From NCBI GenBank assembly GCA_029260965.1, contig JAJDCG010000002.1, forward strand, positions 60,523 to 124,522: DNA of 64,000 nt, written 5' to 3'. Positions 1-64,000 of the stretch are shown here, piece after piece; positions within the stretch are counted from its first letter, which is position 1, and every line of letters starts with the position of its first letter. Position numbers and translations under genes: made by a program. This DNA comes from Candidatus Levyibacteriota bacterium. Lineage in GTDB: Bacteria; Patescibacteriota; Microgenomatia; Levybacterales; UBA12049. The notes beneath the pieces are model-generated. The model had not been told where the DNA came from and did no database searches. It saw only the letters and a list, made by a program, of their open reading frames with translations.

Positions 1-601
1 TATTATTTTTATCGGCATGTTAGTTGCACCGTATTTGGGATGGTACACGCCTGTGATAACCGCTCTTCAGATACTTTTCATGAATATTGTTACAGATAAT
101 ATACCTGCAATTACACTTGGATTTAATCCTTCATCCAAAGATATCATGAGTGAACGTCCGCGGAAAAATGCCAGAGTTCTCACCAATGAATTTATAAATC
201 TGATTATCCTCAATGGCGCAACAATGGGTATTATTGCATTTGTTGTTGCCTATGTTTCGTTTAATGTCATTAAATTTCCACCCGATGTCGCTCGTACGAC
301 TGTGCTTCTGAGCATGATTCTGGTTCAAATCGCCAATGCCTACAATTTTCGTTCATTCCGCCATGGAGTTTACGGCTCCAGTTTTCTGGTTAATAAATAC
401 CTGGTTTTTGCATCATTAGCATCGCTTTTTGCAACGCTCATCATTCTTTACACACCACTTAGAAGTGTATTTGAAACAACACCTTTGGGTATTAGTAGTT
501 GGATGATTGCTCTTTCTGCGGTTGTTGTTATCACTGTTAGTTTTGACTTGTTCAAAAAATGGAATAATAAAACTGGTTATTTTCTCCACCATGTCCACTA
601 G
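1..601 (+). CDS. Cation-transporting P-type ATPase, C-terminal transmembrane fragment (5' end lies outside the window)
   Basis: The ORF runs in from the window edge (frame 2). The translation 'ALQILFMNIVTDNIPAITLGFNPSSKDIMSERPRK' matches the conserved Cation_ATPase_C region (LWVNLVTDGLPALALG...D.M.R.PR), followed by further TM helices. Confidence 0.75.
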   Translation, partial: IIFIGMLVAPYLGWYTPVITALQILFMNIVTDNIPAITLGFNPSSKDIMSERPRKNARVLTNEFINLIILNGATMGIIAFVVAYVSFNVIKFPPDVARTTVLLSMILVQIANAYNFRSFRHGVYGSSFLVNKYLVFASLASLFATLIILYTPLRSVFETTPLGISSWMIALSAVVVITVSFDLFKKWNNKTGYFLHHVH

Positions 602-646
602 GGGCGAGGGGTTGATCTAGGGACTGTTTTCTTCTAGTATGTAGTT

Positions 647-1504
647 ATGCTTGATTATCCCCTTTTTGTACAAGGATTTACCCAATGGCTGTTGGAATCA
701 GGACTGAGGATACTCGGTGTTGTAGTGGGAGTACTGATACTGAAAAAAGTTGTTGATGTATTTCTGGAACGTTCAATCCGTAAATTGATCAAATCCAGTA
801 AATTTCAGACCAAAGATGCTGAACGTAAAAGAGAAGATACTCTCATCAGGATTGCCTCGACAACTTTTGATATATTAATCTTGCTTGTTGGAGGACTTAT
901 TATTCTCTCAGAGCTTGGACTGGATATAACGCCACTTCTTGCTGGTGCTGGGATTGTTGGTGTGGCGGTGGGATTTGGCGGGCAATACTTGATCCGTGAT
1001 TTGATAGCAGGAACTTTTATAATTCTTGAGAATCAATATCGTGTCGGGGATGTGGTTTGCATAGGTGGTAAATGTGGTTTGGTTGAGGACATATCACTCC
1101 GTACGACTATTCTCAGAGATCTGGATGGGACCGTGCACTTTGTGCCAAATGGTGAGGTAAAGGTTGCATCCAATTTGACCAAAGAGTATGCGAGGGTAAA
1201 CCTGGACATTGGTATTTCCTATGATGCGGATCTGGAAAAGGTAGAAAAAGTTGTCAATAAGCTTGGGGAGGAGATGGCTCGTGATAAAGCATGGAAGGAC
1301 AAGATTTTAAAACCGCCTGCTTTTGTCAGGGTTGATGAGTTTGCAGATTCTGCAGTTATTATAAAAATTTTAGGAGAAACTGTTGCTTTGACGCAGTGGG
1401 AAGTGATGGGGGAGTTCCGCAAGAGACTAAAGATAGCATTTGATAAGAACGGTATTGAGATACCATTTCCACAGCGTGTTGTCCATCAGCCTCAGAATAA
1501 GTAA
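647..1504 (+). CDS. MscS-family small-conductance mechanosensitive channel
   Basis: N-terminal TM helices, then the MscS core motif 'LIRDLIAGTFIILENQYRVGDVVCIGGKCGLVEDISLRTTILRDLDGTVHFVPNGEV'. Confidence 0.85.
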   Translation: MLDYPLFVQGFTQWLLESGLRILGVVVGVLILKKVVDVFLERSIRKLIKSSKFQTKDAERKREDTLIRIASTTFDILILLVGGLIILSELGLDITPLLAGAGIVGVAVGFGGQYLIRDLIAGTFIILENQYRVGDVVCIGGKCGLVEDISLRTTILRDLDGTVHFVPNGEVKVASNLTKEYARVNLDIGISYDADLEKVEKVVNKLGEEMARDKAWKDKILKPPAFVRVDEFADSAVIIKILGETVALTQWEVMGEFRKRLKIAFDKNGIEIPFPQRVVHQPQNK

Positions 1505-1576
1505 TTTTTATCATTTTCCTAATTGATTATATCTTTGAGAATGTATTATGATCTCTATGAAAGGAGGTGATTATAA

Positions 1577-1999
1577 ATGGTAGAAGTAAACTACATAGCA
1601 GTTTTAATATCAGCAGTTGTTGCTATGGCAATCGGCTTTTTTTGGTATTCTGAAGCATTTTTAGGCAAGCCATGGATGAAGCTGATGGGCTATACAAAAG
1701 AATCGATGGAAAAAGCAGCAAAAGGAATGGGACCGATGTATGCCTTGTCATTTGTCGGCGCGTTAGTCATGGCATATGTTCTCACGCACGTTATGACCTT
1801 TTCGAGAGCATTCATGGGAACCGAGCCTGTAATGACTGGTCTTACAAGTGGTTTTTGGATGTGGCTTGGATTTATCGCACCAGTACAGATGACAGATGTG
1901 ATATTTGGTGGTAAAAAATGGAATTTATTTTATATAAATACTGGATATCAGTTGGTGTCTGTGTTGGGCATGGGGTTCGTGCTTGGATTGATGGCATAG
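1577..1999 (+). CDS. DUF1761-family membrane protein
   Basis: Strong SD (AAAGGAGGTG) 8 nt upstream of the ATG. The N-terminus 'MVEVNYIAVLISAVVAMAIGFFWYSEAFLGKPWMKLMGY' is typical of DUF1761. Multi-TM. Confidence 0.6.
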   Translation: MVEVNYIAVLISAVVAMAIGFFWYSEAFLGKPWMKLMGYTKESMEKAAKGMGPMYALSFVGALVMAYVLTHVMTFSRAFMGTEPVMTGLTSGFWMWLGFIAPVQMTDVIFGGKKWNLFYINTGYQLVSVLGMGFVLGLMA

Positions 2000-2061
2000 A
2001 TTGAGTAAAAAAATGTTGCATTTTTTAGGTATTAGTTTTATGCTTAAATAAGCGATTCGCC

Positions 2062-3990
2062 ATGGAAAAAAGCACTGTCCGCAAAGAAGAAAAAAGCGAT
2101 TTAAAGTTTTTTGTAAAACAGATTTTGCTTTTTTCTTCTTTGCTTCTTCTGTATTTTATAACTGGAAAAATTTCTCTTCAATTTGCTTTTTTAAATCCCA
2201 GTGCCACTCCTATATGGTTTCCTACAGGAATTGCTCTTGCAGCCTTCTTGATTTATGGAAATAAAATGTGGCCAGCTGTTTTTTTGGGTGCGTTGCTTGT
2301 TAATTACACTACAGCAGGAAATATACTCACTTCTTTGCTTATTGCAACAGGCAATACCCTGGAGGGTTTGATTGGAGCATATCTTATAAACATTTTTGCA
2401 AACGGAAAAAAAGTATTTTTCAGCCTCAGAGATATTATAAAATTTATTTTTATTGTTATCTTGATTACCACCCTCAGTGCCAATATTGGCGTTTTTACAC
2501 TTATTATCGGTGGGCTAGCTACCTGGTCAAATTTTTTACAATTGTGGATTACTTGGTGGCTAGGAGATTTAGCAGGAGCACTTATGGTAACTCCTTTCAT
2601 TCTTTTTTGGCTTGCAGATCATTCGCTTAGGAGTAGAGAGAGGCCTGTTGAAGCATTGTTTATACTTTTTGCACTTTTGTCTATGGGTCTTTTTATTTTT
2701 GGTGGCTTTGTAGACAGTATTGTCAAGCAGTATCCATTTGAGTTTTTGTTAATTCCAATTATTCCGTGGGTTGTCTTCCGTTTTGGAAGAAGAGAGACAA
2801 TGTCAGCCATAGCTGTTTTATCAATGTTGGCAATCTCAGGCACGGTAAAGGGTTATGGCCCTTTTACAATTGGTACACCTGATGAATCTCTTCTTGTGCT
2901 GCAGATATTTATGAGTGTAGTAACAATTACTGCCTTGGTGCTTGCTGTTGCAGTGGCAGAAAGAAGGAAAGCAGAGGAAAGACTTAAATACACACTTGAT
3001 TCCATGATAGAAGGGTTTCAGGTTGTAGATTTTGACTGGCGTTATGTATATTTAAATGATCCAGTTGTAAAACAGGCCAAAAGTACAAAAGAAAAACTGT
3101 TGGGGCAGACGATGATGGAAGCTTTTCCTGGAATTGAAAAGACAGAAATGTTCAAGCGTCTTAAAGAGTGCATGAAAAACAGGACTGCACATAGAATGGA
3201 GAACAGGTTTGATTATCCAGATGGCACGAGTAGATGGTTTCAGCTCAGAATAGAGCCTGTAGTAGAAGGATTACTTATTTTATCTATCGATATTACGCCT
3301 GAAAAAGAGGCTGAAAAAATGAAAACTGAATTTATTTATCTTGCTTCACATGAGCTGAGGACTCCACTCAGCGTTATAAAAGGATTTACCTCGATGATAA
3401 ATAGTGGTAATTATGGCGTGGTAAGCGCGAAGCTCAAAAGGCCGTTTGAATTGATCGCAGAATCCACAGATAGGTTAGTAGGTAGGGTAAATGATATCTT
3501 AAATATTTCCAAAATAGAGGCTGATAGATTGAATTTTAAATCAGGCAGGTATTCTCTTGATTCATTATTGAATGAGGTAATTAATGATCTAAAGCCTGTT
3601 GTAAAGGAAGCGCATAAAAAAATAGTGCTTGATAAGCATGAAAAAATATATGTATCAGTAGATAAAACAGTAGCACTAGAAGTTATTAAAAAAGTTATAG
3701 CCAGTGCGATAAATTTTGTTGATAAAAAGGTAATAAACGTTTCCGTTAAAAAACAAGGTAGGCTTGCTGTAGTTTTTATCAATGACTCGGGAGTGGAAAT
3801 AAAAAAGGAAAATAGTGAAGAATTTTTTAGTAAAATTGAGTTTTTGAAATCTCGACCCAGGGGTGAGTCTCCAGGTGTGGGCCTGGGCCTTTATATTGCA
3901 AAGGAATTTACACGAAAGATGGGGGGGGATGTTTGGTTTGAAAACAATGGAAACACATTTGTATTTTCATTACCCATCGCAAGTAAGTAG
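2062..3990 (+). CDS. Sensor histidine kinase (multi-TM MASE1-like N-terminal domain, PAS, HisKA, HATPase_c)
   Basis: About 8 TM helices at the N-terminus and a PAS-like region. H-box 'ASHELRTPLSVIKGF' is present. The C-terminal G-boxes 'GVGLGLYIAKEF...GGDVW' mark an ATPase domain. Confidence 0.85.
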   Translation: MEKSTVRKEEKSDLKFFVKQILLFSSLLLLYFITGKISLQFAFLNPSATPIWFPTGIALAAFLIYGNKMWPAVFLGALLVNYTTAGNILTSLLIATGNTLEGLIGAYLINIFANGKKVFFSLRDIIKFIFIVILITTLSANIGVFTLIIGGLATWSNFLQLWITWWLGDLAGALMVTPFILFWLADHSLRSRERPVEALFILFALLSMGLFIFGGFVDSIVKQYPFEFLLIPIIPWVVFRFGRRETMSAIAVLSMLAISGTVKGYGPFTIGTPDESLLVLQIFMSVVTITALVLAVAVAERRKAEERLKYTLDSMIEGFQVVDFDWRYVYLNDPVVKQAKSTKEKLLGQTMMEAFPGIEKTEMFKRLKECMKNRTAHRMENRFDYPDGTSRWFQLRIEPVVEGLLILSIDITPEKEAEKMKTEFIYLASHELRTPLSVIKGFTSMINSGNYGVVSAKLKRPFELIAESTDRLVGRVNDILNISKIEADRLNFKSGRYSLDSLLNEVINDLKPVVKEAHKKIVLDKHEKIYVSVDKTVALEVIKKVIASAINFVDKKVINVSVKKQGRLAVVFINDSGVEIKKENSEEFFSKIEFLKSRPRGESPGVGLGLYIAKEFTRKMGGDVWFENNGNTFVFSLPIASK

Positions 3991-4048
3991 CGTTCAGGCT
4001 TGAAAAGCTTGTTGTGTAATGCATTTAATACTGTTATAAATAAATTGT

Positions 4049-4438
4049 ATGTCGGATCAGCTTAAAAAAAGGAAAATTTTAATCGTTGAGGATGATCAGT
4101 CACTGCTGCAAATGTACAGTGACAAGTTGAAGCAAGAGGGATTTAATGTTGTTTTTGCTAGGAATGGCGAGGAAGGACTGGCGCTTTCTGCTAGTGAGAT
4201 TCCAGATCTTATTCTTCTTGATATACTCCTGCCCAAAATGGATGGACTGAGCATGTTGGATAATTTGAGGACAAATTCTGAGTGGGGCAAAAATGTACCT
4301 GTTATCATACTTACAAATCTTGATGCTGATGATCAAGTGATTGCAAAAGTCATTGCTGATAAGCCATCATATTATTTGATGAAGGCAAATACAAATCCGC
4401 AAGGTGTTTCTGAAAAAATAAAAGAAATTCTTCATTGA
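4049..4438 (+). CDS. Stand-alone response regulator receiver (CheY-like REC) protein
   Basis: 'KILIVEDDQSLLQMY...DLILLDILLPKMDGLSML' carries the phospho-acceptor Asp and the conserved Lys region. There is no output domain. It lies directly downstream of the histidine kinase. Confidence 0.8.
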   Translation: MSDQLKKRKILIVEDDQSLLQMYSDKLKQEGFNVVFARNGEEGLALSASEIPDLILLDILLPKMDGLSMLDNLRTNSEWGKNVPVIILTNLDADDQVIAKVIADKPSYYLMKANTNPQGVSEKIKEILH

Positions 4439-4527
4439 TTTTTCATACATAATTTTTACAATTTCCTCACCTGTTTTTTAATTATTAATAATATACTGTC
4501 ATTGAATAGTTTAGGAGGTGAGTATAA

Positions 4528-4776
4528 ATGGCAGGAGTATTCAAACCAAGTCAGATCCCCGAAGATAATTTTGGAGGCCCTACAGCAGGAGGCTTGATAG
4601 GTGGAGTGATTGGTAGCATGACAGGCCTTTTAATTGCGGTTACAGCATTTGTTGCACCAGGTGGTGCGAGTTTGGTATCAGGTTCTACAGTGGCAGGTTG
4701 GGCATTTGTGGGCATGATTCTGGGCGCAGTAGGCGGTGCGATAATAAGTGCATTGGTAGATACTCAGATGAGTTGA
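4528..4776 (+). CDS. Small glycine-zipper membrane protein
   Basis: Consensus SD 'TAGGAGGTGAG' lies upstream. The 82-aa Gly-rich hydrophobic protein carries GxxxG-type repeats (GGLIGGVIGSMTGLL...GAVGGAIISAL). Confidence 0.55.
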   Translation: MAGVFKPSQIPEDNFGGPTAGGLIGGVIGSMTGLLIAVTAFVAPGGASLVSGSTVAGWAFVGMILGAVGGAIISALVDTQMS

Positions 4777-4777
4777 T

Positions 4778-4927
4778 ATGATGAATATAAGTTTTGCAAG
4801 CATTGATCCATTTGTTTCAATCCTTTTTGGAATTTTGATATTGATTTTTCCGAAATTTCTTAATTATTTGATTGCTTTTTATCTAATATTGGCAGGGCTT
4901 CTGGGGCTTGGTGTGCTTGGTGGTTGA
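4778..4927 (+). CDS. DUF3096-like small membrane protein (49 aa; below the ORF-track size cutoff)
   Basis: The ATG lies 1 nt after the stop of the upstream gene. The product 'MMNISFASIDPFVSILFGILILIFPKFLNYLIAFYLILAGLLGLGVLGG' resembles the DUF3096 family (…PK.LNYIVAIYLI..GLLGL). Confidence 0.45.
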   Translation: MMNISFASIDPFVSILFGILILIFPKFLNYLIAFYLILAGLLGLGVLGG

Positions 4928-5500
4928 TTATTCTCCTTCAGGTTCGGGTGGGAGGAACTCCTCTCCAGCATTGTCATTTTCTCTTGGATATTCATTTGGT
5001 TTTAGCCAGTAAATATAGGGGCAACCAGTTGCTTTTCTCGCCTCGCGATCCCATCCTGCAGTTGAGCATTTTTTCATCTTTTTTCCAGCATTAGTAGTGA
5101 AGAGAACGAGTTTTTTCCCACAATCTGGGCAATCCTCGTCTAGTGGCTCAGTTGTTCCGTTAATCCACTCAACATAATCACAACCGTCTACTTTTTTGGT
5201 TTCTTTATTCCAGACACCTGTGCTACATTTTTTCATTTTTTTACCAAATCTGGTAGTTGCGAGGATAAGAGGAGAATCGCATTTGGGGCACTTTTCAGAG
5301 AGTGTTTCTGGTTCGATCTCAAGCCATTTTACATAGTCGCATCCTGTATTTTGTTTGGTCTCAGGATCCCATGAGCCAGTTGAGCATCTTTGAAGCTTTC
5401 TTCCTGTTTTGGTAGTTACCGTATCAGAAAGCAAGGCACCACATTTGGGACATTTTTCGTCTTTATTAGTTTTTTCCTCTGCTGCCATGACAACCATCAT
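4928..5500 (-). CDS. Protein made of three tandem topoisomerase-type C4 zinc-ribbon repeats
   Basis: Three ~50-aa repeats fit 'CPKC(G/D)xxL.l.TTrxGKKmkKCSTgxW....K..GCdYveW', resembling the zf-C4_Topoisom DNA-binding fold. No catalytic domain is present. Confidence 0.6.
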   Translation of the reverse strand: MMVVMAAEEKTNKDEKCPKCGALLSDTVTTKTGRKLQRCSTGSWDPETKQNTGCDYVKWLEIEPETLSEKCPKCDSPLILATTRFGKKMKKCSTGVWNKETKKVDGCDYVEWINGTTEPLDEDCPDCGKKLVLFTTNAGKKMKKCSTAGWDREARKATGCPYIYWLKPNEYPRENDNAGEEFLPPEPEGE

Positions 5501-5573
5501 AAATGTTTTGTTTTACATAAGTCAAGCGCTTTCTTTCAATTTTAATACACAAAGTTGGTAATATTTTGCTATT

Positions 5574-6704
5574 ATGAATATTGTGGAAAAAGAAATAAAC
5601 AAAGATTTATTTGTAATTGATCAATATCAAAAATCTAAAAAATCCAATAAAAAAATATTATTAATTTTTGCTGTTTTGATTTTAATTATTTTTGGTGTTG
5701 GGGCGGGGTATCTGGTCCAAAGAGATAAAGACTTTTCTGTGTCAACTGAGGCGAGAGAGCAGGGCGGGGGTCCTGGTGGAGAGGTTACTACATCGTTTCC
5801 TTTTCAGGAAATGACTATCCCATATCTACGGGAAAAAGTTTATGATAGTGAACTTTCAAAGTTGGAGCAGGTTTCAACAAATGCCAACTATACTACTTAT
5901 CTGACAAGCTATGAATCAGATGGATTTGAGATAAACGGTCTTCTTCTTCGCCCTACTGGTACTGAGCCAGACGGTGGTTGGCCTGGAATTGTTTTTGTGC
6001 ATGGATATATTCCACCGACTTTATACAAGACGCTTGGGCCACAATATGATGATTATATAGATTATCTGGCAAGACAGGGTTTTGTTGTCTTCAAAATCGA
6101 CCTGCGGGGTCATGATAGCTCAGAAGGCGAGCCTGGAGGTGGATACTTCGGATCTGATTATATAGTAGATACGCTGAATGCTTATTCTGCGTTGCAAAAT
6201 ACTGATTTTGTAAATCCTGAAGCAATTGGTCTTTGGGGACATTCTATGGCAGGAAATGTCCTGATGCGAAGTTTTGCAACCAAGCCTGATATTCCTGCGG
6301 TTGTGATCTGGGCTGGGGCTGTTTATTCATACACAGACCGGGAAAAGTATGGGATCAATGACAATAGTTACAGACCCCCAGCGCCAAGTGATTCGGAGAG
6401 GCAGAGTAGAAGACAAGAGCTTTTTGAAAAGTATGGTGATGGGACAAGTCAAAATGATTTTTGGAAGATGGTTGCACCGACTAATTATCTAAGCGATCTA
6501 AAGGGAGCGATTCAGATTCATCATGCTGTCAATGATACGGTTGTAAATATCGGATATAGCAGGGATCTGAACGCGCTTTTGGATGAAACAAGTGTAGAAC
6601 ACGCGCTGATTGAGCATCAAAGTGGCGGTCACAATATAGAAGGCGCTGCATTTGTAACAGCTATGCAGGAGACAGCCGAGTTCTACAAAGAGCATTTGAG
6701 GTAA
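5574..6704 (+). CDS. Alpha/beta-hydrolase (S9 peptidase / dienelactone-hydrolase-like) with an N-terminal TM anchor
   Basis: N-terminal TM helix. Nucleophile elbow 'GLWGHSMAGNV' (GxSxG). C-terminal His/Asp region 'IHHAVNDTVV'. Confidence 0.7.
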   Translation: MNIVEKEINKDLFVIDQYQKSKKSNKKILLIFAVLILIIFGVGAGYLVQRDKDFSVSTEAREQGGGPGGEVTTSFPFQEMTIPYLREKVYDSELSKLEQVSTNANYTTYLTSYESDGFEINGLLLRPTGTEPDGGWPGIVFVHGYIPPTLYKTLGPQYDDYIDYLARQGFVVFKIDLRGHDSSEGEPGGGYFGSDYIVDTLNAYSALQNTDFVNPEAIGLWGHSMAGNVLMRSFATKPDIPAVVIWAGAVYSYTDREKYGINDNSYRPPAPSDSERQSRRQELFEKYGDGTSQNDFWKMVAPTNYLSDLKGAIQIHHAVNDTVVNIGYSRDLNALLDETSVEHALIEHQSGGHNIEGAAFVTAMQETAEFYKEHLR

Positions 6705-6821
6705 GTAATTCCCCAGATTTGAATCTATCTAGCATCTGGTGTTAGAAAATCTTTTTTCTCTAAAATCTCGTAAGAGTGCAACATTTTGCGGGAAAATAAA
6801 GCAACGTGCTACAATTAATTT

Positions 6822-7049
6822 ATGTCAATTGAGTTTTCAGAACATGCAAGAATACAGCTAAAAAGACGTGGTATTTCAGATAAATTAACTTTGAAAGCAG
6901 TTCAGGAGCCTGATGATGTTACAAGTAGTTTTCGAGGACGCAAGTTGCGGCGGGTGAGAGTTGGTGATAAAATATTGGAGGTAGTTACAAAGACAGATGG
7001 GTCGAGAATAACTGTAATTACCGCATATTATTTGGAGGAAAGTCTATGA
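6822..7049 (+). CDS. DUF4258-family protein (putative toxin of a type II toxin-antitoxin-like pair)
   Basis: 75 aa. 'MSIEFSEHARIQLKRRGISDKLTLKAVQEPD' matches the DUF4258 N-terminal consensus. Overlaps the next gene by 4 nt (ATGA). Confidence 0.6.
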   Translation: MSIEFSEHARIQLKRRGISDKLTLKAVQEPDDVTSSFRGRKLRRVRVGDKILEVVTKTDGSRITVITAYYLEESL

Positions 7050-7249
7050 AAATGAAATATGATCCCAAAGTGGATGCAGTTTATTTTGAATTAGCAAAGG
7101 GTAAGTATGAAAAAAGCAGAAAAATCTCTGATTCTATTGTCGTGGATGAGGATAAGAAAGGAAAGGTTTTGGGGATTGAGATATTGGATGCGAAAAAGAA
7201 TATAAAAGCATTTGACCCCAGAGCCAAAATATCCCTCCAGACATCTTGA
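7046..7249 (+). CDS. DUF2283-family protein (putative antitoxin partner)
   Basis: 67 aa. '..YDPKVDAVYFELAKGK...GKVLGIEILDAKK' matches the DUF2283 consensus (YD.e.DalYi.l...G.lvGIEiL.As). DUF2283/DUF4258 are recurrent neighbours. Confidence 0.6.
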   Translation: MKMKYDPKVDAVYFELAKGKYEKSRKISDSIVVDEDKKGKVLGIEILDAKKNIKAFDPRAKISLQTS

Positions 7250-7381
7250 TTATTACGTCGTCAATCAGAAAACTTCGTAAGATTACTTGCAGTTCATTTT
7301 ATATTCGTTATTATCCATAGGTTCGAAGCCGTCTAAACCCTGGTGTTAGAGTTTCTTTATAGAATCTGATATCATAACGAT

Positions 7382-7714
7382 GTGGGTATTGAACATCGTT
7401 CAGATAAAGGTCAGATTGGGAAGATGCTAAGGCCAGATAGGAATAGAATTAATTGGGCAGGCGCTGATCCTGAACTGTGGGAGGTCAAGAAAGGTTGGGA
7501 TAGAGTTTCTGAATTAAAAACTGGAGGGAGATACGAGTTTCGGGCTTCAGAAATGGTTTCTTATACAAATGCTTTTGGTGCGAATTTGCTAGTAGCTTTA
7601 GACATTATGGAAGATTTTCATGATACAGAAACATTAATTTTGGAACTGGGTGAAAGAGTGGCCTTTGCTATGAATATTGAATATCTAGATACAGCTATGA
7701 ATGATTTGGAATGA
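7382..7714 (+). CDS. Hypothetical protein (start uncertain: GTG at 7382 or ATG at 7424)
   Basis: The ORF has no recognisable motifs. It sits in the accessory-like block. Confidence 0.4.
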   Translation: MGIEHRSDKGQIGKMLRPDRNRINWAGADPELWEVKKGWDRVSELKTGGRYEFRASEMVSYTNAFGANLLVALDIMEDFHDTETLILELGERVAFAMNIEYLDTAMNDLE

Positions 7715-7740
7715 TGATAGTATTTAGTTTTCTTAATTTT

Positions 7741-7777
7741 CTGTTATACTCTTCAAGTATGAATCTATCAATCAGGA
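7741..7777 (+). repeat. Copy A of a repeated extended -10 promoter-like element followed by ATGAATCTATCAATC
   Basis: 'ctgttatactcttcaagtATGAATCTATCAATCAGGA'. TGtTATACT is an extended -10, and an ATG lies 8 nt downstream. It matches copies B (9792) and C (11207). Confidence 0.5.
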
Positions 7778-7866
7778 TGGCCAGAACACAACCCGACATT
7801 TTGTGCCATTTTCAAATAAAAATAATACTCCCAAAATCCACTTGACTTCACGTTATTTTAAATAAA

Positions 7867-8394
7867 CTAATCACTATCTAGTGCGGCTTGAAGCAAGGCT
7901 TTGTTGTACGAGTTTGTTTTTTTAATTTCATCAATAGTTGTGGGATCCAGCATTGCAACAACAACACGTAGCTCTAAATCGGCATTATATCTGTCAATGT
8001 TACTAATCGCTAAAGAAATATCTGTCTCCGTGGCTTCTTTAGTGTCTAAAATCTTATATGACTCTCCCAAAGCTATTGCATCATTCCCGATCCTCTTAAG
8101 TTGAGATTTACCTTCCTCGCAATTAAGAGCATAAGACTCCCATTCGTATTCGTAATTAACACAGTCTATATCGTTTGCAGTCGCAACCATATCTTGTCCT
8201 TCAGAAATAAAGTCTGAACCCAACTCATCAAACTGCGCTAAATCTTCCTCTTTAATCTCGTTGACATATTGTTCTGCCTCTTGTTGCGTAAGTCCCGTAT
8301 TTTCTGCAAAATTTTTAACTACATCAGCTTGACTGAATGTGAATACAGACCCTCCGATAACTAAAGTTATAATTGTCCCTATAGTTCTGTTCAT
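7867..8394 (-). CDS. Hypothetical secreted acidic protein (signal peptide)
   Basis: N-terminal 'MNRTIGTIITLVIGGSVFTFSQA' resembles a signal peptide. The rest is D/E-rich. Confidence 0.5.
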   Translation of the reverse strand: MNRTIGTIITLVIGGSVFTFSQADVVKNFAENTGLTQQEAEQYVNEIKEEDLAQFDELGSDFISEGQDMVATANDIDCVNYEYEWESYALNCEEGKSQLKRIGNDAIALGESYKILDTKEATETDISLAISNIDRYNADLELRVVVAMLDPTTIDEIKKTNSYNKALLQAALDSD

Positions 8395-8451
8395 TTAATT
8401 CACCTCCTTCCCTTAATTAAATTAATTTTTATTGAACTATGAATTCAATTT

Positions 8452-8697
8452 TTATTGTTTCTCCGACTGCTTTACTTCCCCTTCATTACACAGTCGTAAT
8501 TCCTTATCATAATCTACTTTTTTCCACTTCAGAATTACATATTTACAGTTCTTGCTGTTGTTTTCAGCTATTTGTTCGCATGTAGCATTTTTTTCTGATA
8601 ATAATGAACATTCTTGCATGTTAAGAATGCTCCAAGAAAATGAAGCAATCAAATACAAAATAAATAATCCTACTAAAATACCTAATACATTTTTCAT
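8452..8697 (-). CDS. Small secreted/anchored Cys-containing protein
   Basis: 81 aa with an N-terminal TM/signal and four Cys. It lies 1 nt downstream of the upstream gene on the minus strand. Confidence 0.45.
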   Translation of the reverse strand: MKNVLGILVGLFILYLIASFSWSILNMQECSLLSEKNATCEQIAENNSKNCKYVILKWKKVDYDKELRLCNEGEVKQSEKQ

Positions 8698-8698
8698 C

Positions 8699-9427
8699 TT
8701 AAGAGTTTCCTAAATATAAAAGATAGACGATGACGGATAGAGGTATAAAGATGTACAAAGCGATTTTCCAAGTTTTTATTAGGAAATATCTCTTGTCTTT
8801 AGTGAAAAATGCTTTACGCTTAATTTTTCGAGATATCCCATAAGGAATACCAACTATCAAAGTTAAACTAATTATTTGGAAAAAAGGTTTTGTAATAAAA
8901 TCGAATGGTGCTAAACCTTCTCTTTCAACTGGGAAAATGATTAGTGATGTTAAATTTAGAGCATAAATTGCAAGGAAGTATTTGGCAAATCTAATCTTAA
9001 GAGATGTTTCCCCTTCTGATACATCAATAATTTTATTATCTTTATCTAAGATTTCACCTACAACAATGTTTTCGCCGAAATTCGCTTTTTCTATTTTTTC
9101 CAAAAAATATGTCGGAATTAACACAAAAGGAGCTTGTAGGAAACCAACTATGCCGTAGATTACGAAAATTCCAAAGAATAGCATTATAAAGAACCATAGA
9201 AGTAGTCCACTAAGCAACAAGCTAATAATAATCCATAATAGATAAAGACCCAACAAGAAAGTGAAAATATAGTATAGGACGGCGGCTGCGCCTACAAAGA
9301 AGCCAAGAATTTTTTTCGTTTTGAATACTAATGAAAGAAAATATGCCAGCAAGTTTAAGATAAACCATACGAGAAGATAAACTAAATAAATTATTAATAC
9401 GATTAGTATGTTAGATAAAATACTCAT
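8699..9427 (-). CDS. Multi-pass membrane protein of unknown function
   Basis: About 6 predicted TM helices with a central soluble segment. ATGA overlap with the upstream gene (9424..9717). Confidence 0.5.
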   Translation of the reverse strand: MSILSNILIVLIIYLVYLLVWFILNLLAYFLSLVFKTKKILGFFVGAAAVLYYIFTFLLGLYLLWIIISLLLSGLLLWFFIMLFFGIFVIYGIVGFLQAPFVLIPTYFLEKIEKANFGENIVVGEILDKDNKIIDVSEGETSLKIRFAKYFLAIYALNLTSLIIFPVEREGLAPFDFITKPFFQIISLTLIVGIPYGISRKIKRKAFFTKDKRYFLIKTWKIALYIFIPLSVIVYLLYLGNS

Positions 9428-9717
9428 TTTCTCTTTGTTGAAAATGCTGCCATAAAGAAAAGCATTGCTATAATAAAATCAAAAAAAACCCAAGTGGATT
9501 TTGCTTGATAAATTGGGAGAATAGGATTGAATAAGAATGCTACGCCAGCAAATACTAACGCCCAACCCTGTAGTTTTGAGTTGTAGAAATTATAAGCAAC
9601 AATGGTAGAGGAAATTGAAATAGCCCAGCGGAGAAAAATATAATAGGCATATGGCCAATCTAGAATAGCAAGTAAGAGAGCGATCCCTGAAGCGATACAA
9701 AGCCATTTGATGTTCAT
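9424..9717 (-). CDS. Small multi-pass membrane protein (3 TM) of unknown function
   Basis: 97 aa and hydrophobic. First gene of a four-gene minus-strand operon. Confidence 0.5.
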   Translation of the reverse strand: MNIKWLCIASGIALLLAILDWPYAYYIFLRWAISISSTIVAYNFYNSKLQGWALVFAGVAFLFNPILPIYQAKSTWVFFDFIIAMLFFMAAFSTKRK

Positions 9718-9791
9718 TGTGTCAATACTTACTATATCATATATATTTAAATACCTCCAACAATGTGTTTCTTAAAAGATTTAATAATTAT

Positions 9792-9827
9792 CTGCTATAA
9801 TCTTCGGGCATGAATTTGTGGACGGGA
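9792..9827 (+). repeat. Copy B of the repeated extended -10 + ATGAAT element
   Basis: 'ctgctataatcttcgggcATGAATTTGTGGACGGGA'. TGCTATAAT is a perfect extended -10. It lies upstream of the 9983 gene. Confidence 0.5.
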
Positions 9828-9982
9828 TTACGATGACTGATACATTCTCTTCTGATCCGCGTTTGCTTTTCTGATAACTTCTTTTAATACCCTTTTCAAC
9901 TCAAATACAGATAGTACATTTCTACTTTTGTACCAACTAGGTTATTGTTGATTGTCTTATTTTTTGATACTCTAATTAGAGT

Positions 9983-10465
9983 ATGATTCTTAAGTTTATT
10001 TATTCTGTTTTCATAGGGGTTTTGCTAGCGACACTGATTGGGGTTGGGATCTCTGCTTTTTACAAATCTCCCAAGCCTCCTGATTATCCCACGAGGCTTA
10101 ATTTTTATGAAAAACCAATTGATGCAAGTGAATCAGCTGAGCTGAGAGTAGAACAGGAAAAATACGATAAAGTAAATAAAGATTTTCAGGAAAAAAATGA
10201 AGAATACAACCGCAATGTTTCAATAATTGCGATAATTGCAGCAATTATCACTCTGGTTGTCAGCCTTACGTTCTTCAAAAAACTGCTTGTGATAGCAGAT
10301 GGGTTACTGCTGGGTGGAGTTTTGACAGTTCTTTATGGGATTATCAGAGGTTTTGGAAGCCAAGATGAGACATTTAGATTTGTGGTCGTTCTTGTCGGAT
10401 TTTTGATATCACTTATCCTCGGTTATATAAAATTCATCAAGCCCCCAAAATCTCATAAAGCTTAA
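9983..10465 (+). CDS. Membrane protein of unknown function
   Basis: N-terminal TM, a charged coiled segment and 3 C-terminal TM helices. The ATG is preceded by 'TGATACTCT' 9 nt upstream, suggesting a leaderless transcript. Confidence 0.5.
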   Translation: MILKFIYSVFIGVLLATLIGVGISAFYKSPKPPDYPTRLNFYEKPIDASESAELRVEQEKYDKVNKDFQEKNEEYNRNVSIIAIIAAIITLVVSLTFFKKLLVIADGLLLGGVLTVLYGIIRGFGSQDETFRFVVVLVGFLISLILGYIKFIKPPKSHKA

Positions 10466-10511
10466 CAGGACAGGCTTTACGTGAAAAATATTTTGTGATA
10501 TTATTTTCATT

Positions 10512-11138
10512 GTGAGATCGGCAGAATATAATCCTGATAGAAGACGTGTGCTTGTAGGATTGGGTGCTGGTGTATTATACGCTGCTACTGCAAGTCTTAA
10601 AAAACCGCTTGATGTAGTCGCTTCATTATCGGTAGTTAATTCTCCAGATTCATTTTTTTTGCCAAATCCACAAAAGATTTCAGGTCAAGAGAGGGTGGAA
10701 AAGTTCGCTGAGCCGAGCTCAGAGCAATTACTAGATGTCCCGATGCAATATTTTCCACTACAGGGAATAATCAACGGCTCGCGTCAAATAAGAGGAGATG
10801 ATTATTTGGTTTGTACACCTACGCAGAGTTATCAAGAGATTTATGCACGTGTCTTTCCAATAATTGGGTCATGGGATCATTTTAAGGTAAGATTTGTTGA
10901 TTTTCCAGCGTATCCAGATAAGATAAAAAAAGAAGCGGAAGATAGAAATAGGAAAATTATTACGGTATTGGTTCCTTTCTCTGGTCCGATTGAAAAAATC
11001 ACACAGCTGTCTGTAGACAGGCCCCCTACGCCTGATGAGGTGGTAAGTCTTATTGCTAGAAGTAATCGGTTTCAGCTTGAGAATGGCGGAGATAATTATT
11101 TTACTGTGCTTTCTAGTAAGCAAGCAGTATTGAGTTAA
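10512..11138 (+). CDS. Hypothetical exported protein with a twin-arginine-like signal
   Basis: 'DRRRVLVGLGAGVLYAATASL' near the N-terminus. Probable GTG start. Confidence 0.5.
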   Translation: MRSAEYNPDRRRVLVGLGAGVLYAATASLKKPLDVVASLSVVNSPDSFFLPNPQKISGQERVEKFAEPSSEQLLDVPMQYFPLQGIINGSRQIRGDDYLVCTPTQSYQEIYARVFPIIGSWDHFKVRFVDFPAYPDKIKKEAEDRNRKIITVLVPFSGPIEKITQLSVDRPPTPDEVVSLIARSNRFQLENGGDNYFTVLSSKQAVLS

Positions 11139-11206
11139 TTTTCTTTGTCATAATAATATGGATAAAAAAAGAAGCAATAAATGTTTTCATAAAACTTTAA
11201 TATATC

Positions 11207-11245
11207 TGCTATAATCTTTGGATATGAATCTATCAATCGGAACAG
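11207..11245 (+). repeat. Copy C of the repeated extended -10 + ATGAATCTATCAATCGGA element
   Basis: 'ctgctataatctttggatATGAATCTATCAATCGGAACA'. It shares a ~36-nt core with copy A. It lies between convergent genes. Confidence 0.5.
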
Positions 11246-11368
11246 ATCGAGTCAGAATCAACTTAATTATTTAGGCTCAAATAAAGAAAAAAGTTATCTA
11301 ATTCCTTTTGAGTTAATTATTGATTTACCTCTTTCCAAATTTATTCCAAAATTTCTGATCAAACACGG

Positions 11369-12076
11369 CTAGAGCTCATTAAGAATTCCTCCATAGTTAT
11401 TTGGAGTGTATTTGTCTCCGATAAATATTGGATAAGCAGGACTTTTTACTCCCATTTTATCTGCGAGACTTTTATTTATTGGATTGAATGCTTTTAAGTT
11501 TTTACTCGGTAAATTGAGTTTATTTTTATCTTCAAGAGTCATTCTATATACAAAACGGAATTTTTTTACTTTTCTGGCAAGCGGAATTTCATTCATCTTT
11601 GAAAGTTTAAAAATACGCTTATACCATAAGTTTGCATTCATAAGTTTACTTGCAAGGCTTATTTCAATTGAAACACAATTAGAGGTGTATTTATTTATGC
11701 AATCATAGTCGGCAATAATTACTTTGTTTAAACCAAAATAAGAAGCAGTGTCATACAGTTTTTTGTCTGCAAGATCTCCGACAAAAACACAATCATTATC
11801 TGGACAATGTGTGTTATGAAAATCAAAGACAAGATCGTATTTTTTGCAAAGATTTAATAAATATGATGCGCGTTTCTGTTCATAAGATTTACCTTGAGAA
11901 TTGCCGGGAAAAGAACGATTTAAATCATCTTTTATAAACCGGCAATTATCTTTAACCGCGTTTTCATTTGCTAATACAACATCGATATTTTCAATTCTCT
12001 TTTCTTGAAATAATCGCACCAACTCAATACCTAGAGGTTCGTTTCCGTGCATGCCACCAATTACTAATATCTTCAT
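11369..12076 (-). CDS. Succinylglutamate desuccinylase/aspartoacylase (AstE/AspA) family zinc hydrolase
   Basis: 'MKILVIGGMHGNEPLG' matches the GxHGNE metal-binding signature of PF04952. ATGA overlap with the upstream gene. Confidence 0.75.
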   Translation of the reverse strand: MKILVIGGMHGNEPLGIELVRLFQEKRIENIDVVLANENAVKDNCRFIKDDLNRSFPGNSQGKSYEQKRASYLLNLCKKYDLVFDFHNTHCPDNDCVFVGDLADKKLYDTASYFGLNKVIIADYDCINKYTSNCVSIEISLASKLMNANLWYKRIFKLSKMNEIPLARKVKKFRFVYRMTLEDKNKLNLPSKNLKAFNPINKSLADKMGVKSPAYPIFIGDKYTPNNYGGILNEL

Positions 12077-12741
12077 TTTTGCCCTCCCCAGTTGATAACT
12101 ACGAAATCTCTTCTGTCAGGAACTTCAATATTTCTTTCATAAACTATTGCTTGATCTCCAAAGTCTCTTGTAGGCGCTACTATCATTTGAGAAGCAATTG
12201 TTCGATATACTAATTTATTTGCCTGCAACTCTCTTGCCAATCCAATACACATTCCGCTAAAGTTTTGAAGATTGCCCCTCGGTTTCTTTACACGGTCTGC
12301 AAACACTTCATCAAGCCACATTATAGGTTCTGTTCCCAATTTTTCCATCATCCAAGAGGACATCGCTGGAACATCAGGATATCGTTCTTCTGCAATTCTA
12401 TAAGGAGTCTCAAGCCATGCAAGAGCAAACAAAGTAGCTCCGACCTCTCCCTTTTCCATATACCAAGCTGTAGGACGCGTTTTTGCAATCATATCAAATT
12501 TACTGACAAGTTCTCCTTGCTCATAAGCAGTCTTTATTGGACAATTTCCACACATCTCACAATTTGCACCAATTGGCAGAGAAGAAAATCCTCCTGCACA
12601 ACGTTGGACTGAAGAGTAGTCCACGCACTTACTTACCTCAAGCCAAGGCTCTCCTGCGAATGCAGCCTGATAGACAGGAACGACCTCGTCATAAAGGCTT
12701 TTAATCTCATTTGGTTTATAAAAATTTCCAAGCTCTTTCAT
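12073..12741 (-). CDS. Cys-rich hypothetical protein (CxxCxxC cluster)
   Basis: 222 aa with 'SSVQRCAGGFSSLPIGANCEMCGNCP'. No family recognised. GC content looks somewhat higher than the surroundings. Translationally coupled to the AstE/AspA-like gene. Confidence 0.55.
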   Translation of the reverse strand: MKELGNFYKPNEIKSLYDEVVPVYQAAFAGEPWLEVSKCVDYSSVQRCAGGFSSLPIGANCEMCGNCPIKTAYEQGELVSKFDMIAKTRPTAWYMEKGEVGATLFALAWLETPYRIAEERYPDVPAMSSWMMEKLGTEPIMWLDEVFADRVKKPRGNLQNFSGMCIGLARELQANKLVYRTIASQMIVAPTRDFGDQAIVYERNIEVPDRRDFVVINWGGQK

Positions 12742-12810
12742 AATTGTTTTGCCACAAAAAAACCAGCTTTTTCGCTAAACTTAATTCACTTAATGTAAAT
12801 TAGTTAGCTA

Positions 12811-13131
12811 TTAGCTGGCTAAATTGTGATGATTTATTAAACTTATTGCTTCTTTGTATCCATTACATCCGTTTTGCAACCATTCACTTATTCGAGCAAC
12901 TGTTCTGCTACTTAATTTTGTTTCAGTAGTAATTTTTTCATATTTTTCTCCACGGGAAAGCATTTTTGCAGCCTCAAGTCTTGCTGCAATTTCAATGATT
13001 TCTTTCTCGGTCATAACGTCTCTTAAAAAGTTTTGCATTGTTTTTACATCAGAAATCTCACACACAACTTGTGCGAGTTGTTTAGTGTTCTTTTCTGTCC
13101 AAACATTTTTCATATTTAAATACTTTACCAT
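12811..13131 (-). CDS. TrpR-like YerC/YecD-family DNA-binding protein
   Basis: About 100 aa. '...EKEIIEIAARLEAAKMLSRGEKYEKITTETKLSSRTVARISEWLQNG' has the Trp-repressor-like HTH signature. The true start may be the internal Met (MKNVW). Confidence 0.65.
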   Translation of the reverse strand: MVKYLNMKNVWTEKNTKQLAQVVCEISDVKTMQNFLRDVMTEKEIIEIAARLEAAKMLSRGEKYEKITTETKLSSRTVARISEWLQNGCNGYKEAISLINHHNLAS

Positions 13132-13215
13132 AGTAAAGTGAGTATGTCAAGTTTATTTAACAGGGACTTAGCTAACCTTTCTTGCTATAATAGCCTTTAT
13201 GAAAGGATGTCGAGT

Positions 13216-14319
13216 ATGAACTTGAGTGTCGGGATTGTTGGGCTTCCTAATATTGGAAAATCTACATTGTTTAACGCGCTTCTCAAAAAACAGCAAGCTC
13301 TTGCTGCCAATTATCCATTTGCAACAATTGAGCCAAATGTCGGAGTAGTTCCCGTGCCAGATGCCCGACTGGAGGCGCTAGCAGAAATCACAAAGACTGA
13401 GGAAAAAATGAGTGAGCTGCCGCCAATAAAGCCTGCAACAGTTGAGTTTTATGATATCGCAGGTCTTGTCAAGGGCGCCAGTACTGGAGCAGGACTGGGG
13501 AATAAATTTTTATCTCACATCCGTGAGGTGTCAGTGATTGCCCATGTGGTTCGAGCATTTGAGGATCCTGATGTGATCAAAGAGGGAGCAGTTGATCCAA
13601 AATCAGATTATGAAGTGATAAATGCGGAATTGATCATTGCAGATTTACAGACACTTGAAAATGTAAATTTGAAAAAGCATGAATCAGAAATCAAAAATTA
13701 TAAAGAAGTGATAGAAAGACTGAAAGAAGCCCTGAACAAGGGCATATCTGCAAGAGATGTTGATTTGTCAGATGAGGAAAGAGATGCAGTAAGAGAGCTT
13801 TTTCTTTTATCAAGCAAACCTGAGATAACGGTTCTGAATCTGTCTGAGGATCAGTATACCCCTCAGGGAATTGATGAAATGGTGAATGAATATGCTAGGG
13901 GATTGGGTATTGATGCTGAAAACATAGTCGCCATTTCTGCCAGGATAGAGTCAGAGCTGGCCTCTCTATCAGAGGAGGAGCAGAAAGAATATCTGAAAGA
14001 TTTAGGTTTGGATCGATCAGGACTGGAGAGATTGATTCAGAAAGCTTATAAAAAGCTTGGTTTGATTTCATTTTTGACAGCAGGGGAGAAGGAAGTTCGT
14101 GCTTGGACTACTCGGCTCGGCGCAACAGCGCCTGAGGCAGCAGGGGAGATACATACTGATTTTACCAAAAAATTTATAAAGGCAGAGGTTGTGGGATTTG
14201 ATGATTTTGAAGAAAACGGGGGTTGGAAAGGAGCAAGAGAAAAAGGCAAAGCGCGTCTTGAGGGGAAAGACTATGTCATGAAAGACGGCGACGTAGTGGA
14301 GTTCAAAATCGGGAGTTGA
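13216..14319 (+). CDS. ychF: Ribosome-binding ATPase YchF (Obg-family GTPase)
   Basis: 'MNLSVGIVGLPNIGKSTLFNAL' is a P-loop, followed by a TGS domain. RBS 'AAAGGA' lies 9 nt upstream of ATG 13216. The ORF-track N-terminal extension was discarded. Confidence 0.9.
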   Translation: MNLSVGIVGLPNIGKSTLFNALLKKQQALAANYPFATIEPNVGVVPVPDARLEALAEITKTEEKMSELPPIKPATVEFYDIAGLVKGASTGAGLGNKFLSHIREVSVIAHVVRAFEDPDVIKEGAVDPKSDYEVINAELIIADLQTLENVNLKKHESEIKNYKEVIERLKEALNKGISARDVDLSDEERDAVRELFLLSSKPEITVLNLSEDQYTPQGIDEMVNEYARGLGIDAENIVAISARIESELASLSEEEQKEYLKDLGLDRSGLERLIQKAYKKLGLISFLTAGEKEVRAWTTRLGATAPEAAGEIHTDFTKKFIKAEVVGFDDFEENGGWKGAREKGKARLEGKDYVMKDGDVVEFKIGS

Positions 14320-14322
14320 ATC

Positions 14323-14811
14323 TTGCGTTTTAGTTTTTTCATTGTTATTATTTGGTTGATGTTTGAATCTGGGCGTTTTCGGGATCAAAATGGAAAAGAA
14401 TCAGACAATCTTAATAGGCCTTCTAGTTTTGTAGTCAGTGAAAAAACAGACGATGGTCGCGAAGGACCAGCTGTGAGGCTTTGCGTTGGTAGTAAAGTTA
14501 CTTTTTATCATAATAAAAATACCGTTGCATGTCTCAGAGTAGTAGGTCCAACAACTGCTGATGTAGTGATAAGTAGGAGAGGCTCAAGGTTTGTTGTGAA
14601 TCATGGCTGGACCTTTGATGCAGAAGGAAAAGGACACCTGACTGTAACAGACTATGGAATAAAAAAAATAGCAGCTATAAATCCAGGGGGTTTGCGAATC
14701 GACAATGATGGTATACAAAGTAATAATATGGAAATTAGGTATAGAAAAATTGATTCACCTATCCCTGTGACTGTTTTTCCTGCTTCATCTGCTATCGATC
14801 CTGTATATTGA
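14323..14811 (+). CDS. Hypothetical protein (start uncertain)
   Basis: ORF with a hydrophobic N-terminus and no recognisable domain. Confidence 0.4.
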   Translation: MRFSFFIVIIWLMFESGRFRDQNGKESDNLNRPSSFVVSEKTDDGREGPAVRLCVGSKVTFYHNKNTVACLRVVGPTTADVVISRRGSRFVVNHGWTFDAEGKGHLTVTDYGIKKIAAINPGGLRIDNDGIQSNNMEIRYRKIDSPIPVTVFPASSAIDPVY

Positions 14812-14862
14812 ATTTTATTTCCTACTTGAGTTCAGGTTCTTTTCTGTGTTAGAATAAGGCTC

Positions 14863-15138
14863 ATGAGACTTTATGAATTAGTAGTTGTTCTGCGTCCAAG
14901 CCTCAAGGATACAGAGCGCAAGAAAGTTCTAGATACAGTCAAGGGATTTCTTGATAAAGTAAAAATAAAAAGCGAGGATGATTGGGGGAAAAAGCCACTT
15001 GCTTACAAAATAAAAAAAGAGGTATCAGGACACTATGTTCAGCTCAAGTTGGAGGGAGAATCAATCGCCAAGGATTTTGAAACTAGACTTATCAGGGACG
15101 AGAACATATTGAGACACTTGTTACTTCGCACAAAATAG
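14863..15138 (+). CDS. rpsF: 30S ribosomal protein S6
   Basis: 'MRLYELVVVLRPSL...' is S6-like, and the gene lies in the conserved rpsF-ssb-rpsR arrangement. Confidence 0.85.
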   Translation: MRLYELVVVLRPSLKDTERKKVLDTVKGFLDKVKIKSEDDWGKKPLAYKIKKEVSGHYVQLKLEGESIAKDFETRLIRDENILRHLLLRTK

Positions 15139-15157
15139 TTATAAGTTTTACAAGGTT

Positions 15158-15712
15158 ATGGCAAGGAGTTTGAACAAAGTACAATTGATAGGGAATTTGA
15201 CACGAGATCCTGAGTTGCGTTACACGCCAAACGGTAATGCAGTCGTGAGTTTTGGAATGGCAACTAATAGAGTCTGGACCACTGATAACGGTGAAAAAAG
15301 AGAAGAGGCTGATTTCCATAAAATAGTTGCCTGGAATAAATTGGCTGAGCTTTGTAGTCAATTTCTGACCAAAGGCCGAAAGGTATATGTGGAGGGAAGG
15401 CTCAGTACTCGTAGTTGGACAGGGCAAGATGGCTCATCAAAGCAGACAACCGAGGTGATAATTGACAATATGATTCTCCTTGACAATAAAGGATTGCAGG
15501 GTTCATCTGATAATCAAGTTGGTAATAATGACGAAGGTGAATCTCATGAAGAGGAAAATTCAGATGGAGAAGATAAAAAGGAGATTAAAGAGCAAGCAGT
15601 AGGTAAAAAGCAAAATGGAAAAAGTAAAAAGAAAGAGGTAGAGAAAGGTAGTAATGATTCTTCTACAAACTCAGGAGAAGATGAGGTCAAACCAGATGAT
15701 ATACCTTTTTAG
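15158..15712 (+). CDS. ssb: Single-stranded DNA-binding protein
   Basis: OB-fold 'VQLIGNLTRDPELRYTPNGNAVVSF...VAWNKLAE' and an acidic C-terminal tail ending in DDIPF. Confidence 0.9.
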   Translation: MARSLNKVQLIGNLTRDPELRYTPNGNAVVSFGMATNRVWTTDNGEKREEADFHKIVAWNKLAELCSQFLTKGRKVYVEGRLSTRSWTGQDGSSKQTTEVIIDNMILLDNKGLQGSSDNQVGNNDEGESHEEENSDGEDKKEIKEQAVGKKQNGKSKKKEVEKGSNDSSTNSGEDEVKPDDIPF

Positions 15713-15727
15713 ATATAAGATTTAAGA

Positions 15728-15976
15728 TTGAATATGAAAAAGAAAAGAAAATTTCCAAAGAAGAAGATAACTGTTCCCAAAACATGTCATTTTTGTGATG
15801 CGGAAAAAAATCCTTGGTATTCTGATACCAGTGATCTTCAAAAGTTCGTAAGTGATAGGGGCAAGATAATAACTAAAGTTAGAACAGGAATTTGCGCTAA
15901 GCATCAGAGGAGGCTGACAACATCAATTAAGCATGCAAGACATCTAGCTCTAATGCCATTTGTAGCTGGAGAGTAG
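15728..15976 (+). CDS. rpsR: 30S ribosomal protein S18
   Basis: 'CHFCDAEKNPWYSD...GKIITKVRTGICAKHQRRLTTSIKHARHLALMPF'. Confidence 0.9.
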   Translation: MNMKKKRKFPKKKITVPKTCHFCDAEKNPWYSDTSDLQKFVSDRGKIITKVRTGICAKHQRRLTTSIKHARHLALMPFVAGE

Positions 15977-16053
15977 TAGTGAATTTCTAATTTCAAATGA
16001 CTAATAATTTATTGGAATTTGATATTTGAAGTTGGTAGTTATTTGAAATCGAT

Positions 16054-16806
16054 ATGGTATCCTTGCCCATCTCCATCGCCAAAGGGTTTACCACAATTAT
16101 CAAAGCTGATGAGCAAATATTTCCAGGACAAATTATTGCCAGGAATACATCTAGAGAAAAAGACATAACTATAAATATTCCAAGTGCATTAAAAATTTCT
16201 GTAAGTGAATCAAAAACTGCTCTTTTAAAAATTCCAGGATCTGAAGTAAAAATAGGAGCTAAAATAGCTGTAGTGAGAGGATTTTTCGGAGCTGAAAAGA
16301 AAGCATTAAGAAGTAAAATTGACGGGTTTGTGACAAAATATAATAGGCAAACAGGTGATTTGATTATTAGAAATTTTTCTTATACTAAGAGCCCAGATGA
16401 GATCAGATCTCCAGTTGCTGGAATGGTCACAATATGCAATAATGAACAGGTTGTCATCGCAACATCCACCCACGCAATTACAGCCAGAAATTCAAGGGGC
16501 AATAATGCAACAGGGGAGCTGTTTGTGATTGATGGAGAGGATATACTCTTCCTGAATAAAGACATAATAGGCAAGATAGTTGCTGGAAGAAGTTTTACTC
16601 GGGAAATGATATCTAAGGCAATAGGAATCGGAGCAGCTGGTCTTGTCGGAGAAGTACTTGAAGGAATGGATGAGTTTTCTGAAAAATATCCAGAAATGTC
16701 ATTATTGGAGTTGGATGCAAAGAATATGGATGAGTTAATCTCTTATAGAGATAAAAAAGTTTTTATAGATGGTAAAACAAAAGCAATTATACCACTTGAA
16801 ATATGA
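16054..16806 (+). CDS. Hypothetical protein, translationally coupled to the downstream S41 peptidase
   Basis: 250 aa with no recognised family. Its stop overlaps the peptidase start (ATGA at 16803). Confidence 0.45.
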   Translation: MVSLPISIAKGFTTIIKADEQIFPGQIIARNTSREKDITINIPSALKISVSESKTALLKIPGSEVKIGAKIAVVRGFFGAEKKALRSKIDGFVTKYNRQTGDLIIRNFSYTKSPDEIRSPVAGMVTICNNEQVVIATSTHAITARNSRGNNATGELFVIDGEDILFLNKDIIGKIVAGRSFTREMISKAIGIGAAGLVGEVLEGMDEFSEKYPEMSLLELDAKNMDELISYRDKKVFIDGKTKAIIPLEI

Positions 16807-18092
16807 ATTTAAAAAGAAATAGTAAAATTAGATTTATTTTGGCGGTGCTTGTAGCAGCGCTTGCTGGATATACGGTTGGTGTTACCAAGATTGATATTGA
16901 TTTTAAAAATTACCAACCCAAAGTAGAGATTGCAAGCAAAGAGCCTCCAGCATCTGTGACGCAGGTTGACTTTAGTCCGATGTGGCAGGTATTGTCCCAG
17001 ATTGAGCAAAATTATTATGACAAAAACGCGATTGATGCTCAGAAAATTCTAAATGGCGCAATACAGGGTATGGTTGCAAGTCTTGATGATCCATATACTG
17101 TCTATCTGCCACCTCAGGAAAATACTGATTTCAAACAGGGGCTTGCAGGAAAATTTGAGGGAATAGGTGCAGAGCTGGGGATGAGAGACAACCAGATTAT
17201 CATTGTTGCTCCACTTGATGGATCTCCTGCGAAAGCAGCAGGTGTGGGTGTGGAAGATGCGATTTTGAGCGTGGATAATAAATCAACGGCAGGATGGACA
17301 CTCAGGGAGGCAGTTGACAGGATCCGTGGACCAAAAGGAACAGAGGTTATGCTTACTCTTTTAGCTGCAGGATCTAATCAGCCAAGAGATGTAAAAATCG
17401 TGCGAGATACAATTACTTTAAAAAGCCTTACATCGTGGACAAAATCGGTGAAAGACATAGAGGGCATAGAGCAAACAAATATTCTTAAAAACGCAGCTGA
17501 CAAGAAAATCATTTATATCAGGCTTTCACAGTTTGGTGATACTACAAATGGAGAGTGGCTAACCCTGGCAAACGAATTGGATAGAAAGTTAAAAGAAGAT
17601 GGTTCCATAGAGGGAGTAGTGTTTGATCTGCGCAATAATCCCGGGGGTTATCTGAATGATGCTGTATATATAGTATCGGAGTTTGTAAAGTCTGGAACAG
17701 CGGTGATGCAGGAAGATCGTGAAGGGGATCGAAGAGAATTTAAGGTTTCTGGGAAAGGCCTTTTGACAAATGTCCCACTTGTGGTTTTGATAAACAAGGG
17801 CTCAGCATCAGCAAGTGAGATTGTGGCAGGGGCTATAAGAGACAATGACAGGGGAGTATTAGTTGGTACAGCTTCCTTTGGAAAGGGAACTATCCAGCAG
17901 GCAGATGATCTGGGTGGAGGCGCAGGTCTTCATGTGACGATTGCCAAGTGGCTTACGCCTGATGGCACATGGGTTGGAAACGGCAAAGACGGTGACGGTC
18001 TTGTCCCTGATATTGAGGTAGATTTGCCAGAAGATCCAGATATACTGCGTGATACACAACTTGAACTCGCTATTGAAGAATTGATAAAGTAA
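16803..18092 (+). CDS. Carboxy-terminal processing peptidase (S41 family, PDZ domain)
   Basis: PDZ region 'FEGIGAELGMRDNQIIIVAPLDGSPAKAAGV' and S41 catalytic region 'VVLINKGSASASEIVAGAIRDNDRGVLVGTASFGKGTIQ'. N-terminal TM anchor. Confidence 0.85.
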   Translation: MNLKRNSKIRFILAVLVAALAGYTVGVTKIDIDFKNYQPKVEIASKEPPASVTQVDFSPMWQVLSQIEQNYYDKNAIDAQKILNGAIQGMVASLDDPYTVYLPPQENTDFKQGLAGKFEGIGAELGMRDNQIIIVAPLDGSPAKAAGVGVEDAILSVDNKSTAGWTLREAVDRIRGPKGTEVMLTLLAAGSNQPRDVKIVRDTITLKSLTSWTKSVKDIEGIEQTNILKNAADKKIIYIRLSQFGDTTNGEWLTLANELDRKLKEDGSIEGVVFDLRNNPGGYLNDAVYIVSEFVKSGTAVMQEDREGDRREFKVSGKGLLTNVPLVVLINKGSASASEIVAGAIRDNDRGVLVGTASFGKGTIQQADDLGGGAGLHVTIAKWLTPDGTWVGNGKDGDGLVPDIEVDLPEDPDILRDTQLELAIEELIK

Positions 18093-18149
18093 AGTAAAAT
18101 CTCTCTACCTCTTGCAAAGATGAATAATTATCATTATAATATCTGAATA

Positions 18150-18863
18150 ATGGCAAAAAAGACAATCAAATCAACCACTTCTAAAAAACCTACCAAGAAA
18201 GCAGCAGTTAAAAAATCTGCATCTCCAAAAAAGACTGCACCTGTTACGGCAGCAGTAAGTGGCAATTCAGTAAAACAAATCAAGCTCAAGAAAGCATATG
18301 TAGTAGGAGCCTTAGTTTTGATCGTTTTAGCCACACTCCTCTGGGCGGGTAGGAGTTTGTTTGTAGCTGCTGTTGTGAATGGACAACCTGTTTCACGCCT
18401 GGCGGTAGTGCGGGATGCTGAAGAACAGTCAGGTAGGCAGGCTCTGGATAATCTCATCCGAAACACTTTGATAGAAGGGGAGGCAAGAGAAAAAAATGTA
18501 ACTGTGTCGCAAGAAGAGATTGATGAAGAAATTAAAAAAATTGAAGAAACGCTTTCAGAACAAGGACAGCAGCTTGATGAAGTTCTATCAGTCCAGGGGA
18601 TGAAGAGGGAGGATTTGGGTAATCTTGTCAGGCTTGATAAGCTAGTTGGGAAATTGGTGGGAGAAGATATAAAAATAACAGATAAGGAAATAGATGAGTA
18701 CATCGAGGCGAATCGTGAAATATTGCCTGAGGATCAGACAGAAGAGGAGTTAAAAAAGATTGTAAATGAGCGATTGAGACAGCAAAAGCTAAATGAAGCA
18801 GTTCAGAAGTGGTTGGGAGATCTTCAGCAAAACGCAAAAATTGATTACTGGGTAAGCTATTAA
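18150..18863 (+). CDS. Membrane-anchored SurA_N-like chaperone / PPIase-like protein
   Basis: Lys-rich N-terminus, a single TM, then a coiled helical domain resembling SurA N-terminal/PpiD-like chaperone domains. Weak call. Confidence 0.45.
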   Translation: MAKKTIKSTTSKKPTKKAAVKKSASPKKTAPVTAAVSGNSVKQIKLKKAYVVGALVLIVLATLLWAGRSLFVAAVVNGQPVSRLAVVRDAEEQSGRQALDNLIRNTLIEGEAREKNVTVSQEEIDEEIKKIEETLSEQGQQLDEVLSVQGMKREDLGNLVRLDKLVGKLVGEDIKITDKEIDEYIEANREILPEDQTEEELKKIVNERLRQQKLNEAVQKWLGDLQQNAKIDYWVSY

Positions 18864-18881
18864 GATTCTCCCTTGACATCT

Positions 18882-18910
18882 CCTCTTCAAATTAGTGTAA
18901 TATAAATGTT
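18882..18910 (+). promoter_or_regulatory. Near-consensus sigma70-like promoter (TTGACA-N17-TGTAATAT) directly upstream of a small ORF
   Basis: 'cccTTGACAtctcctcttcaaattagTGTAATATAaATG'. The -10 element ends ~5 nt before the ATG, implying a leaderless mRNA. Confidence 0.45.
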
Positions 18911-18911
18911 G

Positions 18912-19064
18912 TATGGCAAAAGCACGAAAAACTACTAAAAAGACAAATAAGGCTTCAAAAAGAAAGATCGTCTCAAAAAAAACAACGTGGATTGATCATG
19001 AGTTTTTACTCATAGCAGGTGGTGGATTTTTAATAGTAATTCTAATATTAGTATTATTGGGATA
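18912..19064 (+). CDS. Small Lys-rich single-TM protein (50 aa; below the ORF-track cutoff)
   Basis: 'MAKARKTTKKTNKASKRKIVSKKTTWIDHEFLLIAGGGFLIVILILVLLG'. Preceded by a near-consensus promoter. No SD, so likely leaderless. Confidence 0.35.
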
Positions 19065-19127
19065 ATTCTTTTTCATACTGAGGTTTTAATATTTCTTCCC
19101 AATACGACCTTGTTACATTTCTGAATC

Positions 19128-20515
19128 TTAAACCTTCTGGTATGTGTTCTTCAGAAAGATTAAACCTAGCAAGAAGTTGTAATCCTCCGCGTGTAATTTT
19201 TCCCAATTCATTGATATACCCCAGCCCATTTTCAACAAGTTCTTGTCTATTATCCATCCGCGCATGTATCCGAGATCTTTTGCCATAGCATAAGCTTCTG
19301 GATTTGATGTGTCTGTATGGCCTCTCATAACTCGGTATGTAATTGTCCATGCATCCTTCATTGCGTTTTCCAGAATATCTTCATCGAGTGCTTTTATGAA
19401 AGCGTGATCAAATTCACGCAAGGTTCTTTTTTCTACGCTTATTCTTTTCATAACTTGATCAGAAAATATTTCATAAAAAGAGTGACCTCTTTCAGCCATC
19501 TTTACTGCAAAAGGATAATAAACTCGTGGTATAAAATTATCATTTCCAAATAGTTCCCTTTTTATATTTTTTTCTAACCTTAGTCCATATCCTTCATATA
19601 ACTGTTCATCATCAAGTGCAAGCATATCCCCTCCAAGTCCGAATAGCACCTTCCCAATCATGGACTGCCTGGCATGTCCTTCAATTTCGTGCGCAAGAAG
19701 TGGCAGAAATCTATCACCTGTTAAGGGTCTTGATCTTTCAGCAGGGACAAAGAGGGTAGGGCCTCGGTATGATTTATCGCGCACATCAAGAGCTGTGGTA
19801 TTTTCATCAATCACAACTTCGTATCCATCCCCACGACCACCTTTTCGTAAAATACTATACTTCCTTAGTACATATTCGAAAGCTTCTTTTTGGTCTTCTG
19901 CGGTAAATACTTTATCTTTTAGCCAATTATATTCTTCCTGTCCCAGAAGCGCTTTATCTGGGTCAAATGCATTAGGTTCTGCCTCTGTTATTTGTTTTAA
20001 AAAGAATTCTTGTGCAGCACTCATCAGTTTTTCATCAGTACCGGGGTATTTTTTTTCAGAGCAGATGCAGTTAGTCGATCGTTTCCGGTTTTTATTCCTT
20101 CGCTTAGATCGCATGTGGCCAGATCATCTCGAATTTTGGCCATAATTGCAACTCTTGCCACTCGATCTAGATCAGACTCTGCAGCAGAGGAGAGAGTTTT
20201 TTCAAAGAGATCTGATAATTTTTTTCTTTCTGATGAGAGGTCTAGTGTTTCTGCGTATGTGTAGGAGAAGTGGGGATTGTAAGGAGTATCATTCCTAAAA
20301 GCCCTAAACAGCGTTTCCCTTTCCCTTTTTATGCTCTCTGGAGAAGGTGTATATATCTCAATCGGATTCCAAGAACTTGATATTTCTACAAGTCTCGTAA
20401 TTATGGATAGATGTTCTTCAGAATAGTTGCCTAACTCTATTAACGGTTGATCATCTTTTCGGGATTTTTTCTTCAGCAAATATTCTCTTAAATTAGTTGG
20501 TAGTTGTTCGCGCAT
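19128..20515 (-). pseudogene. HExxH metallopeptidase-like gene (possibly DUF1704-like) split into two ORFs by a frameshift at an A8 homopolymer
   Basis: ORF 20024..20515 and ORF 19128..20114 are in different frames and overlap. Adding one A to the A8 run (T8 at plus-strand 20049-20056) fuses them into ~465 aa: '...ALKKKYPGTDEKLMSAAQEFF...HEIEGHARQ...'. It may be a sequencing error, a pseudogene or a slippage site. Confidence 0.55.
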
Positions 20516-20525
20516 ATTTATAGAA

Positions 20526-21416
20526 TTATCTTATTGAATTTAATTCAACTTCAGAACTTGGTATATCTCCTGCGAGAATTGTAGGCAGATTTTTCCATGA
20601 TTTATTTATCCTATGATCAGTTAGTCTGTCCTGGGGGAAGTTGTAGGTTTTGATTTTCTCTGATCTATCTCCTCGTCCTACCTGAGTAGACCTGAGGGAT
20701 GATATCTGTTCAGTTCTTTTTGCTATTTCACGCTCCCAAAGCTGGGATCTGAGAAGGCTCATTGCAAATTCTCTATTTTGGTTTTGTGATCGTTCAACTG
20801 ATGCTGTAACGACGATTCCAGTCGGTTTGTGTTTAATGCGTACGGCAGTTGATACTTTGTTGACGTTTTGCCCTCCATGACCACCAGAGCGAAAAGCCTC
20901 AAATTCTATATCGTCAGGTGCTATATGAATGTCAATGTCATCAAGTTCAGGTAGGATTGATATTGTTGCAGTTGATGTATGTATGCGACCCTTTTTTTCG
21001 GTTGCAGGTATTCTCTGTACACGATGAACACCTGCTTCGTACTTAAATATACCAAATGCTCCAACACCATTTACTTTTCCAGAAATTTTGATAACGTATT
21101 CGTCTATTTGTTCTAAGTGAAACCCTTTCTTTTGAGCAAATCTAGTATACATTCTTATTAATTCTTCAGCCCAAAGTTTGGCTTCATCTCCCCCTGCAGC
21201 ACCCTTGACCTCGAGAATAATATTTTTGTCATCGAAATTATCTTCATTTTTGGCATCAGTTTTGCTGATACTATCTTCAATGGCCTTTTTTTGTGTTTCT
21301 AGTGAATTTATCTCCTCTTGTGCCAAGCTTGCCAGAGTAGGATCAGAGAGGAGAGTGCGCGACTCTTCAATTTTTTGTTCTAGTTCTTTAATTTGCTTAT
21401 ATCTATAGTCGTTCAT
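20526..21416 (-). CDS. prfA: Peptide chain release factor 1 (short form)
   Basis: GGQ motif 'SGGHGGQNVNK' and a PAT tripeptide 'RIPATEKKGRIHTS' typical of RF1. 296 aa is shorter than typical RF1. Confidence 0.8.
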   Translation of the reverse strand: MNDYRYKQIKELEQKIEESRTLLSDPTLASLAQEEINSLETQKKAIEDSISKTDAKNEDNFDDKNIILEVKGAAGGDEAKLWAEELIRMYTRFAQKKGFHLEQIDEYVIKISGKVNGVGAFGIFKYEAGVHRVQRIPATEKKGRIHTSTATISILPELDDIDIHIAPDDIEFEAFRSGGHGGQNVNKVSTAVRIKHKPTGIVVTASVERSQNQNREFAMSLLRSQLWEREIAKRTEQISSLRSTQVGRGDRSEKIKTYNFPQDRLTDHRINKSWKNLPTILAGDIPSSEVELNSIR

Positions 21417-21530
21417 AATTAAATTTTATTTCAAACTTCCAACAAATAGATTATACAAGTTAATTTAGTTCATTGGAAATTGAAGATTTGAAATTTCGGC
21501 GGCATTTGGAAATTACAGCCTAAAGAAGGG

Positions 21531-21830
21531 CTACTTGAGTCCCATGAGCATTTCTCGGAGTGTTTTTGGAGACTCATCTTTTTTGCTTTTTTCATCAATT
21601 TTTTGTTTTTTAGTTACTTTGTATTTAGTCGCAATTTGTTGTTTTGCCTCAAATTTTTGAATACGGGATGCACTGTCAACAAACCTTTGCTCACCAGTAT
21701 AGAATGGGTGACATTTGTGACAAAGCTCCACATGAAGAGTTTCAGATGTTGAACTAACAGTAAATTTGTTACCACACACACATACTGTCTGTGCATTCTC
21801 AAAAAAATGTGGGTGAACCTGTGCTTTCAT
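21531..21830 (-). CDS. rpmE: 50S ribosomal protein L31
   Basis: 'MKAQVHPHFFENAQTVCVCGNKF...CHKCHPFYTGEQR' is L31 with a Cys4 zinc ribbon. The true start is the internal Met at 21830. The ORF-track extension was discarded. Confidence 0.85.
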   Translation of the reverse strand: MKAQVHPHFFENAQTVCVCGNKFTVSSTSETLHVELCHKCHPFYTGEQRFVDSASRIQKFEAKQQIATKYKVTKKQKIDEKSKKDESPKTLREMLMGLK

Positions 21831-21909
21831 GATATATATTATAACCGAATTTGTTAGAATTGACAAGGAGCGCACAAAAGGCTAAAATAGTAGCTTATAG
21901 TTCTATAAT

Positions 21910-22503
21910 ATGGGAAATGTAGAAGCACAACCAGCACGGCCATATGGGAAAACAGAGAGACCTGTTTTGACTCTTAATCAGTTTCGGTCTGGAGATCCTG
22001 GTGCTATTAAGGCATCAACAGACTACTTAGCAAGACTTGCAAGAAGAATGGGAGCAAATGGATCAGAAAAGGATGTGGTGCAGGAGGCTTTTCTGAGATC
22101 TATTAGCCCATTGAAGAACAAGAACGAAGGCGACTTTGGAATAAATGGAGATATCACGCCTTATCTTATAACAGCCGTGAGGGGGGTTATCGTTGACGGA
22201 TTCAGGCAGGCTGCAAAGAGTGTAAAAACTGCAGATGTGTCTATCGAGGAGGCATGGGGTGTTTCTGATCCGACAGTAAATGTTGAGGCGCAAGTCGTTC
22301 ATAAACTAGAAGCGCTGGAGACAATTTCCCATTTAAAGAGTGAGATAAGTAGTGAGTTTATGGATGTTTTGTGGCTCTTCTATTTTGAAGAATTGAGTTA
22401 TAAAGACATCTCAGTGAGGCTTAATATTCCGCCTGGGACTGTGATGAGTAGATTAAATAGGGCGCGCATGCATGCTAGAAAAGTTTTTGGAAATGTTGCG
22501 TAA
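21910..22503 (+). CDS. ECF-type RNA polymerase sigma factor (sigma-70 regions 2 and 4)
   Basis: Region 2 'DVVQEAFLR...' and region 4 HTH 'EELSYKDISVRLNIPPGTVMSRLNRAR'. No adjacent anti-sigma gene. Confidence 0.7.
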   Translation: MGNVEAQPARPYGKTERPVLTLNQFRSGDPGAIKASTDYLARLARRMGANGSEKDVVQEAFLRSISPLKNKNEGDFGINGDITPYLITAVRGVIVDGFRQAAKSVKTADVSIEEAWGVSDPTVNVEAQVVHKLEALETISHLKSEISSEFMDVLWLFYFEELSYKDISVRLNIPPGTVMSRLNRARMHARKVFGNVA

Positions 22504-22573
22504 AATATCATGACAAACTATAGAGATATGGACTCTATGAGTATAGGATGGAAAGAGGACTCAAGTTAAGCTA

Positions 22574-23770
22574 TTAATTTTTAATTTTAGTTATTATTTT
22601 TTCGAATGTTGATTCAATCTGCTCACCAGTTTTCATATTTTTTATTGTCAAACAGTTTTTTTCGATTTCTTTTGGCCCCAGCATTATGACATATGGTATG
22701 TTTTTTTTATCTGCGTATTTGAGCTGTTTTTCCATCTTGCTATCCGGATCGAGCCAGAGTTCTGTATTGATATTGTTCACGCGAAGTTTGGATGCGATTT
22801 CAGCTGATTTATCAGCCAGTTCCAAATTGAAAATTGTTACTAACACTTTGGTTTTATTTAGATCTTTAGGAAAAAGGTTCAGCTCTGTCATTGCCTCAAT
22901 GATCCGATCAAATCCAAAAGAAAAGCCCACTGCAGGATAGTTTTGATTGCTAAACATTCCGATCAAATTATCATATCGTCCTCCACCGCCAAGTGATCCA
23001 TATGGATAATCAGGTGATTCGACTTCAATTATTGTTCCCGTATAATAATCAAGACCGCGGGCTAGGGTGGGGGAGAATTCCAAATTTTGTTCTTTCGTAC
23101 CCAAGCGTGCAGCAACTTTCATTGTAAGGCTCAGAGATTCTGTAGTTTTTGACTTTTGTATTTGTTCAAGAATTGCGGGATCAAATCCGTTTTGCTTTAG
23201 CTCAAGTTTTACCCTCTCTGCACCTATTTTTTTGAGTTTGTCGATTATCATTATTGCTTTTGTGGGTGTTTTGCCAAAAACAGCTCGGTCATTAAGAAGT
23301 ATTTTAAAATTTTTAAAACCAAGCAATTCATAAGATTTGGCAGCAATTGCAATTATTTCTGCATCTGCTGAGTTCTTGTCTGATCCTACAGTGTCAATGT
23401 CGCATTGGAGAAATTCACGGTATCTGCCCTTTTGGGGTTTATCAGCTCTGAAAACAGGTTGGATCTGATAACGTTTAAAAGGCATTGATAAGTCATTTTG
23501 GTATTGAGCAACGACACGGGCGAGCGGAACAGTCTGATCATATCTGAGCGCGACTTGACGACCGCCATTGTCTTCAAATCGATACATCAGCTTATCGCCT
23601 TCATCGCCATACTTTCCAGTCAAAACATCTTCGTATTCAAGTGTTGGTGTTTCAAGTGGCTCAAAGCCATAGGATGTAAACACCTTTTTCAAGACATCGA
23701 GTATATATTCTCTTTTTTTGGCCTCCAGAGGAAGAAAATCCCGAAAACCTTTAAGCGTCTGTGTTTTCAT
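22574..23770 (-). CDS. hisS: Histidine--tRNA ligase
   Basis: 'MKTQTLKGFRDFLP...' is the class II aaRS motif 1. An HisRS-like anticodon-binding C-terminus follows. Confidence 0.9.
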   Translation of the reverse strand: MKTQTLKGFRDFLPLEAKKREYILDVLKKVFTSYGFEPLETPTLEYEDVLTGKYGDEGDKLMYRFEDNGGRQVALRYDQTVPLARVVAQYQNDLSMPFKRYQIQPVFRADKPQKGRYREFLQCDIDTVGSDKNSADAEIIAIAAKSYELLGFKNFKILLNDRAVFGKTPTKAIMIIDKLKKIGAERVKLELKQNGFDPAILEQIQKSKTTESLSLTMKVAARLGTKEQNLEFSPTLARGLDYYTGTIIEVESPDYPYGSLGGGGRYDNLIGMFSNQNYPAVGFSFGFDRIIEAMTELNLFPKDLNKTKVLVTIFNLELADKSAEIASKLRVNNINTELWLDPDSKMEKQLKYADKKNIPYVIMLGPKEIEKNCLTIKNMKTGEQIESTFEKIITKIKN

Positions 23771-23800
23771 GTTTTTATTTTAACACAAACAAAGGATGTT

Positions 23801-24883
23801 TTATATTTCAATCAATTCTTTAGGTGATAGGGTGAGGGGTATGAGTTTGTTATTCTCAATTGCGAAGATGTCTTCGATGCGGATGCCAAATTTTCCAGGT
23901 AGATAAACGCCTGGTTCAATAGAAAAAACCATGCCGTTTTCTAGCGGATCTTGAGATCTTGAAATATGCGGATCTTCGTGGACCTCTAGACCTATTCCGT
24001 GGCTAGAATGATTAAAAGGAGGATAGCCATTTTTTTCCATATAGTCTCTTGCTGTTGCGTCGACTTTTGTAGAGATAGGTTTCTTATTCTCGGTTAGGGA
24101 ATTTATAATATATTCTATAGCTTTTTTCTCTGCTGCAAAAACTGCTTGATAAGCTTTTTTTTGCTCATCCTGAGCTTTACCAAAAAAAATAGTTCTAGTC
24201 ATATCAGAGCAGTAATTATTTAGCTTGACTCCAAAATCCATAAGTATAAACATATTTTTTTTGAGTTTTTTGATACTGGGCAGATGGTGGGGTAGAGCTG
24301 CATTTTCACCGAATGCAACAACGGTCCGAAATGATGGCTCAGCGCCATGAGCCCTTATGAAATTATCTATTTGATGTGCAAGCTCCTTTTCAGTAATATT
24401 CATCCTAACATACTTGAGAATGTGAGCATATGTTTTGTCGCCGAGGAGACAGGCTTTTTTTATTAACTTTATTTCAGATGCTTCCTTTATTGACCGCAAC
24501 TCAGATAGATCAAAATGTGTTGTTTTTTTAACCAATTTTGAAATCGTTTCATACTCAAAAGCTTTTAGATCCATCAGATCAAGGCCAAGATTTTTAATAT
24601 TATCTTTTTCTATAAGTTCTTCAAAAACTTGAGGATATCTTTTTTTAGTTGTTACTTGGATAAGTTCAAAACTTTTTACATTTTTCTTTGCAGCTTCTAT
24701 GTATAGCGCGTTAGTAATAAAATAATTATTATTTTTAGTGACAATCACATATCCATCACGGTTTTCAGCATGGAATCCTGAAAAATTGGTAAGATAAATG
24801 ATGCTTGGTATTGATGAAACTAGAACCGCATCGAGTTTATTTTTAGCTATTAAATGACGTAAATTTTCTAGTCTTTTATCCAT
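23801..24883 (-). CDS. Xaa-Pro aminopeptidase / M24-family metallopeptidase
   Basis: M24 'pita-bread' signature 'HGIGLEVHEDPHI' with Asp/His/Glu ligands. N-terminal creatinase-like domain. Confidence 0.85.
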   Translation of the reverse strand: MDKRLENLRHLIAKNKLDAVLVSSIPSIIYLTNFSGFHAENRDGYVIVTKNNNYFITNALYIEAAKKNVKSFELIQVTTKKRYPQVFEELIEKDNIKNLGLDLMDLKAFEYETISKLVKKTTHFDLSELRSIKEASEIKLIKKACLLGDKTYAHILKYVRMNITEKELAHQIDNFIRAHGAEPSFRTVVAFGENAALPHHLPSIKKLKKNMFILMDFGVKLNNYCSDMTRTIFFGKAQDEQKKAYQAVFAAEKKAIEYIINSLTENKKPISTKVDATARDYMEKNGYPPFNHSSHGIGLEVHEDPHISRSQDPLENGMVFSIEPGVYLPGKFGIRIEDIFAIENNKLIPLTLSPKELIEI

Positions 24884-25668
24884 TATTCGTTATCTTTATC
24901 AGCAGGAGTGGCGCTGACGCCTGCTGTTGGGGTAGGGAGGCTTATGTCAATTTTGGGATTTTTTGGTACTCCTGTAAAGATTATTGCTCTATCTGCAATC
25001 ATAAGATTTTTATCTGTTTTGTCTGTAAATCCTGTGATAAACACTCTGTTTCCAATTTGGAAATCTGAAAATCCGCCTTCTTCAAGGTCAGATGCTCCCT
25101 TTTCAAAAATACTTGTGTCAGTTGATGTCTCTATGTCAATTTTCGTTTCTTTTTTATCGCTTGAAATTACTATTAGCTGAAATTCATCTTCATCGATTGA
25201 TTTTATTGTGCCAATTAACGGAGTAGGGTCGGAGCTGGTGTTTATAAATCTTGCAAGAATTCTTTCGGACTGTTTGTTATACAGACCCAAGACTCTTATT
25301 CTTGTTCCCTCTTTGAGATCTGAAAGTCCAAAACTTGATCCAGCAGAAGGAGATGCAAATTTGGTTATTTCATCTACGTCGACCAGTTTGGTTTTGTCGT
25401 TAATGTCCGTGAGGGTAATGCTGTTTGAAGAACTATCAGTAATTATGCCTATTATTCCTCTTTTTTCAACTAATTTTAGTTCCGAAACACGAGACGCAAT
25501 TTTTTCTTTAAGATCGCTTATTCGTTCATTGAGGCCTTCGTCGTTTGTTGAGTTGCTTTCAGGAGTGGGTGTTGTGTTTTCTTGTGCCAGGGCAACAGAC
25601 TGATTTAATGTAGCAACAAAAAAAACAAAAACTATTACTGAATATAATGTTTTTTTAAGTATTTTCAT
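24883..25668 (-). CDS. Hypothetical secreted Ser/Thr/Asp-rich protein
   Basis: Signal peptide 'MKILKKTLYSVIVFVFFVATLNQSVALA'. No known domain. Confidence 0.5.
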   Translation of the reverse strand: MKILKKTLYSVIVFVFFVATLNQSVALAQENTTPTPESNSTNDEGLNERISDLKEKIASRVSELKLVEKRGIIGIITDSSSNSITLTDINDKTKLVDVDEITKFASPSAGSSFGLSDLKEGTRIRVLGLYNKQSERILARFINTSSDPTPLIGTIKSIDEDEFQLIVISSDKKETKIDIETSTDTSIFEKGASDLEEGGFSDFQIGNRVFITGFTDKTDKNLMIADRAIIFTGVPKNPKIDISLPTPTAGVSATPADKDNE

Positions 25669-25672
25669 AAAA

Positions 25673-26146
25673 TTAGAAATCCTCTGTTGTGAACGTCACT
25701 GTCTTTTTAATTATTTTTTCGTTCCCATCAGGAAATATTGCTGCGAAGTTGAGAACACTTGTTCCCTCGGGTATACTCATAGTTAACGTAAAATTGCCGT
25801 TTTCTGCAGGTGTCACAATTTCGTCTATGTCATCTGATGATGCGATGATTGTTGTTCCTGGTAGTGTTTTTCCTTTGATGTTTATTGAGCGTTTATCAAA
25901 AACTTCTTCATCTTTTGGAGAGTCGATGATAAACAGATAATCATTGTTATTTTCTGCAGGAGAGGGGTTGATTGCTTCTAGTGGGTCATTGTTTTCACCT
26001 GACACAATTTTTGTTGCTTGATAGAGATAAAATGCTCCTCCTGCTGCTATAAGTCCGACCAATACGGCAACAAAGGATAAGACGATTTTTTCAGCCTTCA
26101 TAATAGAGATGAGCTTGATAATACGATAAATATGATCCCTTGTCAA
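25673..26146 (-). CDS. Hypothetical membrane-anchored protein
   Basis: N-terminal TM (IVLSFVAVLVGLIAAGGAFYLY), then a ~120-aa domain of unknown function. Confidence 0.45.
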   Translation of the reverse strand: MTRDHIYRIIKLISIMKAEKIVLSFVAVLVGLIAAGGAFYLYQATKIVSGENNDPLEAINPSPAENNNDYLFIIDSPKDEEVFDKRSINIKGKTLPGTTIIASSDDIDEIVTPAENGNFTLTMSIPEGTSVLNFAAIFPDGNEKIIKKTVTFTTEDF

Positions 26147-26175
26147 GAAAAATTGCTTATGGTAATATTTAGTTC

Positions 26176-26685
26176 ATGGAAATTGTCAAACTACCAAAAG
26201 GAGGGATAAACATCAAGGGAAAGAACGCACTCATTGCTGTTGATCCAAAAGGTAAAACCGATGCCAGCGCGGTGCTGCTCTTGAATGAAAAAATAAAGAA
26301 TATAGATACAGAATCTATGCCAATTATTATATCTGGACCAGGGGAGTACGAAATATCAGGGGTTATTATCACATGCAGGTCGGATGCTGAAAGCCTGATA
26401 TATAGCATGAGCGTTGATGGTGTTGATGTGCTTCTGGGAAATGTAGAGGCTGTGGAAACGGTTCATTCCAAACTAAAGGAACATAATTTGGTGGTTGTAA
26501 ATTGTGAAAAGATTGTTGATGCAACATCCATAACTCCTTTAGTTTCAAATGCGATTGTTTGTTTTGGAGAAAAAGCAGGAGAAATTGCTTCAGCATTTGG
26601 AAAAGAGGGAGTTCAGAAAACAACCAAATATCAGATAAAGGCAGAAAAGCTACCTGTTGACGTTGAGACAGTAATACTTGAATAA
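26176..26685 (+). CDS. Hypothetical protein
   Basis: 169 aa with no His-cluster or other diagnostic motif. Superficial similarity to small metal-dependent-hydrolase-like proteins could not be supported. Confidence 0.4.
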   Translation: MEIVKLPKGGINIKGKNALIAVDPKGKTDASAVLLLNEKIKNIDTESMPIIISGPGEYEISGVIITCRSDAESLIYSMSVDGVDVLLGNVEAVETVHSKLKEHNLVVVNCEKIVDATSITPLVSNAIVCFGEKAGEIASAFGKEGVQKTTKYQIKAEKLPVDVETVILE

Positions 26686-26758
26686 TTTCAAATTTCAAAT
26701 TTCAAATAAATGACTAGAAATTGGACATTTGGAATTGCTATTTATTTGAAATTTATTT

Positions 26759-28084
26759 ATGGCTTCTACAAAATCTCTTCCACATAATGATGAAGCTGAG
26801 CAATCGGTTCTAGGGTCAGTATTGATTGATAAAGATGCGATTGTTTCTGCCTCGGAAATTTTGAAATCACAGGATTTTTACAATGACATAAATGGGATCA
26901 TATACAGCGCAATGCTTGCTCTCTACGAAGAGAGAAAACCAATAGATCTTCTTACCCTCACTGAGCAGTTGAAAAAAGATAAGAAGTTAAAAACAGTAGA
27001 TTCTTCATATCTGACAGAGCTAGTAGAGTCGGTTCCTACGGCTGCAAATGCAAGGCATTATGCTCAAATAATTAAAGAAAGCGCGACAAAGAGACGTCTT
27101 ATCTTGGCAGGTACAGTTATCTCAGAGCTGGGTTATGAGGATAAAAATGAAGTTAAGGATATTTTGGATAAAGCTGAAGCTGAAGTTTTTTCAATCTCTC
27201 AGGGACATATGACGCGTGGGTTTGTGCCTCTGAAAGACACGCTGACGGAGAGTTTTGACAGGATTGATGAGTTGCAGAAGACAGGCGAGGGGATGAGAGG
27301 TATCCCAACTGGATTTACTGATCTTGACAATAAATTATCAGGAATGCAAAAAAGTAACCTTCTCATACTAGCAGCTCGTCCAGGTCAGGGAAAAACGGCA
27401 ATGGTGCTAAATATTGCTCAAAATGCAGCAATAAGCAAAAAGAACTCAATTGGTATATTTTCACTCGAGATGAGCAAGGAAGAACTAGTTGATCGTCTTC
27501 TCATAGCCCAGTCTGATGTAGATGCCTGGAAATTAAAAACAGGTCGGCTTACTGAGGATGATTTTTCTAAATTATCACAGGCAATGGGAGAATTGGCTGA
27601 AGCGAAGATATTTATTGATGACACACCGGGTCTTTCGCTTACGGAGATGAGGAGTAAGGCAAGAAGACTTCAACTGGAGCATGATATCCAACTTTTGATA
27701 GTTGATTATCTTCAGCTTGTGGATCCAGGCAGGAGATATGATAGTCGTGTACAGGAGGTTTCAATGGTGTCGCAGGCTTTGAAAAATTTGGCGAGGGAGC
27801 TTAATGTTCCTGTTCTTGCTGCATCGCAGCTAAATCGTTCTGTTGAGCATAGGGGTGGCGACAAGAAGCCGCAACTTGCAGATCTTCGTGAGTCAGGAGC
27901 AATTGAGCAGGATGCTGATGTTGTTATGTTTATCTATAGACCTGACGTTGAGGCGACAGGAAATAATATCCCAACCAAACTTCTCATAGCAAAGCATAGA
28001 AATGGTCCTACAGGTGAGGTTGATCTGCTTTTTCAAGGAAACCGAATCAAATTTCAAAATGTTGAAAGAAAACGAGAAGAATAG
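26759..28084 (+). CDS. dnaB: Replicative DNA helicase DnaB
   Basis: DnaB N-terminal domain 'EAEQSVLGSVLIDKDAI', Walker A 'LLILAARPGQGKTAMVLNIA' and RecA-like C-terminal motifs. Confidence 0.9.
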   Translation: MASTKSLPHNDEAEQSVLGSVLIDKDAIVSASEILKSQDFYNDINGIIYSAMLALYEERKPIDLLTLTEQLKKDKKLKTVDSSYLTELVESVPTAANARHYAQIIKESATKRRLILAGTVISELGYEDKNEVKDILDKAEAEVFSISQGHMTRGFVPLKDTLTESFDRIDELQKTGEGMRGIPTGFTDLDNKLSGMQKSNLLILAARPGQGKTAMVLNIAQNAAISKKNSIGIFSLEMSKEELVDRLLIAQSDVDAWKLKTGRLTEDDFSKLSQAMGELAEAKIFIDDTPGLSLTEMRSKARRLQLEHDIQLLIVDYLQLVDPGRRYDSRVQEVSMVSQALKNLARELNVPVLAASQLNRSVEHRGGDKKPQLADLRESGAIEQDADVVMFIYRPDVEATGNNIPTKLLIAKHRNGPTGEVDLLFQGNRIKFQNVERKREE

Positions 28085-28110
28085 AACCATTTTTAACTCA
28101 ATCCTCTTTT

Positions 28111-28145
28111 GAGGAGCCGGATTTACCGGCCCCTCTTTTATAAAA
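28111..28145 (+). terminator. Rho-independent terminator-like hairpin after dnaB
   Basis: 'GAGGAGCCGGatttaCCGGCCCCTC' forms a GC-rich stem, followed by TTTTAT. Confidence 0.55.
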
Positions 28146-28169
28146 TTATCAAAGCACCCAAATAGAAAA

Positions 28170-28520
28170 CTATTGTATAGGATTTCCTTGATTTGGATCT
28201 TGTGTCTCCTCAGGAGTAGTTGGTACTCCTGGTGTTTCACCTACTTGGGGCGATTGTTCATTGGGAGATGATGGCTGTTCTGGTGCACTCGGCGCAGGCA
28301 TGCCGTCTCCTACGTCTCCGACTGGAGCAGCAGGTGGTGTTGTTGGCTCAACAGGTGTTGGCTCAACAGGTGCTTCTGGTTGTTGTACAGGAGGGTTGAC
28401 CTGTCCAAATCCATCATTAACTGGTTGTCCTGGTTGAGAACTTGGATCAGTAGGGATAGGATTTTGATTTGGTACTCCTCCTCCTGTTGGGTTGTTGTTT
28501 TGATCGTCCATATAAATCAC
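28170..28520 (-). CDS. Pro/Gln/Thr-rich low-complexity protein
   Basis: 116 aa dominated by P, Q, T, G and N repeats. GC content looks locally higher. Coding status is uncertain. Confidence 0.4.
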   Translation of the reverse strand: MIYMDDQNNNPTGGGVPNQNPIPTDPSSQPGQPVNDGFGQVNPPVQQPEAPVEPTPVEPTTPPAAPVGDVGDGMPAPSAPEQPSSPNEQSPQVGETPGVPTTPEETQDPNQGNPIQ

Positions 28521-28601
28521 CTCCTCTCATTTTGACTACTTATTTCATACTAGTTTATAAAATATAAATATGTCAAATAGGATAGGAAAATATTGCTATA
28601 A

Positions 28602-29900
28602 ATGTTAAAATTTGAATTATTACAAAGAATGTTTGCTAAGATAAAAAATTTTTTATATTTTCCTGTTGCATCTTATTTCCGTTTTTTTGCTGCGATTCGG
28701 CTCAAGAAGTGGAATCCTAAAATTATTGTCATAACAGGTTCTAATGGTAAGACTACACTTCTTCATATGGTTGAGGCACAAATTGGAGAAAAAGCTAGAT
28801 ATTCGCATCATGCAAACAGTAGCTTTGGTATACCTTTTGATATTTTGGACTTACATCGTACAACACTTATAAAAACAGAATGGATAAAATTGTTTTTGTA
28901 TGCTCCTTTGCATGTGTTTCATAAAATCCCAAATGAAAAAATTTATGTTGTTGAGGCAGATTGTGATAGGCCAGGCGAGGGGAAGTTTTTGGCTGAGTTT
29001 TTACATCCCGATGTAACTCTCTGGGTTAGCAGTTCAAAAACACATGCAATGAATTTTGACAGTTTGGTAAGAGCTGGAAAATTTGAGACTGTTGAGGATG
29101 CCGTTGCCTATGAATTTGGATATTTTCTAGAATATTGTAAAGTGCTTTCAGTAATTGATGGCAACTCTCCCTTGATGAAGAAACAAGTTGTCAGATCAGA
29201 AGCTGAGATAAGGGCAGTAAAAAGCACTTCGCTTAAAAATTACGCAGTTGATAAATTTGGTACAAGTTTTACTATAGATGATAAAAAGTATTTATTTGGG
29301 GCATTGTTGCCTATAGAATCATTTACGTCAATAGCTATGACAAAAATGCTTACAGAATATCTGGATTTAAAATTTGATAGATCTTTTTCAAAATTTTTAA
29401 TGCCTCCTGGTAGGGGGTCTGTATTTACTGGAATAAAAGATATAACTATTGTTGATAGTTGTTACAATGCAAATCTTTCATCAATGAAGGCAATTTTGGA
29501 GATGTATTCTAAGATAAAAAGTGATAAAAAATGGGCAGTAATAGGTGACATGTTGGAGCTGGGGGAATTAGAGCGTGAGGAGCATGAAAAGTTGGCAGAT
29601 ATTCTCGTTGACTTGAAAATTGAGCGTTTAGTATTTCTCGGTCCAAGAGTTTTAAGATACACGATGCCAAAACTCAAGACTCACCAAGGCAAGGAAATAA
29701 TTATCGATGGATTTGTCAATCCTCCTGAGGTTCTAGAATATTTGCAGTCAAATCTAAAAGGTGAGGAAGTAATCCTTTTCAAAGGTGCGAGATTCATGGA
29801 AGGAATAATTGAGAATCTTTTGAAGAATAAGGATGATTCAAATAAATTATCAAGGAGGGAAAAAATATGGGAAAAAAGAAGAAAGAAGTGGGGACTATGA
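28602..29900 (+). CDS. Mur ligase-family protein (MurF-like UDP-MurNAc-peptide ligase)
   Basis: 'KIIVITGSNGKTTLLHMV' is the Mur ligase P-loop. 'HANSSFGIPFDILDL' resembles the MurF middle-domain motif. ATGA overlap with the next gene. Confidence 0.75.
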   Translation: MLKFELLQRMFAKIKNFLYFPVASYFRFFAAIRLKKWNPKIIVITGSNGKTTLLHMVEAQIGEKARYSHHANSSFGIPFDILDLHRTTLIKTEWIKLFLYAPLHVFHKIPNEKIYVVEADCDRPGEGKFLAEFLHPDVTLWVSSSKTHAMNFDSLVRAGKFETVEDAVAYEFGYFLEYCKVLSVIDGNSPLMKKQVVRSEAEIRAVKSTSLKNYAVDKFGTSFTIDDKKYLFGALLPIESFTSIAMTKMLTEYLDLKFDRSFSKFLMPPGRGSVFTGIKDITIVDSCYNANLSSMKAILEMYSKIKSDKKWAVIGDMLELGELEREEHEKLADILVDLKIERLVFLGPRVLRYTMPKLKTHQGKEIIIDGFVNPPEVLEYLQSNLKGEEVILFKGARFMEGIIENLLKNKDDSNKLSRREKIWEKRRKKWGL

Positions 29901-30583
29901 AGAAGAAAGTTTACATATTGCATGGATGGGCTTATTCGACTGAAAAATGGAAACCTTTTTTAATTGATTTGAAAGAAAAAGGGTTTGAACCAGTAATGTT
30001 AAAAATTCCAGGTCTTACTGCGCCCCTAAATGAAGTTTGGACAATTGAAAATTACGTTGAATGGTTAAGGGCAAAGATAGGTTCCCAAAAAAACATAATA
30101 CTTTTGGGACACTCAAACGGTGGAAGAATTGCAATTGCATTTGTAGCAAAATATCCATCTGTGGCATCTCAGCTCATACTTATTGACAGTGCGGGAATTT
30201 ATCACAATGGATTGCGGATTAGAATTAAGCGTTTGTTTTTTGGCTCGATAGCAAAGCTAGGAAAAATTTTTTTTAATTCTGAAAAAATTAGAAAACTTTT
30301 ATATAAGTTTGCCAGAGAACATGATTATGAAAAAGCTGATCCTATTGTTAGGCAAACAATGGTTAATCTGATTCGTACAGATCTTTCTCGAACTCTAAAG
30401 CAAGTTAGTACACAGACTCTTATTATCTGGGGTGAAGAAGATAGGGTAACTCCAGTTGTAGATGCTAAATTGATGAGTAGGGAAATTGTTAACTCACAAC
30501 TGAGGATAATTGCCAAGGCAAGACATTCTCCAATGTTTACACACCCGAATCAAGTTGTTGAAATAATCAGAGAAAATTTATGA
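29897..30583 (+). CDS. Alpha/beta-fold hydrolase (esterase-like)
   Basis: 'ILLGHSNGGRIAIAF' is a GxSxG elbow. The start was chosen at ATG 29897 (4-nt overlap with the upstream stop, SD-like GGGGA). Confidence 0.65.
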   Translation: MKKKVYILHGWAYSTEKWKPFLIDLKEKGFEPVMLKIPGLTAPLNEVWTIENYVEWLRAKIGSQKNIILLGHSNGGRIAIAFVAKYPSVASQLILIDSAGIYHNGLRIRIKRLFFGSIAKLGKIFFNSEKIRKLLYKFAREHDYEKADPIVRQTMVNLIRTDLSRTLKQVSTQTLIIWGEEDRVTPVVDAKLMSREIVNSQLRIIAKARHSPMFTHPNQVVEIIRENL

Positions 30584-31791
30584 GTATATTTAATTCGTTG
30601 GGTTCAAATTATAATTTTAGTTATGTAGTAAAGACATTGTTTGCGGGAGATGGGGAGGAGTATTTTTTGCGTTTAAAGAAATTACTTCAGGAAAAGTATG
30701 GGGGGAATAAGGTTATTCTCACCCATAAGGGAAGAGATGCATTGAGAATTGTTCTTAGAGCAATTGGGTTACGGGGTAAGGCTGTGATAGGGATTTGTGG
30801 TTTTACGTGTTTTGCGGTATATGAAGCAATAGAGAAAGAAGGATATAAGGTAAAGTATCTTGATATTGATAGAGATAGTTTAAATTTTTCATACAATACC
30901 CTAGAAAAAGCAGTTAATCAAAATTCAGATTTAAAAGTAGTTATTATACAAAATACATTAGGTTTTACTTGTGAGATTGAGAAGATATCAAAGTTTTGTA
31001 AATCCAGGGGAATAATTCTTGTAGAAGATTTGGCCCACTCGATAGGAGCAAAATACAATGATGGTAGGGAGGTTGGTACGGTAGGGGATTTTACAATTTT
31101 ATCTTTTAGTCAGGATAAAATGATAGATGGTATTTCAGGGGGAGCATTAATAAGACATAATCCCAAGTTTAGAATTGAAAATTTTGAATTTACAGATATA
31201 GAGGTGGAAGTTCAGAAAAAAGATAGATTTTATCCGCTTTATACATACATGATAAGAAAAACCTATGACTTGTATTTCGGGAGAGTAATCCATTTTTTGC
31301 TTAAAAAAATAAATTTTTTATCCACCCCGATGATCAGTTCAGAAAAAATAGGGAAAATTGCTCTCTGGTACTGTCAAAATATTTATAATGAATTTTTGGA
31401 TTTAACACAAAATCTTAAACATCGTCGAAATATTGCATCTATTTATGCAAAAAATCTAGACAGTAATCTTATCAATAGGGAAATAGTTTCAAAAATTAAT
31501 AATTCATCTAATTTGAGATTTCCTATATTCATTAATAATAGGGAGGACGTTATTAATTATTTAAAAAAATCAAAAATCTTCGTGTCAGACATCTGGTACG
31601 ATTCGCCTATTGCACCAAGGAAATATTTATCTAAAACTGATTACAAAAAAGGTACTTGCAAAAATGCGGAATATGTTTCTGATAAAATATTGAATCTACC
31701 AACGCATAGAAATATCACCGAAAGAGATGCTATACGAATAGTAGAGAGAGTAAATAAATTTTTTGAAGATTTCAGTCATCAAAGTGAATAA
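30580..31791 (+). CDS. DegT/DnrJ/EryC1/StrS-family PLP-dependent aminotransferase-like protein
   Basis: 'IGICGFTCFAVYEAI...LVEDLAHSIGAKYNDGREVGTVGDFTILSFSQDKMI' fits the fold-type I sugar aminotransferase layout with the conserved SF..K lysine. Confidence 0.7.
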   Translation: MSIFNSLGSNYNFSYVVKTLFAGDGEEYFLRLKKLLQEKYGGNKVILTHKGRDALRIVLRAIGLRGKAVIGICGFTCFAVYEAIEKEGYKVKYLDIDRDSLNFSYNTLEKAVNQNSDLKVVIIQNTLGFTCEIEKISKFCKSRGIILVEDLAHSIGAKYNDGREVGTVGDFTILSFSQDKMIDGISGGALIRHNPKFRIENFEFTDIEVEVQKKDRFYPLYTYMIRKTYDLYFGRVIHFLLKKINFLSTPMISSEKIGKIALWYCQNIYNEFLDLTQNLKHRRNIASIYAKNLDSNLINREIVSKINNSSNLRFPIFINNREDVINYLKKSKIFVSDIWYDSPIAPRKYLSKTDYKKGTCKNAEYVSDKILNLPTHRNITERDAIRIVERVNKFFEDFSHQSE

Positions 31792-31795
31792 TTTT

Positions 31796-32815
31796 ATGAT
31801 AAATCTAAAGATAGTTGATAAAAAAAACGATTGGGAAAAATTTATTATCAAACATTCTGATGCAAATTTTTTGCAAAGTTGGTATTGGGGTGAATTTCAT
31901 GAAAGCCTCGGTAAAAAAATTTTTAGATACGGATTTTATCAGGAAAATGAGCTAATTGGCGTAATGCTATCTATAGTGGAAGATGCAAAAAGGGGAAGGT
32001 ATCTTACTGTACCTGGAGGGCCGATTATTGATTGGGCTGATAAAGAGCTTGCAAAAGTATCATTTGAGATAATGCGAAAGATCGCTCGAGAGAACAGTTG
32101 TGATTTTGTGCGTGTCCGTCCGCAGCTTTTGAAAAATACTTTTTCAATAAAGCTATTTAAAAATAATAATTTTCGTCCTGCACCAATGTATCTTCATGCA
32201 GAGCTAACTTCTCAATTAGATATCACCAAATCAGAAGAGGAACTTTTGTCAGCGATGAGGAAAAACACCCGTTATGAAATAAGGAAAGCAGAAAAATTGG
32301 GAATTGAGATTTTGAGATCAGAAAGTAAGGAAAAAATAAAAGATTTTTACAATTTACAGATAGAAACTGCCAAAAGACAGCGTTTTGTTCCATTTAGTTA
32401 TCATTTTTTTAAAAAGCAATTTGAAATATTTTTTGCAGCAGATAGTGCGATTTTATACACTGCAAAATTGGGTAATAAGATTCTTTCTGAGGCCTTTGTT
32501 ATTTTTTATGGATCTGAGGCAGTCTATCATTACGGTGCTAGCACAAAAGACGGAAGGCGCTATCCTGGTGCATACCTCATACAATGGGAAGCGATAAAAG
32601 AGGCAAAAAAGAGGGGAATGATACGCTATAATTTTTGGGGCATATCGCCTAATGAGGAAAAGAATCATAGATTTTCAGGAATATCTCTTTTCAAAAGAGG
32701 CTTCGGTGGAATAGACGTTCAGTATTTACCAGCTCATGATTTAGTAATAGATCCATTTAAGTATTCTATAAATTATGTAATTGAAAAGTTGAGAAGATTC
32801 GTTAGAAAAGTCTGA
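31796..32815 (+). CDS. FemAB-family peptidyltransferase (peptidoglycan interpeptide bridge formation)
   Basis: 'NFLQSWYWGEFHESLG' is the typical FemAB N-terminal motif. An acyltransferase-like core follows. The start was moved to ATG 31796. Confidence 0.7.
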   Translation: MINLKIVDKKNDWEKFIIKHSDANFLQSWYWGEFHESLGKKIFRYGFYQENELIGVMLSIVEDAKRGRYLTVPGGPIIDWADKELAKVSFEIMRKIARENSCDFVRVRPQLLKNTFSIKLFKNNNFRPAPMYLHAELTSQLDITKSEEELLSAMRKNTRYEIRKAEKLGIEILRSESKEKIKDFYNLQIETAKRQRFVPFSYHFFKKQFEIFFAADSAILYTAKLGNKILSEAFVIFYGSEAVYHYGASTKDGRRYPGAYLIQWEAIKEAKKRGMIRYNFWGISPNEEKNHRFSGISLFKRGFGGIDVQYLPAHDLVIDPFKYSINYVIEKLRRFVRKV

Positions 32816-33390
32816 TGAGAAAAATAATTCTTGCATCTAAATCTCCAAGAAGGGAAAAACTTCTGAAGCAAATTGGTTTACAGTTTGAAATTATCCCAAG
32901 TGGAGTAAAGGAAGTAATTGATTCTAAATTGGATCATAGTAAGCAGGTTGAGAAATTGTCTTTTCAAAAAGCAGAAGTAGTTGCCAAGCAGTTTAGTGAT
33001 GCAATTATAATCGGTGCAGACTCCATGATTGCAATAGGGGATGAAATCATCGGAAAGCCAAAAGATAAAAAAGATGCAGTAAGAATCTTAAAAAAATTGA
33101 GTGGTAAAATGCATCTGGGAATAACAGGCTTCACTATTATTGATACTAAATCAGGAAAAAAGTTAACAAGATCAGTTACCACACGAGTTTGGTTTAAAAA
33201 ACTCAACGAAAGAGAAATAGAGTCTTATCTCAGTAGGGATGAGCCGTATGATTTTGCTGGAGCATATAGTGTTGCGTCTTTTGCTGCAGTTCTGGTAGAA
33301 AAAATTGAGGGTGATTTTTATAATGTTGTAGGACTACCTCTTTTTGTATTTTCTGAGGAACTAAAACAGTTTGGAATTAACCTGTTGTAG
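32815..33390 (+). CDS. maf: Maf-like nucleoside triphosphate pyrophosphatase (septum formation protein)
   Basis: 'IILASKSPRR.ELL...IGADSMIAIGDEIIGKPKDKKDA' is the Maf signature. Confidence 0.85.
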   Translation: MRKIILASKSPRREKLLKQIGLQFEIIPSGVKEVIDSKLDHSKQVEKLSFQKAEVVAKQFSDAIIIGADSMIAIGDEIIGKPKDKKDAVRILKKLSGKMHLGITGFTIIDTKSGKKLTRSVTTRVWFKKLNEREIESYLSRDEPYDFAGAYSVASFAAVLVEKIEGDFYNVVGLPLFVFSEELKQFGINLL

Positions 33391-33394
33391 AATT

Positions 33395-34666
33395 TTAGAC
33401 ATCGACTGATAAATCTTCCTGCTCGTCTGTTTCTGGGTTTATCAAAAATCCTTTCAAATCAAGCCTACCCACAATCATCGGGTAGGTTAGGTGAGACCTG
33501 CTCACAAGAGACACAATGGTGTTAATCCTTTTACCAGCAATTATAAAAGAAAGTTTTGCAGTTTTTCGGTAGGCCTTGCCGCTTGCAGAGCGAACAAAAA
33601 CTTTTTGTTTTACTGTCTCAAGTCCCAGTTCCTTGGCAAGTTTTTTGTCAATTGATGACCTATATGCTCCTGTGTCAAGTTTGGCATTAATTTCTTTCAC
33701 AATGTCATTACTTTTTAGCGTAACAGGATATATAACTGGCAATATCTTGGGACTTGATGAAACTTTTTCTGAAAATTTTTCAGCAAAAAGCGTCTTTGCC
33801 AGTTCAACCCCTCTTTTGGGTGATGCTATGTTCATATCCTCTATTCTTTCAAGTCTGGTGCGAAGAGATTGTAGATTGGCATTTTGGATCTCGAGTCCTG
33901 GACGGGAGTTGACCTCTAAAACAAGCGGTCCTTTGTGGGCATCAATTACAATATCAACTCCTGCAAATCCAAGCTTTATCGCCTCCTGCGTGCGAGAAGC
34001 AAGTAATAATGTGTCGCTCCAGTTAGGAAGCTTTATGCCAGCAGTTTTCTTCTTTGTAAAAGGAAATTTATATATCAATTTTGAGTTATTGGTGGCAGAG
34101 GTAGTAATTCCTGTTGAGATATCTATTCCTGTTGCAAGTGCTCCAAGGTGAATATTGGCTTTTCCTCCTGATTGTTGAGTAGGTATTCGAAGCATTGCCA
34201 TGATTGGAACATGCTTGAATACTATAATTCTTATGTCTGTAAGTCCCATGGGTGTAATTTTTTTAAAAAATGGGTGCTGTACGAGTTTGTCTTCTATAAA
34301 AGCAGTATCAGGTAGGTATTGTAGAGAAAAAGCACCATCTAGAATATCAAAGATATGTGATTCAAGTTTTGTTTTATCATAGACTTCTCCACTCAAGTCA
34401 TGTCCGATGTTTTTTTTCCAATGTTTAATTATTATTATTCCAGATCCTCCGTAACCTCTTGCAGGTTTTATAGCAAATCCGCTTTCAGGAAGTGAATCCC
34501 AGTTAAAACTTCTAACCTCATCTCTATTTCTGAAGCTAGCTAAAAGCGTTGGAGCTGGGATGCCGTTTTCAACTAATATTTTTTTTGTCTTCAATTTATC
34601 ATCAGCGTTTTTTTTGGCTGAAGACTTGTTGTATGGACGGATGTATAGGAAGTTCCGGGCATTCAT
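33395..34666 (-). CDS. Fusion protein: RimK-like alpha-L-glutamate-ligase-related ATP-grasp domain + C-terminal retropepsin-like (DTGA) aspartyl protease domain
   Basis: ATP-grasp motifs 'GFAIKPARGYGGSGIIIIKHW' and 'VDIVIDAHKGPLVLEVNSRPGLEIQ', with N-terminal 'GMNARNFLYIRPYN'. The C-terminal ~140 aa 'KLDTGAYRSSIDKKLAKELGL...' resemble the RimK-associated 'Zn_protease'/retropepsin family. The start was set at Met26 to avoid overlap with the 7TM gene. Confidence 0.7.
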   Translation of the reverse strand: MNARNFLYIRPYNKSSAKKNADDKLKTKKILVENGIPAPTLLASFRNRDEVRSFNWDSLPESGFAIKPARGYGGSGIIIIKHWKKNIGHDLSGEVYDKTKLESHIFDILDGAFSLQYLPDTAFIEDKLVQHPFFKKITPMGLTDIRIIVFKHVPIMAMLRIPTQQSGGKANIHLGALATGIDISTGITTSATNNSKLIYKFPFTKKKTAGIKLPNWSDTLLLASRTQEAIKLGFAGVDIVIDAHKGPLVLEVNSRPGLEIQNANLQSLRTRLERIEDMNIASPKRGVELAKTLFAEKFSEKVSSSPKILPVIYPVTLKSNDIVKEINAKLDTGAYRSSIDKKLAKELGLETVKQKVFVRSASGKAYRKTAKLSFIIAGKRINTIVSLVSRSHLTYPMIVGRLDLKGFLINPETDEQEDLSVDV

Positions 34667-34679
34667 CCCGAGAACAGTT

Positions 34680-35585
34680 TTACTTACTGCCATGTTTGAA
34701 AATTGGTTGGAATCTAAGATACTCTGTAATTCGTAATCCAAAGTATCTTCCGATCATCACATTTATAGGAACTAAAAGTAATATAAATTCAGGGTACAGC
34801 AGTATAAAGGTTCTCAGTTGTTCCCATGAGAGTAAGAGAAATCCAAGTATACCAAGTACCAAGGTTATAACTGTTGTCTGAATTGTTTCTTCCAGTTCAC
34901 GTTCTAAGAAGAGAGTTACTATTCGATCGCTCAGAAGTATCAGGAGTAAAACTGGAAATATAGATAGGTTTCGTATGTCAATCAATCCATAGATAGAGCT
35001 GATGGTTAATGCAGTCAGAAGTAGGATAGCTACCATGAGCATGGATAGTGAAGTTTTGGGCATCTGCATTATTCTTACTCTCTTGAGAAGGACACGTGAC
35101 ATGAATGACGCAATGAGGATGGTGAGCAACATAATAAACCCTGGTGTAACGCCCGTTGCTAAAAGTGTAATTGATAGTGCTATTGGAACTAAAAGACCAA
35201 TGCCTGAAAGTCCGACTATGTATCGAAAGGCAACAACTATTGTAGCAAGAACAGGAAGTAGCAATATGAGTATAATTGTATTTGTGGGGACTCCTGCTCG
35301 TGCTGCGTATTGAACTGCAAAAGGTGCAAAATTTGTTGCAGTTAATTTTTCGACCTTTCTTTTTTCAAAAAGCGAAGTCAAGACTTCTTTTTTTTCTGTG
35401 TCTTCCTCTGGTTGTGTTACATCTTTAGCATCTGTGGTGTTTTTTTTGTTCGCAGATTGCGTAGCTTCTTGTGCAGCTTGGCTTGCTGATGTCTCTGGGT
35501 CAAGTGATTGCGCGTGTATGACCGAAGTGGTCGAAAGTATGATTATGCTAAAAATTATAGAAATAAAGATTTTCATAACCATCAT
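34680..35585 (-). CDS. 7TM membrane protein (7TM_transglut-like, lacking a transglutaminase domain)
   Basis: A signal peptide, a low-complexity linker and seven predicted TM helices. It lies directly upstream of the ATP-grasp/retropepsin gene on the same strand. Confidence 0.6.
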   Translation of the reverse strand: MMVMKIFISIIFSIIILSTTSVIHAQSLDPETSASQAAQEATQSANKKNTTDAKDVTQPEEDTEKKEVLTSLFEKRKVEKLTATNFAPFAVQYAARAGVPTNTIILILLLPVLATIVVAFRYIVGLSGIGLLVPIALSITLLATGVTPGFIMLLTILIASFMSRVLLKRVRIMQMPKTSLSMLMVAILLLTALTISSIYGLIDIRNLSIFPVLLLILLSDRIVTLFLERELEETIQTTVITLVLGILGFLLLSWEQLRTFILLYPEFILLLVPINVMIGRYFGLRITEYLRFQPIFKHGSK

Positions 35586-35642
35586 TTTAATACAAAATTC
35601 ATTTTGAGTATAGTGCGAGATTGATATTTATGTTTTCAAATG

Positions 35643-35725
35643 TACCGAGGGAGGGACTCGAACCCTCAAGGCCTTGCGACCAATAGTTTTTGAGACTATC
35701 GCGTATACCATTCCGCCACCCCGGT
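35643..35725 (-). tRNA. tRNA-Leu (anticodon CAA)
   Basis: Folded by hand. Acceptor stem ACCGGGG/CCTCGGT, anticodon stem ATAGT/ACTAT with loop CTCAAAA (U33, CAA, A37), a long variable arm, and T-arm GAGGG-TTCGAGT-CCCTC. Confidence 0.85.
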
Positions 35726-35763
35726 GCTTGAATTTGTGACCTCACTATTATATACTTGATCGT

Positions 35764-36729
35764 ATGACTATTCAACAAATATATGATTTGGCACTAGAAA
35801 TGGGGATAGATTCAGATCCTCGTGGAAAAACAGGAGTAGATAAGTTTTTAAAAAGAATAAAGAAAGAATATGAAGACTTATCAAAAGAAAAAAAGAAATA
35901 TTTTGATAGTGAATCACTCACAAATCCATACGGAGATACGAGAATATTTGTAGGTGATCCCAAAATTGAAGTAAAAAAAGTATTAGCAGGAATAGATGCA
36001 GATGCTGCAGAGGTGATACTTGCAGATAGGCTTAACCAGAAAGGACTAGGAATTGATTTGGTGATTGGCCATCATCCAGTTGGTATTGGGTTGGTGGGTC
36101 TTCATGAAGTGATGGATCTTCAGGTTGATTCTTTTGCTAACGAGGGGGTGCCAATAAACGTCATGCATACGCTGATGATGCAACGACAGGATGATGTTAA
36201 AAGAAAGATTCATCCTACAAACCATAATCAAATAGTTGACACAGCAAGACTCCTTGAAATACCCCTTATGAACCTTCATACAGCATGGGATAATTTGGGA
36301 GATGAATTTATGAAAAAATACATTGCTAAAAAAACATATCATACAGTTGGCGATGTATTGGATCACATGATGGATCTTCCTGAATTTCAGGAAGCTGCAA
36401 GAGGTAAAAATGAGCCTGCTATTGTTTCGGGAACTCCAAATACGAGAGTCGGTAAGGTATCTGTTATGTTTACTGGTGGAACAAACCCATCAAAAGAGAT
36501 TTATATTGAACTTGCAAAGGCTGGGGTTGGAACTTTAATAGATATGCATATTCCAGAGGAGGCATTGAAAGAATTAAAGAAAAGACATATTAATGTAATT
36601 ACTGCGGGACATATGGCATCTGATTCAATTGGTGCTAATTTGTTTTTAGATGAGCTGGAGTCAAGAGGTATAGAGGTTATACCTTGTTCTGGACTCATAC
36701 GCGTCAATAGAAAGGTTCAGAAAAAATGA
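35764..36729 (+). CDS. Nif3-family dinuclear metal-centre protein
   Basis: 'LVIGHHPVGIGL' and C-terminal 'VITAGHMASDS' are His-containing metal-site motifs of the NIF3/YqfO family. Confidence 0.75.
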   Translation: MTIQQIYDLALEMGIDSDPRGKTGVDKFLKRIKKEYEDLSKEKKKYFDSESLTNPYGDTRIFVGDPKIEVKKVLAGIDADAAEVILADRLNQKGLGIDLVIGHHPVGIGLVGLHEVMDLQVDSFANEGVPINVMHTLMMQRQDDVKRKIHPTNHNQIVDTARLLEIPLMNLHTAWDNLGDEFMKKYIAKKTYHTVGDVLDHMMDLPEFQEAARGKNEPAIVSGTPNTRVGKVSVMFTGGTNPSKEIYIELAKAGVGTLIDMHIPEEALKELKKRHINVITAGHMASDSIGANLFLDELESRGIEVIPCSGLIRVNRKVQKK

Positions 36730-37289
36730 TTTCAGTAACAGATCTCCGAGCAGGAACAACATATCAAGAGGACGGACAATTCTTCATGGTCTTGTCATAT
36801 GAGCATATAAAAATGGGCAGGGGAAGTGCAAATATAAAAGTAAAAGTTCGCAATCTCAAAACAGGTTCAACAACGGAAAAAAGTTATATAAATGGAGCAA
36901 AAATAAATCCAGTGTCTGTTCAAAAAAAAGAGATGCAGTTTTTATACAAAGACGATACAGACGCATATTTTATGGATAAGGCTACCTATGAGCAGTTAAA
37001 TATTCAACTTGATCTTATTCCAGATCATCAGTTTCTAAAAGATGGAGAAAGTTTTATGGTGAGTTTTTTAGACAGTAAACCACTAACAGTCATTTTGCCG
37101 CCAAAAATGGTTTTTAAAATTGCCGATACTGCCCCAGGTGCCAAGGGTAATTCTGCGACAAATGTTTTCAAAGATGCTGTTCTTGAAAACGGCGTAAAAA
37201 TAAAAGTGCCTCTTTTTATTAAAATAGGGGAGAGTGTAAAGATCGATACAAGAACAGGATCATACTCTGAGAAGGCCACAAATAATTAA
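36726..37289 (+). CDS. efp: Elongation factor P
   Basis: 'TTYQEDGQFFMVLSYEHIKMGRGSANIKVKVRNLKTG' is the EF-P KOW domain with the modifiable Lys loop. OB domains II and III follow. Confidence 0.9.
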   Translation: MISVTDLRAGTTYQEDGQFFMVLSYEHIKMGRGSANIKVKVRNLKTGSTTEKSYINGAKINPVSVQKKEMQFLYKDDTDAYFMDKATYEQLNIQLDLIPDHQFLKDGESFMVSFLDSKPLTVILPPKMVFKIADTAPGAKGNSATNVFKDAVLENGVKIKVPLFIKIGESVKIDTRTGSYSEKATNN

Positions 37290-37298
37290 TATTAATTC

Positions 37299-38567
37299 AT
37301 GAAGAGAAACGCACTTTCCGCTTTAAAAGAGAAGGCATTTGCATATCTTTGGATAGGGGAGATATTTATTCAGATCTCAACAAATCTCTTTAATTTTTTT
37401 CTAATACTTTTTGTTTATAAAATCACAGAATCAAATATAGCTGTTTCAGGTGCTGTACTGTCGTTTACGATACCTGCAATACTTTTTGGTTCAATAGCAG
37501 GTGTATATGTAGATCATTGGAATAAGAAAAAAGTTATGATTTTTGCGACTGTAATCAGGGCAATATTGGTGCTTTTGATGATCGTATATTTAAATAATAT
37601 AGTTATGATTTACTTAATATCTCTTTTAATATCAATACTCGTACAATTTTTTATACCCGCAGAAGTTCCAATTATTCCTTTAACTGTAACTAGAAAGAAT
37701 CTTCTTTCTGCAAATGCACTTTTTGGGGTTGCATTGTTTGGTTCTGTCTTGCTTGCATACATTTTATCAGGTCCTTTACTGTTGCTTTTGGGAGATGAGA
37801 AATTACTTTTTGTTCTTGCTGTTATGCTTTTGATTGGTGCCTTTTTTGTATTTCTTATAAAAATAAAAAATCCAACCCAGTTGATAAGAAAAAAAGATAA
37901 TAAAAAGTTTAATTTTTTAAATGATTTTAGACATACACTTTTTCTTGTTTCAAAAGCAGGCGCAGTATCAAAGTCACTATTTCTTCTGGCACTAAGTCAG
38001 GTATTGGTGCTGGTGGTAGCGACGCTTGCACCAGGGTACGCGAGTCAGGTTCTCAATATCAGAGTTGAAGAGTTTCCTGCTCTTTTTGCAGCGCCAGCTG
38101 CACTGGGAATGGTCTTTGGTGCCATATTTGTTGGAGACAAGTATCATTCGCGTCCCAAAAAGGGCATAATAAGAACTGGTATAATTCTTTCGGGTATTGC
38201 AATGTCACTTCTTCCTTATGGATCGGAAATAGCATCTAGAGATATAGTAACTACTATAAATAGCTATCTTCCGCAGGCATATTCTATAGACATCCTATCC
38301 ATAATGGGAATGCTTGCATTCCTGCTTGGTATTTCAAATGCGTTTGTTTTTGTACCAGCAAACACAATTTTGCAAGAGAGAACAAAAGATGAAGTAAGAG
38401 GTAAAATATATGGGTTTCTCAATAGTATAATTGGGGCAGTTTCACTGCTGCCAGTAATTGTTGCTGGAGGGCTCTCTGATGCAATTGGTGTCTCAGTTGT
38501 TATCACAGGCATAGGATTTTCTCTTGTTGCATTTGGGATTTTGACTATTTTTGTAAAAAAAATCTAA
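37299..38567 (+). CDS. MFS-family transporter
   Basis: 12 predicted TM helices in 6+6 arrangement with a central loop. Typical MFS layout. Confidence 0.7.
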   Translation: MKRNALSALKEKAFAYLWIGEIFIQISTNLFNFFLILFVYKITESNIAVSGAVLSFTIPAILFGSIAGVYVDHWNKKKVMIFATVIRAILVLLMIVYLNNIVMIYLISLLISILVQFFIPAEVPIIPLTVTRKNLLSANALFGVALFGSVLLAYILSGPLLLLLGDEKLLFVLAVMLLIGAFFVFLIKIKNPTQLIRKKDNKKFNFLNDFRHTLFLVSKAGAVSKSLFLLALSQVLVLVVATLAPGYASQVLNIRVEEFPALFAAPAALGMVFGAIFVGDKYHSRPKKGIIRTGIILSGIAMSLLPYGSEIASRDIVTTINSYLPQAYSIDILSIMGMLAFLLGISNAFVFVPANTILQERTKDEVRGKIYGFLNSIIGAVSLLPVIVAGGLSDAIGVSVVITGIGFSLVAFGILTIFVKKI

Positions 38568-38570
38568 ATT

Positions 38571-39188
38571 ATGGAAATTTTACTTATATTAATTTCATTT
38601 TTGATATTTTTGTACACATTGTTTAATTTAGTGAAAGACGATTATGTGTGTATTAGAAAAAATATATCACCAGAAAATGTTTTTGATATCGCTTTTGTAG
38701 TTTTTATTTTCAATTTTTTAATAGGTTCAGTGATTGAATTTTCATTTCCCATTCTTTTCTTGATTACTATTAGCTTGTTGTATTTGATGACAAAGTATAA
38801 AAAATTTCCAATTGGAAGAATTTTTGATTTTTTTATTTTCTCCTTTTTATTTTCTCTACCGTTTAGTTTTTTTCTAAGTGCTATTTTATATAGTGGGAGT
38901 ATTATCTTCTATTTGGTTCAGGCAGCATTTTATTTAATTCTATTAATTATATTTATAAAGTTTTTGAAGAATAAACTTATGAGTAGGAAAATAAGAGAGG
39001 GGACAATATCTATAGTGTTTATTGTTATTTTTTCTCTGGAGTCTTTTGTAGCGTATTTTTTCCAGAAAGGCGCAAGTGTGTCATCCTTTTTTCAAAGAGA
39101 TAGCTTGCTATGGATTTTGCTGATCAGCTTAAGTATAGTGCTTCTGGTTGTCCATTGGATTCTTAGAGTAAAAACAGATAAACGTTAA
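38571..39188 (+). CDS. Phe-rich multi-pass membrane protein of unknown function
   Basis: Hydrophobic ORF with 5-6 TM helices. Confidence 0.45.
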   Translation: MEILLILISFLIFLYTLFNLVKDDYVCIRKNISPENVFDIAFVVFIFNFLIGSVIEFSFPILFLITISLLYLMTKYKKFPIGRIFDFFIFSFLFSLPFSFFLSAILYSGSIIFYLVQAAFYLILLIIFIKFLKNKLMSRKIREGTISIVFIVIFSLESFVAYFFQKGASVSSFFQRDSLLWILLISLSIVLLVVHWILRVKTDKR

Positions 39189-39194
39189 TAATAT

Positions 39195-39956
39195 ATGGAA
39201 ATTAAGATATTATATGAAGATGATCTATTTTTTGTTGTATTAAAGCCTGCAGGAATCACTGTGAATAGATCTCAGACCACCGCTGAGCAGATGACAGTGC
39301 AGGACTGGGCAGAAAAAAAAATGGGTATTCAAAGCCCTCTACGATTGAAGCAGGGTTCATATGTAAATGAGAAAAGCGCTCACGACGTTTTCCTTAGCAG
39401 GGGGGGGATAGTTCATCGTCTCGATAAAGAAACGTCGGGAATTTTATTAATCGCAAAAACAGTTCCTGCTTTTGAAGATTTGCAAAGGCAATTCAAGGAG
39501 AGGATCGTTAAAAAAGTATATCTGGCTCTTGCTCACGGCAAGATCTCACCAGATGCTGGTGAAATAAATGTACCTGTTGGTAGGCTGCCCTGGAACAGGG
39601 AGAGATTTGGGGTTCTATCTGGAGGTAGAGAGTCAATTACTTCATATAAAGTTTTGGTGATTTATAAAAATCCTAAAACTAAAGAGCTTTTATCTTTTGT
39701 GGAGCTTTATCCAAAATCAGGCCGCACGCATCAGATAAGGGTTCATCTCAAACATATAAATCATCCGATTTTTGCTGATTATCTGTATGCTGGTAGAAAA
39801 ACAGCAAGATCAGATAGGAAAATCTTACCTAGGGTTTTTTTGCATGCTGCGGGAATTAAATTCCGTCATCCAGAATCTGATAAAGAAGTTTCTTTTGAAA
39901 ATCCACTACCCCTTGAATTGTCAAGGACTCTTGATGGCTTCGTTAAACTTGAATAA
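39195..39956 (+). CDS. RluA-family pseudouridine synthase
   Basis: Catalytic motif 'GIVHRLDKETSGILLIAKT' and 'HQIRVHL' near the C-terminus. Confidence 0.85.
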   Translation: MEIKILYEDDLFFVVLKPAGITVNRSQTTAEQMTVQDWAEKKMGIQSPLRLKQGSYVNEKSAHDVFLSRGGIVHRLDKETSGILLIAKTVPAFEDLQRQFKERIVKKVYLALAHGKISPDAGEINVPVGRLPWNRERFGVLSGGRESITSYKVLVIYKNPKTKELLSFVELYPKSGRTHQIRVHLKHINHPIFADYLYAGRKTARSDRKILPRVFLHAAGIKFRHPESDKEVSFENPLPLELSRTLDGFVKLE

Positions 39957-40012
39957 AGGTAGGGTTTGTTTAATTTTATACCTAATGCTTCTCTGCTATA
40001 CTAAGAACGGTT

Positions 40013-40843
40013 ATGAATAAAAAAACTAATGAAGACAGCCGTAGTGTTAAAACTTTTTTGATATATACATTTCTCGTATTAACTATCATTTTTGTTTCGC
40101 TTACTATCAAGGCCGTATCAATTTTTAATCAGAATAAATTTGATGGAAGTGATTTTGTTCTCGCTGTCTCAGATGAAAATAGCAATGTCGTTAAAGTGGT
40201 TGGCTTTAAACCCGATGAAGGCTCGATGTCTATTCTTGATATTGAAAATAGCACACTCGACCTGGATATGCTTTCAGGTGAATTGGGGATTGGATATGAA
40301 GGATTTTTGCATAATGACTCAGAAAAGATAGGTAATAAGTCCGTGGATGAGATTTTATCAAGCTCAATTTTTGAGATAAGCGAAAATCGAACTAACTTAA
40401 CAATTTTTGATAAGATTTATCTACTTTTTCTTGCCAAAAAAACATCTACAGTTAACATCTCAATAGACCAGGTTAGTCTCCCGATTGAAGAAAGAGAAAT
40501 AAACAGAATTGCGCAAAGTTTATTTAGTGATGGAAAAATACGTTCTGAAAATAAGAGCATTAAGGTGATTAATGGTTCAGGCGTCGCAGGTCTTGCGAAT
40601 ACCCTCTCGAGAATTGTTTCGAATAGGGGAGGGAATGTGGTCATGATAGAAAGCGGAGATACTATAGAAAGTAAATCTAGGATAACGTACATAAGTGAAA
40701 AAGGTTATACGGTTAGAAAGTTATCAAGTCTGACAGGATTTATTGTAGAGGAGTCTGACAAAAAAGATATAGCAGATATTGTTATGATAATAGGTAAGGA
40801 TGCAGGAGCAGCAGAGGTTGGAGAGGAAGGAGACGAAAAGTAA
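40013..40843 (+). CDS. Membrane-anchored LytR_C-domain protein
   Basis: N-terminal TM. C-terminal 'IKVINGSGVAGLANTLSRIVSNRGGNVVMIESGD' matches the LytR_C domain. Confidence 0.6.
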   Translation: MNKKTNEDSRSVKTFLIYTFLVLTIIFVSLTIKAVSIFNQNKFDGSDFVLAVSDENSNVVKVVGFKPDEGSMSILDIENSTLDLDMLSGELGIGYEGFLHNDSEKIGNKSVDEILSSSIFEISENRTNLTIFDKIYLLFLAKKTSTVNISIDQVSLPIEEREINRIAQSLFSDGKIRSENKSIKVINGSGVAGLANTLSRIVSNRGGNVVMIESGDTIESKSRITYISEKGYTVRKLSSLTGFIVEESDKKDIADIVMIIGKDAGAAEVGEEGDEK

Positions 40844-40999
40844 ATGTTATTTATTATTATTTTTATTTTAATAATTATTTCAGTGCTTTGGGCAGTCTGG
40901 TCTTTTAGGAGACAGGGAAGGTCTGAAGATTTAACTGAATTCAGGGATGAATTAAAAAAATCAAGAGTAATATTTCAAAAAGATCCTCAAAAGGAATAG
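40844..40999 (+). CDS. Small single-TM protein (51 aa; below the ORF-track cutoff)
   Basis: 'MLFIIIFILIIISVLWAVWSFRRQGRSEDLTEFRDELKKSRVIFQKDPQKE'. Starts right after the upstream stop. Confidence 0.3.
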   Translation: MLFIIIFILIIISVLWAVWSFRRQGRSEDLTEFRDELKKSRVIFQKDPQKE

Positions 41000-41638
41000 T
41001 TATTTTTTCGAACTCTTTTGTGTTATTGAAAATTTAGGTTTTTCTGCTGATATAAAGGAGGGTTGAGATTCAAAACGTTTTGTTTTTTTTGTTTCTTTGA
41101 TAAAAATGCTAATTTTTTTGTTGCCAACATTTCTTATATACGCAACATATTCATTGCCTCCAGTCATAAATTTGATCAACCTTTGTGCTATGTCATCAGG
41201 GAGCATACCTATGTATTGTTCTTCTGAGTCTAGTGCAAAAATCTTGTTCCTTTTTATCCTTACATGAATTTCTTCACCCGAGTTGAGATTTGAAATTATT
41301 TTCTTATCGGCAACATTTATGAGATCGATTATTTTTGTCTTGCCTGTTTCTTCAATAAATATGTTGCTCAGCATTGCAGGTATAGGTTTGCCGTTTGTTT
41401 CTTTTAGTCTTTTTAGGTTTCTGATGGCAATTGGATTTTCAAGATCAAGAGACAATACTCTTTCGTAGAATTTCTTGGCGTTTTTTAGGCTTCCAAGACT
41501 CATGTAGGCAAATGCGATTCTATTTAATGTGTCAATATCGTCTGGATCTTCGTCAAGAATCTGCTTGTTTAGAGAGATTGCATTGGTCCAGTCTCCTGTT
41601 AATGCGGTTTGAATTGCTTGATTTTTGATATTACTCAT
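41000..41638 (-). CDS. TPR-repeat protein
   Basis: TPR-like helices in the N-terminal half (…DIDTLNRIAFAYMSLGSLKNAKKFYERVLSLDLEN…). The start is probably the internal Met (MSNIKNQ). Confidence 0.55.
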   Translation of the reverse strand: MSNIKNQAIQTALTGDWTNAISLNKQILDEDPDDIDTLNRIAFAYMSLGSLKNAKKFYERVLSLDLENPIAIRNLKRLKETNGKPIPAMLSNIFIEETGKTKIIDLINVADKKIISNLNSGEEIHVRIKRNKIFALDSEEQYIGMLPDDIAQRLIKFMTGGNEYVAYIRNVGNKKISIFIKETKKTKRFESQPSFISAEKPKFSITQKSSKK

Positions 41639-41711
41639 TAAGATCGAGGTGTCAAAAATTCTACAAAGATTTATTGCAAAAGTCAAGGGACACGAGGTAT
41701 AATAGCAAAAT

Positions 41712-42467
41712 ATGTCAGGTCACTCCAAGTGGGCAACGATTAAAAGACAGAAAGGAGCCAACGATCAAAAAAGAGGTCAGCTTTTTACTAAATTGTCAAA
41801 AGCAATCACTATTGCTGTTAAACAGGGTGGGAGTATCACGGATCCTGAGAGCAATTTTAAGTTGAGACTTGCAGTTGATGCAGCTCGCGCTGCAAACATG
41901 CCCAAAGAAAACATAGAAAGAGCAATTTCACGCGCTGCTGGGCGAGATGCAGGAGACATAGAAGAGGTCGTGTATGAAGGTTTTGGTCCAGGAGGTTTTA
42001 GTGTAGTAGTAGAGGGTTTGACTGACAATAGGAATCGTACAAATTCTGAAGTAAAGATTGTATTCGACAAGAATGGTGGTAGGCTTGGCGGGCAGGGGAG
42101 TGTAATGTATCAATTTGAGCAAAAAGGGATGATTGTTGTTGATATTGGAACAAAATCATTTGAAGATGTTTTTCAAACAGCACTTGATGCCAACGCTGAT
42201 GATGTAGAGGACGCTGGAGGGGGGGAAGCACTTATTTATACAAAACCACAAGCCTTCTCAGAAGTTCGTGACATTGTTGAATCTGTAGGCCTTCAGATAA
42301 AAGAAGCATTGCTTAGTTTTAAGCCAATTGTTTTATCTCCGATAGAAAATGTAGACGATGCAAAAAAAGCTCTTTCTTTTGTTGAAAAACTTGAAGAGAT
42401 GGATGATGTTAATAGAGTTTTTGTAAATTTTGATATACCAGATAGTTTGATGGAGTCATTACAATGA
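41712..42467 (+). CDS. YebC/PmpR-family transcriptional regulator
   Basis: 'MSGHSKWATIKRQKGANDQKRGQLFTKLSKAITIAVKQGG' is highly diagnostic of the family. Confidence 0.9.
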   Translation: MSGHSKWATIKRQKGANDQKRGQLFTKLSKAITIAVKQGGSITDPESNFKLRLAVDAARAANMPKENIERAISRAAGRDAGDIEEVVYEGFGPGGFSVVVEGLTDNRNRTNSEVKIVFDKNGGRLGGQGSVMYQFEQKGMIVVDIGTKSFEDVFQTALDANADDVEDAGGGEALIYTKPQAFSEVRDIVESVGLQIKEALLSFKPIVLSPIENVDDAKKALSFVEKLEEMDDVNRVFVNFDIPDSLMESLQ

Positions 42468-43357
42468 GAAAGTTTGAAAATTCTGACATAGGATCTTTGC
42501 GTGTAGATTTGGGGCAAAGCAGGAGAGTTGAAAAGAAAAAGTGGCATAAGCGCATTTTTAATTTTAAGAAAGGTAAGGGAGTAACATTCTCTCTTGATAA
42601 GAGGAAAAGATTTATAATAGGTACCTTAGTTTTAACTTTTTTTCTTTTTTTTACGGAAAGTCTGTTTGGTGAATCGGGAATTTTTATTTCACTTCCACTT
42701 TCGTTTATAACAGTCTTAATTCTGTGGTGGGCTTCACACAAGGACATAAAAGACGGGAAGACGTATGAAGTTTTTATTCTACCATTTTTCTTCAGTTTGT
42801 CTTTTGGTTTATTTTACTTTCTTACGCCTGCAGCGATATTTCCTAGATTACTTTTGACACTTATTTACGCATTTGGGCTTTATTCAGTTTTTCTCAGTCA
42901 AAATATACTGGTTATTTCCTCAGCGAAAACTATAAATTTATTATCTGGTGCTAGAATTGTTTCATTTGTAACAACACTAGTTTCATATTTTTTTCTTACC
43001 AATTCTGCTTTTGCACTGCATGAGATTCTTTTTGTATTAATTCCTGTAGTTGGAATATATACATTTTTTCTAATCTATCATTCCTTATGGACGTACAATC
43101 TTCAGAAGCTATCATCCTTTAAGCTTTGGTCTGCAGGGTTGACTCTTTGTCTTTTAGAGGCAGCGGTAATGCTTTGGTTCTGGCCTTCGAGTCCGACTGT
43201 AATATCACTTTTTATGACTGGGTTTTTTTATTCAATTGTTGGTCTTTCACATATTTGGTTCGAGAGGAGGCTTTTCAAAGGTGTTCTGTGGGAGTATGTA
43301 TGGGTGGGCTGTATAGTTTTTTTCGTTCTCATTTTGTTTACTCCATGGGGGAATTAA
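42464..43357 (+). CDS. Multi-pass membrane protein of unknown function
   Basis: Basic N-terminus then ~8 TM helices. ATGA overlap with the YebC-family gene. Confidence 0.5.
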   Translation: MRKFENSDIGSLRVDLGQSRRVEKKKWHKRIFNFKKGKGVTFSLDKRKRFIIGTLVLTFFLFFTESLFGESGIFISLPLSFITVLILWWASHKDIKDGKTYEVFILPFFFSLSFGLFYFLTPAAIFPRLLLTLIYAFGLYSVFLSQNILVISSAKTINLLSGARIVSFVTTLVSYFFLTNSAFALHEILFVLIPVVGIYTFFLIYHSLWTYNLQKLSSFKLWSAGLTLCLLEAAVMLWFWPSSPTVISLFMTGFFYSIVGLSHIWFERRLFKGVLWEYVWVGCIVFFVLILFTPWGN

Positions 43358-44450
43358 GTTAGTTTGTTGACTTGAGTATTTAAATAAATACTGACTTTAA
43401 ACACTCAAAAATTAACTAATGCTATATTTGAATTTTCTAAATTTAATATTTGAAATTTTTACCAGTTATGATGAAAGGAGAGAAGGGGAGTGATATTATA
43501 AGATATAATAGACCCATAATAAAATGATATAGTTTGATATATATGTGGATAACTTTTCACAAAGAGGGTTTTCACAAGGCTAAATGATATAGTTTGTTAG
43601 TGAAGATTTTTCAGTAGAAATCTTTACCTATAGATACTTACAAGTATAGTTTTTTTGGGGGTGTGTGCGTAGCGTTTCTGAAGATCTGCTTTTGATGTTT
43701 TTATCACTCTATTCCCTCTAGGAAAGAGACAGAAGTTAGTTATAGACCCAGCAAGTATAAGATAGGCAAAGGCGAAAAAAATACGAAAGTGAATTATTAT
43801 TTTCTTAGCCTCATTTTTGTATATTTAGCTTGATTTATCAACCTAAATATACATATATATAGAATGTTTAAAATTACTAATTTTGAGGCTAGAAAAATGC
43901 ATTTAGCCTAATTTAACAGTCTAAACTCGACCGAGTTATGACTACATAGGAGAGAAGGGGTTGTGTGAGCTCTTGTCTATTATTTATGCTTTTAAGCTAG
44001 TTAAGCAACTTAGATGTTTTAAATATGAATTTTTATTTTTTACTTACTCTATTCTGCAAAGGGAGTTACTAGATTATCCGATTGATATCGGATCTAGAAC
44101 TATATTTGGATAAATCAGGAAATCTGTTAAAAAAGTCCTGAAGAGGCATGGAGAAGGAAATGACATCATGTCGCACAATAATACTTTTACGACATGAATT
44201 AGCCTCAGTCCAGGGGGAAGGGCTGTTTCTACTTGTGCATTTTTGTTTTTATTTACTACATATTATTTATTTTAAAATCATTAATTTCCTTATTTATCCC
44301 CTTAAAAATACCTGTCAATGCCAGGCAGATTTAGACCCTCACCTATTTACTATGGGGCTTAAAATCGTGCCTAGATCGTATTTTTTAGCTTCAAAATGTC
44401 CCCTTTTAGCTTTAGAGAAGTGTGTAAAATTTATTTTGAGAAAATTCTCT

Positions 44451-45866
44451 TTAGTGTAGGATGGAGAGATCAAAGGGTGGTTCAGGAGATTTGGGTTCGC
44501 GATAGATAGGATGCCCTGAGTTTATAGCATCAAGGATTTGTACATATCTATAAAAAACAGCATTGGTCCAGCCAAATCCTTTTTGATCGCCATAAAGAGC
44601 GCCTCGTCCTGATTCGCCAGTTTCACCATCGATTTTTTCAAAAAATGTATCGTATTTCATGTAAAGTTTATGATGGGCCTTTAGCGAGTTTTTCATTATT
44701 CTTGTTGCATCATCGATAAAACCGTACCTGAGAAGACCTATGATAGTTAGATATTCAAGAGGAGACCATATATTAGGGTAGTCCCATTGTTTGGGGTTAA
44801 CGATATCTTTTATGGCTGGGTGATAGCGTTTTTGAATTTTTGTTATATCAATAGGTTTTGCTAGCGACTCCTTGGCTGTAATTGTTAGTCCATATGGAGT
44901 CTCGAATTTGGGTAGCATCTTTACCATTCGTTTTGCCTGATCGATTGTGGGAATTCCAGCCCACATCGGTACGAAAGACGCAAGAGACAAAAAGTTGCTC
45001 AATCTCTCGTATTTATACCCGTAGTCGTAGAAAAAGCCGTTATTTTCATCCCACATATAAGTGTTAATTTCCTTTTTTCGGTGAAGTGCCTTTTCGGTCC
45101 ATTTTTTTTCTTCGTTTTCGTCTCTCAAAATCCGTGCTGCATCGGCGAAGTCAAGTTCATACTTATAGAGGTAGGAGTTGAGGTCAATAGGTAGAAATTG
45201 ATCACACCTATTATAAAAGCGTGAGGTAAAGTCCCATCCTGATTCAAGTTCGGATGAATATCCATACCCTATATCGCGGTCGCCATAGCGAGCTAATATA
45301 TATCCTTTGACGTGGTGGTTGTATAGGTTGTCCACGTCTATCCAAACCTGTTGGTATTCTTTTTTAGCAATGTTGATAGCCTTTCTGAACCAGACAATAT
45401 TACCAATTTTATATATTCCATTCCTTAGCCCTATGTGATATTTGTGTTTTTTGTGCGTTCTAAGCGGTGTCAGGTATGCATCCATAATCATTGATGAAAA
45501 AAATGGCGGTTGAGAGTGATTGATTGAGGCAGGAGCGCTAAAATTTGGAATAATGTGAAACTTGTGAAAAAGATAGATAAAGTTATTGACCATATCTTTC
45601 ATAATGGTTTGCCGTTTGGTTCCCATCAGGCCCCGGAACATAAAATAGGTATCCCAGTAATAAATGCGTTTGAAATGTTCGGTATTTGGCACGATAAATG
45701 AGTGCGGTATATAAAATGAGCTTGAGGTAGATCTGGTATCTGGAAAAAGCATCGGTATTGTGATGTTTTTATATTTTAGCTTCATTGTTGAAGGTTTAAA
45801 TATAATTTTTTTCCAATACCCATCTATGTAATTTAGGCTTTCTTTGTATTTTTCTTTGTAAGTCAT
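44451..45866 (-). CDS. Trehalase (glycoside hydrolase family 37)
   Basis: 'FIVPNTEHFKRIYYWDTYF' matches GH37 signature 1 (PGGRF.E.YYWDSY). 'QWDYPNIWSPL' matches signature 2 (QWD.PN.W.PL). Confidence 0.8.
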   Translation of the reverse strand: MTYKEKYKESLNYIDGYWKKIIFKPSTMKLKYKNITIPMLFPDTRSTSSSFYIPHSFIVPNTEHFKRIYYWDTYFMFRGLMGTKRQTIMKDMVNNFIYLFHKFHIIPNFSAPASINHSQPPFFSSMIMDAYLTPLRTHKKHKYHIGLRNGIYKIGNIVWFRKAINIAKKEYQQVWIDVDNLYNHHVKGYILARYGDRDIGYGYSSELESGWDFTSRFYNRCDQFLPIDLNSYLYKYELDFADAARILRDENEEKKWTEKALHRKKEINTYMWDENNGFFYDYGYKYERLSNFLSLASFVPMWAGIPTIDQAKRMVKMLPKFETPYGLTITAKESLAKPIDITKIQKRYHPAIKDIVNPKQWDYPNIWSPLEYLTIIGLLRYGFIDDATRIMKNSLKAHHKLYMKYDTFFEKIDGETGESGRGALYGDQKGFGWTNAVFYRYVQILDAINSGHPIYREPKSPEPPFDLSILH

Positions 45867-45931
45867 ATTATGATACTGCTTATATGTTATCAGAGATGGT
45901 GTTGATTTTAAATATGCTTTGTAAGCGTGAT

Positions 45932-45960
45932 TTGCAAATGAAATTTTTATGTCGTAGAAT
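45932..45960 (+). promoter_or_regulatory. Sigma70-like promoter TTGCAA-N17-TAGAAT for the recombinase gene
   Basis: 'TTGCAAatgaaatttttatgtcgTAGAATatttatATG'. The -10 element ends 6 nt before the start codon, suggesting a leaderless transcript. Confidence 0.5.
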
Positions 45961-45966
45961 ATTTAT

Positions 45967-46902
45967 ATGAAAGATTTAAGTTTGGTAGATCAAATCCAAC
46001 AGTTTTTAGAATACTTAGAAATTGAAAAAAATTGTTCCAAGTTGACTATCCGTGATTATCGTCATTATCTAGATGTGTTTTTAGATTGGCACTCCTCTAC
46101 TCTGCCTGGAAAGTCGATAAAAGATTTGGATCTTTCACTTATTCGTAAATATAGAGTTTTTTTAGCAAATCATGTTGATAATAAGGGAAGAAGTAGGAAA
46201 AGAGTTACACAGAATTATTATGTCATTGCGCTTCGGTCCTTTCTCCGTTTTTTAATAAAGAATGATGTCCCGACTCTGGAGCCTTCAAAAATTGACTTAC
46301 CCAAGACAGAAAGTCGTAGTCTTAAATTCTTGGAGCGGGATCAGGTAGAGATGTTGGTTAAGATGCCTGATGTTTCGATAGAAAAAGGTATAAGGGATCG
46401 AGCAATTTTAGAACTTCTCTTCTCGACAGGTCTTCGTGTTTCAGAGCTTGTTAGTCTCGATCATGCGCGTGTGAATTTAGAGCGACGCGAGTTTGGTGTG
46501 ATCGGAAAGGGACAAAAATCCAGAATTGTTTTTGTCTCAGATAGAGCTGCTGAGTGGATAGGAAAATATCTTCAGAAGCGCAAGGATAATTTTCGTCCTC
46601 TTTTTATCCGTTATTCAAGAGGAGTTCAGGAGGATGACAATGGTGCTAGGATGCGATTGACGGCCCGATCAGTTGAGCGAATTGTTAAAAAATATACTCG
46701 TCTGGCTCGTTTACCAGTTGATGCGACAGTTCATACGCTTCGCCATTCATTCGCAACAGATCTATTGATGAATGGGGCGGATCTCAGATCTGTTCAGGAG
46801 ATGCTGGGGCATAAAAATATCGCGACAACACAGATATATACACATATTACTAACAAACAGCTTAGAGATGTCCACAAAGCGTTTCATAGTGGGAACAAAT
46901 AA
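45967..46902 (+). CDS. Tyrosine site-specific recombinase, XerC/XerD family
   Basis: N-terminal SAM-like core-binding domain. Catalytic 'HTLRHSFATDLLMNGADLRSVQEMLGHKNIATTQIYTHI' with the R..HxxR..Y signature. Confidence 0.85.
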   Translation: MKDLSLVDQIQQFLEYLEIEKNCSKLTIRDYRHYLDVFLDWHSSTLPGKSIKDLDLSLIRKYRVFLANHVDNKGRSRKRVTQNYYVIALRSFLRFLIKNDVPTLEPSKIDLPKTESRSLKFLERDQVEMLVKMPDVSIEKGIRDRAILELLFSTGLRVSELVSLDHARVNLERREFGVIGKGQKSRIVFVSDRAAEWIGKYLQKRKDNFRPLFIRYSRGVQEDDNGARMRLTARSVERIVKKYTRLARLPVDATVHTLRHSFATDLLMNGADLRSVQEMLGHKNIATTQIYTHITNKQLRDVHKAFHSGNK

Positions 46903-46936
46903 AGTAACAAAGGCGAAAAGTAAATTAAGTATAAAT

Positions 46937-47683
46937 TTAGTATGTTTCAAATGAGAGGGTTGCTGTGATGGATACTTTGTTTTCTCCTGGTTCGAGTTCT
47001 GTTTCTGTTTTTTCAACAGCATCTAGTTCGATGTTTCTAGCAAGAGGAATGGGCCCTCCAACGTTACTGGATAGTTGAACATCAATTATTCGCCCGATTT
47101 TTATTCCTGTTGTTTTAGCAATCTCCTCTGCCTTCTGCTTGGCGATGTCTATTGCATCTTTTGTTGCTTTTTGCTCCAGCTCTTTTTGTTTTTCTTCATT
47201 CAGAACAAATTGTACATTACTAATTTGATTAGCACCGTTTTGCACAGCAGTATCTATTGCTTGATTTATTTTCTCGACAGAGTCAGATTCAACATTTATA
47301 TTTATACTAACAATATATCCCAATGGTGTCTCTTTTCCATTTTCAAAACCATAATCAGGGCGTATGGAGTAGTCGCTTGTTTTTATGTTTTTTTCTTCAA
47401 TTCCAAGGGATTTGAGCTCTGTTGTTATCCGATTGATTTTTGTATTCGTTTCTTTTTGTGCAGCCTCTACTGACGGTGCTGTAGTACTTACACCAATTGT
47501 TGTCATAGCAGTATCTGGGACTGCAGTTGCCTCGCTAGTACCACTTGTTGTAAAAAGAGAATTTTTGTTGGTAACAACACTCTGAACAGAAAAAGGAATC
47601 GGTCCAAAGATTTTTGTAAATATAAATAGAGAAAGTAATGCGAAAATTATTGTGAGGAATGGGACTTTAAGATCTTTCCACAT
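46937..47683 (-). CDS. SIMPL-domain (DUF541) periplasmic protein
   Basis: N-terminal TM/signal. '...YSIRPDYGFENGKETPLGYIVSININVES...ENKVSITATLSFE' fits the SIMPL/26-kDa periplasmic immunogenic protein family. Confidence 0.75.
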   Translation of the reverse strand: MWKDLKVPFLTIIFALLSLFIFTKIFGPIPFSVQSVVTNKNSLFTTSGTSEATAVPDTAMTTIGVSTTAPSVEAAQKETNTKINRITTELKSLGIEEKNIKTSDYSIRPDYGFENGKETPLGYIVSININVESDSVEKINQAIDTAVQNGANQISNVQFVLNEEKQKELEQKATKDAIDIAKQKAEEIAKTTGIKIGRIIDVQLSSNVGGPIPLARNIELDAVEKTETELEPGENKVSITATLSFETY

Positions 47684-47774
47684 AATATATATATTAATGC
47701 TTTGTTTATTAGTTTGTCAACTATTTTAGTATTATTTCTTGCGGGCTTTGCCGAGCTTTGAAAACTTTCTGATA

Positions 47775-48863
47775 TTACTCCCATTTGAAAGTTTTGGTCG
47801 CAATTAGATACATGATGATACCCCATGCAGCAAGGCCTAGTAGATATGGCATTGTTTCCGTTAGGTTGCCTCCCTCAGTGGTTATTATTCTGACTGCTGC
47901 ATTAAAATATGAAAGTGGCAGGTTACCGGCCACTGGTTGTATCCAGCTTGGCAGATCCTCAATCGGAAAAAATGTTCCAGAGAGAAGGAATTGTGGGAGG
48001 GTGATTATATTTACAAGAGGTGCGGCTGTATTGTCGTCTTTTGAAAGTCCAGCGATGAGATAACCAAATCCAAGAAATGCAATAAGGCCTATCGTGGATA
48101 TGATCATTAGATCAAAAAAGGTTGTCAATCCGTGCGGTAGATGAAAATTAAAAACAAAAACACCGATTGTTAAGATAAGCAGGGTTTGAATGAGCGCGAT
48201 GATAAGTCTTGATGTTCCTTGGCCTATCAAGATAGTAAGTGCCTTTGTGGGGGTTGCAAACATTCTTTTTAATATCAATGAGCGTTTTAAATATATCAGT
48301 CCAAATACAGTTCCGAAAATAGAGGTTGAAAGAAGGGAAAATCCGATTTGCCCTGGCAAGGCAAAATCTATATAACGGAAATCTCTTCCTGTGATTTCTC
48401 TTTGGTAAAGTGTAAGATATGGGTTTTCGATTCCTGCAATTCTTAGGTTTGTTTTAGCAATAACACCCTCCATGACTGATGCAAGGGCTTGTGCCTCGAC
48501 TGGATTTGCAGTAGATGAGAGAATTGTTACCTTATGGTCCCCTATCTCTATTATTCCTGATAGTTTTCCTTCTTTGAGCTGCTGCTTAAGTGTTTTTGCA
48601 TTGCCTGTTTGTAGTTCCATGTATTTCTGTTGTTCGAGAACCGTTAGGACTTGGTTGGGTTCTGTGGTTTCTGAGATGCCGACTGTAAGAGTCCGTTCTT
48701 GATCACCGATCAGTCCGAATACACTTATAAATACAATAGGAAAAATAAATCCAAACGCAAAGCTTGCAGGGTTTCTGGTTTGTGCAAGGAACGCATACCA
48801 TGTCATGGCAAAGTATGCTTTCCATTGTCTTGGTTTTTTTGATTTAGTATTTAGTTTAAGCAT
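47775..48863 (-). CDS. ABC-2-type transporter permease
   Basis: N-terminal TM, a large extracytoplasmic loop, then 5 more TM helices. Adjacent to an ABC ATPase. Confidence 0.7.
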   Translation of the reverse strand: MLKLNTKSKKPRQWKAYFAMTWYAFLAQTRNPASFAFGFIFPIVFISVFGLIGDQERTLTVGISETTEPNQVLTVLEQQKYMELQTGNAKTLKQQLKEGKLSGIIEIGDHKVTILSSTANPVEAQALASVMEGVIAKTNLRIAGIENPYLTLYQREITGRDFRYIDFALPGQIGFSLLSTSIFGTVFGLIYLKRSLILKRMFATPTKALTILIGQGTSRLIIALIQTLLILTIGVFVFNFHLPHGLTTFFDLMIISTIGLIAFLGFGYLIAGLSKDDNTAAPLVNIITLPQFLLSGTFFPIEDLPSWIQPVAGNLPLSYFNAAVRIITTEGGNLTETMPYLLGLAAWGIIMYLIATKTFKWE

Positions 48864-48882
48864 ATTTATTTTTATAAACTAT

Positions 48883-49701
48883 CTATTCCTCGCGTAGTTT
48901 CCTGCCTGTTAGATCGAGAAATACGTCTTCAAGACTGGCTTTCTGTTTGGATATTTCTCTTTTAAAGCCTTTCTTTAGGAGGTCGCTGATTAGCTTTTTC
49001 GGAGTCCCTATTTTTATTATTTCTCCATTATCCATTATTGCGATGCGGTTACAGAGCTTTTCTGCTTCTTCCATGTTGTGTGTTGTCAGGACAATGGTTA
49101 CTCCTGTTTTTTTAATTTCATTTATCATCTCCCAGAGATTTATTCGCGCGTGGGGGTCAAGTCCTGTTGTTGGCTCATCAAGAAAAATTATTTTTGGTTT
49201 GTTAACAAGTGTTGCTGCAATTGAGAAGCGTTGTTTTTGCCCACCTGATAATTCGTTTGCAAAACTGCCTGCCTTATCCTCGAGATGTACTTTTTTGAGC
49301 ATCTTAATAGGATCAACAGACACATCATACATGGACGCAAACATTTTGAGAAGTTCTGTCAGTTTTAGCTCGGGATAAAAATTTGATGATTGAAGTTGTA
49401 TTCCTATTTGGGATTTTACTTCCCATGGATTTTTTTTAACATCTATTCCATTGACTAGTATCTTGCCACTCGTTAATTCCTGAAGAGTTTCTATTATTTC
49501 AAGAGTTGTAGTTTTGCCTGCTCCATTTGGTCCGAGTATCCCAAAAACCTCACCTCTTCTTACAGAAAAAGATATTCTGTCTACTGCAGTAAAATCTCTA
49601 AATTTTTTGACTAGTTTTTTAACAATTATGATTTCGTTTTTTTTTGATTTTGTAGGAGTTGCTTTTTTGCTCGTCTTTAAAGTCTTTTTATGTTCTGCCA
49701 T
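48883..49701 (-). CDS. ABC transporter ATP-binding protein
   Basis: Walker A 'GILGPNGAGKTTTL', signature 'LSGGQKQRFSIA', Walker B 'IIFLDEPTTGLD'. Confidence 0.85.
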   Translation of the reverse strand: MAEHKKTLKTSKKATPTKSKKNEIIIVKKLVKKFRDFTAVDRISFSVRRGEVFGILGPNGAGKTTTLEIIETLQELTSGKILVNGIDVKKNPWEVKSQIGIQLQSSNFYPELKLTELLKMFASMYDVSVDPIKMLKKVHLEDKAGSFANELSGGQKQRFSIAATLVNKPKIIFLDEPTTGLDPHARINLWEMINEIKKTGVTIVLTTHNMEEAEKLCNRIAIMDNGEIIKIGTPKKLISDLLKKGFKREISKQKASLEDVFLDLTGRKLREE

Positions 49702-49745
49702 TAGTTTGCTATTGTAGCATGAAAATAGCCTTCATGAAAGGGGTA

Positions 49746-50384
49746 TTACTTGTCCTGACGGGCTTTTTCTTCCAAGAATTTTTTTCCGTGGCCCACTGTA
49801 GTATTGATTGGTTTGTTTTTTTTGCAAAGCGGGCATTCGTCTGCTGTGTATGATGGGATCTCAAGCGTGGCAAGAGACGAAAAAGGAGCTCCTACAGCTT
49901 CATTTGTAACTATCTTGGGGTCACGATTTACCATTACACAAACTCCAGCTACTTCCCCTCCCACTTGCTTAACACTTTTTACTACTTTCGCAACTGATCC
50001 TCCTGTTGTAGTGAGATCCTCAACTACCAAAACCTTTTTATTTTTAATCAACTGATCATATCCCCTGGTAAAGATCTGATTTTTTTCAGCATTTTTTTCG
50101 GTGTAGATTCCAAGAATATCAATACTCTTCATTTTAGATAGGTGATAGGCTACCCATGTCGATAGAATAATGCCGCCAAGTGCCGGGCCTATAACTACAT
50201 CAATATCTTCGTTCTTGTATTTAGTAGCAAACAGTTCTCCTATTCTTGATGTTTCGCCTGTGTGAGGATATAGTGCGTCTTTATTTATGTATGTTGCAAA
50301 ATGACGACCAGAAGTGCCAACGAAATGGTCATCAGCAAGGATTGCTTTTGTTTTTTTTAGTATGTCGATAACCTCATTGTCCAT
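49746..50384 (-). CDS. pyrE: Orotate phosphoribosyltransferase
   Basis: Type I PRTase PRPP loop 'VLVVEDLTTTGGS'. 'F.GTSGRHFATYINKD' is an OPRTase-like N-terminus. Adjacent to pyrF. Confidence 0.7.
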   Translation of the reverse strand: MDNEVIDILKKTKAILADDHFVGTSGRHFATYINKDALYPHTGETSRIGELFATKYKNEDIDVVIGPALGGIILSTWVAYHLSKMKSIDILGIYTEKNAEKNQIFTRGYDQLIKNKKVLVVEDLTTTGGSVAKVVKSVKQVGGEVAGVCVMVNRDPKIVTNEAVGAPFSSLATLEIPSYTADECPLCKKNKPINTTVGHGKKFLEEKARQDK

Positions 50385-50392
50385 AAATTTTA

Positions 50393-51214
50393 TTATACAC
50401 GATACTTATTGATTTCGTCTCGAAGTTTTCTTGCTTCTTTTTTTGCGACATCAGCAAAATCATCTCCACTTGATGCGAAAATAATTCCGCGAGATGAATT
50501 GATGATCATCCCCTTTTTGGCTTTATTGAGACCTGCTTTGATTGTTGCCTCGACATCTCCTCCCTGTGCACCAACTCCTGGAACAAGAAATGTCATATCT
50601 CCTGAAATTTCTCTAACCTCAGCTAATTCTTCAGGATATGTAGCCCCAACAACCATTAGACAGTTATTATTTTTGTTCCATTCATTTACTATCTTTCTAG
50701 CAATTAATTTATAAAGTTTTTCTCCATTTACGATTAAGTTTTGTATCTCACCTGCACCGGGATTAGATGTCTTACAAAGGACAATTATCCCTTTATCTTT
50801 TAATTCTAAAAAGGGTTGGATTGTCTCATGACCAAGATATGGATGGAGAGTTACAGCATCTATTCTCAGATATCCAAAAACAAACTTTATGTATTCATTA
50901 TTGGTATTTCCGATGTCTGCTCTTTTAGCATCCAAAATTATTGGGATATCAGGATAGTTTTTGTTGATATAGCTACAAGTCATTTTTAGATCTCTTATTC
51001 CTTGTTCTCCTCGTGCTTCATAAAAAGCAGAGTTTGGCTTGAATGCACATACCAGGTCAGCTGTTGCTTCAATTATTTTTTTATTAAATTCAAATTGAGG
51101 ATTTTTTACATTCCTAATACTTTCTGGAAGTTTTTCAAAATCAGGATCCAGCCCCACGCAAAGAAGTGAGTTGTTTTTTTCAATCGCATGATCTAGTTTT
51201 TGGTTAAAGTTCAT
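50393..51214 (-). CDS. pyrF: Orotidine-5'-phosphate decarboxylase (long/type 2 form)
   Basis: 'LLCVGLDPDFEKLP' and 'ILDAKRADIGNT' are OMPdecase motifs. Confidence 0.85.
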   Translation of the reverse strand: MNFNQKLDHAIEKNNSLLCVGLDPDFEKLPESIRNVKNPQFEFNKKIIEATADLVCAFKPNSAFYEARGEQGIRDLKMTCSYINKNYPDIPIILDAKRADIGNTNNEYIKFVFGYLRIDAVTLHPYLGHETIQPFLELKDKGIIVLCKTSNPGAGEIQNLIVNGEKLYKLIARKIVNEWNKNNNCLMVVGATYPEELAEVREISGDMTFLVPGVGAQGGDVEATIKAGLNKAKKGMIINSSRGIIFASSGDDFADVAKKEARKLRDEINKYRV

Positions 51215-51347
51215 TTTCGTGTTTTTTTATATCTTGTGCCAGATACGGATTCCACATCGCACCAGTTATTTCAATAAGTTTATTGTTAACAATTGGTTTT
51301 GCAAGTTCTATCACATCTGATCCAAAAATTCCGATTTTATATTTCAT
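51204..51347 (-). CDS. Small ORF (47 aa) translationally coupled between pyrD and pyrF
   Basis: Its ATG overlaps the pyrD stop (ATGA) and its stop overlaps the pyrF start region. Product 'MKYKIGIFGSDVIELAKPIVNNKLIEITGAMWNPYLAQDIKKHENEL'. No known family. Confidence 0.25.
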   Translation of the reverse strand: MKYKIGIFGSDVIELAKPIVNNKLIEITGAMWNPYLAQDIKKHENEL

Positions 51348-52444
51348 TTTGCATTGATTCCTACAAGTTCACTAATATTATTAAGTCCTTCTTTTTCCAT
51401 ATATTTTAGAAGTCCTTCATTTATTTTTCCTGGCAATGTTGGGCCTTCTTCATCAAATGCAGTGTAGATTTGAAGAGCTGTTGCTCCAGCCTTTATTTTT
51501 TCTAATGCTGTGCTGGTATCTTTTATTCCTCCCGAACCAATAATAATTAATTCTCTTCCTGCTTTTTTGTAGATATGTTTGATTATTTCTGTTGACATTT
51601 TTCTATAATCATTGTCATCTCCGCTTACTCCTCCCATTTCATCTCTCCAACGCTCTCCGTATTTTGCTTTTATATCACTATTAAGTGTTGTGTTTGTTGC
51701 AACAATTCCAGTCAGTTTATTTTCTAGAACAACCTCAATAACATCATTTACTGCCTCAAAAGTGAGATCGGGTGCAATTTTAACAAATAAAGGTTTCGCT
51801 TTCCCCTTGTTACTCATTACCTTAGTAACTGATTTTACAATTTTTGTTAAAGGTTCTTTTTCTTGAAGTTTTCTGAGTCCGACTGTGTTCGGTGAAGAAA
51901 CATTAATAGTAAAATAATCACCAAGATTATATAAGTGTTCCAAAACGTCAGCATGAGCATCAGCTGCTTTCTCGTCCGGTACGTCTTTATTTTTCCCAAT
52001 GTTAATTCCTATTGGAGCTGCTATTTTTTGATATGACTCAATTACTTTAGAAAATTCCTCCATTCCAGAATTTGTAAATCCATAACGATTAAGTCTGACA
52101 CCTTTTTTAAGAATAAAATCTCGTGGTTGAGAATTTCCGTATTGGAAATATTTTGTTATAGTTCCTACCTCCACGGCTGCGAATCCCAGGTCATAACATG
52201 CCTTAAGTCCGTGTCCAACTTTATCCCAACCGGCGCCGACTATCAACGGATTGTCAAGTCTCAGACCGCCCATGTTGATATGTAATTTTTTATCAGTTAC
52301 TCTTTTGTTTCTGTAAGCGATTTTCCTTATAATCTTTTCATACTCGGGAGATTGCTCTAGAAGAAATAGGAGTTCACGGATTGCTAGGTGTTCTGTTTCA
52401 GCATCTAATTTATCAATGATAGGAAGTATAAATTTATCGTACAT
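51344..52444 (-). CDS. pyrD: Dihydroorotate dehydrogenase, class 2 (quinone-dependent)
   Basis: 'INIGKNKDVPDEKAADAHADVLE...TINVSSPNTVGLRKLQ' and 'RYGFTNSGMEE' align with class 2 PyrD. An N-terminal extension is present. Confidence 0.85.
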   Translation of the reverse strand: MYDKFILPIIDKLDAETEHLAIRELLFLLEQSPEYEKIIRKIAYRNKRVTDKKLHINMGGLRLDNPLIVGAGWDKVGHGLKACYDLGFAAVEVGTITKYFQYGNSQPRDFILKKGVRLNRYGFTNSGMEEFSKVIESYQKIAAPIGINIGKNKDVPDEKAADAHADVLEHLYNLGDYFTINVSSPNTVGLRKLQEKEPLTKIVKSVTKVMSNKGKAKPLFVKIAPDLTFEAVNDVIEVVLENKLTGIVATNTTLNSDIKAKYGERWRDEMGGVSGDDNDYRKMSTEIIKHIYKKAGRELIIIGSGGIKDTSTALEKIKAGATALQIYTAFDEEGPTLPGKINEGLLKYMEKEGLNNISELVGINAK

Positions 52445-52446
52445 AG

Positions 52447-53490
52447 TTATATTATTTTTCCAAAACCAGGACGTACGAGTATTTTATCATTTTCAAAAAC
52501 TTTTGTCCCTCGGATGAATACGCGTTTAACTCGTCCTTTCATTTTCCAACCATCAAATGGTGACCATTTACATTTTGTTTTTAGATTTTTGTTTTTAAGT
52601 ATCCACTCCTCGCTCTCATCAATTTCAATATAAGTTTTTTTATCGGTTTTAATATTAAATATTTTAGCAGGGCCATCGTGACAAAGACGTTTGATGTCTT
52701 TTAGCGCTAGTCGTTTTTTTGACATGGCTGTTAGAAGAAGATGGAGGGTTGTTTCAAGTCCAGGTATACCAAAAGGTTGAGGATGAGATTTTTTTTCTTT
52801 CAAAGTGTGAGGTGCGTGATCTGATTCAACTATATCAACATACATTAGGTTTTTCCAAATAAACTCTTGATCTTTTCTTGTCTTGAGCGCTGGTTTCATT
52901 TTGGCAAAGGCTCCTAATTTTTTTTCATCAGACTTTTCTAAAAATAAATGGTGAGGAGTTACTCCACAGGTGACCATCCATCTTTTCTTTTTTGCTCGTT
53001 TGATAATACTTAACTCTTTTTGGGAGCTGACATGGGCAACGTGAATTTTTTGTTTATATTTATTTCCGATTTTCAAAATTACATCGAGGATGTTTTCTTC
53101 AGCGTGAACTATTATCACTTTTCCTTTGGGCCATTTCTTACAGATGCTTTCAAATACTTTTTCATCAACTATGAATCCACCTGTTGTAATATTGAGATAA
53201 ATTTTTAGAGCTTTTGCTTTTGAACTTACTTTTTTAAATTCATCTAAATTATCACCTAGTGATCCGAAATGAAATCCTATGTCGCAAACTGTTTGTTTTT
53301 TGGCAATTTTTATTTTTTCATCCAAAAGTTTTTCTGTGGTAATCGGAGTTGAATTGTTTGGCATGTCAATGACAGTAGTAAAGCCACCTGCTAGAGCAGC
53401 TTTTGTTCCTGTTGAAAAATTCTCTTTATATGATTGTCCTGGTGTCCTCATGTGAACATGGGGATCAATTAGGCCTGGTAATATAATCAT
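52447..53490 (-). CDS. pyrC: Dihydroorotase
   Basis: 'IILPGLIDPHVHMRTPG' is the amidohydrolase HxH metal motif. Carbamylated-Lys region 'ALKIY' is present. Confidence 0.85.
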   Translation of the reverse strand: MIILPGLIDPHVHMRTPGQSYKENFSTGTKAALAGGFTTVIDMPNNSTPITTEKLLDEKIKIAKKQTVCDIGFHFGSLGDNLDEFKKVSSKAKALKIYLNITTGGFIVDEKVFESICKKWPKGKVIIVHAEENILDVILKIGNKYKQKIHVAHVSSQKELSIIKRAKKKRWMVTCGVTPHHLFLEKSDEKKLGAFAKMKPALKTRKDQEFIWKNLMYVDIVESDHAPHTLKEKKSHPQPFGIPGLETTLHLLLTAMSKKRLALKDIKRLCHDGPAKIFNIKTDKKTYIEIDESEEWILKNKNLKTKCKWSPFDGWKMKGRVKRVFIRGTKVFENDKILVRPGFGKII

Positions 53491-56400
53491 ATATACTCAC
53501 TCCATGATTTTATCATAAGATCATCAAATTTTTTATCAGTAATGGAATTGATAAACAGTTCAGCTTTTTTAATTTTTGTCAAAATTAAAATATTATTATC
53601 AGATGCCATTCGTCTGATCGCATGATCGTCATTTATTTCTTTTTTGATATTTTTATCAACAATGTTTATCACTAAATCAACTTTTTTATTGCGAAAATTG
53701 TCTAAGATATTTGGAGATTTTTTTTCATGTATTTTGTAAAGACTTTTTACTTTCAGTCCGTTTTGGTTTAAAAATTTGGCGGTTTTTTCAGTTGCAAAAA
53801 GTGTTACTCCAAAATTTTTTAATTTTAAAACGCTTCTTAGAAGGTCTTGTTTCTTTTTGTCTCCACCAAGACTTATAAATATTCCTTTTTTGGGGATCTT
53901 TCCTCCTGTTGCGATTATACCCTTGAGGAATGCTTCTTCTCTATCTGCTCCAAAACATGCAACCTCACCTGTGGATGCCATTTCTACTCCCAGCATTGGT
54001 TGAGCACCGGCCAAACGAGTGAATGAAAATTGTGCAACCTTAATTGCTGTTGATTTCAGTTTTGGTGTTTTGATATATTTTATATTCTTTTTATAAAGAG
54101 AGTTGACAAAGAGTTCGATTAAATTAATTCCAGTAACTTTTGCAATAAATGGAAATGTTCTTGACGCCCTGAGATTAATTTCAATTATAAAAACTTCATT
54201 GTCTTTTGCCAGAAATTGGATGTTAAATGGTCCTGTTATGTTCAGTTCTTTTGCAAGCTTTTCTGAGATTTTATGCATTTCGTTTTTTGTTTTCGTGTTC
54301 ACTCTGTCAGCTGGAAGAACTATGGACGCATCACCAGAATGGACTCCCGCATATTCGATGTGCTCTGAGATGACGGATGCTTTTATTGATCCATTTTGGG
54401 CTATACCATCTAGTTCTATTTCTTTTGCTTGTTCAAAGAATTTTGATACTGTTACTGGATATTTTTTTGAAACGCTTGCTGCTTCCTTGAGATAGGTCTT
54501 GAGATCTTTTTTGTCAAAGCAAATATTCATTGCACTACCTGAGAGAACAAAAGAAGGACGGATCAGGACAGGATATCCCACTTTTTCAGCAAATTTTTCA
54601 GCATTTTCCAGATCAGAAAATGCATTCCAGGCAGGTTGTTTTATTTTCAACTTGTCAAGTAGGGAGGAGAATTTATTTCTATCCTCTGCACGATCTATGT
54701 CAACAGGATTTGTTCCTAGAATTTTTGCTCCGTACTTGTGTAGTGCTTTTGCTCTATTGTTTGGTGTCTGTCCACCCACTGAAACAATTACACCGTCTGG
54801 ATTTTCATATTCATAAATATCTGCTATTTTTTCAAATGTTAGTTCCTCAAAATATAATTTGTCTGATATATCATAATCAGTTGATACTGTCTCGGGATTA
54901 CAATTGATTATTATTGATTGCTTTTTATGTTTTTTTAAATTCATTACGGTATTTACAGAACACCAGTCAAATTCTACAGACGATCCGATGTGATAAGGAC
55001 CAGACCCGAGAACGATAACTGAGTTTTTTCTCGATGGTTTTATATCAGAGTGGTTAGCATTGTATGTCATGTAGAGATAGTTTGTTATGGCGGGGAATTC
55101 TGACGCAAGAGTATCTATCTGAAGCACAGATGGGATTATTTTAAATGCTTTTCTGATCTTTCTTATCTCAAGTCCTTTTTTACCGATTATGTTTCCAATT
55201 CTTTTGTCAGAAAAACCAAGTTGTTTTAATTCCAGTAATTTATTTCGGTCAAGTATTTTATTTTTTGAAAGTTCGTCTTCATGATTGGTTATATTTTTAA
55301 TTCTATGCAAGAACCAAGGATCGACCCCTGAAAGTTTGTGGACTTCTTTAACAGAGAACCCTTTTTTTAGGGCCGATGCGATGTCAAACATTCTTTGGGG
55401 AGTTGGATTCTTAACTCCTTCTAATATTTCAGATGTTTTTTTATTTTCATTTTCCGATACGGCACCTTCGTAATTCATGTCAAGCATTCTTATTGCTTTT
55501 TGATATGACTCTTCAAATGTTCTGCCAATACCCATCACTTCACCTACGGATTTCATGCTGCTTCCAAGTTTCTTATCTGCACCTTTGAATTTTTCCATAT
55601 CCCATCTGGGAATTTTGGTGACAACATAATCTAGTGCTGGTTCAAAGCAGGCTGATGTTGCACCAGTCACTTTATTTTTAATTTCAGTTAAGCCGTACCC
55701 TATTCCTAATTTTGCTGCTATGTATGCAAGCGGATAGCCTGTTGCCTTACTGGCAAGAGCAGAGCTTCGGGAGAGTCTGGCGTTGACTTCGATCACAAAA
55801 TAGTCTAGCAATTGCTCATTTTGCCAGCGTTCAAACCGTGATCGTTGCGGACGGGGGTTTAGGGCAAATTGCACATTGCACTCACCTACTATCCCGAGAC
55901 TTCTAACGATCTCAATAGATGCGCGTCTGAGTTCATGATACTCCTGGTTGTTGAGGGTTTGCGAAGGAGCAACAACTATTGATTCACCAGTGTGAATCCC
56001 AAGTGGGTCCATATTTTCCATATTACAAACAGTAATGCAATTATCGTACTTGTCTCTCACTACTTCGTATTCTATTTCTTTGAAATGGTGGAGATATTTC
56101 TCAATCAATATTTGAGGCGCAAAAGCAAGTGCGTGCTGAGCAGTCTTTATTAGATTTTTTTCATCGTAAACTACTCCACTTCCTTGTCCTCCGAGTGCGA
56201 ATCCAGCACGAACCATCACTGGATAGCCGATTTTTTTTGCTATTTTTATGGCGTTATCTATGGATCTTGCAGCACGGGATTCGGGAGTGGGAATATTTAT
56301 TTTATGTAGATGATTTGCAAATTTATTTCTATCTTCAGTAAGCATTATTGCAGAAATAGGAGTGCCAAGAATTTGGACATTGTATTTTTTAAGTATACCT

Positions 56401-56714
56401 GTTTTTTGAAGTGCAATCCCGCAGTTTAAAGCAGTTTGTCCTCCGAATGAGAGGAGTATACCGTCGGGTTTTTCTTTTTCAATTATTTTTTCGACAAATT
56501 CTGGGGTGACAGGAAGAAAATATACTTCATCTGCAAGTTCTTTTGAAGTCTGTATAGTTGCGATATTTGGATTAACCAAAATTGTCCTGATGCCTTCTTC
56601 TTTGAGTGCTTTTATTGCCTGGGATCCAGAGTAATCAAACTCTCCTGCCTCGCCAATTTTTAGGGCACCTGATCCCAGTATTAACACATGTTTTATTCGT
56701 TTATTTTTTTTCAT
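53487..56714 (-). CDS. carB: Carbamoyl-phosphate synthase large subunit
   Basis: 1075 aa with duplicated ATP-grasp halves (two 'ILGT..' / 'GVHSGDS' blocks), an oligomerisation domain and an MGS-like C-terminus. Confidence 0.95.
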   Translation of the reverse strand: MKKNKRIKHVLILGSGALKIGEAGEFDYSGSQAIKALKEEGIRTILVNPNIATIQTSKELADEVYFLPVTPEFVEKIIEKEKPDGILLSFGGQTALNCGIALQKTGILKKYNVQILGTPISAIMLTEDRNKFANHLHKINIPTPESRAARSIDNAIKIAKKIGYPVMVRAGFALGGQGSGVVYDEKNLIKTAQHALAFAPQILIEKYLHHFKEIEYEVVRDKYDNCITVCNMENMDPLGIHTGESIVVAPSQTLNNQEYHELRRASIEIVRSLGIVGECNVQFALNPRPQRSRFERWQNEQLLDYFVIEVNARLSRSSALASKATGYPLAYIAAKLGIGYGLTEIKNKVTGATSACFEPALDYVVTKIPRWDMEKFKGADKKLGSSMKSVGEVMGIGRTFEESYQKAIRMLDMNYEGAVSENENKKTSEILEGVKNPTPQRMFDIASALKKGFSVKEVHKLSGVDPWFLHRIKNITNHEDELSKNKILDRNKLLELKQLGFSDKRIGNIIGKKGLEIRKIRKAFKIIPSVLQIDTLASEFPAITNYLYMTYNANHSDIKPSRKNSVIVLGSGPYHIGSSVEFDWCSVNTVMNLKKHKKQSIIINCNPETVSTDYDISDKLYFEELTFEKIADIYEYENPDGVIVSVGGQTPNNRAKALHKYGAKILGTNPVDIDRAEDRNKFSSLLDKLKIKQPAWNAFSDLENAEKFAEKVGYPVLIRPSFVLSGSAMNICFDKKDLKTYLKEAASVSKKYPVTVSKFFEQAKEIELDGIAQNGSIKASVISEHIEYAGVHSGDASIVLPADRVNTKTKNEMHKISEKLAKELNITGPFNIQFLAKDNEVFIIEINLRASRTFPFIAKVTGINLIELFVNSLYKKNIKYIKTPKLKSTAIKVAQFSFTRLAGAQPMLGVEMASTGEVACFGADREEAFLKGIIATGGKIPKKGIFISLGGDKKKQDLLRSVLKLKNFGVTLFATEKTAKFLNQNGLKVKSLYKIHEKKSPNILDNFRNKKVDLVINIVDKNIKKEINDDHAIRRMASDNNILILTKIKKAELFINSITDKKFDDLMIKSWSEYI

Positions 56715-57747
56715 AATTTTTAATTTTTTTTAGGAAGTAGTCAAAAATCCACTCTGTGTCTTTTGGTCCAGGTGTCGCTTCTGGATGGAACTGTACTGAC
56801 ATGAATGGATATTTTTTGTGAATTATTCCTTCGATGCTGCCATCGTTGCCGTTTGTGAACCATCTATTAAATCCTGGTGGCACCTTGCCTACTGCAAAGC
56901 CATGATTCTGAGTTGTGATATAGCATTTTTTTGAATCTTGTAGAATACAGGGTTGATTTTGACTACGGTGACCGTATTTTAGTTTGTATGTATCTCCACC
57001 TGCAGCAAGAGCAAGTAATTGATTGCCGAGACAAATTCCAAGCGTAGGTAATTTTCTATCCAGTGCCTTTTTGATAATCGATATAGTTTTTTTTGCTTTT
57101 TTGGGATCTCCAGGACCGTTTGAAATAAATAATGCATCAAATTTGAGATTTTTTTCAAAAGGATCATAATCCCAGGGTACAGTAATTGTTTTCACTCCTC
57201 TTTTTAGAAAACATCTCCTGATATTATTTTTGGCACCGCAATCGATGATAACAATAGTTTTGTCTCCCTTTCCATGTTCGAGAATCTTTTTAGTTGAAAC
57301 ACTCTCGACTATGTTTATTTTGTTCGGATCAAAAAAGTCTATGTTTTTTTTGAAGTTAATTTTGCCGAGCATAACTCCTTTTTCTCTGAGATGTTTTGTT
57401 AAAAATCTCGTATCTTTTATAATGAGTGCTGGTATCTTTTCTTGCTTGAGCCATTGCGATAATGTTTTTTTTGATTGATGATGAGAAGGCCTGTCTATGT
57501 AGTCAGAGACAATAAGACCTGAGACCTGTATGCGGTCAGATTCCCAGTATTTTTTGTCTGGTACGCCGTAGTTTCCGATTAATGGATATGTAAGAATGAG
57601 GATTTGTCCTGCAAATGAGGGGTCAGTGAGTGTCTCTGTGTAGCCAGTCATGCCAGTTGCGAAGACGGTTTCGCCTGATGTTTCCGTTATTGCGCCAAAA
57701 GGCTTGCCATCTATTTCTGTTCCGTCTTCAAGTATCAGTTTGCCCAT
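56701..57747 (-). CDS. carA: Carbamoyl-phosphate synthase small subunit (glutamine amidotransferase)
   Basis: CPSase_sm_chain N-domain and class I GATase with 'GICLGNQLLA' (Cys nucleophile) and 'VQFHPE'. Confidence 0.9.
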   Translation of the reverse strand: MGKLILEDGTEIDGKPFGAITETSGETVFATGMTGYTETLTDPSFAGQILILTYPLIGNYGVPDKKYWESDRIQVSGLIVSDYIDRPSHHQSKKTLSQWLKQEKIPALIIKDTRFLTKHLREKGVMLGKINFKKNIDFFDPNKINIVESVSTKKILEHGKGDKTIVIIDCGAKNNIRRCFLKRGVKTITVPWDYDPFEKNLKFDALFISNGPGDPKKAKKTISIIKKALDRKLPTLGICLGNQLLALAAGGDTYKLKYGHRSQNQPCILQDSKKCYITTQNHGFAVGKVPPGFNRWFTNGNDGSIEGIIHKKYPFMSVQFHPEATPGPKDTEWIFDYFLKKIKNYEKK

Positions 57748-57765
57748 ATTTATGAATTATGAATA

Positions 57766-57807
57766 AAGAATTATGAATTATGGATTATTTTTTAATTCAT
57801 AATTCTT
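57766..57807 (-). promoter_or_regulatory. Perfect 15-bp inverted repeat in the pyrB-carA intergenic spacer (candidate operator/attenuator)
   Basis: 'AAGAATTATGAATTA-n12-TAATTCATAATTCTT'. Flanked by direct repeats of ATGAATTATG. Confidence 0.4.
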
Positions 57808-57822
57808 AGCTCCTAATTCAAT

Positions 57823-58800
57823 TTATGCTTTTTCTAAGATCAGCGCCAGCAATGCCATTCTGATATACATTCCGTTTCTTATTTGTGTTCGGAGATATAC
57901 AGCTCTTGGATCTTTGTCAACTGATTCATCAATTTCGCCTACTCTGGGAAGCGGATGCATAATTATTGTGTTTTTTCCAGCGTAATTATTTACCAAATCT
58001 TTTGTAACAATAAATTTATTTTTTACTTTTTCATAGTCGTTGATAGATGGGAATCTCTCTTTTTGCACCCTGGTCCAATACCAAAAATCAGCATTTTTAG
58101 GTATATCTTTTTCGCTATTTATTTCAATTAGGTTTATTCCTCTTTTCTGAAAGTTGGAAAAGTCTTGTCTTGATAGTTTGAGTTCATCAGGGGATAATAG
58201 ATAAAGAGTGATATCTTTATAAAGAGAAAGACCCTTTATTAATGCTTTTACTGTTCTTCCATTCAACATATCTCCTCCAATTACTCCAGTAAGATTATCT
58301 AAGCGATTAAATTTTTCATAGATGGTATAAAGATCAAGCAGTGCCTGAGTGGGATGTTCCCCTATTCCATCACCAGCGTTTATTATGGGTACAAAAAATG
58401 CAGCTTCTGCTGCATCTTGAGCTGATCCGATTTGTGGATGGCGCATAACAATTGCATCGCAGTATGCTTCAAAAACTCTGATAGTATCTTCAAATGTTTC
58501 ACCTTTTGAAACTGATGAGAAGTGTTGTGGATCTTGAATTTCAACAGTCTGTCCCCCTAATTGCTTTATTGCAGCAGCAAATGAGCCAAATGTTCTACTG
58601 GATGGTTCATAGAAAAGAAGAGTGACAATTTTTCCTGCAAGCAGAGAGGATGGAATAGCATTTATGGCTATTTTTTTCATTTTGTCAGTTGCATTAAAAA
58701 GGATTGAGAGGTCGGTTGGTGTAAATTGATCAAGCGATATGATGTCCTTTTTTTTAAAGTCACCATTTATTTTTTCTATGCTTGATTGAATATTGCCCAT
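57823..58800 (-). CDS. pyrB: Aspartate carbamoyltransferase catalytic subunit
   Basis: 'FYEPSSRT' (carbamoyl-phosphate binding), 'HPTQALLD' and 'HPLP' motifs favour ATCase over OTCase. Head of the pyr cluster. Confidence 0.8.
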   Translation of the reverse strand: MGNIQSSIEKINGDFKKKDIISLDQFTPTDLSILFNATDKMKKIAINAIPSSLLAGKIVTLLFYEPSSRTFGSFAAAIKQLGGQTVEIQDPQHFSSVSKGETFEDTIRVFEAYCDAIVMRHPQIGSAQDAAEAAFFVPIINAGDGIGEHPTQALLDLYTIYEKFNRLDNLTGVIGGDMLNGRTVKALIKGLSLYKDITLYLLSPDELKLSRQDFSNFQKRGINLIEINSEKDIPKNADFWYWTRVQKERFPSINDYEKVKNKFIVTKDLVNNYAGKNTIIMHPLPRVGEIDESVDKDPRAVYLRTQIRNGMYIRMALLALILEKA

Positions 58801-58806
58801 AAAAAA

Positions 58807-58845
58807 TCAGAACCCTTTTAGCCTTACAGGCAGGTATGGTTCTGA
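58807..58845 (-). terminator. Terminator/attenuator-like hairpin + T6 immediately upstream of the pyrB start codon
   Basis: On the mRNA: UCAGAACC-(23-nt loop)-GGUUCUGA-UUUUUU-AUG(pyrB). The only SD-like AAAGGG sits inside the 3' stem. Confidence 0.5.
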
Positions 58846-58890
58846 AATAATAATTTACCAGAATAAGTATGTTTAGTCAATGAGGGAAAA

Positions 58891-59769
58891 TTATCGTTTG
58901 AGTATAATTGACAATATTTTTTGAGCTGTATTTACGGTTTTTTCGGATTTAACTTTTTGAGGGTTTACTTCTGCTAGGTCAAGTGAAAAGGAGTTGTGGC
59001 TTGAAATAAGCGTGAGCAATTCATGAACATCCTCTATTTGAAGACCGTTTTCTGCAGGTATTCCCGTTGCAGCTGCAATCGATCTGTCTAGGCAATCTAT
59101 GTCAAAGCTTACATGGAGGTGTTCAAATCTTTTTATAAAATTATTAAATATACTAATATTTTTTGATTTTTCAGTTCGTAGACTTGTAGAATTTATATTC
59201 ATTATTTTATTTTTCTCAAAAAGCTCTTTTTCTTTTTCATCAAGATCAAGATTTCCTATATAAAGTAAATTTTTATATGGAGTTTTTTGGGGAGAAAGTT
59301 CCTCAATTTCTGGTATGTCAAATTGATCAAAAAGTGGGCGCATATACATCCCATGAAAATTATCAGTTGGACTGTCTTTTGCGAGATTTATATCACCGTG
59401 TGAGTCGAAATGAATATGTCCAATTTGAATGTTTTTTTTCATGATTACAGCAAGTTTTGATGGAAGTGATATGCAGTGATCTCCCCCTATTACAACCTGT
59501 ATTTCATCAGGTTTTATAGAGTTAGCTATCTGATGAGAAAATTTTTTAATTTCTTCGGCAAGAATTTTATAGAATTTTTCTTTGTTCAATGTTTCTGGTT
59601 TTGAAAAATTAAATTTTGATATTTTAAAATTTTTGAATTCTTGTAGAAAATTATCTGTCAAAATTGCATCTGGTCCTAGTTCTACTCCGAGATTGAGTTT
59701 AGCTTGATGAATCGGTATGTTTTTGATTCCTATTCTTGAGTATGCTTTGAAAAAATGAATCTTTTTCAT
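58891..59769 (-). CDS. Arginase/agmatinase/formiminoglutamase-family ureohydrolase
   Basis: Mn-binding motifs 'VIGGDHCIS', 'HFDSHGD' and 'SFDIDCLD'. Confidence 0.8.
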   Translation of the reverse strand: MKKIHFFKAYSRIGIKNIPIHQAKLNLGVELGPDAILTDNFLQEFKNFKISKFNFSKPETLNKEKFYKILAEEIKKFSHQIANSIKPDEIQVVIGGDHCISLPSKLAVIMKKNIQIGHIHFDSHGDINLAKDSPTDNFHGMYMRPLFDQFDIPEIEELSPQKTPYKNLLYIGNLDLDEKEKELFEKNKIMNINSTSLRTEKSKNISIFNNFIKRFEHLHVSFDIDCLDRSIAAATGIPAENGLQIEDVHELLTLISSHNSFSLDLAEVNPQKVKSEKTVNTAQKILSIILKR

Positions 59770-60626
59770 TTGCTTTGTTTCTCAGTTGCGGTTATGAGGT
59801 TTTCCATAAGTTTGGCTACATTTACAGGTCCTGTTCCACCTGGTGTTGGTGTATAGTATCCGGCTATGTCTTTTATTTTTTCTACATCATAATCGCCTTT
59901 TAATTTTCCGTCTTCCCCCCTTAGTATGCCAACTCCCACTAGTATCACGCCATTTTTGATTTTTTCTGGAGTGACTATATTTTCCCGTCCAACTGCTCCA
60001 ATTATGACATCAGCATGCATCATCTTTTTTTCTGGATCGACTGTCTTACTGTCAATAAGTGTAAATGGCACATCAAGTTTTTTCAGGTAGTCCATGATAG
60101 GGCCTCCGCCAGTTGGACCTTTGCCGAGGATAACAATGTTTTGGGCTTTTAGCCAAGATAAAAAATCTAAATTTGCTAGTTTCGACTCCGAATTTTTGAG
60201 TGTATAAATTTCCTCCAAAATCCTGACAACAGCTAGTGGTAGTGGCAGTGTATATGGTGAGTTTGGGTGAAATCCGTCAATATCCTTTTCGGGGTTTGTG
60301 TGCATTTCAAGTTTTTCAACATTTATTTGATCAGGAAGTGGTCGTTGTATTAGTATTCCGTGAACAGATGGGTCATCATTTAGTTTATTTAATTTCTCAA
60401 GCAGTTCACCAGTTGTCACGCTGGGCAGGTAATTTAAAACTGTAACTCTGGCACCTATTTCCTCACCCTTTTTTTGTTTAAGTGTTACGTATGCTACTGA
60501 TGCTGGATTTTCTCCAACTAGTATGACTGCGAGATGAGGAATTATGTTTTTTTTATTTAACTCCCCTACTCTTTTTTTAAGATCAACGTAAATTTTTTCA
60601 GCTATTTCTTTTCCATTTATTTGCAT
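59766..60626 (-). CDS. folD: Bifunctional methylenetetrahydrofolate dehydrogenase/cyclohydrolase
   Basis: 'LAVILVGENPASVAYV..K' and 'HGILIQRPLP' are THF_DHG_CYH motifs. NAD(P)-binding 'VILGKGPTGGGP'. Confidence 0.9.
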   Translation of the reverse strand: MQINGKEIAEKIYVDLKKRVGELNKKNIIPHLAVILVGENPASVAYVTLKQKKGEEIGARVTVLNYLPSVTTGELLEKLNKLNDDPSVHGILIQRPLPDQINVEKLEMHTNPEKDIDGFHPNSPYTLPLPLAVVRILEEIYTLKNSESKLANLDFLSWLKAQNIVILGKGPTGGGPIMDYLKKLDVPFTLIDSKTVDPEKKMMHADVIIGAVGRENIVTPEKIKNGVILVGVGILRGEDGKLKGDYDVEKIKDIAGYYTPTPGGTGPVNVAKLMENLITATEKQSK

Positions 60627-60710
60627 AGATTTACATTATAACGAGATTTGTTTTTAAATAAAATACCAAAAGTTAATAATTCCTAGTATACATGCATATT
60701 GGTTATAGAA

Positions 60711-61040
60711 CTATATCTTGCATTTGCAATTTTTTGATTTGAGGATCTGCCTTTGTTCATCTCGAGTATTTATGAGTTTATTTTGTCTTGGGGAACCAGT
60801 TGCGTAAATCTTGTTTAAGTTGCTTTTGTGGTTGTATCCCCTGCTCATCATTTCGTCTACAAGCTTTTCATGTCTATTAAAAAGTGACTTTTGTTTATCA
60901 ACCCATCTTTTAGTTTCAGGATGTTTGGAATATCCTTTTTTGTTCTTAGTAATTATATTCCAGATGGCGTGTAGCTCGCGGTGTTCGCCTAAGAGGTGTT
61001 GGCGGCAAAGAATTGATGGAGGTAGATCCCAAATACGCAT
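60711..61040 (-). CDS. Pyrimidine-dimer DNA glycosylase (T4 endonuclease V-like, Pyr_excise family)
   Basis: 'MRIWDLPPSILCRQHLLGEHRELHAIW' is the conserved N-terminus of the family. Confidence 0.75.
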   Translation of the reverse strand: MRIWDLPPSILCRQHLLGEHRELHAIWNIITKNKKGYSKHPETKRWVDKQKSLFNRHEKLVDEMMSRGYNHKSNLNKIYATGSPRQNKLINTRDEQRQILKSKNCKCKI

Positions 61041-61155
61041 TTATAGTATTGTAGCAAATTTATAAAACTAATTATTTTTCAGGATTTGTGCTCTCTAATT
61101 ATTCCGTGGACCTTCTTTCATAAAATGGACTAAAAACATTTTCATCAATTTGTTT

Positions 61156-63678
61156 TTATTCCTGTGTAGCTGGAGTGGGAGTTGTAGTTTTTTCAATACA
61201 AGTAGCTGAACCTACGCCATCAGAGTTATCCGAAAAACGCATCAGAATTACTCCTTGGGTATTGCGTGAGAGCTGAGGAATATCATTGGTCGAGAGTTTA
61301 ACGATTTGTCCTTTTTTCGATGTGATAATAATTTCATCACATCCTGTTGGGATTACCTGAGCGATGACAACATCACCTGTTCGTTCAGTAACCTTAGCGA
61401 CTTTGACGCCTTGTCCTCCCCTGCCTTGAAGTGGAAATTGTGTATTAAGCGTTTTTTTGCCAAGTCCATTTTCCATGATTGTTAGGAGGTCTGCCTTATC
61501 ACCTTTGGTGATCACATCCATACCGATTACCTGATCTGATTTGTGGTCAATCTTGATTCCGCGGACACCTGTGGTCGCACGTCCCATTGCACGGACCTGT
61601 TCTTCTGAGAACTTTATTGCTTTACCTTTTTTGGTAACAATTAAAACCTGGTCTTTACCATTGGTTATATTGCTCCAGACCAGCTCGTCACCTTTGTCCA
61701 GGCGGATTGCGATCATGCCGTTGCGGCGGATATTTTCAAATTCTGAGAGTTTACTTTTTTTGACAGTACCATTGCGGGTTGTTAAGAAAACAAACCCTGA
61801 TTTGACTGTTTTATCCATCACTATAAATGATTCCACCTTTTCACCTTGTTCGATGTTGAGAAGATTTACAATCGCACTTCCCTTGCTGGTACGCGAGGAT
61901 TCAGCAATTTCGTATGCGCGTAGTGCGTATGCTTTTCCTTTGTTGGTAAAAAAGATAATGTTATCATGAGTTTGCGCATAGCGAATGTGTGCGATTCCAT
62001 CTTCGTCTTTTATGTTCATGCCGATAACACCCTTGCCTCCACGGTGTTGGGTATGAAAAGATGTTAGGGATTGTCTTTTAATGTAGCCTGTGTTGGTGAG
62101 GGTTATGACTGTTGGTTCATTGGCGATTAGATCTTCTTCTGAAAACTCGCCTACTTTACCTTTGTAGACTTTGGTGCGCCTCGGATCTGCATATTTTTCT
62201 TTGAGTTTTAGAACCTCACCTTTTATCACATCAAGAATTTTTTCATAGTGAGCGAGCAGGTCTTCGAGATATGCAATTGTTTCCTTGACCATTAGGAGTT
62301 CATCTTCAATTTTTTGCCTTTCGAGTGCAGCCAGGCGACGTAGTTGCATGTCAAGGATTGCAACTGATTGGAGTTCTGAGAGTTTGAATTTTTTCATCAA
62401 GTTGCCCTTGGCGTCTTCTTGGTCTTTGGATTCTCGGATGGTTCGTATAACTGCATCGATATTATCAACTGCTATTTTGAGCCCCTCAAGGATATGAAGT
62501 CTTGCTTTTGCCTGTCTTAATTCAAATTCTGATCTTTTTTTTATCACTACATATCGATGTTTTATATACTCCTCGATGATGAGTTTGAGATTTAATGTTT
62601 GTGGTGTGCCATCTACAAGTGCGACCATATTGACAGGAAAACTGGTCTGCATGGATGTATGCTTGAAAAGATTATTAAGAACTTTTTTAGGGAATGCATC
62701 TCGTTTGAGTTCGATGTAAATTCTCATTCCACGTCTGTCTGATTCGTCTCTGAGATCTGAGATGCCGTCAATTTTTTTATCTTTGGCAAGATCAGCAATT
62801 CTCGCGATGAGTTGCGCCTTGTTTACTTGATAAGGAAGCTCGGTTACGATAATTGCTGATTTTCCTTGTCCGATCTCCTCAATTTCTGCTTTTCCGCGGA
62901 TTATGATTTTGCCTCGTCCTGTGACATAAGCATTTCTGATTTCTGTCTGGTCATAAATAGCACCTGCTGTTGGGAAGTCAGGACCTTTTATGTATTCGAT
63001 CAGCTCATCAATTGAGACATCAGAAGTAAAGGCAAGTGTATCATCGTCTTTTTTTGGTTTTGCTTCCTTGTCCAATCGTGTTTTGGAGAGCATGAAAGTA
63101 ACTGCATCGATTACTTCACCGAGGTTATGTGGCGGTATCTTGGTTGCCATACCAACAGCGATTCCCTCGCTTCCCATTAAAAGAAGATTTGGTAGTCTTG
63201 CAGGTAGGTAAACAGGCTCATTGCGTGTGTTATCAAACGTTGGTGCATAGTCGACTGTCTCTTTATCAATATCAACAAGCATCTCGGCTGTAATTGCCTG
63301 CATCTTGGCCTCTGTATAACGCATAGCAGCAGGTGGGTCTCCGTCCACTGAGCCAAAATTTCCCTGGCCGTTGATGAGTGGGTATCTGACAGAAAAATCT
63401 TGTGCCAAGCGAACCATAGCATCATAAATCGCCGTATCACCGTGCGGATGATAGTTTCCCATAACTTCACCTACTACTTTTGCAGATTTGAGATATTTCG
63501 AAGTATGGCCAAGGCCCATTTCATGCATGGCATAAAGAATTCTGCGATGAACTGGTTTGAGGCCATCGCGTACATCAGGTAACGCACGCGCTACAATGAC
63601 AGACATCGCATAATTCAAATACGATTTCTTCATTTCCTCTGTTAGATTTGTTGGTTGTAATTTACCTATTTGTGCCAT
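61156..63678 (-). CDS. gyrA: DNA gyrase subunit A
   Basis: '[29 protein letters not shown]' includes the active-site Tyr region. C-terminal beta-pinwheel repeats follow. Confidence 0.95.
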
Positions 63679-63690
63679 AATATAGTTTTA

Positions 63691-64000
63691 TTATTTGGAG
63701 AAACCCTCTTCTTTGAAGCGAGCGATACATTCATGAATGATTTTCTTCGCATCATTTATATCTCCCCAACCAAGAACTTTAGTTGTTCCAGGTTTTTTGA
63801 GATCTTTGTAATGAGCAAAATGAAACTCTATTTTTTCCATCCACCTTTTTCCAAGATCATCTATGGTTTTAATGCTGTCCCCTGTGTTGCGGTCATCTTC
63901 TGGAACACAGACAATTTTGTAATCCATTTCCCCGTCATCTTCAAAATTGAAGATACCGATGATTTTTGCATGAACCAGTACTCCAGTTGGGATTGGCTCT
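63691..64000 (-). CDS. ppa: Inorganic pyrophosphatase (family I), 5' end beyond the window edge
   Basis: 'EPIPTGVLVHAKIIGIFNFEDDGEMDYKIVCVPEDD...HFAHYKDL' are PPase motifs. The ORF continues past position 64000. Confidence 0.8.
   Translation of the reverse strand, partial: EPIPTGVLVHAKIIGIFNFEDDGEMDYKIVCVPEDDRNTGDSIKTIDDLGKRWMEKIEFHFAHYKDLKKPGTTKVLGWGDINDAKKIIHECIARFKEEGFSK

Follow-up and report, generated by a model that had tools for sequence, protein, structure and literature searches.

The locus lies within the window, the 64-kb stretch of DNA that was analysed, and extends from an alpha/beta hydrolase gene to ychF, which codes for a YchF/Ola1-type GTPase (Table 1). Four blocks of DNA (E-A, A-B, B-C and C-D, numbered 0 to 3), about 6.5 kb together, precede ychF at 13216; they are lower in G+C (0.32-0.36) than their flanks (0.38-0.43), with block 1 having the lowest value of the region. 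Related genomes (L059, L065, L066, L068, L070 and L071) were reached through proteins. The 208-aa protein of block 2 has a homolog with 29% identity in the variable stretch that precedes ychF in L065, and the operon of block 3 is conserved in the lineage, being located differently in different genomes. An exact-protein look-up of the block genes returned matches only in the same sample (SRR15505512).

Table 1. Features between the hydrolase gene and ychF, with their coordinates in the window; relics are named according to the reading proposed in the text.
Feature	Position (nt)	Strand	Description and basis
Alpha/beta hydrolase gene	5574-6704	+	Pfam Hydrolase_4, Peptidase_S9, Peptidase_S15; 56% identical to the L070 hydrolase
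Relic E, putative decayed ychF start TTGAATCTATC	6719-6729	+	10-mer enrichment and position 14 nt past the hydrolase stop
Block 0	6730-7739		DUF4258/DUF2283 pair (6822-7249) and 110-aa ORF (7382-7714); GC 0.361
Relic A	7729-7781 (repeat 7740-7777)	+	TGTTATACT at 7742-7750, 8 nt, ATGAATCTATCAATCAGG from 7759; E 6e-10
Block 1	7782-9778	-	Four genes: 175 aa, 81 aa, 242-aa membrane protein, DUF6804; GC 0.324
Relic B	9779-9831 (repeat 9791-9827)	+	TGCTATAAT at 9793-9801, 8 nt, ATGAATTTGTGGACGGGATT from 9810; E 6e-10
Block 2	9832-11196	+	160-aa membrane protein (9983-10465); 208-aa protein with TAT-like N-terminus (10512-11138)
Relic C	11197-11245 (repeat 11205-11243)	+	TGCTATAAT at 11207-11215, 8 nt, ATGAATCTATCAATCGGAAC from 11224; E 3e-10
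C-type module (orfM remnant)	11211-11372	+	About 75% DNA identity to L059; protein family P0241-P0246
Block 3	11369-13131	-	AstE/AspA-like gene, 222-aa gene, YerC/TrpR-like gene
D, predicted ychF promoter and start	13183-13240	+	TGCTATAAT at 13183-13191, 24-nt leader with AAAGGATG, start ATGAACTTGAGTGTCGGGATT from 13216
ychF, YchF/Ola1-type GTPase	13216-14319	+	Pfam MMR_HSR1, YchF-GTPase_C; gene whose start appears to have been copied

Three copies of a short repeat (A, B and C) are found at the block boundaries. The degenerate 24-nt core CTGYTATAMTCTTYRRRYATGAAT has exactly three matches in the window, all on the plus strand and starting at 7741, 9792 and 11206, against none in the 100 dinucleotide shuffles by which its chance level was set (chance expectation 0), and a repeat search of the window gave a single family of 34 nt with 68-82% identity. 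Over positions -20 to +20 the pairwise identities are 30/40 (A-C), 29/40 (B-C) and 25/40 (A-B). Copies A and C have ATGAATCTATCAATC exactly in common, B and C share about 25 nt further upstream, and past +20 there is no significant similarity among the three. In each copy 8 nt separate the extended -10 box from an ATG, which opens an ORF of 28 aa (A), 8 aa (B) or 16 aa (C), the peptides being unrelated beyond residue 5. This arrangement, a TGnTATAAT box 5-9 nt before a start codon with no Shine-Dalgarno sequence, is that of a leaderless extended -10 promoter. Copies A and C are located between convergent genes and B between divergent genes. The initial annotation had recorded the three copies at gene-block boundaries, the longer identity between A and C, the promoter architecture suited to a leaderless transcript with an ATG opening 8-28 aa, and the convergent setting of A and C, all of which are borne out here; its starts for A and B also stand, with that of C moving from 11207 to 11206. 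The partial relative which it had seen at 6718 is real as the 10-mer TGAATCTATC, occurring four times in the window against 0.34 expected.

The repeat is no orphan motif, and its origin had been missed. On sequence comparison, the conserved ATGAATCTATCAATCRG is the start of ychF (MNLS[IV]G...), the real copy of which lies 2 kb downstream at 13216, and the whole element is therefore a copy of the promoter/start junction of this gene. In the relatives, the junction preceding ychF consists of TGCTATAAT, followed after 6-8 nt by ATGAAYYTNTCNRTCGG (MNLS[IV]G); the real ychF start reads CTGCTATAATCacaattATGAATTTATCTATCGGTATTGTTGGG in L065 and CTGCTATAATtctttcATGAATCTTTCGATTGGCATAGTTGGA in L070, the compact leaderless-type arrangement thus being the real ychF start of both genomes. 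When a profile was built from the real junctions of L065 and L070 only, its top four matches in the 64-kb window were C (E-value 0.003), A, D and B. In addition, copy A matches the real ychF start region of L059 at 18 of 18 positions, while the core of B resembles the window's own ychF start ATGAACTTGAGTGTCGGGATT with a 1-nt deletion. Read in the ychF frame, the differences among the copies within the first six codons are synonymous, which fits their descent from functional ychF alleles. The locus accordingly has direct repeats homologous to the 5′ end of ychF and lying on its strand, namely A, B, C and probably E; the sequence after +20 in these four is not derived from the body of ychF. We read each element as a truncated copy of the junction natively found before ychF, running from about -45 to +20/+35, and our best reading of the three repeats is that they are leftover ychF promoters, each with the first six or seven codons, at the edges of serially inserted blocks.

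An unoccupied site is present in a related genome: in L070 the hydrolase gene stops 20 nt from the real ychF ATG, with nothing between. In the window, an L070-type hydrolase gene is followed by E, the position of which mirrors this hydrolase-ychF junction. The evidence for E consists of 11 nt and its position; its -10 box is lost, and as the nhmmer profile does not detect it, its support is positional. We read E as the oldest relic. Decay rises with distance from ychF, the -10 box being absent from E, TGTTATACT in A and a perfect TGCTATAAT in B and C. Losses are also found in the equivalents in relatives, with CATAAA and TTG in that of L059 (C′) and no -10 box in that of L071. The region upstream of ychF is variable, with one gene in L066, four in L065 and, in the window, about 13 called ORFs; the downstream region (S6-SSB-S18-CtpB-like) is conserved. 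In L066 a tandem relic precedes the real ATG by 48 nt, a pseudo-copy follows astE in L059, and in L068 two copies flank an 8-kb block which is quite different from the blocks of the window.

At the ATG of the window's ychF there is a switch in sequence affinity. Positions -45 to -1 have 86% identity to L059 and 47% to L065, whereas positions +19 to +60 have 88% identity to L065 and 71% to L059, so that an L059-like promoter and leader appear to have been supplied as a replacement 5′ end and fused at the ATG to an L065-like ychF body. The proteins are similarly discordant: the TrpR-like, 222-aa and AstE-like proteins of block 3 are close to those of L059 (90, 77 and 75% identical), but YchF is 62% identical to that of L059, 76% to that of L070 and 91% to that of L065. 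Copy C has a compact promoter joined to L059-like downstream DNA. With these mosaics, C and D look like the reciprocal pair that a single crossover should leave, a pattern to be expected of an exchange at the ATG. It should be mentioned that upstream of the core C′ of L059 is of the long-leader form and C of the window is compact, so that simple orthology between the two does not hold and further events have to be invoked.

A small conserved ORF, orfM, also has its start in copy C. In the window this ORF reads through C in another frame, its first 40 or so codons matching the family and its C-terminus diverging; homologous C-type modules were identified in L068 (three copies) and L071. The unit of interest might then be the orfM gene family itself (35-75 aa), starting with ychF-derived sequence, with A and B as decayed copies. 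Such ORFs open in C of the window, in L059, in all three copies of L068 and in L071, the longer members have ...GQSGNQLN..RIPYELIIELPKPRYERNI..RD.LGRI.HS.PP in common, and the 3′ half of orfM shows 3-nt indels and synonymous-type changes. However, we consider this highly improbable, given that no significant similarity to orfM could be detected in A or B past +20, for which reason they were rejected as decayed carriers. Furthermore, the copies of the window and L059 have no canonical start and diverge after about 40 codons, one L068 copy contains a nonsense codon, orfM has no Pfam or PHROG match and a poor AlphaFold2 model (pLDDT 57, pTM 0.21), and the promoter and the hydrolase-side homology are left unexplained.

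The main idea of the initial annotation was that the copies are functional paralogous promoters, kept under selection and giving rise to short leaderless RNAs or peptides, or to RNAs antisense to the 3′ ends of the convergent genes. All three copies do have intact extended -10 boxes at identical spacing from the ATG, 170 nt separate B from the block 2 genes, which follow it on the same strand, and the spacer between the -10 box and the ATG varies while the parts flanking it stay conserved. Set against this are the peptides of 28, 8 and 16 aa, which are unrelated after residue 5, the lack of significant similarity past +20, and the loss of the -10 box or ATG in the equivalents of L059 (C′) and L071 together with the decay of E. 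Nor did the RNA reading gain positive support: at the gathering threshold Rfam returned tRNA only, with nothing credible at E<=5; single-sequence folds of both strands were not significant (z-scores -0.9 to +1.5); and a fold of the three-genome alignment of the C-type module gave a consensus energy of -2.5 kcal/mol with no covariation term and no conserved structure. A small regulatory or cis-regulatory RNA family was rejected on these results, and we regard selected promoters as an unlikely account of the copies. The initial interpretation is in this way partly supported, in its promoter architecture, its block boundaries and its option of a relic, but not in the RNA reading or in the source of the sequence. 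For the AT-rich part upstream, a reading as a PmrA-like site or TrpR operator was dropped as no repeat unit matched.

Local tandem duplication of the hydrolase-ychF junction, with deletions and gene shuffling, would require neither foreign DNA nor a dedicated site, and it accommodates the failure to find a recombinase and the direct orientation of all copies within 6.5 kb. Random end-points should vary, though, and every copy ends at a nearly equal short distance into ychF (+20 to +35); the intervening blocks are related neither to each other nor to the flanking DNA, and L068 has its repeats around quite different DNA. The affinity switch at the ATG and the discordance between YchF and block 3 imply, moreover, DNA from a different lineage, and duplication alone appears very unlikely.

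As regards mobile elements, the earlier suggestion of a relic of a small mobile element is retained for the word relic and abandoned for a self-contained element, there being no terminal inverted repeats and no copies in the public collections scanned. The end of a MITE or insertion sequence was rejected since there is no inverted-repeat partner and the three copies and E all lie within one 6.5-kb region, and integron attC sites were rejected as neither palindromic structure nor an integrase was found. The public genome, metagenome and viral collections scanned contained no related copies: with one genome per GTDB species the 24-nt core gave 26 scattered single matches, all unrelated on inspection, the 28-nt version gave one chance match in JGI metagenomes, and the core, a 16-mer and the module pattern gave only chance matches in IMG/VR. 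No defence, phage or recombinase functions were identified in the blocks or orfM with Pfam, PADLOC, NCBIfam and PHROGs.

The preferred reading is that the relics are att-like scars of serial insertion, each being a displaced former ychF promoter, and we hold this to be likely. The ancestral order would be hydrolase then ychF, as in L070, with a native junction made up of an extended -10 box TGCTATAAT placed 6-8 nt before the ATG, a gap at which the mRNA would be leaderless, and then the first 6-7 codons (MNLS[IV]G). Blocks of 1-2 kb would then have entered one after another through reciprocal recombination at the ychF start codon or beside it, in the manner of Campbell-type integration. With each insertion the previous promoter and first codons would be stranded beyond the new block, in the attL position, and the incoming DNA would bring a new promoter, set before an intact ychF in the attR position. 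The window would thus represent a stack of hydrolase, E, block 0, A, block 1, B, block 2, C, block 3 and D-ychF, in which the relic farthest from ychF would be the oldest and most decayed. Across the first 37 kb of the window, all blocks included, Pfam detected no integrase, resolvase or transposase; the block proteins had no recombinase by PADLOC or NCBIfam either, and there is none in the gene tables of L068 and L071. As no recombinase was found, we infer the mechanism, and recombination may have been site-specific rather than homologous. The order of the insertions is likewise one that we infer, because the array of three intact-looking relics and a decayed E occurs in one genome only and no close strain lacking one block was found. 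One observation against insertion is that the block 3 operon is conserved across the lineage (609 homologs) and is not obvious mobile cargo.

The relics still look like working promoters. Relic B faces the block 2 genes, is the only one that appears placed as a putative operon promoter, and could drive block 2; from A and C, nothing beyond short or antisense read-through would be expected. The perfect -10 boxes of B and C could alternatively reflect present-day selection for promoter function. A more speculative extension, which we consider doubtful, is that Levybacteria-like Patescibacteria have a gene-capture platform at the ychF start, where integrase-less cassettes are inserted serially by site-specific crossover at or near TATGAA, each bringing a replacement promoter and pushing the old one outward, with the recombinase being unrecognised or acting in trans. 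As orfM lies beside the core in at least four genomes, it could be part of such capture machinery.

Among the closest known systems are integrative elements directed at the 5′ ends of housekeeping genes, to which they supply a replacement promoter and N-terminus, such as the SXT/R391 ICEs in prfC and the dusA islands (e.g., IMEVchUSA3). In dusA islands the direct repeats reproduce the 5′ end of the target gene, which is kept intact by the promoter and first codons of the incoming DNA, and the old pseudo-start is left on the other side (PMC8409611); the paper on dusA also cites SXT in prfC. D of the window resembles these in having an L059-like promoter on an L065-like ychF body. Unlike these elements, which are of 20-100 kb, the window has no recognisable integrase or recombination directionality factor, and its blocks are of only 1-2 kb, stacked four deep in a Patescibacteria MAG. 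Tandem integration of SGI1 is a case of accretion at one attachment site (PMC2297512), and a satellite prophage of Streptococcus pneumoniae integrates upstream of ychF (PMC10383233), which gives ychF-adjacent integration a precedent. As in tandem islands and satellites, several att-like direct repeats in one orientation separate inserted segments beside one conserved gene; however, those systems have integrases and near-identical repeats, whereas the repeats of the window are 63-75% identical over -20 to +20 and its blocks have no mobility genes. Integron cassette arrays are similar in their small promoter-less or few-gene blocks, repeated site and fixed promoter-bearing platform, and differ in that the window has no IntI, its repeats are not attC-like imperfect palindromes and come from a housekeeping gene start, and its blocks are of mixed orientation. 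Leaderless mRNA promoters have an extended -10 box about 7 nt before the start, and the ychF genes of L065 and L070 have TGCTATAAT 6-8 nt before the ATG with no Shine-Dalgarno sequence, relics A-C being alike; by contrast with such promoters, the ATGs of A-C open only 8-28 codons, and the promoters here are predicted ones.

An unexplained motif may in this way become legible as genome history, in the form of ychF promoters displaced one after another into a stack. In this clade ychF has a predicted promoter of leaderless type in some genomes and a Shine-Dalgarno leader in others, the swap falling exactly at the start codon. Should the insertions prove to be site-specific with no known integrase, they would point to an undescribed recombination system; otherwise, the att-like scars would be nothing out of the ordinary. 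Little is known of mobile elements or of how genes are gained in candidate-phyla-radiation bacteria, and in one of these the relics would both date four consecutive insertions at a single hotspot and mark their limits.

The three conserved elements (copies A, B and C) that the initial annotation placed at gene-block boundaries are real; a degenerate 24-nt core matches only positions 7741, 9792 and 11206 of the 64-kb window, all on the plus strand, and has no match in 100 shuffles. Copy C thereby begins one base to the left of the 11207 first reported. The copies are 63-75% identical to one another over -20 to +20 around the ATG, with ~25 nt more common to B and C upstream of the core. A repeat search of the window returned one 34-nt family, and no further copies were found in the 64 kb apart from a short relative at 6719 (E). 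The extended -10 box claimed upstream of the ATG of a tiny ORF is borne out in all three copies, and the promoter architecture, the boundary positions and the status as relics also stand. What was overlooked is that the sequence is the start of ychF, the YchF/Ola1-type GTPase gene.

Motif scans of public genome, metagenome and viral collections gave chance matches only, and relatives were therefore reached via neighbouring proteins. In locus L059, with an AstE-like protein 74% identical to that of the window, blastn with the elements found two places, namely the true ychF start (...CCTGCTATAATagcttctatgaaaggatgtcaagtATGAATCTATCAGTCGGGATAGTGGGA, encoding MNLSVGIVGLPNVGKST) and, past astE where the window has copy C, a single pseudo-copy. 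The window's own ychF begins ATGAACTTGAGTGTCGGGATT. The real starts in L065, the closest relative (YchF 91% identical), and L070 (76%) read CTGCTATAATCacaattATGAATTTATCTATCGGTATTGTTGGG and CTGCTATAATtctttcATGAATCTTTCGATTGGCATAGTTGGA respectively, and identify the compact arrangement of A-C as the clade's native leaderless-type ychF promoter and start. A profile from these two real junctions alone gives C, A, D (promoter and start of the window's real ychF) and B as its best four window matches, while a seven-sequence profile detects A-C at E ~1e-10. Similarity of the copies to ychF stops at about +20 to +35, past which they are unrelated to the ychF body and to one another. In L065 and L070, the -10 box of the leaderless-type promoter and the ATG are 6-7 nt apart; ychF of the window and L059 has a 24-nt leader with AAAGGATG instead. 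The L059 YchF also has a ~36-residue insertion mid-protein relative to that of the window.

Features of the window and of related loci (copies A-C: extended -10 box, 8 nt 5′ of the ATG, and codons of the ORF opened)
Feature	Locus	Position (strand)	Remark
Histidine kinase, response regulator, zinc-ribbon protein	window		left of hydrolase
Alpha/beta hydrolase	window	5574-6704	
E	window	6719-6729	
11-nt direct repeat	window	6736-6746, 7340-7350	CTGGTGTTAGA
DUF4258/DUF2283 pair	window	6822-7249	with 110-aa ORF, between hydrolase and A
A	window	7740-7777 (+)	TGTTATACT; 28
Four genes	window	(-)	between A and B
242-aa ORF	window	8699-9427 (-)	
DUF6804 gene	window	9424-9717 (-)	
B	window	9791-9827 (+)	TGCTATAAT; 8
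Two genes	window	(+)	between B and C
208-aa protein	window	10512-11138	
C	window	11205-11243 (+)	TGCTATAAT; 16
orfM	window	11211-11372 (+)	
AstE/AspA-like, 222-aa, YerC/TrpR-like genes	window	11369-13131 (-)	between C and ychF
ychF promoter and leader	window	13183-13218	
ychF	window	13216-14319	then S6-SSB-S18
ychF	L059	7650-8855 (-)	
orfM	L059	~10790-10940 (-)	
ychF promoter	L065	~10034-10063	
Tandem relic	L066	9942-10003	TGATATAATTCTTTCATGAATCTTTCCATAG
orfM	L068	983-1168, 8992-9099, ~10070-10240	
ychF promoter	L070	~2121-2139	
DUF6804 gene and 243-aa ORF	L071	6981-8198	
orfM	L071	10001-10225	

The window is chromosomal DNA of an uncultured bacterium, with ~37% G+C. YchF homologs carry the source labels Levybacteria or Patescibacteria, and proteins identical to those of the window come from one sequencing run (SRR15505512), one also appearing under an NCBI assembly. 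The order is hydrolase, E, block 0, A, block 1, B, block 2, C, block 3, D-ychF, with a G+C content of 0.32-0.36 in the blocks versus 0.38-0.43 in the flanks, and A, B, C and E are direct repeats, all in the ychF orientation. Among relatives, gene content is conserved downstream of ychF and variable upstream, where L066 has a single gene and L065 has four. A gap of 20 nt separates the ychF ATG of L070 from the end of its hydrolase, which is 56% identical to that of the window; in the window itself, TTGAATCTATC (E) lies 14 nt past the hydrolase stop, and the real ychF 6.5 kb beyond it. A 10-mer within E occurs four times (0.34 expected). The partial relative noted at 6718 is thus meaningful, being probably a fourth relic of the ychF start, the oldest, whose -10 box has decayed.

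Within the blocks, the 11-nt repeat either side of the DUF4258/DUF2283 pair could be a chance match or the target duplication of a small insertion. The N-terminus of the 208-aa protein is twin-arginine-like (RRRVLVGLGAG), and a 29% identical homolog lies in the L065 variable region upstream of ychF. The DUF6804 gene is followed by an ORF of similar size in both the window and L071, a Levybacteria MAG where the pair sits 2-3 kb upstream of orfM (a small conserved ORF), with similarity detectable for the DUF6804 genes only (~47-50% identity).

Identity of the window to L059 is 86% and to L065 47% from -45 to -1 of the real ATG; from +19 to +60, within ychF, the values are 71% for L059 and 88% for L065. 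The block 3 proteins share 75-90% identity with their L059 counterparts, whereas for YchF the figure is 62%, against 91% with L065. In copy C, a compact promoter of the kind that L065 and L070 have at their real ychF is joined to downstream DNA ~75% identical to L059. Given this composition and the switch of affinity at the ATG, C and D are what a single reciprocal crossover would be expected to yield, one at or next to the ATG between a resident ychF with a compact promoter and incoming DNA with an L059-type junction. The sequence common to the partners at this point is short and imperfect, from which we infer that site-specific or illegitimate recombination is favoured over a RecA-dependent event. 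The TrpR/YerC-222-aa-AstE operon is itself conserved, its AstE-like protein having 609 homologs, but has different neighbour genes in the window, L059, L060 and L063. Its similarity ranking conflicts with that of YchF, which suggests transfer between lineages.

Similar copies occur in other relatives. L068 has two full copies either side of an 8-kb block (HTH_17-histidine kinase, VWA, AAA_5) and a third, partial one. In L066 a tandem relic precedes the real ychF ATG by 48 nt; near-identical to the real start of L070, it may be what an insertion left behind when it was excised or deleted.

The stretch from C to the astE stop is conserved between the window and L059, and both keep the frame TAT GAA TCT ATC open; its 3′ half differs mostly by synonymous-type changes and a 3-nt indel. 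Searching 1.8 billion representative proteins gave one 40-aa relative of this ORF, orfM, which pointed to L068, and a subsequent profile search gave longer members (57-75 aa, one from L071) with the motif ...GQSGNQLN..RIPYELIIELPKPRYERNI..RD.LGRI.HS.PP. orfM starts within the core derived from ychF but is read in a different frame; three copies lie within 10 kb in L068, and only the first ~40 codons are left in the window and L059. The stops of the window orfM (11370-11372) and of astE, which are on opposite strands, overlap. There was no Pfam or PHROG match, no confident structural model and no conserved RNA structure. orfM joins the core at the same point in every copy still holding ychF-derived core, so these copies share one fusion ancestor. 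orfM may be a gene of an element end that the stranded ychF promoter expresses, or it may be nothing.

The elements are most likely scars that successive insertions left at the start codon of ychF. Tandem arrays at a single att site are known (PMC2297512), and integration upstream of ychF has been described for a satellite prophage of pneumococci (PMC10383233); the window case works similarly. However, searches of every block, of the first 37 kb of the window and of the related loci detected no integrase, and the blocks measure just 1-2 kb, for which reasons the case is not filed with these systems.

If each insertion struck the functional copy, every relic would once have been the working ychF promoter. 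The -10 box is lost in E, has two changes in A and is perfect in B and C, decay thus growing with distance from ychF; former service as the ychF promoter would explain both the good boxes and this gradient. B is the only relic placed to drive genes, as a putative promoter. In ychF, an essential-type gene, the regulatory architecture is swapped exactly at the start codon.

What the first reader, a model, noticed from the sequence alone, without database searches (positions are those of the whole stretch)
33395..35585. Compact peptide-modification cassette: 7TM protein + fused RimK-like ATP-grasp/retropepsin
Comparative genomics has predicted three components acting together to modify a peptide or protein: a RimK-like alpha-L-glutamate-ligase-related ATP-grasp, a retropepsin-like protease, and a 7TM protein usually fused to an inactive transglutaminase. 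Here they are reduced to two genes. The ATP-grasp and the DTGA retropepsin domain are fused in one polypeptide. The 7TM partner has no transglutaminase-like domain. This two-gene arrangement is unusual and, to my knowledge, biochemically uncharacterised. A tRNA-Leu sits directly upstream.
Basis: partly seen in the sequence, partly recalled or inferred. Interest (0 to 1): 0.62.

Follow-up and report, generated by a model that had tools for sequence, protein, structure and literature searches.

The report
Streamlined two-gene Rlo polyglutamate system
This is the compact two-gene version, widespread in the ultra-small Patescibacteria (CPR), of the recently named Rlo stress-tolerance system, in which a predicted glutamate-chain-building enzyme is fused to the protease predicted to cut such chains and is paired with a membrane protein; it is a real but common variant that could make the system's unknown chemistry easier to study.

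Summary
Two translationally coupled minus-strand genes encode (1) a signal-peptide-bearing 7TM_transglut/RloB-type membrane protein without the transglutaminase-like domain and (2) a 432-aa protein fusing an RloC-type (TIGR02291/ATPgrasp_ST) ATP-grasp ligase to a D-T-G-A retropepsin domain. The system assignment is right, but two claims need correcting. First, the three-gene parent system is no longer uncharacterised. It is RloABC of Pseudomonas (mBio 2025): RloA cleaves stretches of 8 or more Glu, and loss of RloB or RloC suppresses loss of the proteases. Second, the two-gene form is not rare. It is the standard form in Patescibacteria: 52 of the best 80 species-level genome loci, and the 7TM gene is directly upstream in 50 of the 50 loci that include upstream sequence. 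The fused protease keeps the validated polyE-binding residues (K338, D340, R376, R399) but lacks a signal peptide and the disulfide cysteines. It therefore works in the cytoplasm, like RimB with RimK, whereas Pseudomonas RloA and newly seen protease::7TM variants place it outside. A natural RimB-RimK hybrid is known but has the reverse domain order and a different ligase family. Verdict: new variant of a known kind, moderate interest, biochemistry still inferred. The tRNA-Leu adjacency is incidental.

The parts
34680..35585 (-). Gene 1: RloB-like 7TM membrane protein without the transglutaminase domain (301 aa from ATG 35585; NCBI's copy starts at ATG 35576, 298 aa)
   Evidence: PF14402 7TM_transglut 2.6e-22; RloB model NF052267 matched only at positions 312-507 of 508. 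At least 120 homologs of about 300 aa carry PF14402 only. AF2 model pLDDT 82.1.
35508..35585 (-). Signal peptide of the 7TM protein (res 1-26), ending in the invariant A25-Q26
   Evidence: Hydrophobic N-terminus; A-Q invariant in 38 homologs; coordinates checked.
35286..35507 (-). Extracytoplasmic N-terminal segment (res 27-100): variable S/T/A/E/K-rich linker, then the conserved DVTxPE ... LFxKR ... N85 motifs. It occupies the position of the transglutaminase-like domain of RloB.
   Evidence: Alignment A2; no Pfam match; low to moderate pLDDT.
34737..35285 (-). Seven-helix membrane core (res 101-283)
   Evidence: Pfam match over res 104-295; AF2 helices. Basic loop 3-4 (5 K/R) and basic C-tail fit N-out/C-in topology. 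No significant structural relative in the PDB.
34683..34760 (-). Conserved cytoplasmic C-terminal tail (res 276-301; G279-R-Y-F-G-L-R285, E288-Y, F292), the candidate docking site for the ligase
   Evidence: Invariant columns in A2. In the all-in-one relative P0317 this end is joined directly to the ligase N-terminus.
34680..34693 (-). 14-nt overlap between the end of gene 1 (…AAG TAA) and the ATG of gene 2, indicating translational coupling
   Evidence: Sequence TTCAAACATGGCAGTAAGTAA. The 7TM ORF abuts or overlaps the fusion ORF in 50 of 50 fused loci that include upstream sequence.
33395..34693 (-). Gene 2: bifunctional ligase::protease fusion protein (432 aa plus stop)
   Evidence: AF2 model pLDDT 85.8 with two well-folded domains joined by a lower-confidence linker.
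33779..34666 (-). RloC-type ATP-grasp ligase domain (res 10-305). The invariant K76 / G-rich loop and D247, E260-x-N262 Mg/ATP motif are intact.
   Evidence: TIGR02291 1.8e-80; ATPgrasp_ST 3.5e-63. Foldseek best hits are RimK 5zk6/5zct/7qys, E about 1e-10. The motif aligns with RimK. About 40% identity to proteobacterial RloC.
33728..33778 (-). Inter-domain linker (res 306-322). The helix just before it corresponds to the C-terminal helix where unfused RloC proteins end.
   Evidence: pLDDT dip at res 301-320, with 310-313 below 50; RloC C-termini 'ERVxFAxxxF'.
33434..33727 (-). Minimal retropepsin-like protease domain (res 323-420) with no signal peptide and no cysteines. D-T-G-A is at 33665-33676; K338, R376 and R399 are invariant.
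   Evidence: PF13650 3.4e-7, NF052264 RloA3 3e-7. Best PDB sequence hits are the RloA structures 9g59/9g58. Residue mapping to RloA K46/D48/R114/R137.
33398..33433 (-). Disordered acidic C-terminal tail (ETDEQEDLSVDV), a family-wide feature of the fused proteins
   Evidence: In 114 homologs: median 20 aa, 39% D/E versus 10% elsewhere, median net charge -7, 46 of 114 end in Glu; absent from unfused RloC. pLDDT below 50.
35642..35725 (-). tRNA-Leu(CAA), upstream on the same strand. Possibly co-transcribed, but not part of the conserved module.
   Evidence: ARAGORN. No tRNA immediately upstream of the 7TM gene in any of 50 fused loci scanned.
35747..35775 (-). Best sigma-70-like promoter match (TTGAAT-17-TATAAT), upstream of the tRNA. 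No such site lies between the tRNA and gene 1.
   Evidence: Weak evidence: the number of sites in the region is not above the shuffled expectation.

Best explanation
This is the Patescibacteria (CPR) form of the Rlo system, reduced to a self-contained two-gene operon. Gene 1 makes a membrane protein whose N-terminus is outside and whose conserved, basic C-terminal tail is in the cytoplasm. Gene 2 makes a cytoplasmic enzyme with two opposing activities in one chain. One is an RloC-type ATP-grasp ligase, predicted by homology to RimK and by its partner's specificity to polymerise L-glutamate into alpha-linked acidic chains, either free or on an unknown acceptor. The other is a retropepsin-type endopeptidase predicted to cut such polyglutamate chains. 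Proposed working: the fusion protein dimerises through its protease domain, as retropepsins must, and docks on the cytoplasmic face of the 7TM protein. The ligase builds the acidic chain at the membrane, and the 7TM protein passes or presents it across the membrane. The tethered protease limits chain length or clears product. This is the same make-and-trim logic shown biochemically for RimK with RimB, where the protease also stimulates the ligase. Unlike Pseudomonas RloABC, trimming here happens on the cytoplasmic side. That is plausibly an adaptation to a cell without a periplasm, which would also explain loss of the periplasmic transglutaminase-like domain. Shown here: domain identities, intact catalytic and polyE-binding residues, operon coupling, conservation, topology. 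Inferred: the amino acid used, the nature of the product or acceptor, the role of the 7TM protein, and the reason for the fusion.
For: Domain identities. The ligase groups with RloC rather than RimK: TIGR02291 scores 270 bits against 63 bits for TIGR00768; about 40% identity to proteobacterial RloC; the fused clade is sister to the RloC clade in a distance tree. The protease keeps K338/D340/R376/R399, equivalent to RloA K46/D48/R114/R137; the latter two were required for polyE cleavage and complementation (PMC12239564). There is no signal peptide or Cys in the fused protease, whereas periplasmic RloA has both. Coupling of the 7TM gene to the fusion gene: 14-nt overlap, adjacency in 50/50 fused loci with upstream sequence, and no other conserved neighbour. 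Natural protease::7TM::ligase and protease::7TM fusions tie the three modules together physically and place the ligase at the 7TM C-terminus. Pseudomonas genetics: loss of RloB or RloC suppresses loss of the proteases, so the ligase and 7TM protein make what the protease removes. RimB binds RimK, raises its activity fourfold and stimulates poly-alpha-Glu synthesis, and a natural RimB-RimK hybrid is proteolytically active.
Against: No RloC-family ligase has a demonstrated product, so glutamate specificity is inferred. The TIGR02291 score is below NCBI's equivalog cut-off (270 vs 314 bits). The 7TM core has no structural relative, so an export role is a guess. The closest relatives of the protease domain in other architectures sit outside the membrane. 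A cytoplasmic location here therefore means either that product exists on both sides or that the role differs. A ligase and a protease for the same polymer in one chain is a potential futile cycle and needs regulation that I cannot identify; the acidic tail is a candidate but is unexplained. About half of the fused CPR loci add one or two RimK-like ligases, which hints that the product may be more complex than homopolymeric Glu in those lineages.
Confidence: 0.5

Rival explanations
1. Cytoplasmic protein polyglutamylation, as with RimK/RimB. The ligase adds and the protease removes Glu tails on a cytoplasmic protein such as ribosomal protein S6, and the 7TM protein only regulates or localises the enzyme.
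For: The protease is cytoplasmic and fused to the ligase, the topology of RimB-RimK and of the RimBK hybrid. RimK is the nearest solved structure. RloA cleaves polyglutamylated RpsF in vitro.
Against: The ligase belongs to the RloC clade, not RimK. It is invariably coupled to a 7TM gene. Related architectures put the protease outside the cell membrane. No acidic-tailed candidate substrate lies in the window. Some CPR loci carry a separate true RimK-family gene next to the fusion, which suggests distinct roles.
Confidence: 0.15
2. Glutamate/polyglutamate osmolyte buffer. The 7TM protein senses membrane or osmotic state and switches the fused enzyme between polymerising free glutamate, which lowers osmotic activity, and hydrolysing it back. 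Nothing is exported.
For: Rlo mutants have a hypo-osmotic phenotype, and the authors raise glutamate-polyglutamate homeostasis as a possibility. Both opposing activities sit in the cytoplasm here. The disordered acidic tail could act as a regulatory pseudo-substrate.
Against: This does not explain why the protease is extracytoplasmic in Pseudomonas and in the protease::7TM variants. There is no sensor-type domain and no structural similarity to known mechanosensors.
Confidence: 0.15
3. Cell-envelope polymer or peptidoglycan-linked modification. The ligase adds amino acids to a lipid- or sugar-linked envelope precursor that the 7TM protein handles, in line with the Pfam name 'sugar-transfer associated ATP-grasp'.
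For: The Pfam family name. Pseudomonas mutants have cell-shape and beta-lactam phenotypes. The window has Mur-ligase-like, DegT and FemAB genes next door, and Moran-type loci have a PBP-like gene nearby.
Against: None of the window's neighbours recurs near any other fused locus. The envelope-gene synteny is lineage-specific. The protease's conserved basic groove points to a polyanionic peptide rather than a glycan.
Confidence: 0.1
4. Artefact or decaying locus: the fusion results from a frameshift or mis-assembly joining two genes, or the genes are inactive remnants.
For: None found.
Against: The same architecture occurs in 120 of the best 120 database clusters and in 52 independent genome loci. 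Catalytic residues are invariant and mean column identity is 69%.
Confidence: 0.01

Closest known systems
RloABC operon of Pseudomonas (PA1768-PA1767-PA1766; Lormand et al., mBio 2025, PMC12239564). This is the three-component ATP-grasp / 7TM-transglutaminase / aspartyl-protease system that, to my recollection, was predicted by Iyer et al. 2009 (paper not held).
   Same: The same three protein families are present: an RloC-type ATP-grasp (about 40% identity), an RloB-type 7TM core, and an RloA-type retropepsin with the same catalytic and polyE-binding residues. All are in one operon.
   Different: Two genes instead of three. The protease is fused to the C-terminus of the ligase and is cytoplasmic, with no signal peptide, no disulfide cysteines, and a hairpin of about 25-40 aa missing. 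The 7TM protein lacks the transglutaminase-like ectodomain. Gene order is 7TM then ligase::protease instead of protease, 7TM, ligase. The fusion has an acidic C-terminal tail. The host is CPR rather than Proteobacteria.
RimK-RimB and the natural RimBK hybrid (Desulfotalea psychrophila DP2392; Little et al., JBC 2025, PMC11957791)
   Same: A Glu-polymerising ATP-grasp ligase working with a cytoplasmic polyE-specific retropepsin. In RimBK the two are one polypeptide and the protease part is active. RimB stimulates RimK.
   Different: RimBK has the protease at the N-terminus and a true RimK-family ligase. Here the order is reversed and the ligase is RloC-type, so this is an independent fusion. 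That paper reports no 7TM partner for Rim systems. RimBK is found mainly in Flavobacteriales and Rhodobacterales, not CPR.
Other permutations of the same modules found here: protease::7TM, tandem-protease::7TM, protease::7TM::ligase, ligase::protease::MATCAP
   Same: They carry the same minimal protease domain (35-49% identity to the window's) together with 7TM_transglut and/or ATPgrasp_ST.
   Different: In the 7TM fusions the protease follows a signal peptide or anchor and lies outside the membrane. The MATCAP fusions add a carboxypeptidase-family domain. None of these is in the window.

Membership tests
Rlo system (RloABC) | RloC-type ATP-grasp ligase (TIGR02291 / PF14397) | tested here: met
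   PF14397 3.5e-63 (213.9 bits, cut-off 31.4). TIGR02291 1.8e-80 over model positions 9-313 of 317, but 270 bits is below the equivalog cut-off of 314. Sister to unfused RloC in the tree.
Rlo system (RloABC) | Retropepsin-like protease with catalytic D-T/S-G and a basic polyE-binding groove (RloA K46, R114, R137) | tested here: met
   D340-T-G-A; K338, R376 and R399 are invariant in 39 homologs and align with the RloA residues. RloA3 model 3e-7, far below its cut-off.
Rlo system (RloABC) | The protease is a separate, secreted protein (signal peptide, conserved disulfide) | tested here: not met
   The protease is the C-terminal domain of the cytoplasmic ligase. It has no signal peptide and no Cys.
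Rlo system (RloABC) | 7TM_transglut membrane protein encoded in the same operon | tested here: met
   PF14402 2.6e-22; 14-nt overlap with the fusion gene; adjacency in 50/50 fused loci with upstream sequence.
Rlo system (RloABC) | Inactive transglutaminase ectodomain on the 7TM protein (PF14400) | tested here: not met
   No PF14400 hit. The RloB model is matched only at positions 312-507 of 508. The P. viridiflava reference protein does have it, 5.4e-46.
Rlo system (RloABC) | Role in hypo-osmotic stress tolerance, with rloB/rloC loss suppressing rloA loss | not testable with these tools
   Genetic phenotype known only in P. aeruginosa.
RimK family alpha-L-glutamate ligases | Full-length match to TIGR00768 / PF08443 above the cut-off | tested here: not met
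   TIGR00768 scores 62.9 bits against a cut-off of 143.4. PF08443 matches only res 247-286, the Mg-binding block. RimK is nevertheless the nearest solved fold.
RimBK hybrid enzymes | Protease domain at the N-terminus of a RimK-family ligase | tested here: not met
   The order here is ligase (N) then protease (C), and the ligase is RloC-type.
Clan AA retropepsin-like peptidases (PF13650 / PF05618) | Single-lobe fold of about 100 aa with D-T/S-G-A, active as a homodimer | tested here: inconclusive
   Motif and fold are met: PF13650 31.3 bits against a 24.3 cut-off; beta-rich AF2 domain with pLDDT about 74-89; sequence hits to the RloA structures and Ddi1. Dimerisation could not be tested because only monomer prediction was available.

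The most novel reading that the evidence does not exclude
The ligase::protease fusion and its 7TM partner form a minimal, self-contained machine that synthesises an alpha-linked polyglutamate (or related acidic peptide) at the membrane and exports it to the surface of these ultra-small, host-dependent bacteria. The 7TM_transglut core would then be a previously unrecognised class of peptide-polymer translocase with no structural relative. The acidic tail would act as a built-in primer or pseudo-substrate that gates the two opposing activities.
Probability: 0.15. Interest if true: 0.8.

Novelty: new variant of a known kind. Interest (0 to 1): 0.5.

Why it matters
The product of the RloC ligase, the job of the RloB membrane protein and the physiological substrate of the RloA protease are all still unknown. 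Yet the Pseudomonas system affects osmotic tolerance, biofilm formation and beta-lactam sensitivity. The CPR form offers a simpler experimental handle: one soluble 432-aa protein carrying both enzymatic activities, plus a 300-aa membrane partner stripped of its ectodomain. The contrast between variants with the protease inside (this one) and outside (Pseudomonas, protease::7TM fusions) constrains any model, because the polymer or its acceptor must be reachable from both faces of the membrane. The all-in-one fusion pins the ligase to the cytoplasmic end of the 7TM protein. The finding also extends the known range of the system well beyond Proteobacteria; the 2025 paper reported 96% of RloB hits in that phylum. 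It shows too that a ligase and a polyE-protease have been fused at least twice independently.

Full report
OBSERVATION. The window carries two minus-strand ORFs at 33395-34741 and 34680-35585, and a tRNA-Leu(CAA) at 35642-35725 on the same strand. The downstream ORF was listed from a TTG, but its real start is the ATG at 34693. The 100%-identical database copy is 432 aa, and 38 aligned homologs all start MAVSK/MAISK. That ATG lies inside the last codons of the upstream gene (…CATGGCAGTAAGTAA), giving a 14-nt overlap typical of translational coupling.

The N-terminal 300 residues match ATPgrasp_ST (3.5e-63) and TIGR02291 'alpha-L-glutamate ligase-like' (1.8e-80). The C-terminal 100 residues match Asp_protease_2 above its cut-off and the RloA models weakly. 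D-T-G-A is at residues 340-343. The upstream protein matches 7TM_transglut (2.6e-22), but only the 7TM part of the profile and only positions 312-507 of the 508-position RloB model, so the transglutaminase-like domain is absent.

WHAT IS ALREADY KNOWN. The NCBIfam names led to Lormand et al. (mBio 2025, PMC12239564). The three-gene system is now called RloABC (PA1768-1766). RloA proteases are secreted, disulfide-stapled retropepsin dimers. In vitro they cleave stretches of at least 8 Glu, and K46, R114 and R137 line a basic groove. A triple rloA deletion is lethal in hypo-osmotic medium, and that defect is fully rescued by deleting rloB (7TM plus inactive transglutaminase) or rloC (cytoplasmic ATP-grasp). 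The ligase's product, the 7TM protein's role and the physiological substrate remain unknown.

A second paper (Little et al., JBC 2025, PMC11957791) covers the cytoplasmic paralogue RimB. It trims polyGlu tails and also binds RimK and stimulates poly-alpha-Glu synthesis. The paper describes a natural, proteolytically active 'RimBK' hybrid with the protease at the N-terminus of RimK, found mostly in Flavobacteriales and Rhodobacterales. Neither paper mentions an RloC-type fusion, a 7TM protein without the transglutaminase domain, or CPR bacteria. Further full-text searches also found nothing. The 2009 comparative-genomics paper could not be read.

HOW COMMON IS THE TWO-GENE FORM. It is not rare. 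The best 120 database clusters for the fusion protein are all about 435 aa, and nearly all are annotated with both domains. The few that are named come from Levyibacteriota, Saccharimonadales or 'Patescibacteria group'. The 7TM partner likewise has at least 120 cluster representatives of about 300 aa with PF14402 only, many on contigs of the same lengths as the fusion hits.

I surveyed the best 80 loci with HMMs built from my own alignments. Fifty-two are fused. In all 50 that include upstream sequence, a 7TM gene sits immediately upstream on the same strand. In 48 of these the ORF is only 218-349 aa. In the other two the extra N-terminal domain is PKD, not transglutaminase. The remaining 28 loci show the classical order protease, then a 510-590-aa 7TM protein, then a 320-aa ligase. 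These come from Gammaproteobacteria (including Pseudomonas viridiflava, confirmed by Pfam), Desulfobacterota, Omnitrophota and Phycisphaerae.

Fused loci with odd taxonomic labels ('uncultured Gammaproteobacteria', 'Bdellovibrionales') each have their nearest relative among named CPR loci. A neighbour-joining tree of the ligase domain has no support values and is only indicative. It puts all fused sequences in one clade, sister to all unfused RloC proteins. That fits a single old fusion. The window groups with Levybacteria-type loci. No gene flanking the window's cassette recurs near any other fused locus, and the upstream tRNA is not conserved. The two genes are therefore the whole conserved module.

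ANATOMY OF THE FUSION PROTEIN. AlphaFold2 gives a confident two-domain model (pLDDT 85.8) with a lower-confidence linker (pLDDT dips at residues 301-320) and a disordered tail. The ligase domain's nearest solved structures are the poly-alpha-L-glutamate synthetases RimK (E about 1e-10), followed by cyanophycin synthetase and LysX/ArgX. Its G-x-A-G-V-D-I…E-V-N-x-R-P-G-L block aligns with RimK's, and D247, E260 and N262 are invariant. It is not a RimK-family member by score: TIGR00768 gives 63 bits against a 143-bit cut-off.

The protease domain's best sequence matches in the PDB are the RloA crystal structures 9G59/9G58. I aligned stand-alone RloA proteins from the classical loci with the fused domains. 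The P. viridiflava numbering is offset by exactly one from all nine published P. aeruginosa residues. On that basis RloA K46, D48, R114 and R137 map to K338, D340, R376 and R399, all invariant in 39 fused homologs. The fused domain lacks the signal peptide, both disulfide cysteines and a hairpin of about 25-40 residues.

Every fused protein ends in a non-conserved but strongly acidic tail. In 114 homologs it has a median length of 20 aa, 39% D/E against 10% elsewhere, and a median net charge of -7; 46 of 114 end in Glu. Unfused RloC stops at the helix that becomes the start of the linker and has no such tail. D/E runs are mostly 2-3 long, so the tail is unlikely to be a cleavage substrate. A pseudo-substrate, primer or docking role is possible but untested.

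OTHER PERMUTATIONS. An exhaustive search with the protease domain alone found 487 representative proteins at E<=1e-3. Besides C-terminal fusions like the window's, Pfam shows four further architectures: protease::7TM, tandem-protease::7TM (a built-in dimer), a single chain protease::7TM::ATPgrasp_ST, and ATPgrasp_ST::protease::MATCAP-family carboxypeptidase. All the 7TM-fused versions examined begin with a signal peptide or membrane anchor. Their protease is therefore outside and the ligase inside, as in Pseudomonas.

These fusions are independent evidence that the three modules act together and that the ligase sits at the cytoplasmic C-terminus of the 7TM protein. They also argue against the free 7TM C-terminus being the ligase's acceptor. 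The window's architecture is the one that puts the protease inside. About half of the fused CPR loci, the more distant Moran-, Kerfeld- and Dojkabacteria-type ones, add one or two RimK-like ligase genes downstream. The window and its nearest relatives do not, so it is the minimal form.

MECHANISM. The best-supported reading is a membrane-associated make-and-trim system for an acidic, probably alpha-polyglutamate, peptide. The ligase docks on the 7TM protein and polymerises. The 7TM protein passes or presents the product. The tethered, dimeric protease limits or clears it on the cytoplasmic side, as RimB does for RimK. Loss of the periplasmic ectodomain and relocation of the protease are plausibly adaptations to a cell without a periplasm (inference).

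The domain identities, residues, coupling, conservation and topology are shown. The amino acid used, the product, the export role and the reason for the fusion are inferred. Rivals are listed with their tests: cytoplasmic protein polyglutamylation with the 7TM protein as regulator, a glutamate/polyglutamate osmolyte buffer, and envelope-precursor modification. A scan of the window found no encoded acidic-tailed or polyE substrate. This matches the Pseudomonas conclusion that the substrate is not a genome-encoded polyE protein.

VERDICT. The claims of rarity and of complete lack of characterisation are overstated, and the tRNA is incidental. It is a new variant of a known kind: an independent, reverse-order ligase-protease fusion within the Rlo family, standard in CPR bacteria and, as far as I could search, undescribed. 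Interest is moderate. It would not astonish a specialist, but it offers a simpler system and topological constraints for working out what Rlo systems make.

Noticed in passing
L010, L015, L016, L019, L020, L022-L031, L035, L036, L038-L040, L045, L049 (directly downstream of the fusion gene, e.g. L022:6375-7292 and 7250-8221): About half of the fused CPR loci carry one or two additional ATP-grasp genes of about 290-340 aa (RimK / GSH-S_ATP / YheCD-like by Pfam) right after the fusion on the same strand. In L016 and L019 there is an ORF of about 600 aa, and the L019 ORF also shows a weak DUF3541 match. This suggests a multi-ligase version of the system.
   Followed up: partly
P0317 (657 aa), P0279/P0296/P0310/P0314/P0327, P0252: There are natural protease::7TM fusions, a tandem-protease::7TM protein (a built-in pseudo-dimer) and an all-in-one protease::7TM::ATPgrasp_ST protein. 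All those examined begin with an N-terminal signal peptide or anchor, so the protease is extracytoplasmic. Their source organisms are unknown.
   Followed up: partly
P0282 (798 aa), P0337 (800 aa): These have an ATPgrasp_ST::retropepsin fusion extended by a MATCAP-family (PF08014, tubulin tyrosine carboxypeptidase-like) domain. That combines a ligase, an endopeptidase and a putative carboxypeptidase in one chain, reminiscent of tubulin tail add/remove enzymes.
   Followed up: no
L028:3386-5014 and L034:1036-2703: The 7TM_transglut proteins of a Kerfeldbacteria and a Patescibacteria MAG carry an N-terminal PKD domain in the position where proteobacterial RloB has the inactive transglutaminase.
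   Followed up: partly
L002, L003, L009-L012, L016, L019, L023, L027, L033, L035, L036, L041, L042, L044, L049, L050 (record titles): MAGs titled 'uncultured Gammaproteobacteria / Bdellovibrionales / Pseudomonadales bacterium' (TPA_asm co-assembly bins) carry the CPR-type fused cassette. Their nearest relatives are named CPR loci, at up to 75% identity to Moranbacteria. Their taxonomic labels look unreliable.
   Followed up: partly
window 28602-32815 (+ strand): A run of envelope-type genes converges on the cassette: a protein with only the Mur_ligase_C domain, an alpha/beta hydrolase, a DegT/DnrJ aminotransferase and a FemAB-family peptidyltransferase, followed by Maf. None of these is conserved next to the cassette elsewhere.
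   Followed up: partly
window 38571-39188 (+ strand): A 205-aa, very hydrophobic predicted membrane protein with no Pfam match lies between an MFS transporter and a pseudouridine synthase gene.
   Followed up: no
P0142, P0153, P0163, P0183, P0188 (7TM homologs; alignment A2 columns 1-55); compare window ORF 35599-35778: Several database gene calls for the 7TM protein have long N-terminal extensions. P0188's closely resembles the translation of the window's tRNA-Leu region (…WRNGIRDSLKNYWSQGL…). They appear to be over-extended calls running through an upstream tRNA gene. A tRNA upstream therefore recurs in some close relatives but not across the family.
   Followed up: partly
Moran-type fused loci (e.g. 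L016, L022, L025, L036): There is recurrent lineage-level synteny around the cassette: yebC-like and ruvC upstream (20 and 28 loci), ruvB further upstream (15 loci), and a large PBP-like gene about 2.5 kb downstream (21 loci).
   Followed up: no

Follow-up and report, generated by a model that had tools for sequence, protein, structure and literature searches.

What occupies the stretch of about 1.1 kb between two convergent genes at positions 43358-44450 of the window (the whole 64,000-nucleotide stretch of DNA analysed), given that it holds no open reading frame of 60 aa or more apart from one at 44148-44459 and the tail end of another, which overlaps the DUF5656 gene? The initial annotation, which drew attention to this gap, offered one or more structured RNAs, the remnant of a decayed gene or element, or a replication- or partition-related site. 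It described the ORF at 44148-44459 as looking spurious; the predicted product of 103 aa has no Pfam match and is not conserved. Here we show that the gap holds a conserved group of DNA sites, present in at least ~165 related uncultured Levybacteria-like bacteria of the candidate phyla radiation. We propose, with a probability that we put at about 0.5, that these sites form the multi-part cis-acting DNA of a single-recombinase Xer/dif-like module, comprising a core site and an accessory or regulatory region on one side of it.

Alignment with related genomes, suggested at the outset as a check, revealed conserved sub-segments in the form of 15-30-nt blocks at 80-100% identity, whereas the flanking proteins are only 30-65% identical, and this refutes the view of the gap as a decayed gene or element remnant. 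Best conserved within the gap are the DnaA box and the hairpin that the initial annotation had singled out. The blocks permute between lineages (A-D-F-F in some, F-F-A/D in others), as would be expected of modular DNA sites. A whole-gap MAFFT alignment was unusable owing to insertions and deletions, and motif maps were used in its place; unless stated otherwise, motif counts refer to 118 related loci with at least 700 nt on either side of the core site, here termed X. The short direct repeats listed initially are present in the gap, with coordinates shifted by 1-2 nt and with one copy inexact (Table 1). Most of them are not separable from chance within the single window sequence, and we take them as real because they are conserved in related loci.

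Table 1. Positions of the sites, motifs and repeats of the gap and of the linked recombinase gene, in window coordinates
Feature	Position	Strand	Remarks
Purine-rich block GGAGAGAAGGGGAG	43477..43490	+	5' edge of the conserved element
Repeat GAGAGAAGGGG	43478 and 43950		
Repeat TATAGACCCA	43741		Exact here only; first copy, 43508-43516, matches 9/10
GACCCATAATAA	43511..43522	+	Degenerate copy of the P motif, (G)TCCTATAA
A motif, copy 1, AAATGATATAGTTTGATA	43522..43539	+	Repeat family D2
Repeat AAATGATATAGTTTG	43522 and 43582		Family D2
Perfect DnaA box TGTGGATAA, TTATCCACA on the minus strand	43544..43552	-	Only perfect one in 64 kb
Box F1, CTTTTCACA	43553..43561	+	DnaA-box-like; abuts the perfect box in opposite orientation
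Repeat TTTTCACAA	43554 and 43569		
Box F2, GTTTTCACA	43568..43576	+	DnaA-box-like; oriented as F1
A motif, copy 2, AAATGATATAGTTTGTTA	43582..43599	+	
K motif GAAAAAAATACGAAAG	43774..43789	+	
Long inverted repeat ATTTTCTTAGCCTCA / TGAGGCTAGAAAAAT	43799..43898		I2 and I6; encloses the palindrome
Repeat pair TAGCCTCATTT / TAGCCTAATTT	43806 and 43905		
Palindrome TTTAGCTTGATTTATCAACCTAAA	43824-43847		Pattern matches twice in 64 kb (0.06 expected)
Module GAGGCTAGAAAAATGCA + TTTAGCCTAATTTAACAGTCTAAA	43885..43925	+	Homologue of the consensus module TTGAGGCTAAAA-N8-TTTAGAYTGATWWATCAATCTAAA
Purine motif GGAGAAGG	44150..44157	+	~11 nt upstream of X; RGGRGAAG in the alignment
Hairpin arms TCATGTCG and CGACATGA	44166-44173 and 44190-44197		
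Site X, ATGTCGCACAA / TAATAC / TTTTACGACAT	44168..44195	+	Candidate Xer core (dif-like) site
GGGGGAAGGGC	44213..44223	+	G-rich with T-rich tail; part of a terminator-like hairpin, 44206-44225
xer promoter (TTGCAA, 17-nt spacer, TAGAAT)	45932..45960	+	
Half-site X', ATGTCGTAGAAT	45949-45960		Covers the -10 of the xer promoter; ATG 6 nt downstream
xer, XerC/XerD/XerA-like tyrosine recombinase	45967..46902	+	311 aa

The hairpin coincides with a 28-mer, site X, that consists of two 11-bp inverted arms, identical at 10 of 11 positions as inverted copies, in the 11-6-11 layout of a tyrosine-recombinase core site. Its consensus, AYGTCGYACAA-N6-TTTTRCGACRT, is nearly invariant across 163 distinct sequences, in all of which the spacer measures 6 bp, and what variation there is falls mostly within the spacer (TAATAC, TATAAC or TATTAC) and on two positions of the arms. 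This near-invariance extends over at least ~165 loci, the flanking proteins of which are 30-65% identical. X is single in the 64-kb window, where 0 chance matches are expected, and among the matches listed there is one X per retrieved stretch, contigs of 0.5-1.19 Mb included; viral contigs gave no match to it. The immediate surroundings of X are polar as well: a purine motif is found no more than 45 nt upstream on the same strand in 53/118 loci (other strand, 6/118), a G-rich motif no more than 60 nt downstream on the same strand in 72/118 (other strand, 4/118), and a terminator-like site downstream of X was found by consensus scan. The words GGGNAGGG and GAGAAGGG occur beside X with a strand bias, and the polarity of G-rich words flips ~100-300 nt downstream of X rather than at X itself. 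Several other readings of this segment were considered and set aside, namely an ordinary sigma-70 promoter at X (-35 match not above background), a PyrR site at 44119-44230 (21 bits, where the gathering score is 54; not conserved; no downstream pyr gene), a small ORF following the SD-like GGGGGAGG (not conserved), and KOPS/SRS-like polar motifs converging on X, the counts of which are low and not separable from the effect of gene orientation.

The gene consistently linked to X encodes a tyrosine recombinase with Pfam Phage_integrase and SAM-like N-terminal domains. Its NCBIfam scores are 247 bits for XerD, 243 for XerC and 216 for XerA, each under the respective cut-off, and its best solved-structure match is XerD (1a0p, 3.7e-40). 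In the 1a0p alignment the stretches GLRVSEL, HxLRH and LGH...Y line up with XerD, and on our own reading they probably hold the catalytic R/H-R/H-Y residues. In at least 120 metagenome and ~45 genome loci, X is found on the same strand between DUF5656 and xer, and it is upstream of xer on the same strand in every locus that includes both; often it is just 380-1100 nt upstream of xer with no intervening gene, and many lineages have no gene between the two. The ancestral layout is DUF5656, then the element with X, then xer, a trehalase having been inserted between X and xer in Levybacteria. An integron-like arrangement, with Xer as IntI, X as attC and the trehalase as cassette, was rejected in view of an IntI score far under the cut-off, a single fixed "cassette" and stable synteny.

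One arm of X recurs on the xer promoter in all lineages, in a register that differs between them. In Levybacteria this half-site, X', is the -10, and elsewhere it abuts the -35 (GTCGCACAAT-R-TTGACA-N17-TAAACT), a shift more in keeping with a protein-binding site than with a promoter hexamer. TGTCGNANAAT is, in most 21-kb loci, confined to X and X'. Given the short distance from X' and the -10 to the ATG, the xer mRNA is probably leaderless.

On the other side, upstream of X, the loci carry a one-sided, polar cluster composed of a perfect DnaA box, two TTTTCAC(A/G) boxes and TGATATAGT repeats, situated ~150-700 nt from X, its side and orientation never changing. The perfect box reported initially was confirmed at its place; counted upstream of X and on the same strand, it occurs in 76/118 loci (other strand, 0), TTTTCAC[AG] in 99/118 (at least two copies in 87; other strand, 8), TGATATAG in 99/118 (other strand, 1) and the K-motif word AAATACGAA in 57/118 (other strand, 0), while AAAATACGAA, also of the K motif, is present in 35/41 genome-derived gaps. 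DnaA boxes with a single mismatch occur in the window about as often as chance predicts, with 23 found and 19.9 expected. By direct reading of the sequence, box F1 departs from TTWTNCACA at position 1 only. The P motif, a strand-symmetric pattern that was counted in either orientation, lies upstream of X in 84/118 loci and downstream in 20, reaching 4-5 tandem copies in some lineages, and the module TTGAGGCTAAAA-N8-TTTAGAYTGATWWATCAATCTAAA occurs in 1-3 copies per locus. At the outer edge of the element, the block GGAGAGAAGGGGAG aligns with GGGGAAGAGGGGAG-type tracts of relatives, and G-rich hexamers upstream of X are strongly strand-biased (181 on the + strand, that of X, versus 17). Judging from its letters, TGATATAGT may be read as an extended -10 (TGnTATAGT).

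Several explanations other than an Xer site compete for these observations. Were the gap to specify a structured + strand RNA of ~450-750 nt, from about 43500 to a terminator-like hairpin at 44206-44232 and with X as a conserved stem-loop, one would understand why conserved blocks are collinear with variable spacers between them, why a G-rich segment and a T-run follow X, why the outer stem pair of X is T.G in 45 cases and C.A in 6, and why a 766-nt stretch folds better than shuffles (z = -3.5). The last of these we ascribe to the palindromic DNA modules, and the inner closing pair of X shows the opposite asymmetry (C.A 61, T.G 13). Block order, moreover, differs among lineages, and GC content is not above the genome average. 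Rfam covariance models, a check named in the initial annotation, gave no match in the region at gathering score and noise only at E up to 10; over the window, Rfam 15 at gathering score returned tRNA-Leu at 35643-35725 only, and ARAGORN found no tmRNA. RNAalifold yielded only 5 pairs (-3.9 kcal/mol), which are the GTCG/CGAC stem of the X arms, with no covariation beyond them, and own-versus-other duplex tests of four candidate helices detected no co-evolution (p = 0.07-0.76). An extension of the X helix past the 28-mer looked promising in a few loci and was unsupported in 163 sequences and in the own-versus-other test; a helix of the upstream pyrimidine tract or the downstream C-rich tract with the G-rich segment after X likewise showed no co-evolution. 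The initial suggestion of a structured RNA is thus not supported, and we consider it improbable. The replication- or partition-related site comes closest among the initial suggestions, in the form of X with its Xer-site architecture and gene linkage and not as an origin or a skew-defined terminus. That the region is oriC or the origin of another replicon, with a DnaA-box cluster, iteron-like direct repeats and AT-rich DNA, would agree with the conservation of three DnaA-type boxes across lineages, the tandem TGATATAGT and CCTATAA repeats and the low GC content, but is largely refuted by skew. GC3 and AT3 skews keep their sign across X throughout the window (44 kb left, 20 kb right), so the search for an origin or terminus by skew found no GC3 switch within -44/+20 kb; in ~100 relatives, the genes flanking X have the same GC3 polarity on both sides, the strand of X being richer in G at third codon positions to its left as well as to its right, as it is in the window. 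This unchanged strand polarity argues that the region is neither an origin nor a skew-defined terminus. The flanking genes are convergent, not divergent, no DnaA signature motif was found in the window, and the chance-level frequency of one-mismatch boxes also speaks against an origin, which we regard as very improbable indeed. Beside the three conserved boxes, no unwinding element or DnaA-trio pattern was identified. A canonical dif, for its part, is located at the GC-skew switch. The missing switch is nonetheless not decisive against a dif reading, because in Legionella dif can be as far as 79 kb away from the inflection (PMC9765430), and in archaea dif frequently does not face the origin (PMC5357621).

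A purely regulatory region, in which X is the palindromic operator of a dimeric transcription factor other than the recombinase, X' a half-operator, TGATATAGT an extended -10 and the DnaA boxes a means of making xer-directed transcripts DnaA-dependent, would involve no recombination at X. An operator for an ordinary dimeric factor explains X and X' equally well, X' overlaps xer promoter elements in every lineage, YACAAT within X is -10-like, TGATATAGT fits TGnTATAAT, the A motifs are directly flanked by DnaA boxes in both motif orders, and a terminator-like hairpin follows X. Against this, the -35 match at X does not rise above background, the element has no linked gene for a candidate regulator, and for a recombination site an 11-6-11 dyad beside a tyrosine-recombinase gene is the textbook arrangement; a 28-mer that stays near-invariant across lineages with proteins 30-55% identical is typical of dif and unusual for operators. 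We hold the operator reading to be rather unlikely. The DnaA boxes might also belong to an independent locus at 43522-43599 of the DARS, datA or DnaA-box-cluster kind, which titrates or recycles DnaA and merely happens to sit beside an Xer site. To our knowledge no DARS-type locus is known outside Proteobacteria. The E. coli DARS core has three boxes, of which I and II are opposed and one is perfect (PMC6868365), and here too there is a triad in which the perfect box opposes an imperfect one, with the third co-oriented with the imperfect box. In DARS, however, the third box is co-oriented with the perfect one and the gap is 5 bp as opposed to 0 bp here (PMC6868365), and other lineages show the box order F-F-(A)-D. 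The cluster, besides, always lies ~150-700 nt from X with strict polarity relative to it, and so favours a functional link over chance adjacency; we give an independent DnaA locus little credence.

The proposed single-recombinase module at X can be compared with known Xer systems. X resembles the dif of XerCD in E. coli and B. subtilis in being 28 bp long, 11-6-11, non-coding, AT-rich and, among the matches listed, single-copy, and its left arm shares CGCA.AA with the E. coli XerC arm. It differs in its inner arms (ACAA/TTTT versus ATAA/TTAT), in its linkage to the recombinase gene and in not lying at a skew inflection within the window; beyond generally A-rich/T-rich inner arms, the arms of X are unlike known dif sites, which counts against dif. 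At the plasmid multimer-resolution sites cer and psi, PepA together with ArgR or ArcA binds ~180-250 bp of accessory DNA that flank the core site on one side. Like cer (ColE1) and psi (pSC101), the candidate core site X has a conserved cluster on one side only, but its locus is chromosomal and syntenic across the whole clade, and the cluster offers DnaA boxes and other repeats instead of ArgR, PepA or ArcA sites; accessory proteins might conceivably act at the upstream cluster. The -10-like hexamer within X may be compared with cer, whose internal promoter Pcer gives rise to the Rcd RNA (PMC5357621). A dif beside the recombinase gene has been described as a hallmark of the single-recombinase systems XerS/difSL, of streptococci and lactococci, and XerH/difH, of Helicobacter and Campylobacter (PMC1914069, PMC5357621). 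X shares with these a location in non-coding DNA upstream of the recombinase gene, two imperfect inverted arms, a short central region and clade-wide conservation (PMC1914069, PMC5357621). Unlike XerS, the recombinase here is XerC/D/A-like (131 bits with the XerS model, cut-off 267), and its match to XerH (5jjv) is only 2.8e-11. Moreover, X is 28 bp with a 6-bp spacer and other arm sequences, lies 0.4-1.8 kb from the gene where theirs lie ~50 bp away, has no skew switch, and is accompanied by a long one-sided conserved cluster with DnaA boxes. Archaeal XerA/dif, finally, likewise has a single recombinase and a 28-bp site with nearly palindromic arms, archaeal dif sometimes adjoins the recombinase gene (PMC5357621), and the XerA score of the window's Xer approaches the cut-off of that model, 220 bits. 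The host here is a bacterium of the candidate phyla radiation, unlike the archaeal hosts, the arm sequences are unrelated, and the half-site on the recombinase promoter and the DnaA-box cluster set our locus apart.

We infer that the neighbouring XerC/D/A-like recombinase binds X and X' and recombines DNA at X. One monomer would bind each 11-bp arm, AYGTCGYACAA and AYGTCGYAAAA, which in inverted orientation flank an asymmetric 6-bp spacer. Two X sites, for example in a chromosome dimer or on sister chromosomes, would then synapse and exchange strands across the spacer, and the reaction would presumably serve dimer resolution or another role. X' would most likely allow the recombinase to repress its own gene. 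The upstream region, 43477-43930, may be accessory or regulatory, with a layout comparable, by analogy, to the accessory sequences of cer and psi; across loci, the 150-650 bp ahead of X hold the perfect DnaA box and the two near-perfect ones, TGATATAGT and CCTATAA repeats, a K motif and palindromic modules. DnaA would bind the boxes, and the region may in this way couple the reaction, or xer expression, to DnaA. A further version, in which X is a chromosomal resolution site that functions as cer and psi do and not as dif does, and DnaA on the box triad of the one-sided accessory region is the architectural protein that imposes a topological filter, seems to us a long shot. If true, it would mean that X requires neither a terminus location nor FtsK, and that Xer recombination or xer expression is tied directly to the replication initiator in the candidate phyla radiation.

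How bacteria of the candidate phyla radiation maintain their chromosomes has hardly been studied; we found no account of a dif/Xer system for them, and the 28-mer is absent from the searchable literature. If the proposed Xer module is real, it would define the recombination site and its module for a large uncultured clade, would provide a precise and testable 28-bp substrate, and would make the invariant 28-mer a practical marker for that clade, one that, we suspect, may break short-k-mer assemblies. It would also join the single-recombinase Xer modules as a fourth kind, distinguished by three unusual traits: the lack of a skew switch, a half-site on its own promoter and a one-sided conserved DnaA-box triad.

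The ~1.1-kb region at 43358-44450 (the gap) holds no credible open reading frame; an ORF of 103 aa at 44148-44459, regarded as spurious in the initial annotation, has no family match and is not conserved. The features listed in that annotation are all there, with coordinates shifted by 1-2 nt, whereas its suggestion that the region might simply be decaying DNA is not borne out. Comparison by blastn with 80 loci, fetched via the trehalase gene, revealed collinear blocks of 75-100% identity in ~45 Levybacteria whose trehalases are only 47-65% identical, and both the upstream motif cluster and the hairpin are among the conserved sub-segments. When k-mers and motifs were mapped in 41 gaps, their order and orientation proved fixed on the window + strand (see table); a K motif, GAGGCTAAAA and palindrome modules are also present. 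Four further gaps of 490-680 nt without an ORF of at least 100 aa (6705-7381, 9428-9982, 28085-28601 and 4439-4927) occur in the otherwise compact window, some with apparent short ORFs.

Genes and sequence elements in and around the gap (ranks refer to the maps of 41 gaps)
Feature	Position or rank	Strand	Remark
DUF5656 membrane-protein gene	42464-43357	+	left neighbour of gap
Purine-rich block	1st	+	
GTCCTATAA-type motif	2nd	+	
TGATATAGT(T/A)TGATATAGT	3rd	+ (reading)	
Perfect DnaA box TGTGGATAA	4th	+ (reading)	directly abuts CTTTTCACAG
Second TTTTCACAG	5th	+	
Another AAATGATATAGTTTGAT	6th	+	
GAAAAAAATACGAA	7th	+	
Module TTGAGGCTAAAA-N8-TTTAGAYTGATWWATCAATCTAAA	8th	+	1-3 copies
Variable stretch, then RGGRGAAG	between modules and hairpin	+	
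Hairpin, then GGGGGAGGGC with T-run	last	+	
Site X, ATGTCGCACAA TAATAC TTTTACGACAT	44168-44195	+	invariant 28 bp
ATCCCCTT	~44293-44303		within +100 to +300 nt of X, zone of G-rich hexamer flip
GH37 trehalase gene	44451-45866	-	right neighbour of gap
Half-site X', ATGTCGTAGAAT	45949-45960		xer promoter
XerC/D-like recombinase gene (xer)	45967-46902	+	beyond trehalase

Judging by its sequence, the hairpin is shaped like the core site of a recombinase. The arms of X (left AYGTCGYACAA, right AYGTCGYAAAA when reverse-complemented) are identical at 10/11 positions, the spacer is 6 bp long in 163/163 distinct sequences, and variation is concentrated in the spacer (TAATAC, TATAAC, TATTAC) and at arm positions 2 and 7. 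X, which differs from its own reverse complement by 2 mismatches, has a single match in the window, where none is expected by chance. Scanning with the core identified at least 120 further metagenome stretches with X, exactly one copy per stretch among the matches listed (contigs of 0.5-1.19 Mb included), and no match in viral contigs. Contigs tend to stop directly before or after the 28-mer, as in the related loci L001 (ending at window 44197), L044, L179, L184, L123, L166 and L147. Of 82 whole contigs, 5 stop no more than 30 nt from X, where 1.6 would be expected; L001 and L044 behave likewise. Our guess is that short-k-mer assemblies were broken by an identical 28-32-mer common to co-occurring species; possibly, recombination at the site has really produced alternative junctions.

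In many lineages X lies 380-1100 nt 5' of xer with nothing in between, and the trehalase is therefore a Levybacteria-specific insertion. One X arm is present again at the xer promoter in nearly all loci, and TGTCGNANAAT is restricted to X and this promoter in most 21-kb loci. The window promoter has TAGAAT as its -10 hexamer, with TTGCAA 17 nt 5' and the ATG 6 nt 3' of it, while in other lineages the same arm abuts the -35 instead (GTCGCACAAT-R-TTGACA-N17-TAAACT). Since the motif stays on the promoter while its register changes, it appears to behave like an operator, and the recombinase itself would be the obvious binder. With a start codon only 6-7 nt past the -10 hexamer (window 45955-45969; related loci L003, L004, L006, L019, L038, L040 and L041), the xer mRNA probably lacks a leader. 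The xer 5' region of other lineages has ACTCCCCT, a Shine-Dalgarno complement, at the expected position of the ribosome-binding site. The protein is closest to XerD (1a0p, 3.7e-40) and XerA, scores too low for any of three NCBIfam cut-offs (XerD, XerC, XerA), and conserves the aligned stretches GLRVSEL, HxLRH and LGH...Y, which we read as putative catalytic residues.

The window comes from a candidate phyla radiation genome that resembles Levybacteria (GC ~36%). Its trehalase has its best relatives in Levybacteria or Patescibacteria metagenome-assembled genomes, at no more than 65% identity. Gene order is stable in Levybacteria loci (PsiU, LytR_C, TPR, YebC, DUF5656, gap, trehalase, xer, SIMPL, ABC2), and metagenome loci carry YebC, DUF5656, X and xer in that order on one strand throughout. 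In every lineage, YebC/TACO1 and DUF5656 (window 41712-43357) directly precede the element and xer and share their strand; yebC adjoins ruvC in many bacteria. Hot spots for the insertion of lineage-specific genes lie on each side of the element, between DUF5656 and the element (L047, L048, L016, L043) or between X and the trehalase (L049, L039, L032, L040, L038, L024, L025, L029, L033). On sequence alone, the inserts were read as a putative nucleotidyltransferase/HEPN-like toxin-antitoxin pair, a methyltransferase-like gene, a ClpP-like gene and uncharacterised proteins of 200-340 aa. Records with a Levybacteria-type syntenic locus are often titled 'uncultured Gammaproteobacteria', 'Limnocylindrales', 'Sulfotelmatobacter' or 'Saccharimonadales' (L006, L009, L012-L014, L016, L019-L026 and others), probably wrongly.

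The proposal of a replication- or partition-related site holds in part. Genes on both sides converge on the gap, which first suggested a terminus, but third-codon-position skews contradict this. Coding-strand GC3 skew is +0.33 for + strand and -0.11 for - strand genes left of the gap, and -0.21 for - strand genes and +0.37 for xer (+) right of it; third positions of the + strand are thus rich in G to the left and right alike, and AT3 skew shows this strand to be T-rich on either side as well. The same polarity was seen gene by gene in ~40 Levybacteria loci and ~75 metagenome loci without trehalase. By these skews, the gap is neither an origin nor a terminus; neither a DnaA signature motif nor an excess of near-consensus DnaA boxes was found in the window, and an origin is highly improbable. 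Classical dif coincides with the skew switch, whereas X does not; however, given that our skews cover 44 kb left and 20 kb right of X, and that in Legionella as much as 79 kb separates dif and the skew inflection (PMC9765430), X is possibly near the terminus. What stands of the proposal is a candidate dif-like Xer site, on the grounds of shape and linkage to xer. Right of the gap (44451-64000), all 15 minus-strand genes, including carB (53487-56714) and gyrA (61156-63678), are lagging-strand by the sign of GC3 and AT3 skew, a run of at least 20 kb.

TTTTCAC(A/G) matches the DnaA-box consensus TTWTNCACA apart from position 1. Among 118 loci whose flanks are long enough, a perfect box is present in 76 and 87 have at least two TTTTCAC(A/G) boxes, all 5' of X on the same strand, the reverse arrangement being essentially never seen. 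An independent DnaA-regulatory locus could be imagined, as the triad resembles E. coli DARS cores (PMC6868365) in its opposed perfect and imperfect boxes and co-oriented third box, but spacing and co-oriented boxes differ; we therefore claim no DARS membership and consider such a locus improbable. Boxes on one side of an Xer-type core also bring to mind cer and psi with their accessory sequences (PMC5357621). Each likeness may serve as a lead.

Structured RNA, another early candidate, is not supported: an Rfam scan found nothing in the gap, and RNAalifold on 23 diverse X domains gave only a 5-bp GTCG/CGAC stem (-3.9 kcal/mol). Outward extension of this stem, seen in places, is not general. Wobble asymmetry in X is contradictory (outer pair T.G > C.A, inner pair C.A > T.G). 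G-rich and C-rich words around X are sharply polar, GGGGAG and GGGAGG flipping strand abruptly 100-300 nt 3' of X across ~160 loci (X strand versus other, 51 vs 5 just past X and 0 vs 41 in the +100 bin), for part of which terminator hairpins account. Own-versus-other duplex energies gave no co-evolution for four candidate helices, including this zone. A 766-nt stretch does fold better than shuffles (z = -3.5), but palindromic DNA modules account for this. Block order moreover differs between lineages, A-D-F-F-(A)-(K)-X versus (P)n-F-F-A/D-X (A, P and K, motifs; D, perfect DnaA box; F, TTTTCAC(A/G) boxes), while each block keeps its orientation to X, which argues for modular protein-binding sites, unlike a single RNA fold. 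As far as can be tested here, the gap is not a structured RNA, and a large ncRNA is a poor prospect.

The main competing explanation, that the gap is purely transcriptional regulatory and X the operator of some other protein, is unlikely; a large ncRNA, an independent DnaA-regulatory locus and an origin are each less likely than either this or an Xer module. We favour, with a probability of about 0.5, an Xer/dif-like module with a single recombinase, found in one clade of the candidate phyla radiation, which would combine X with a one-sided accessory or regulatory region including DnaA boxes and an autoregulatory half-site at the xer promoter.
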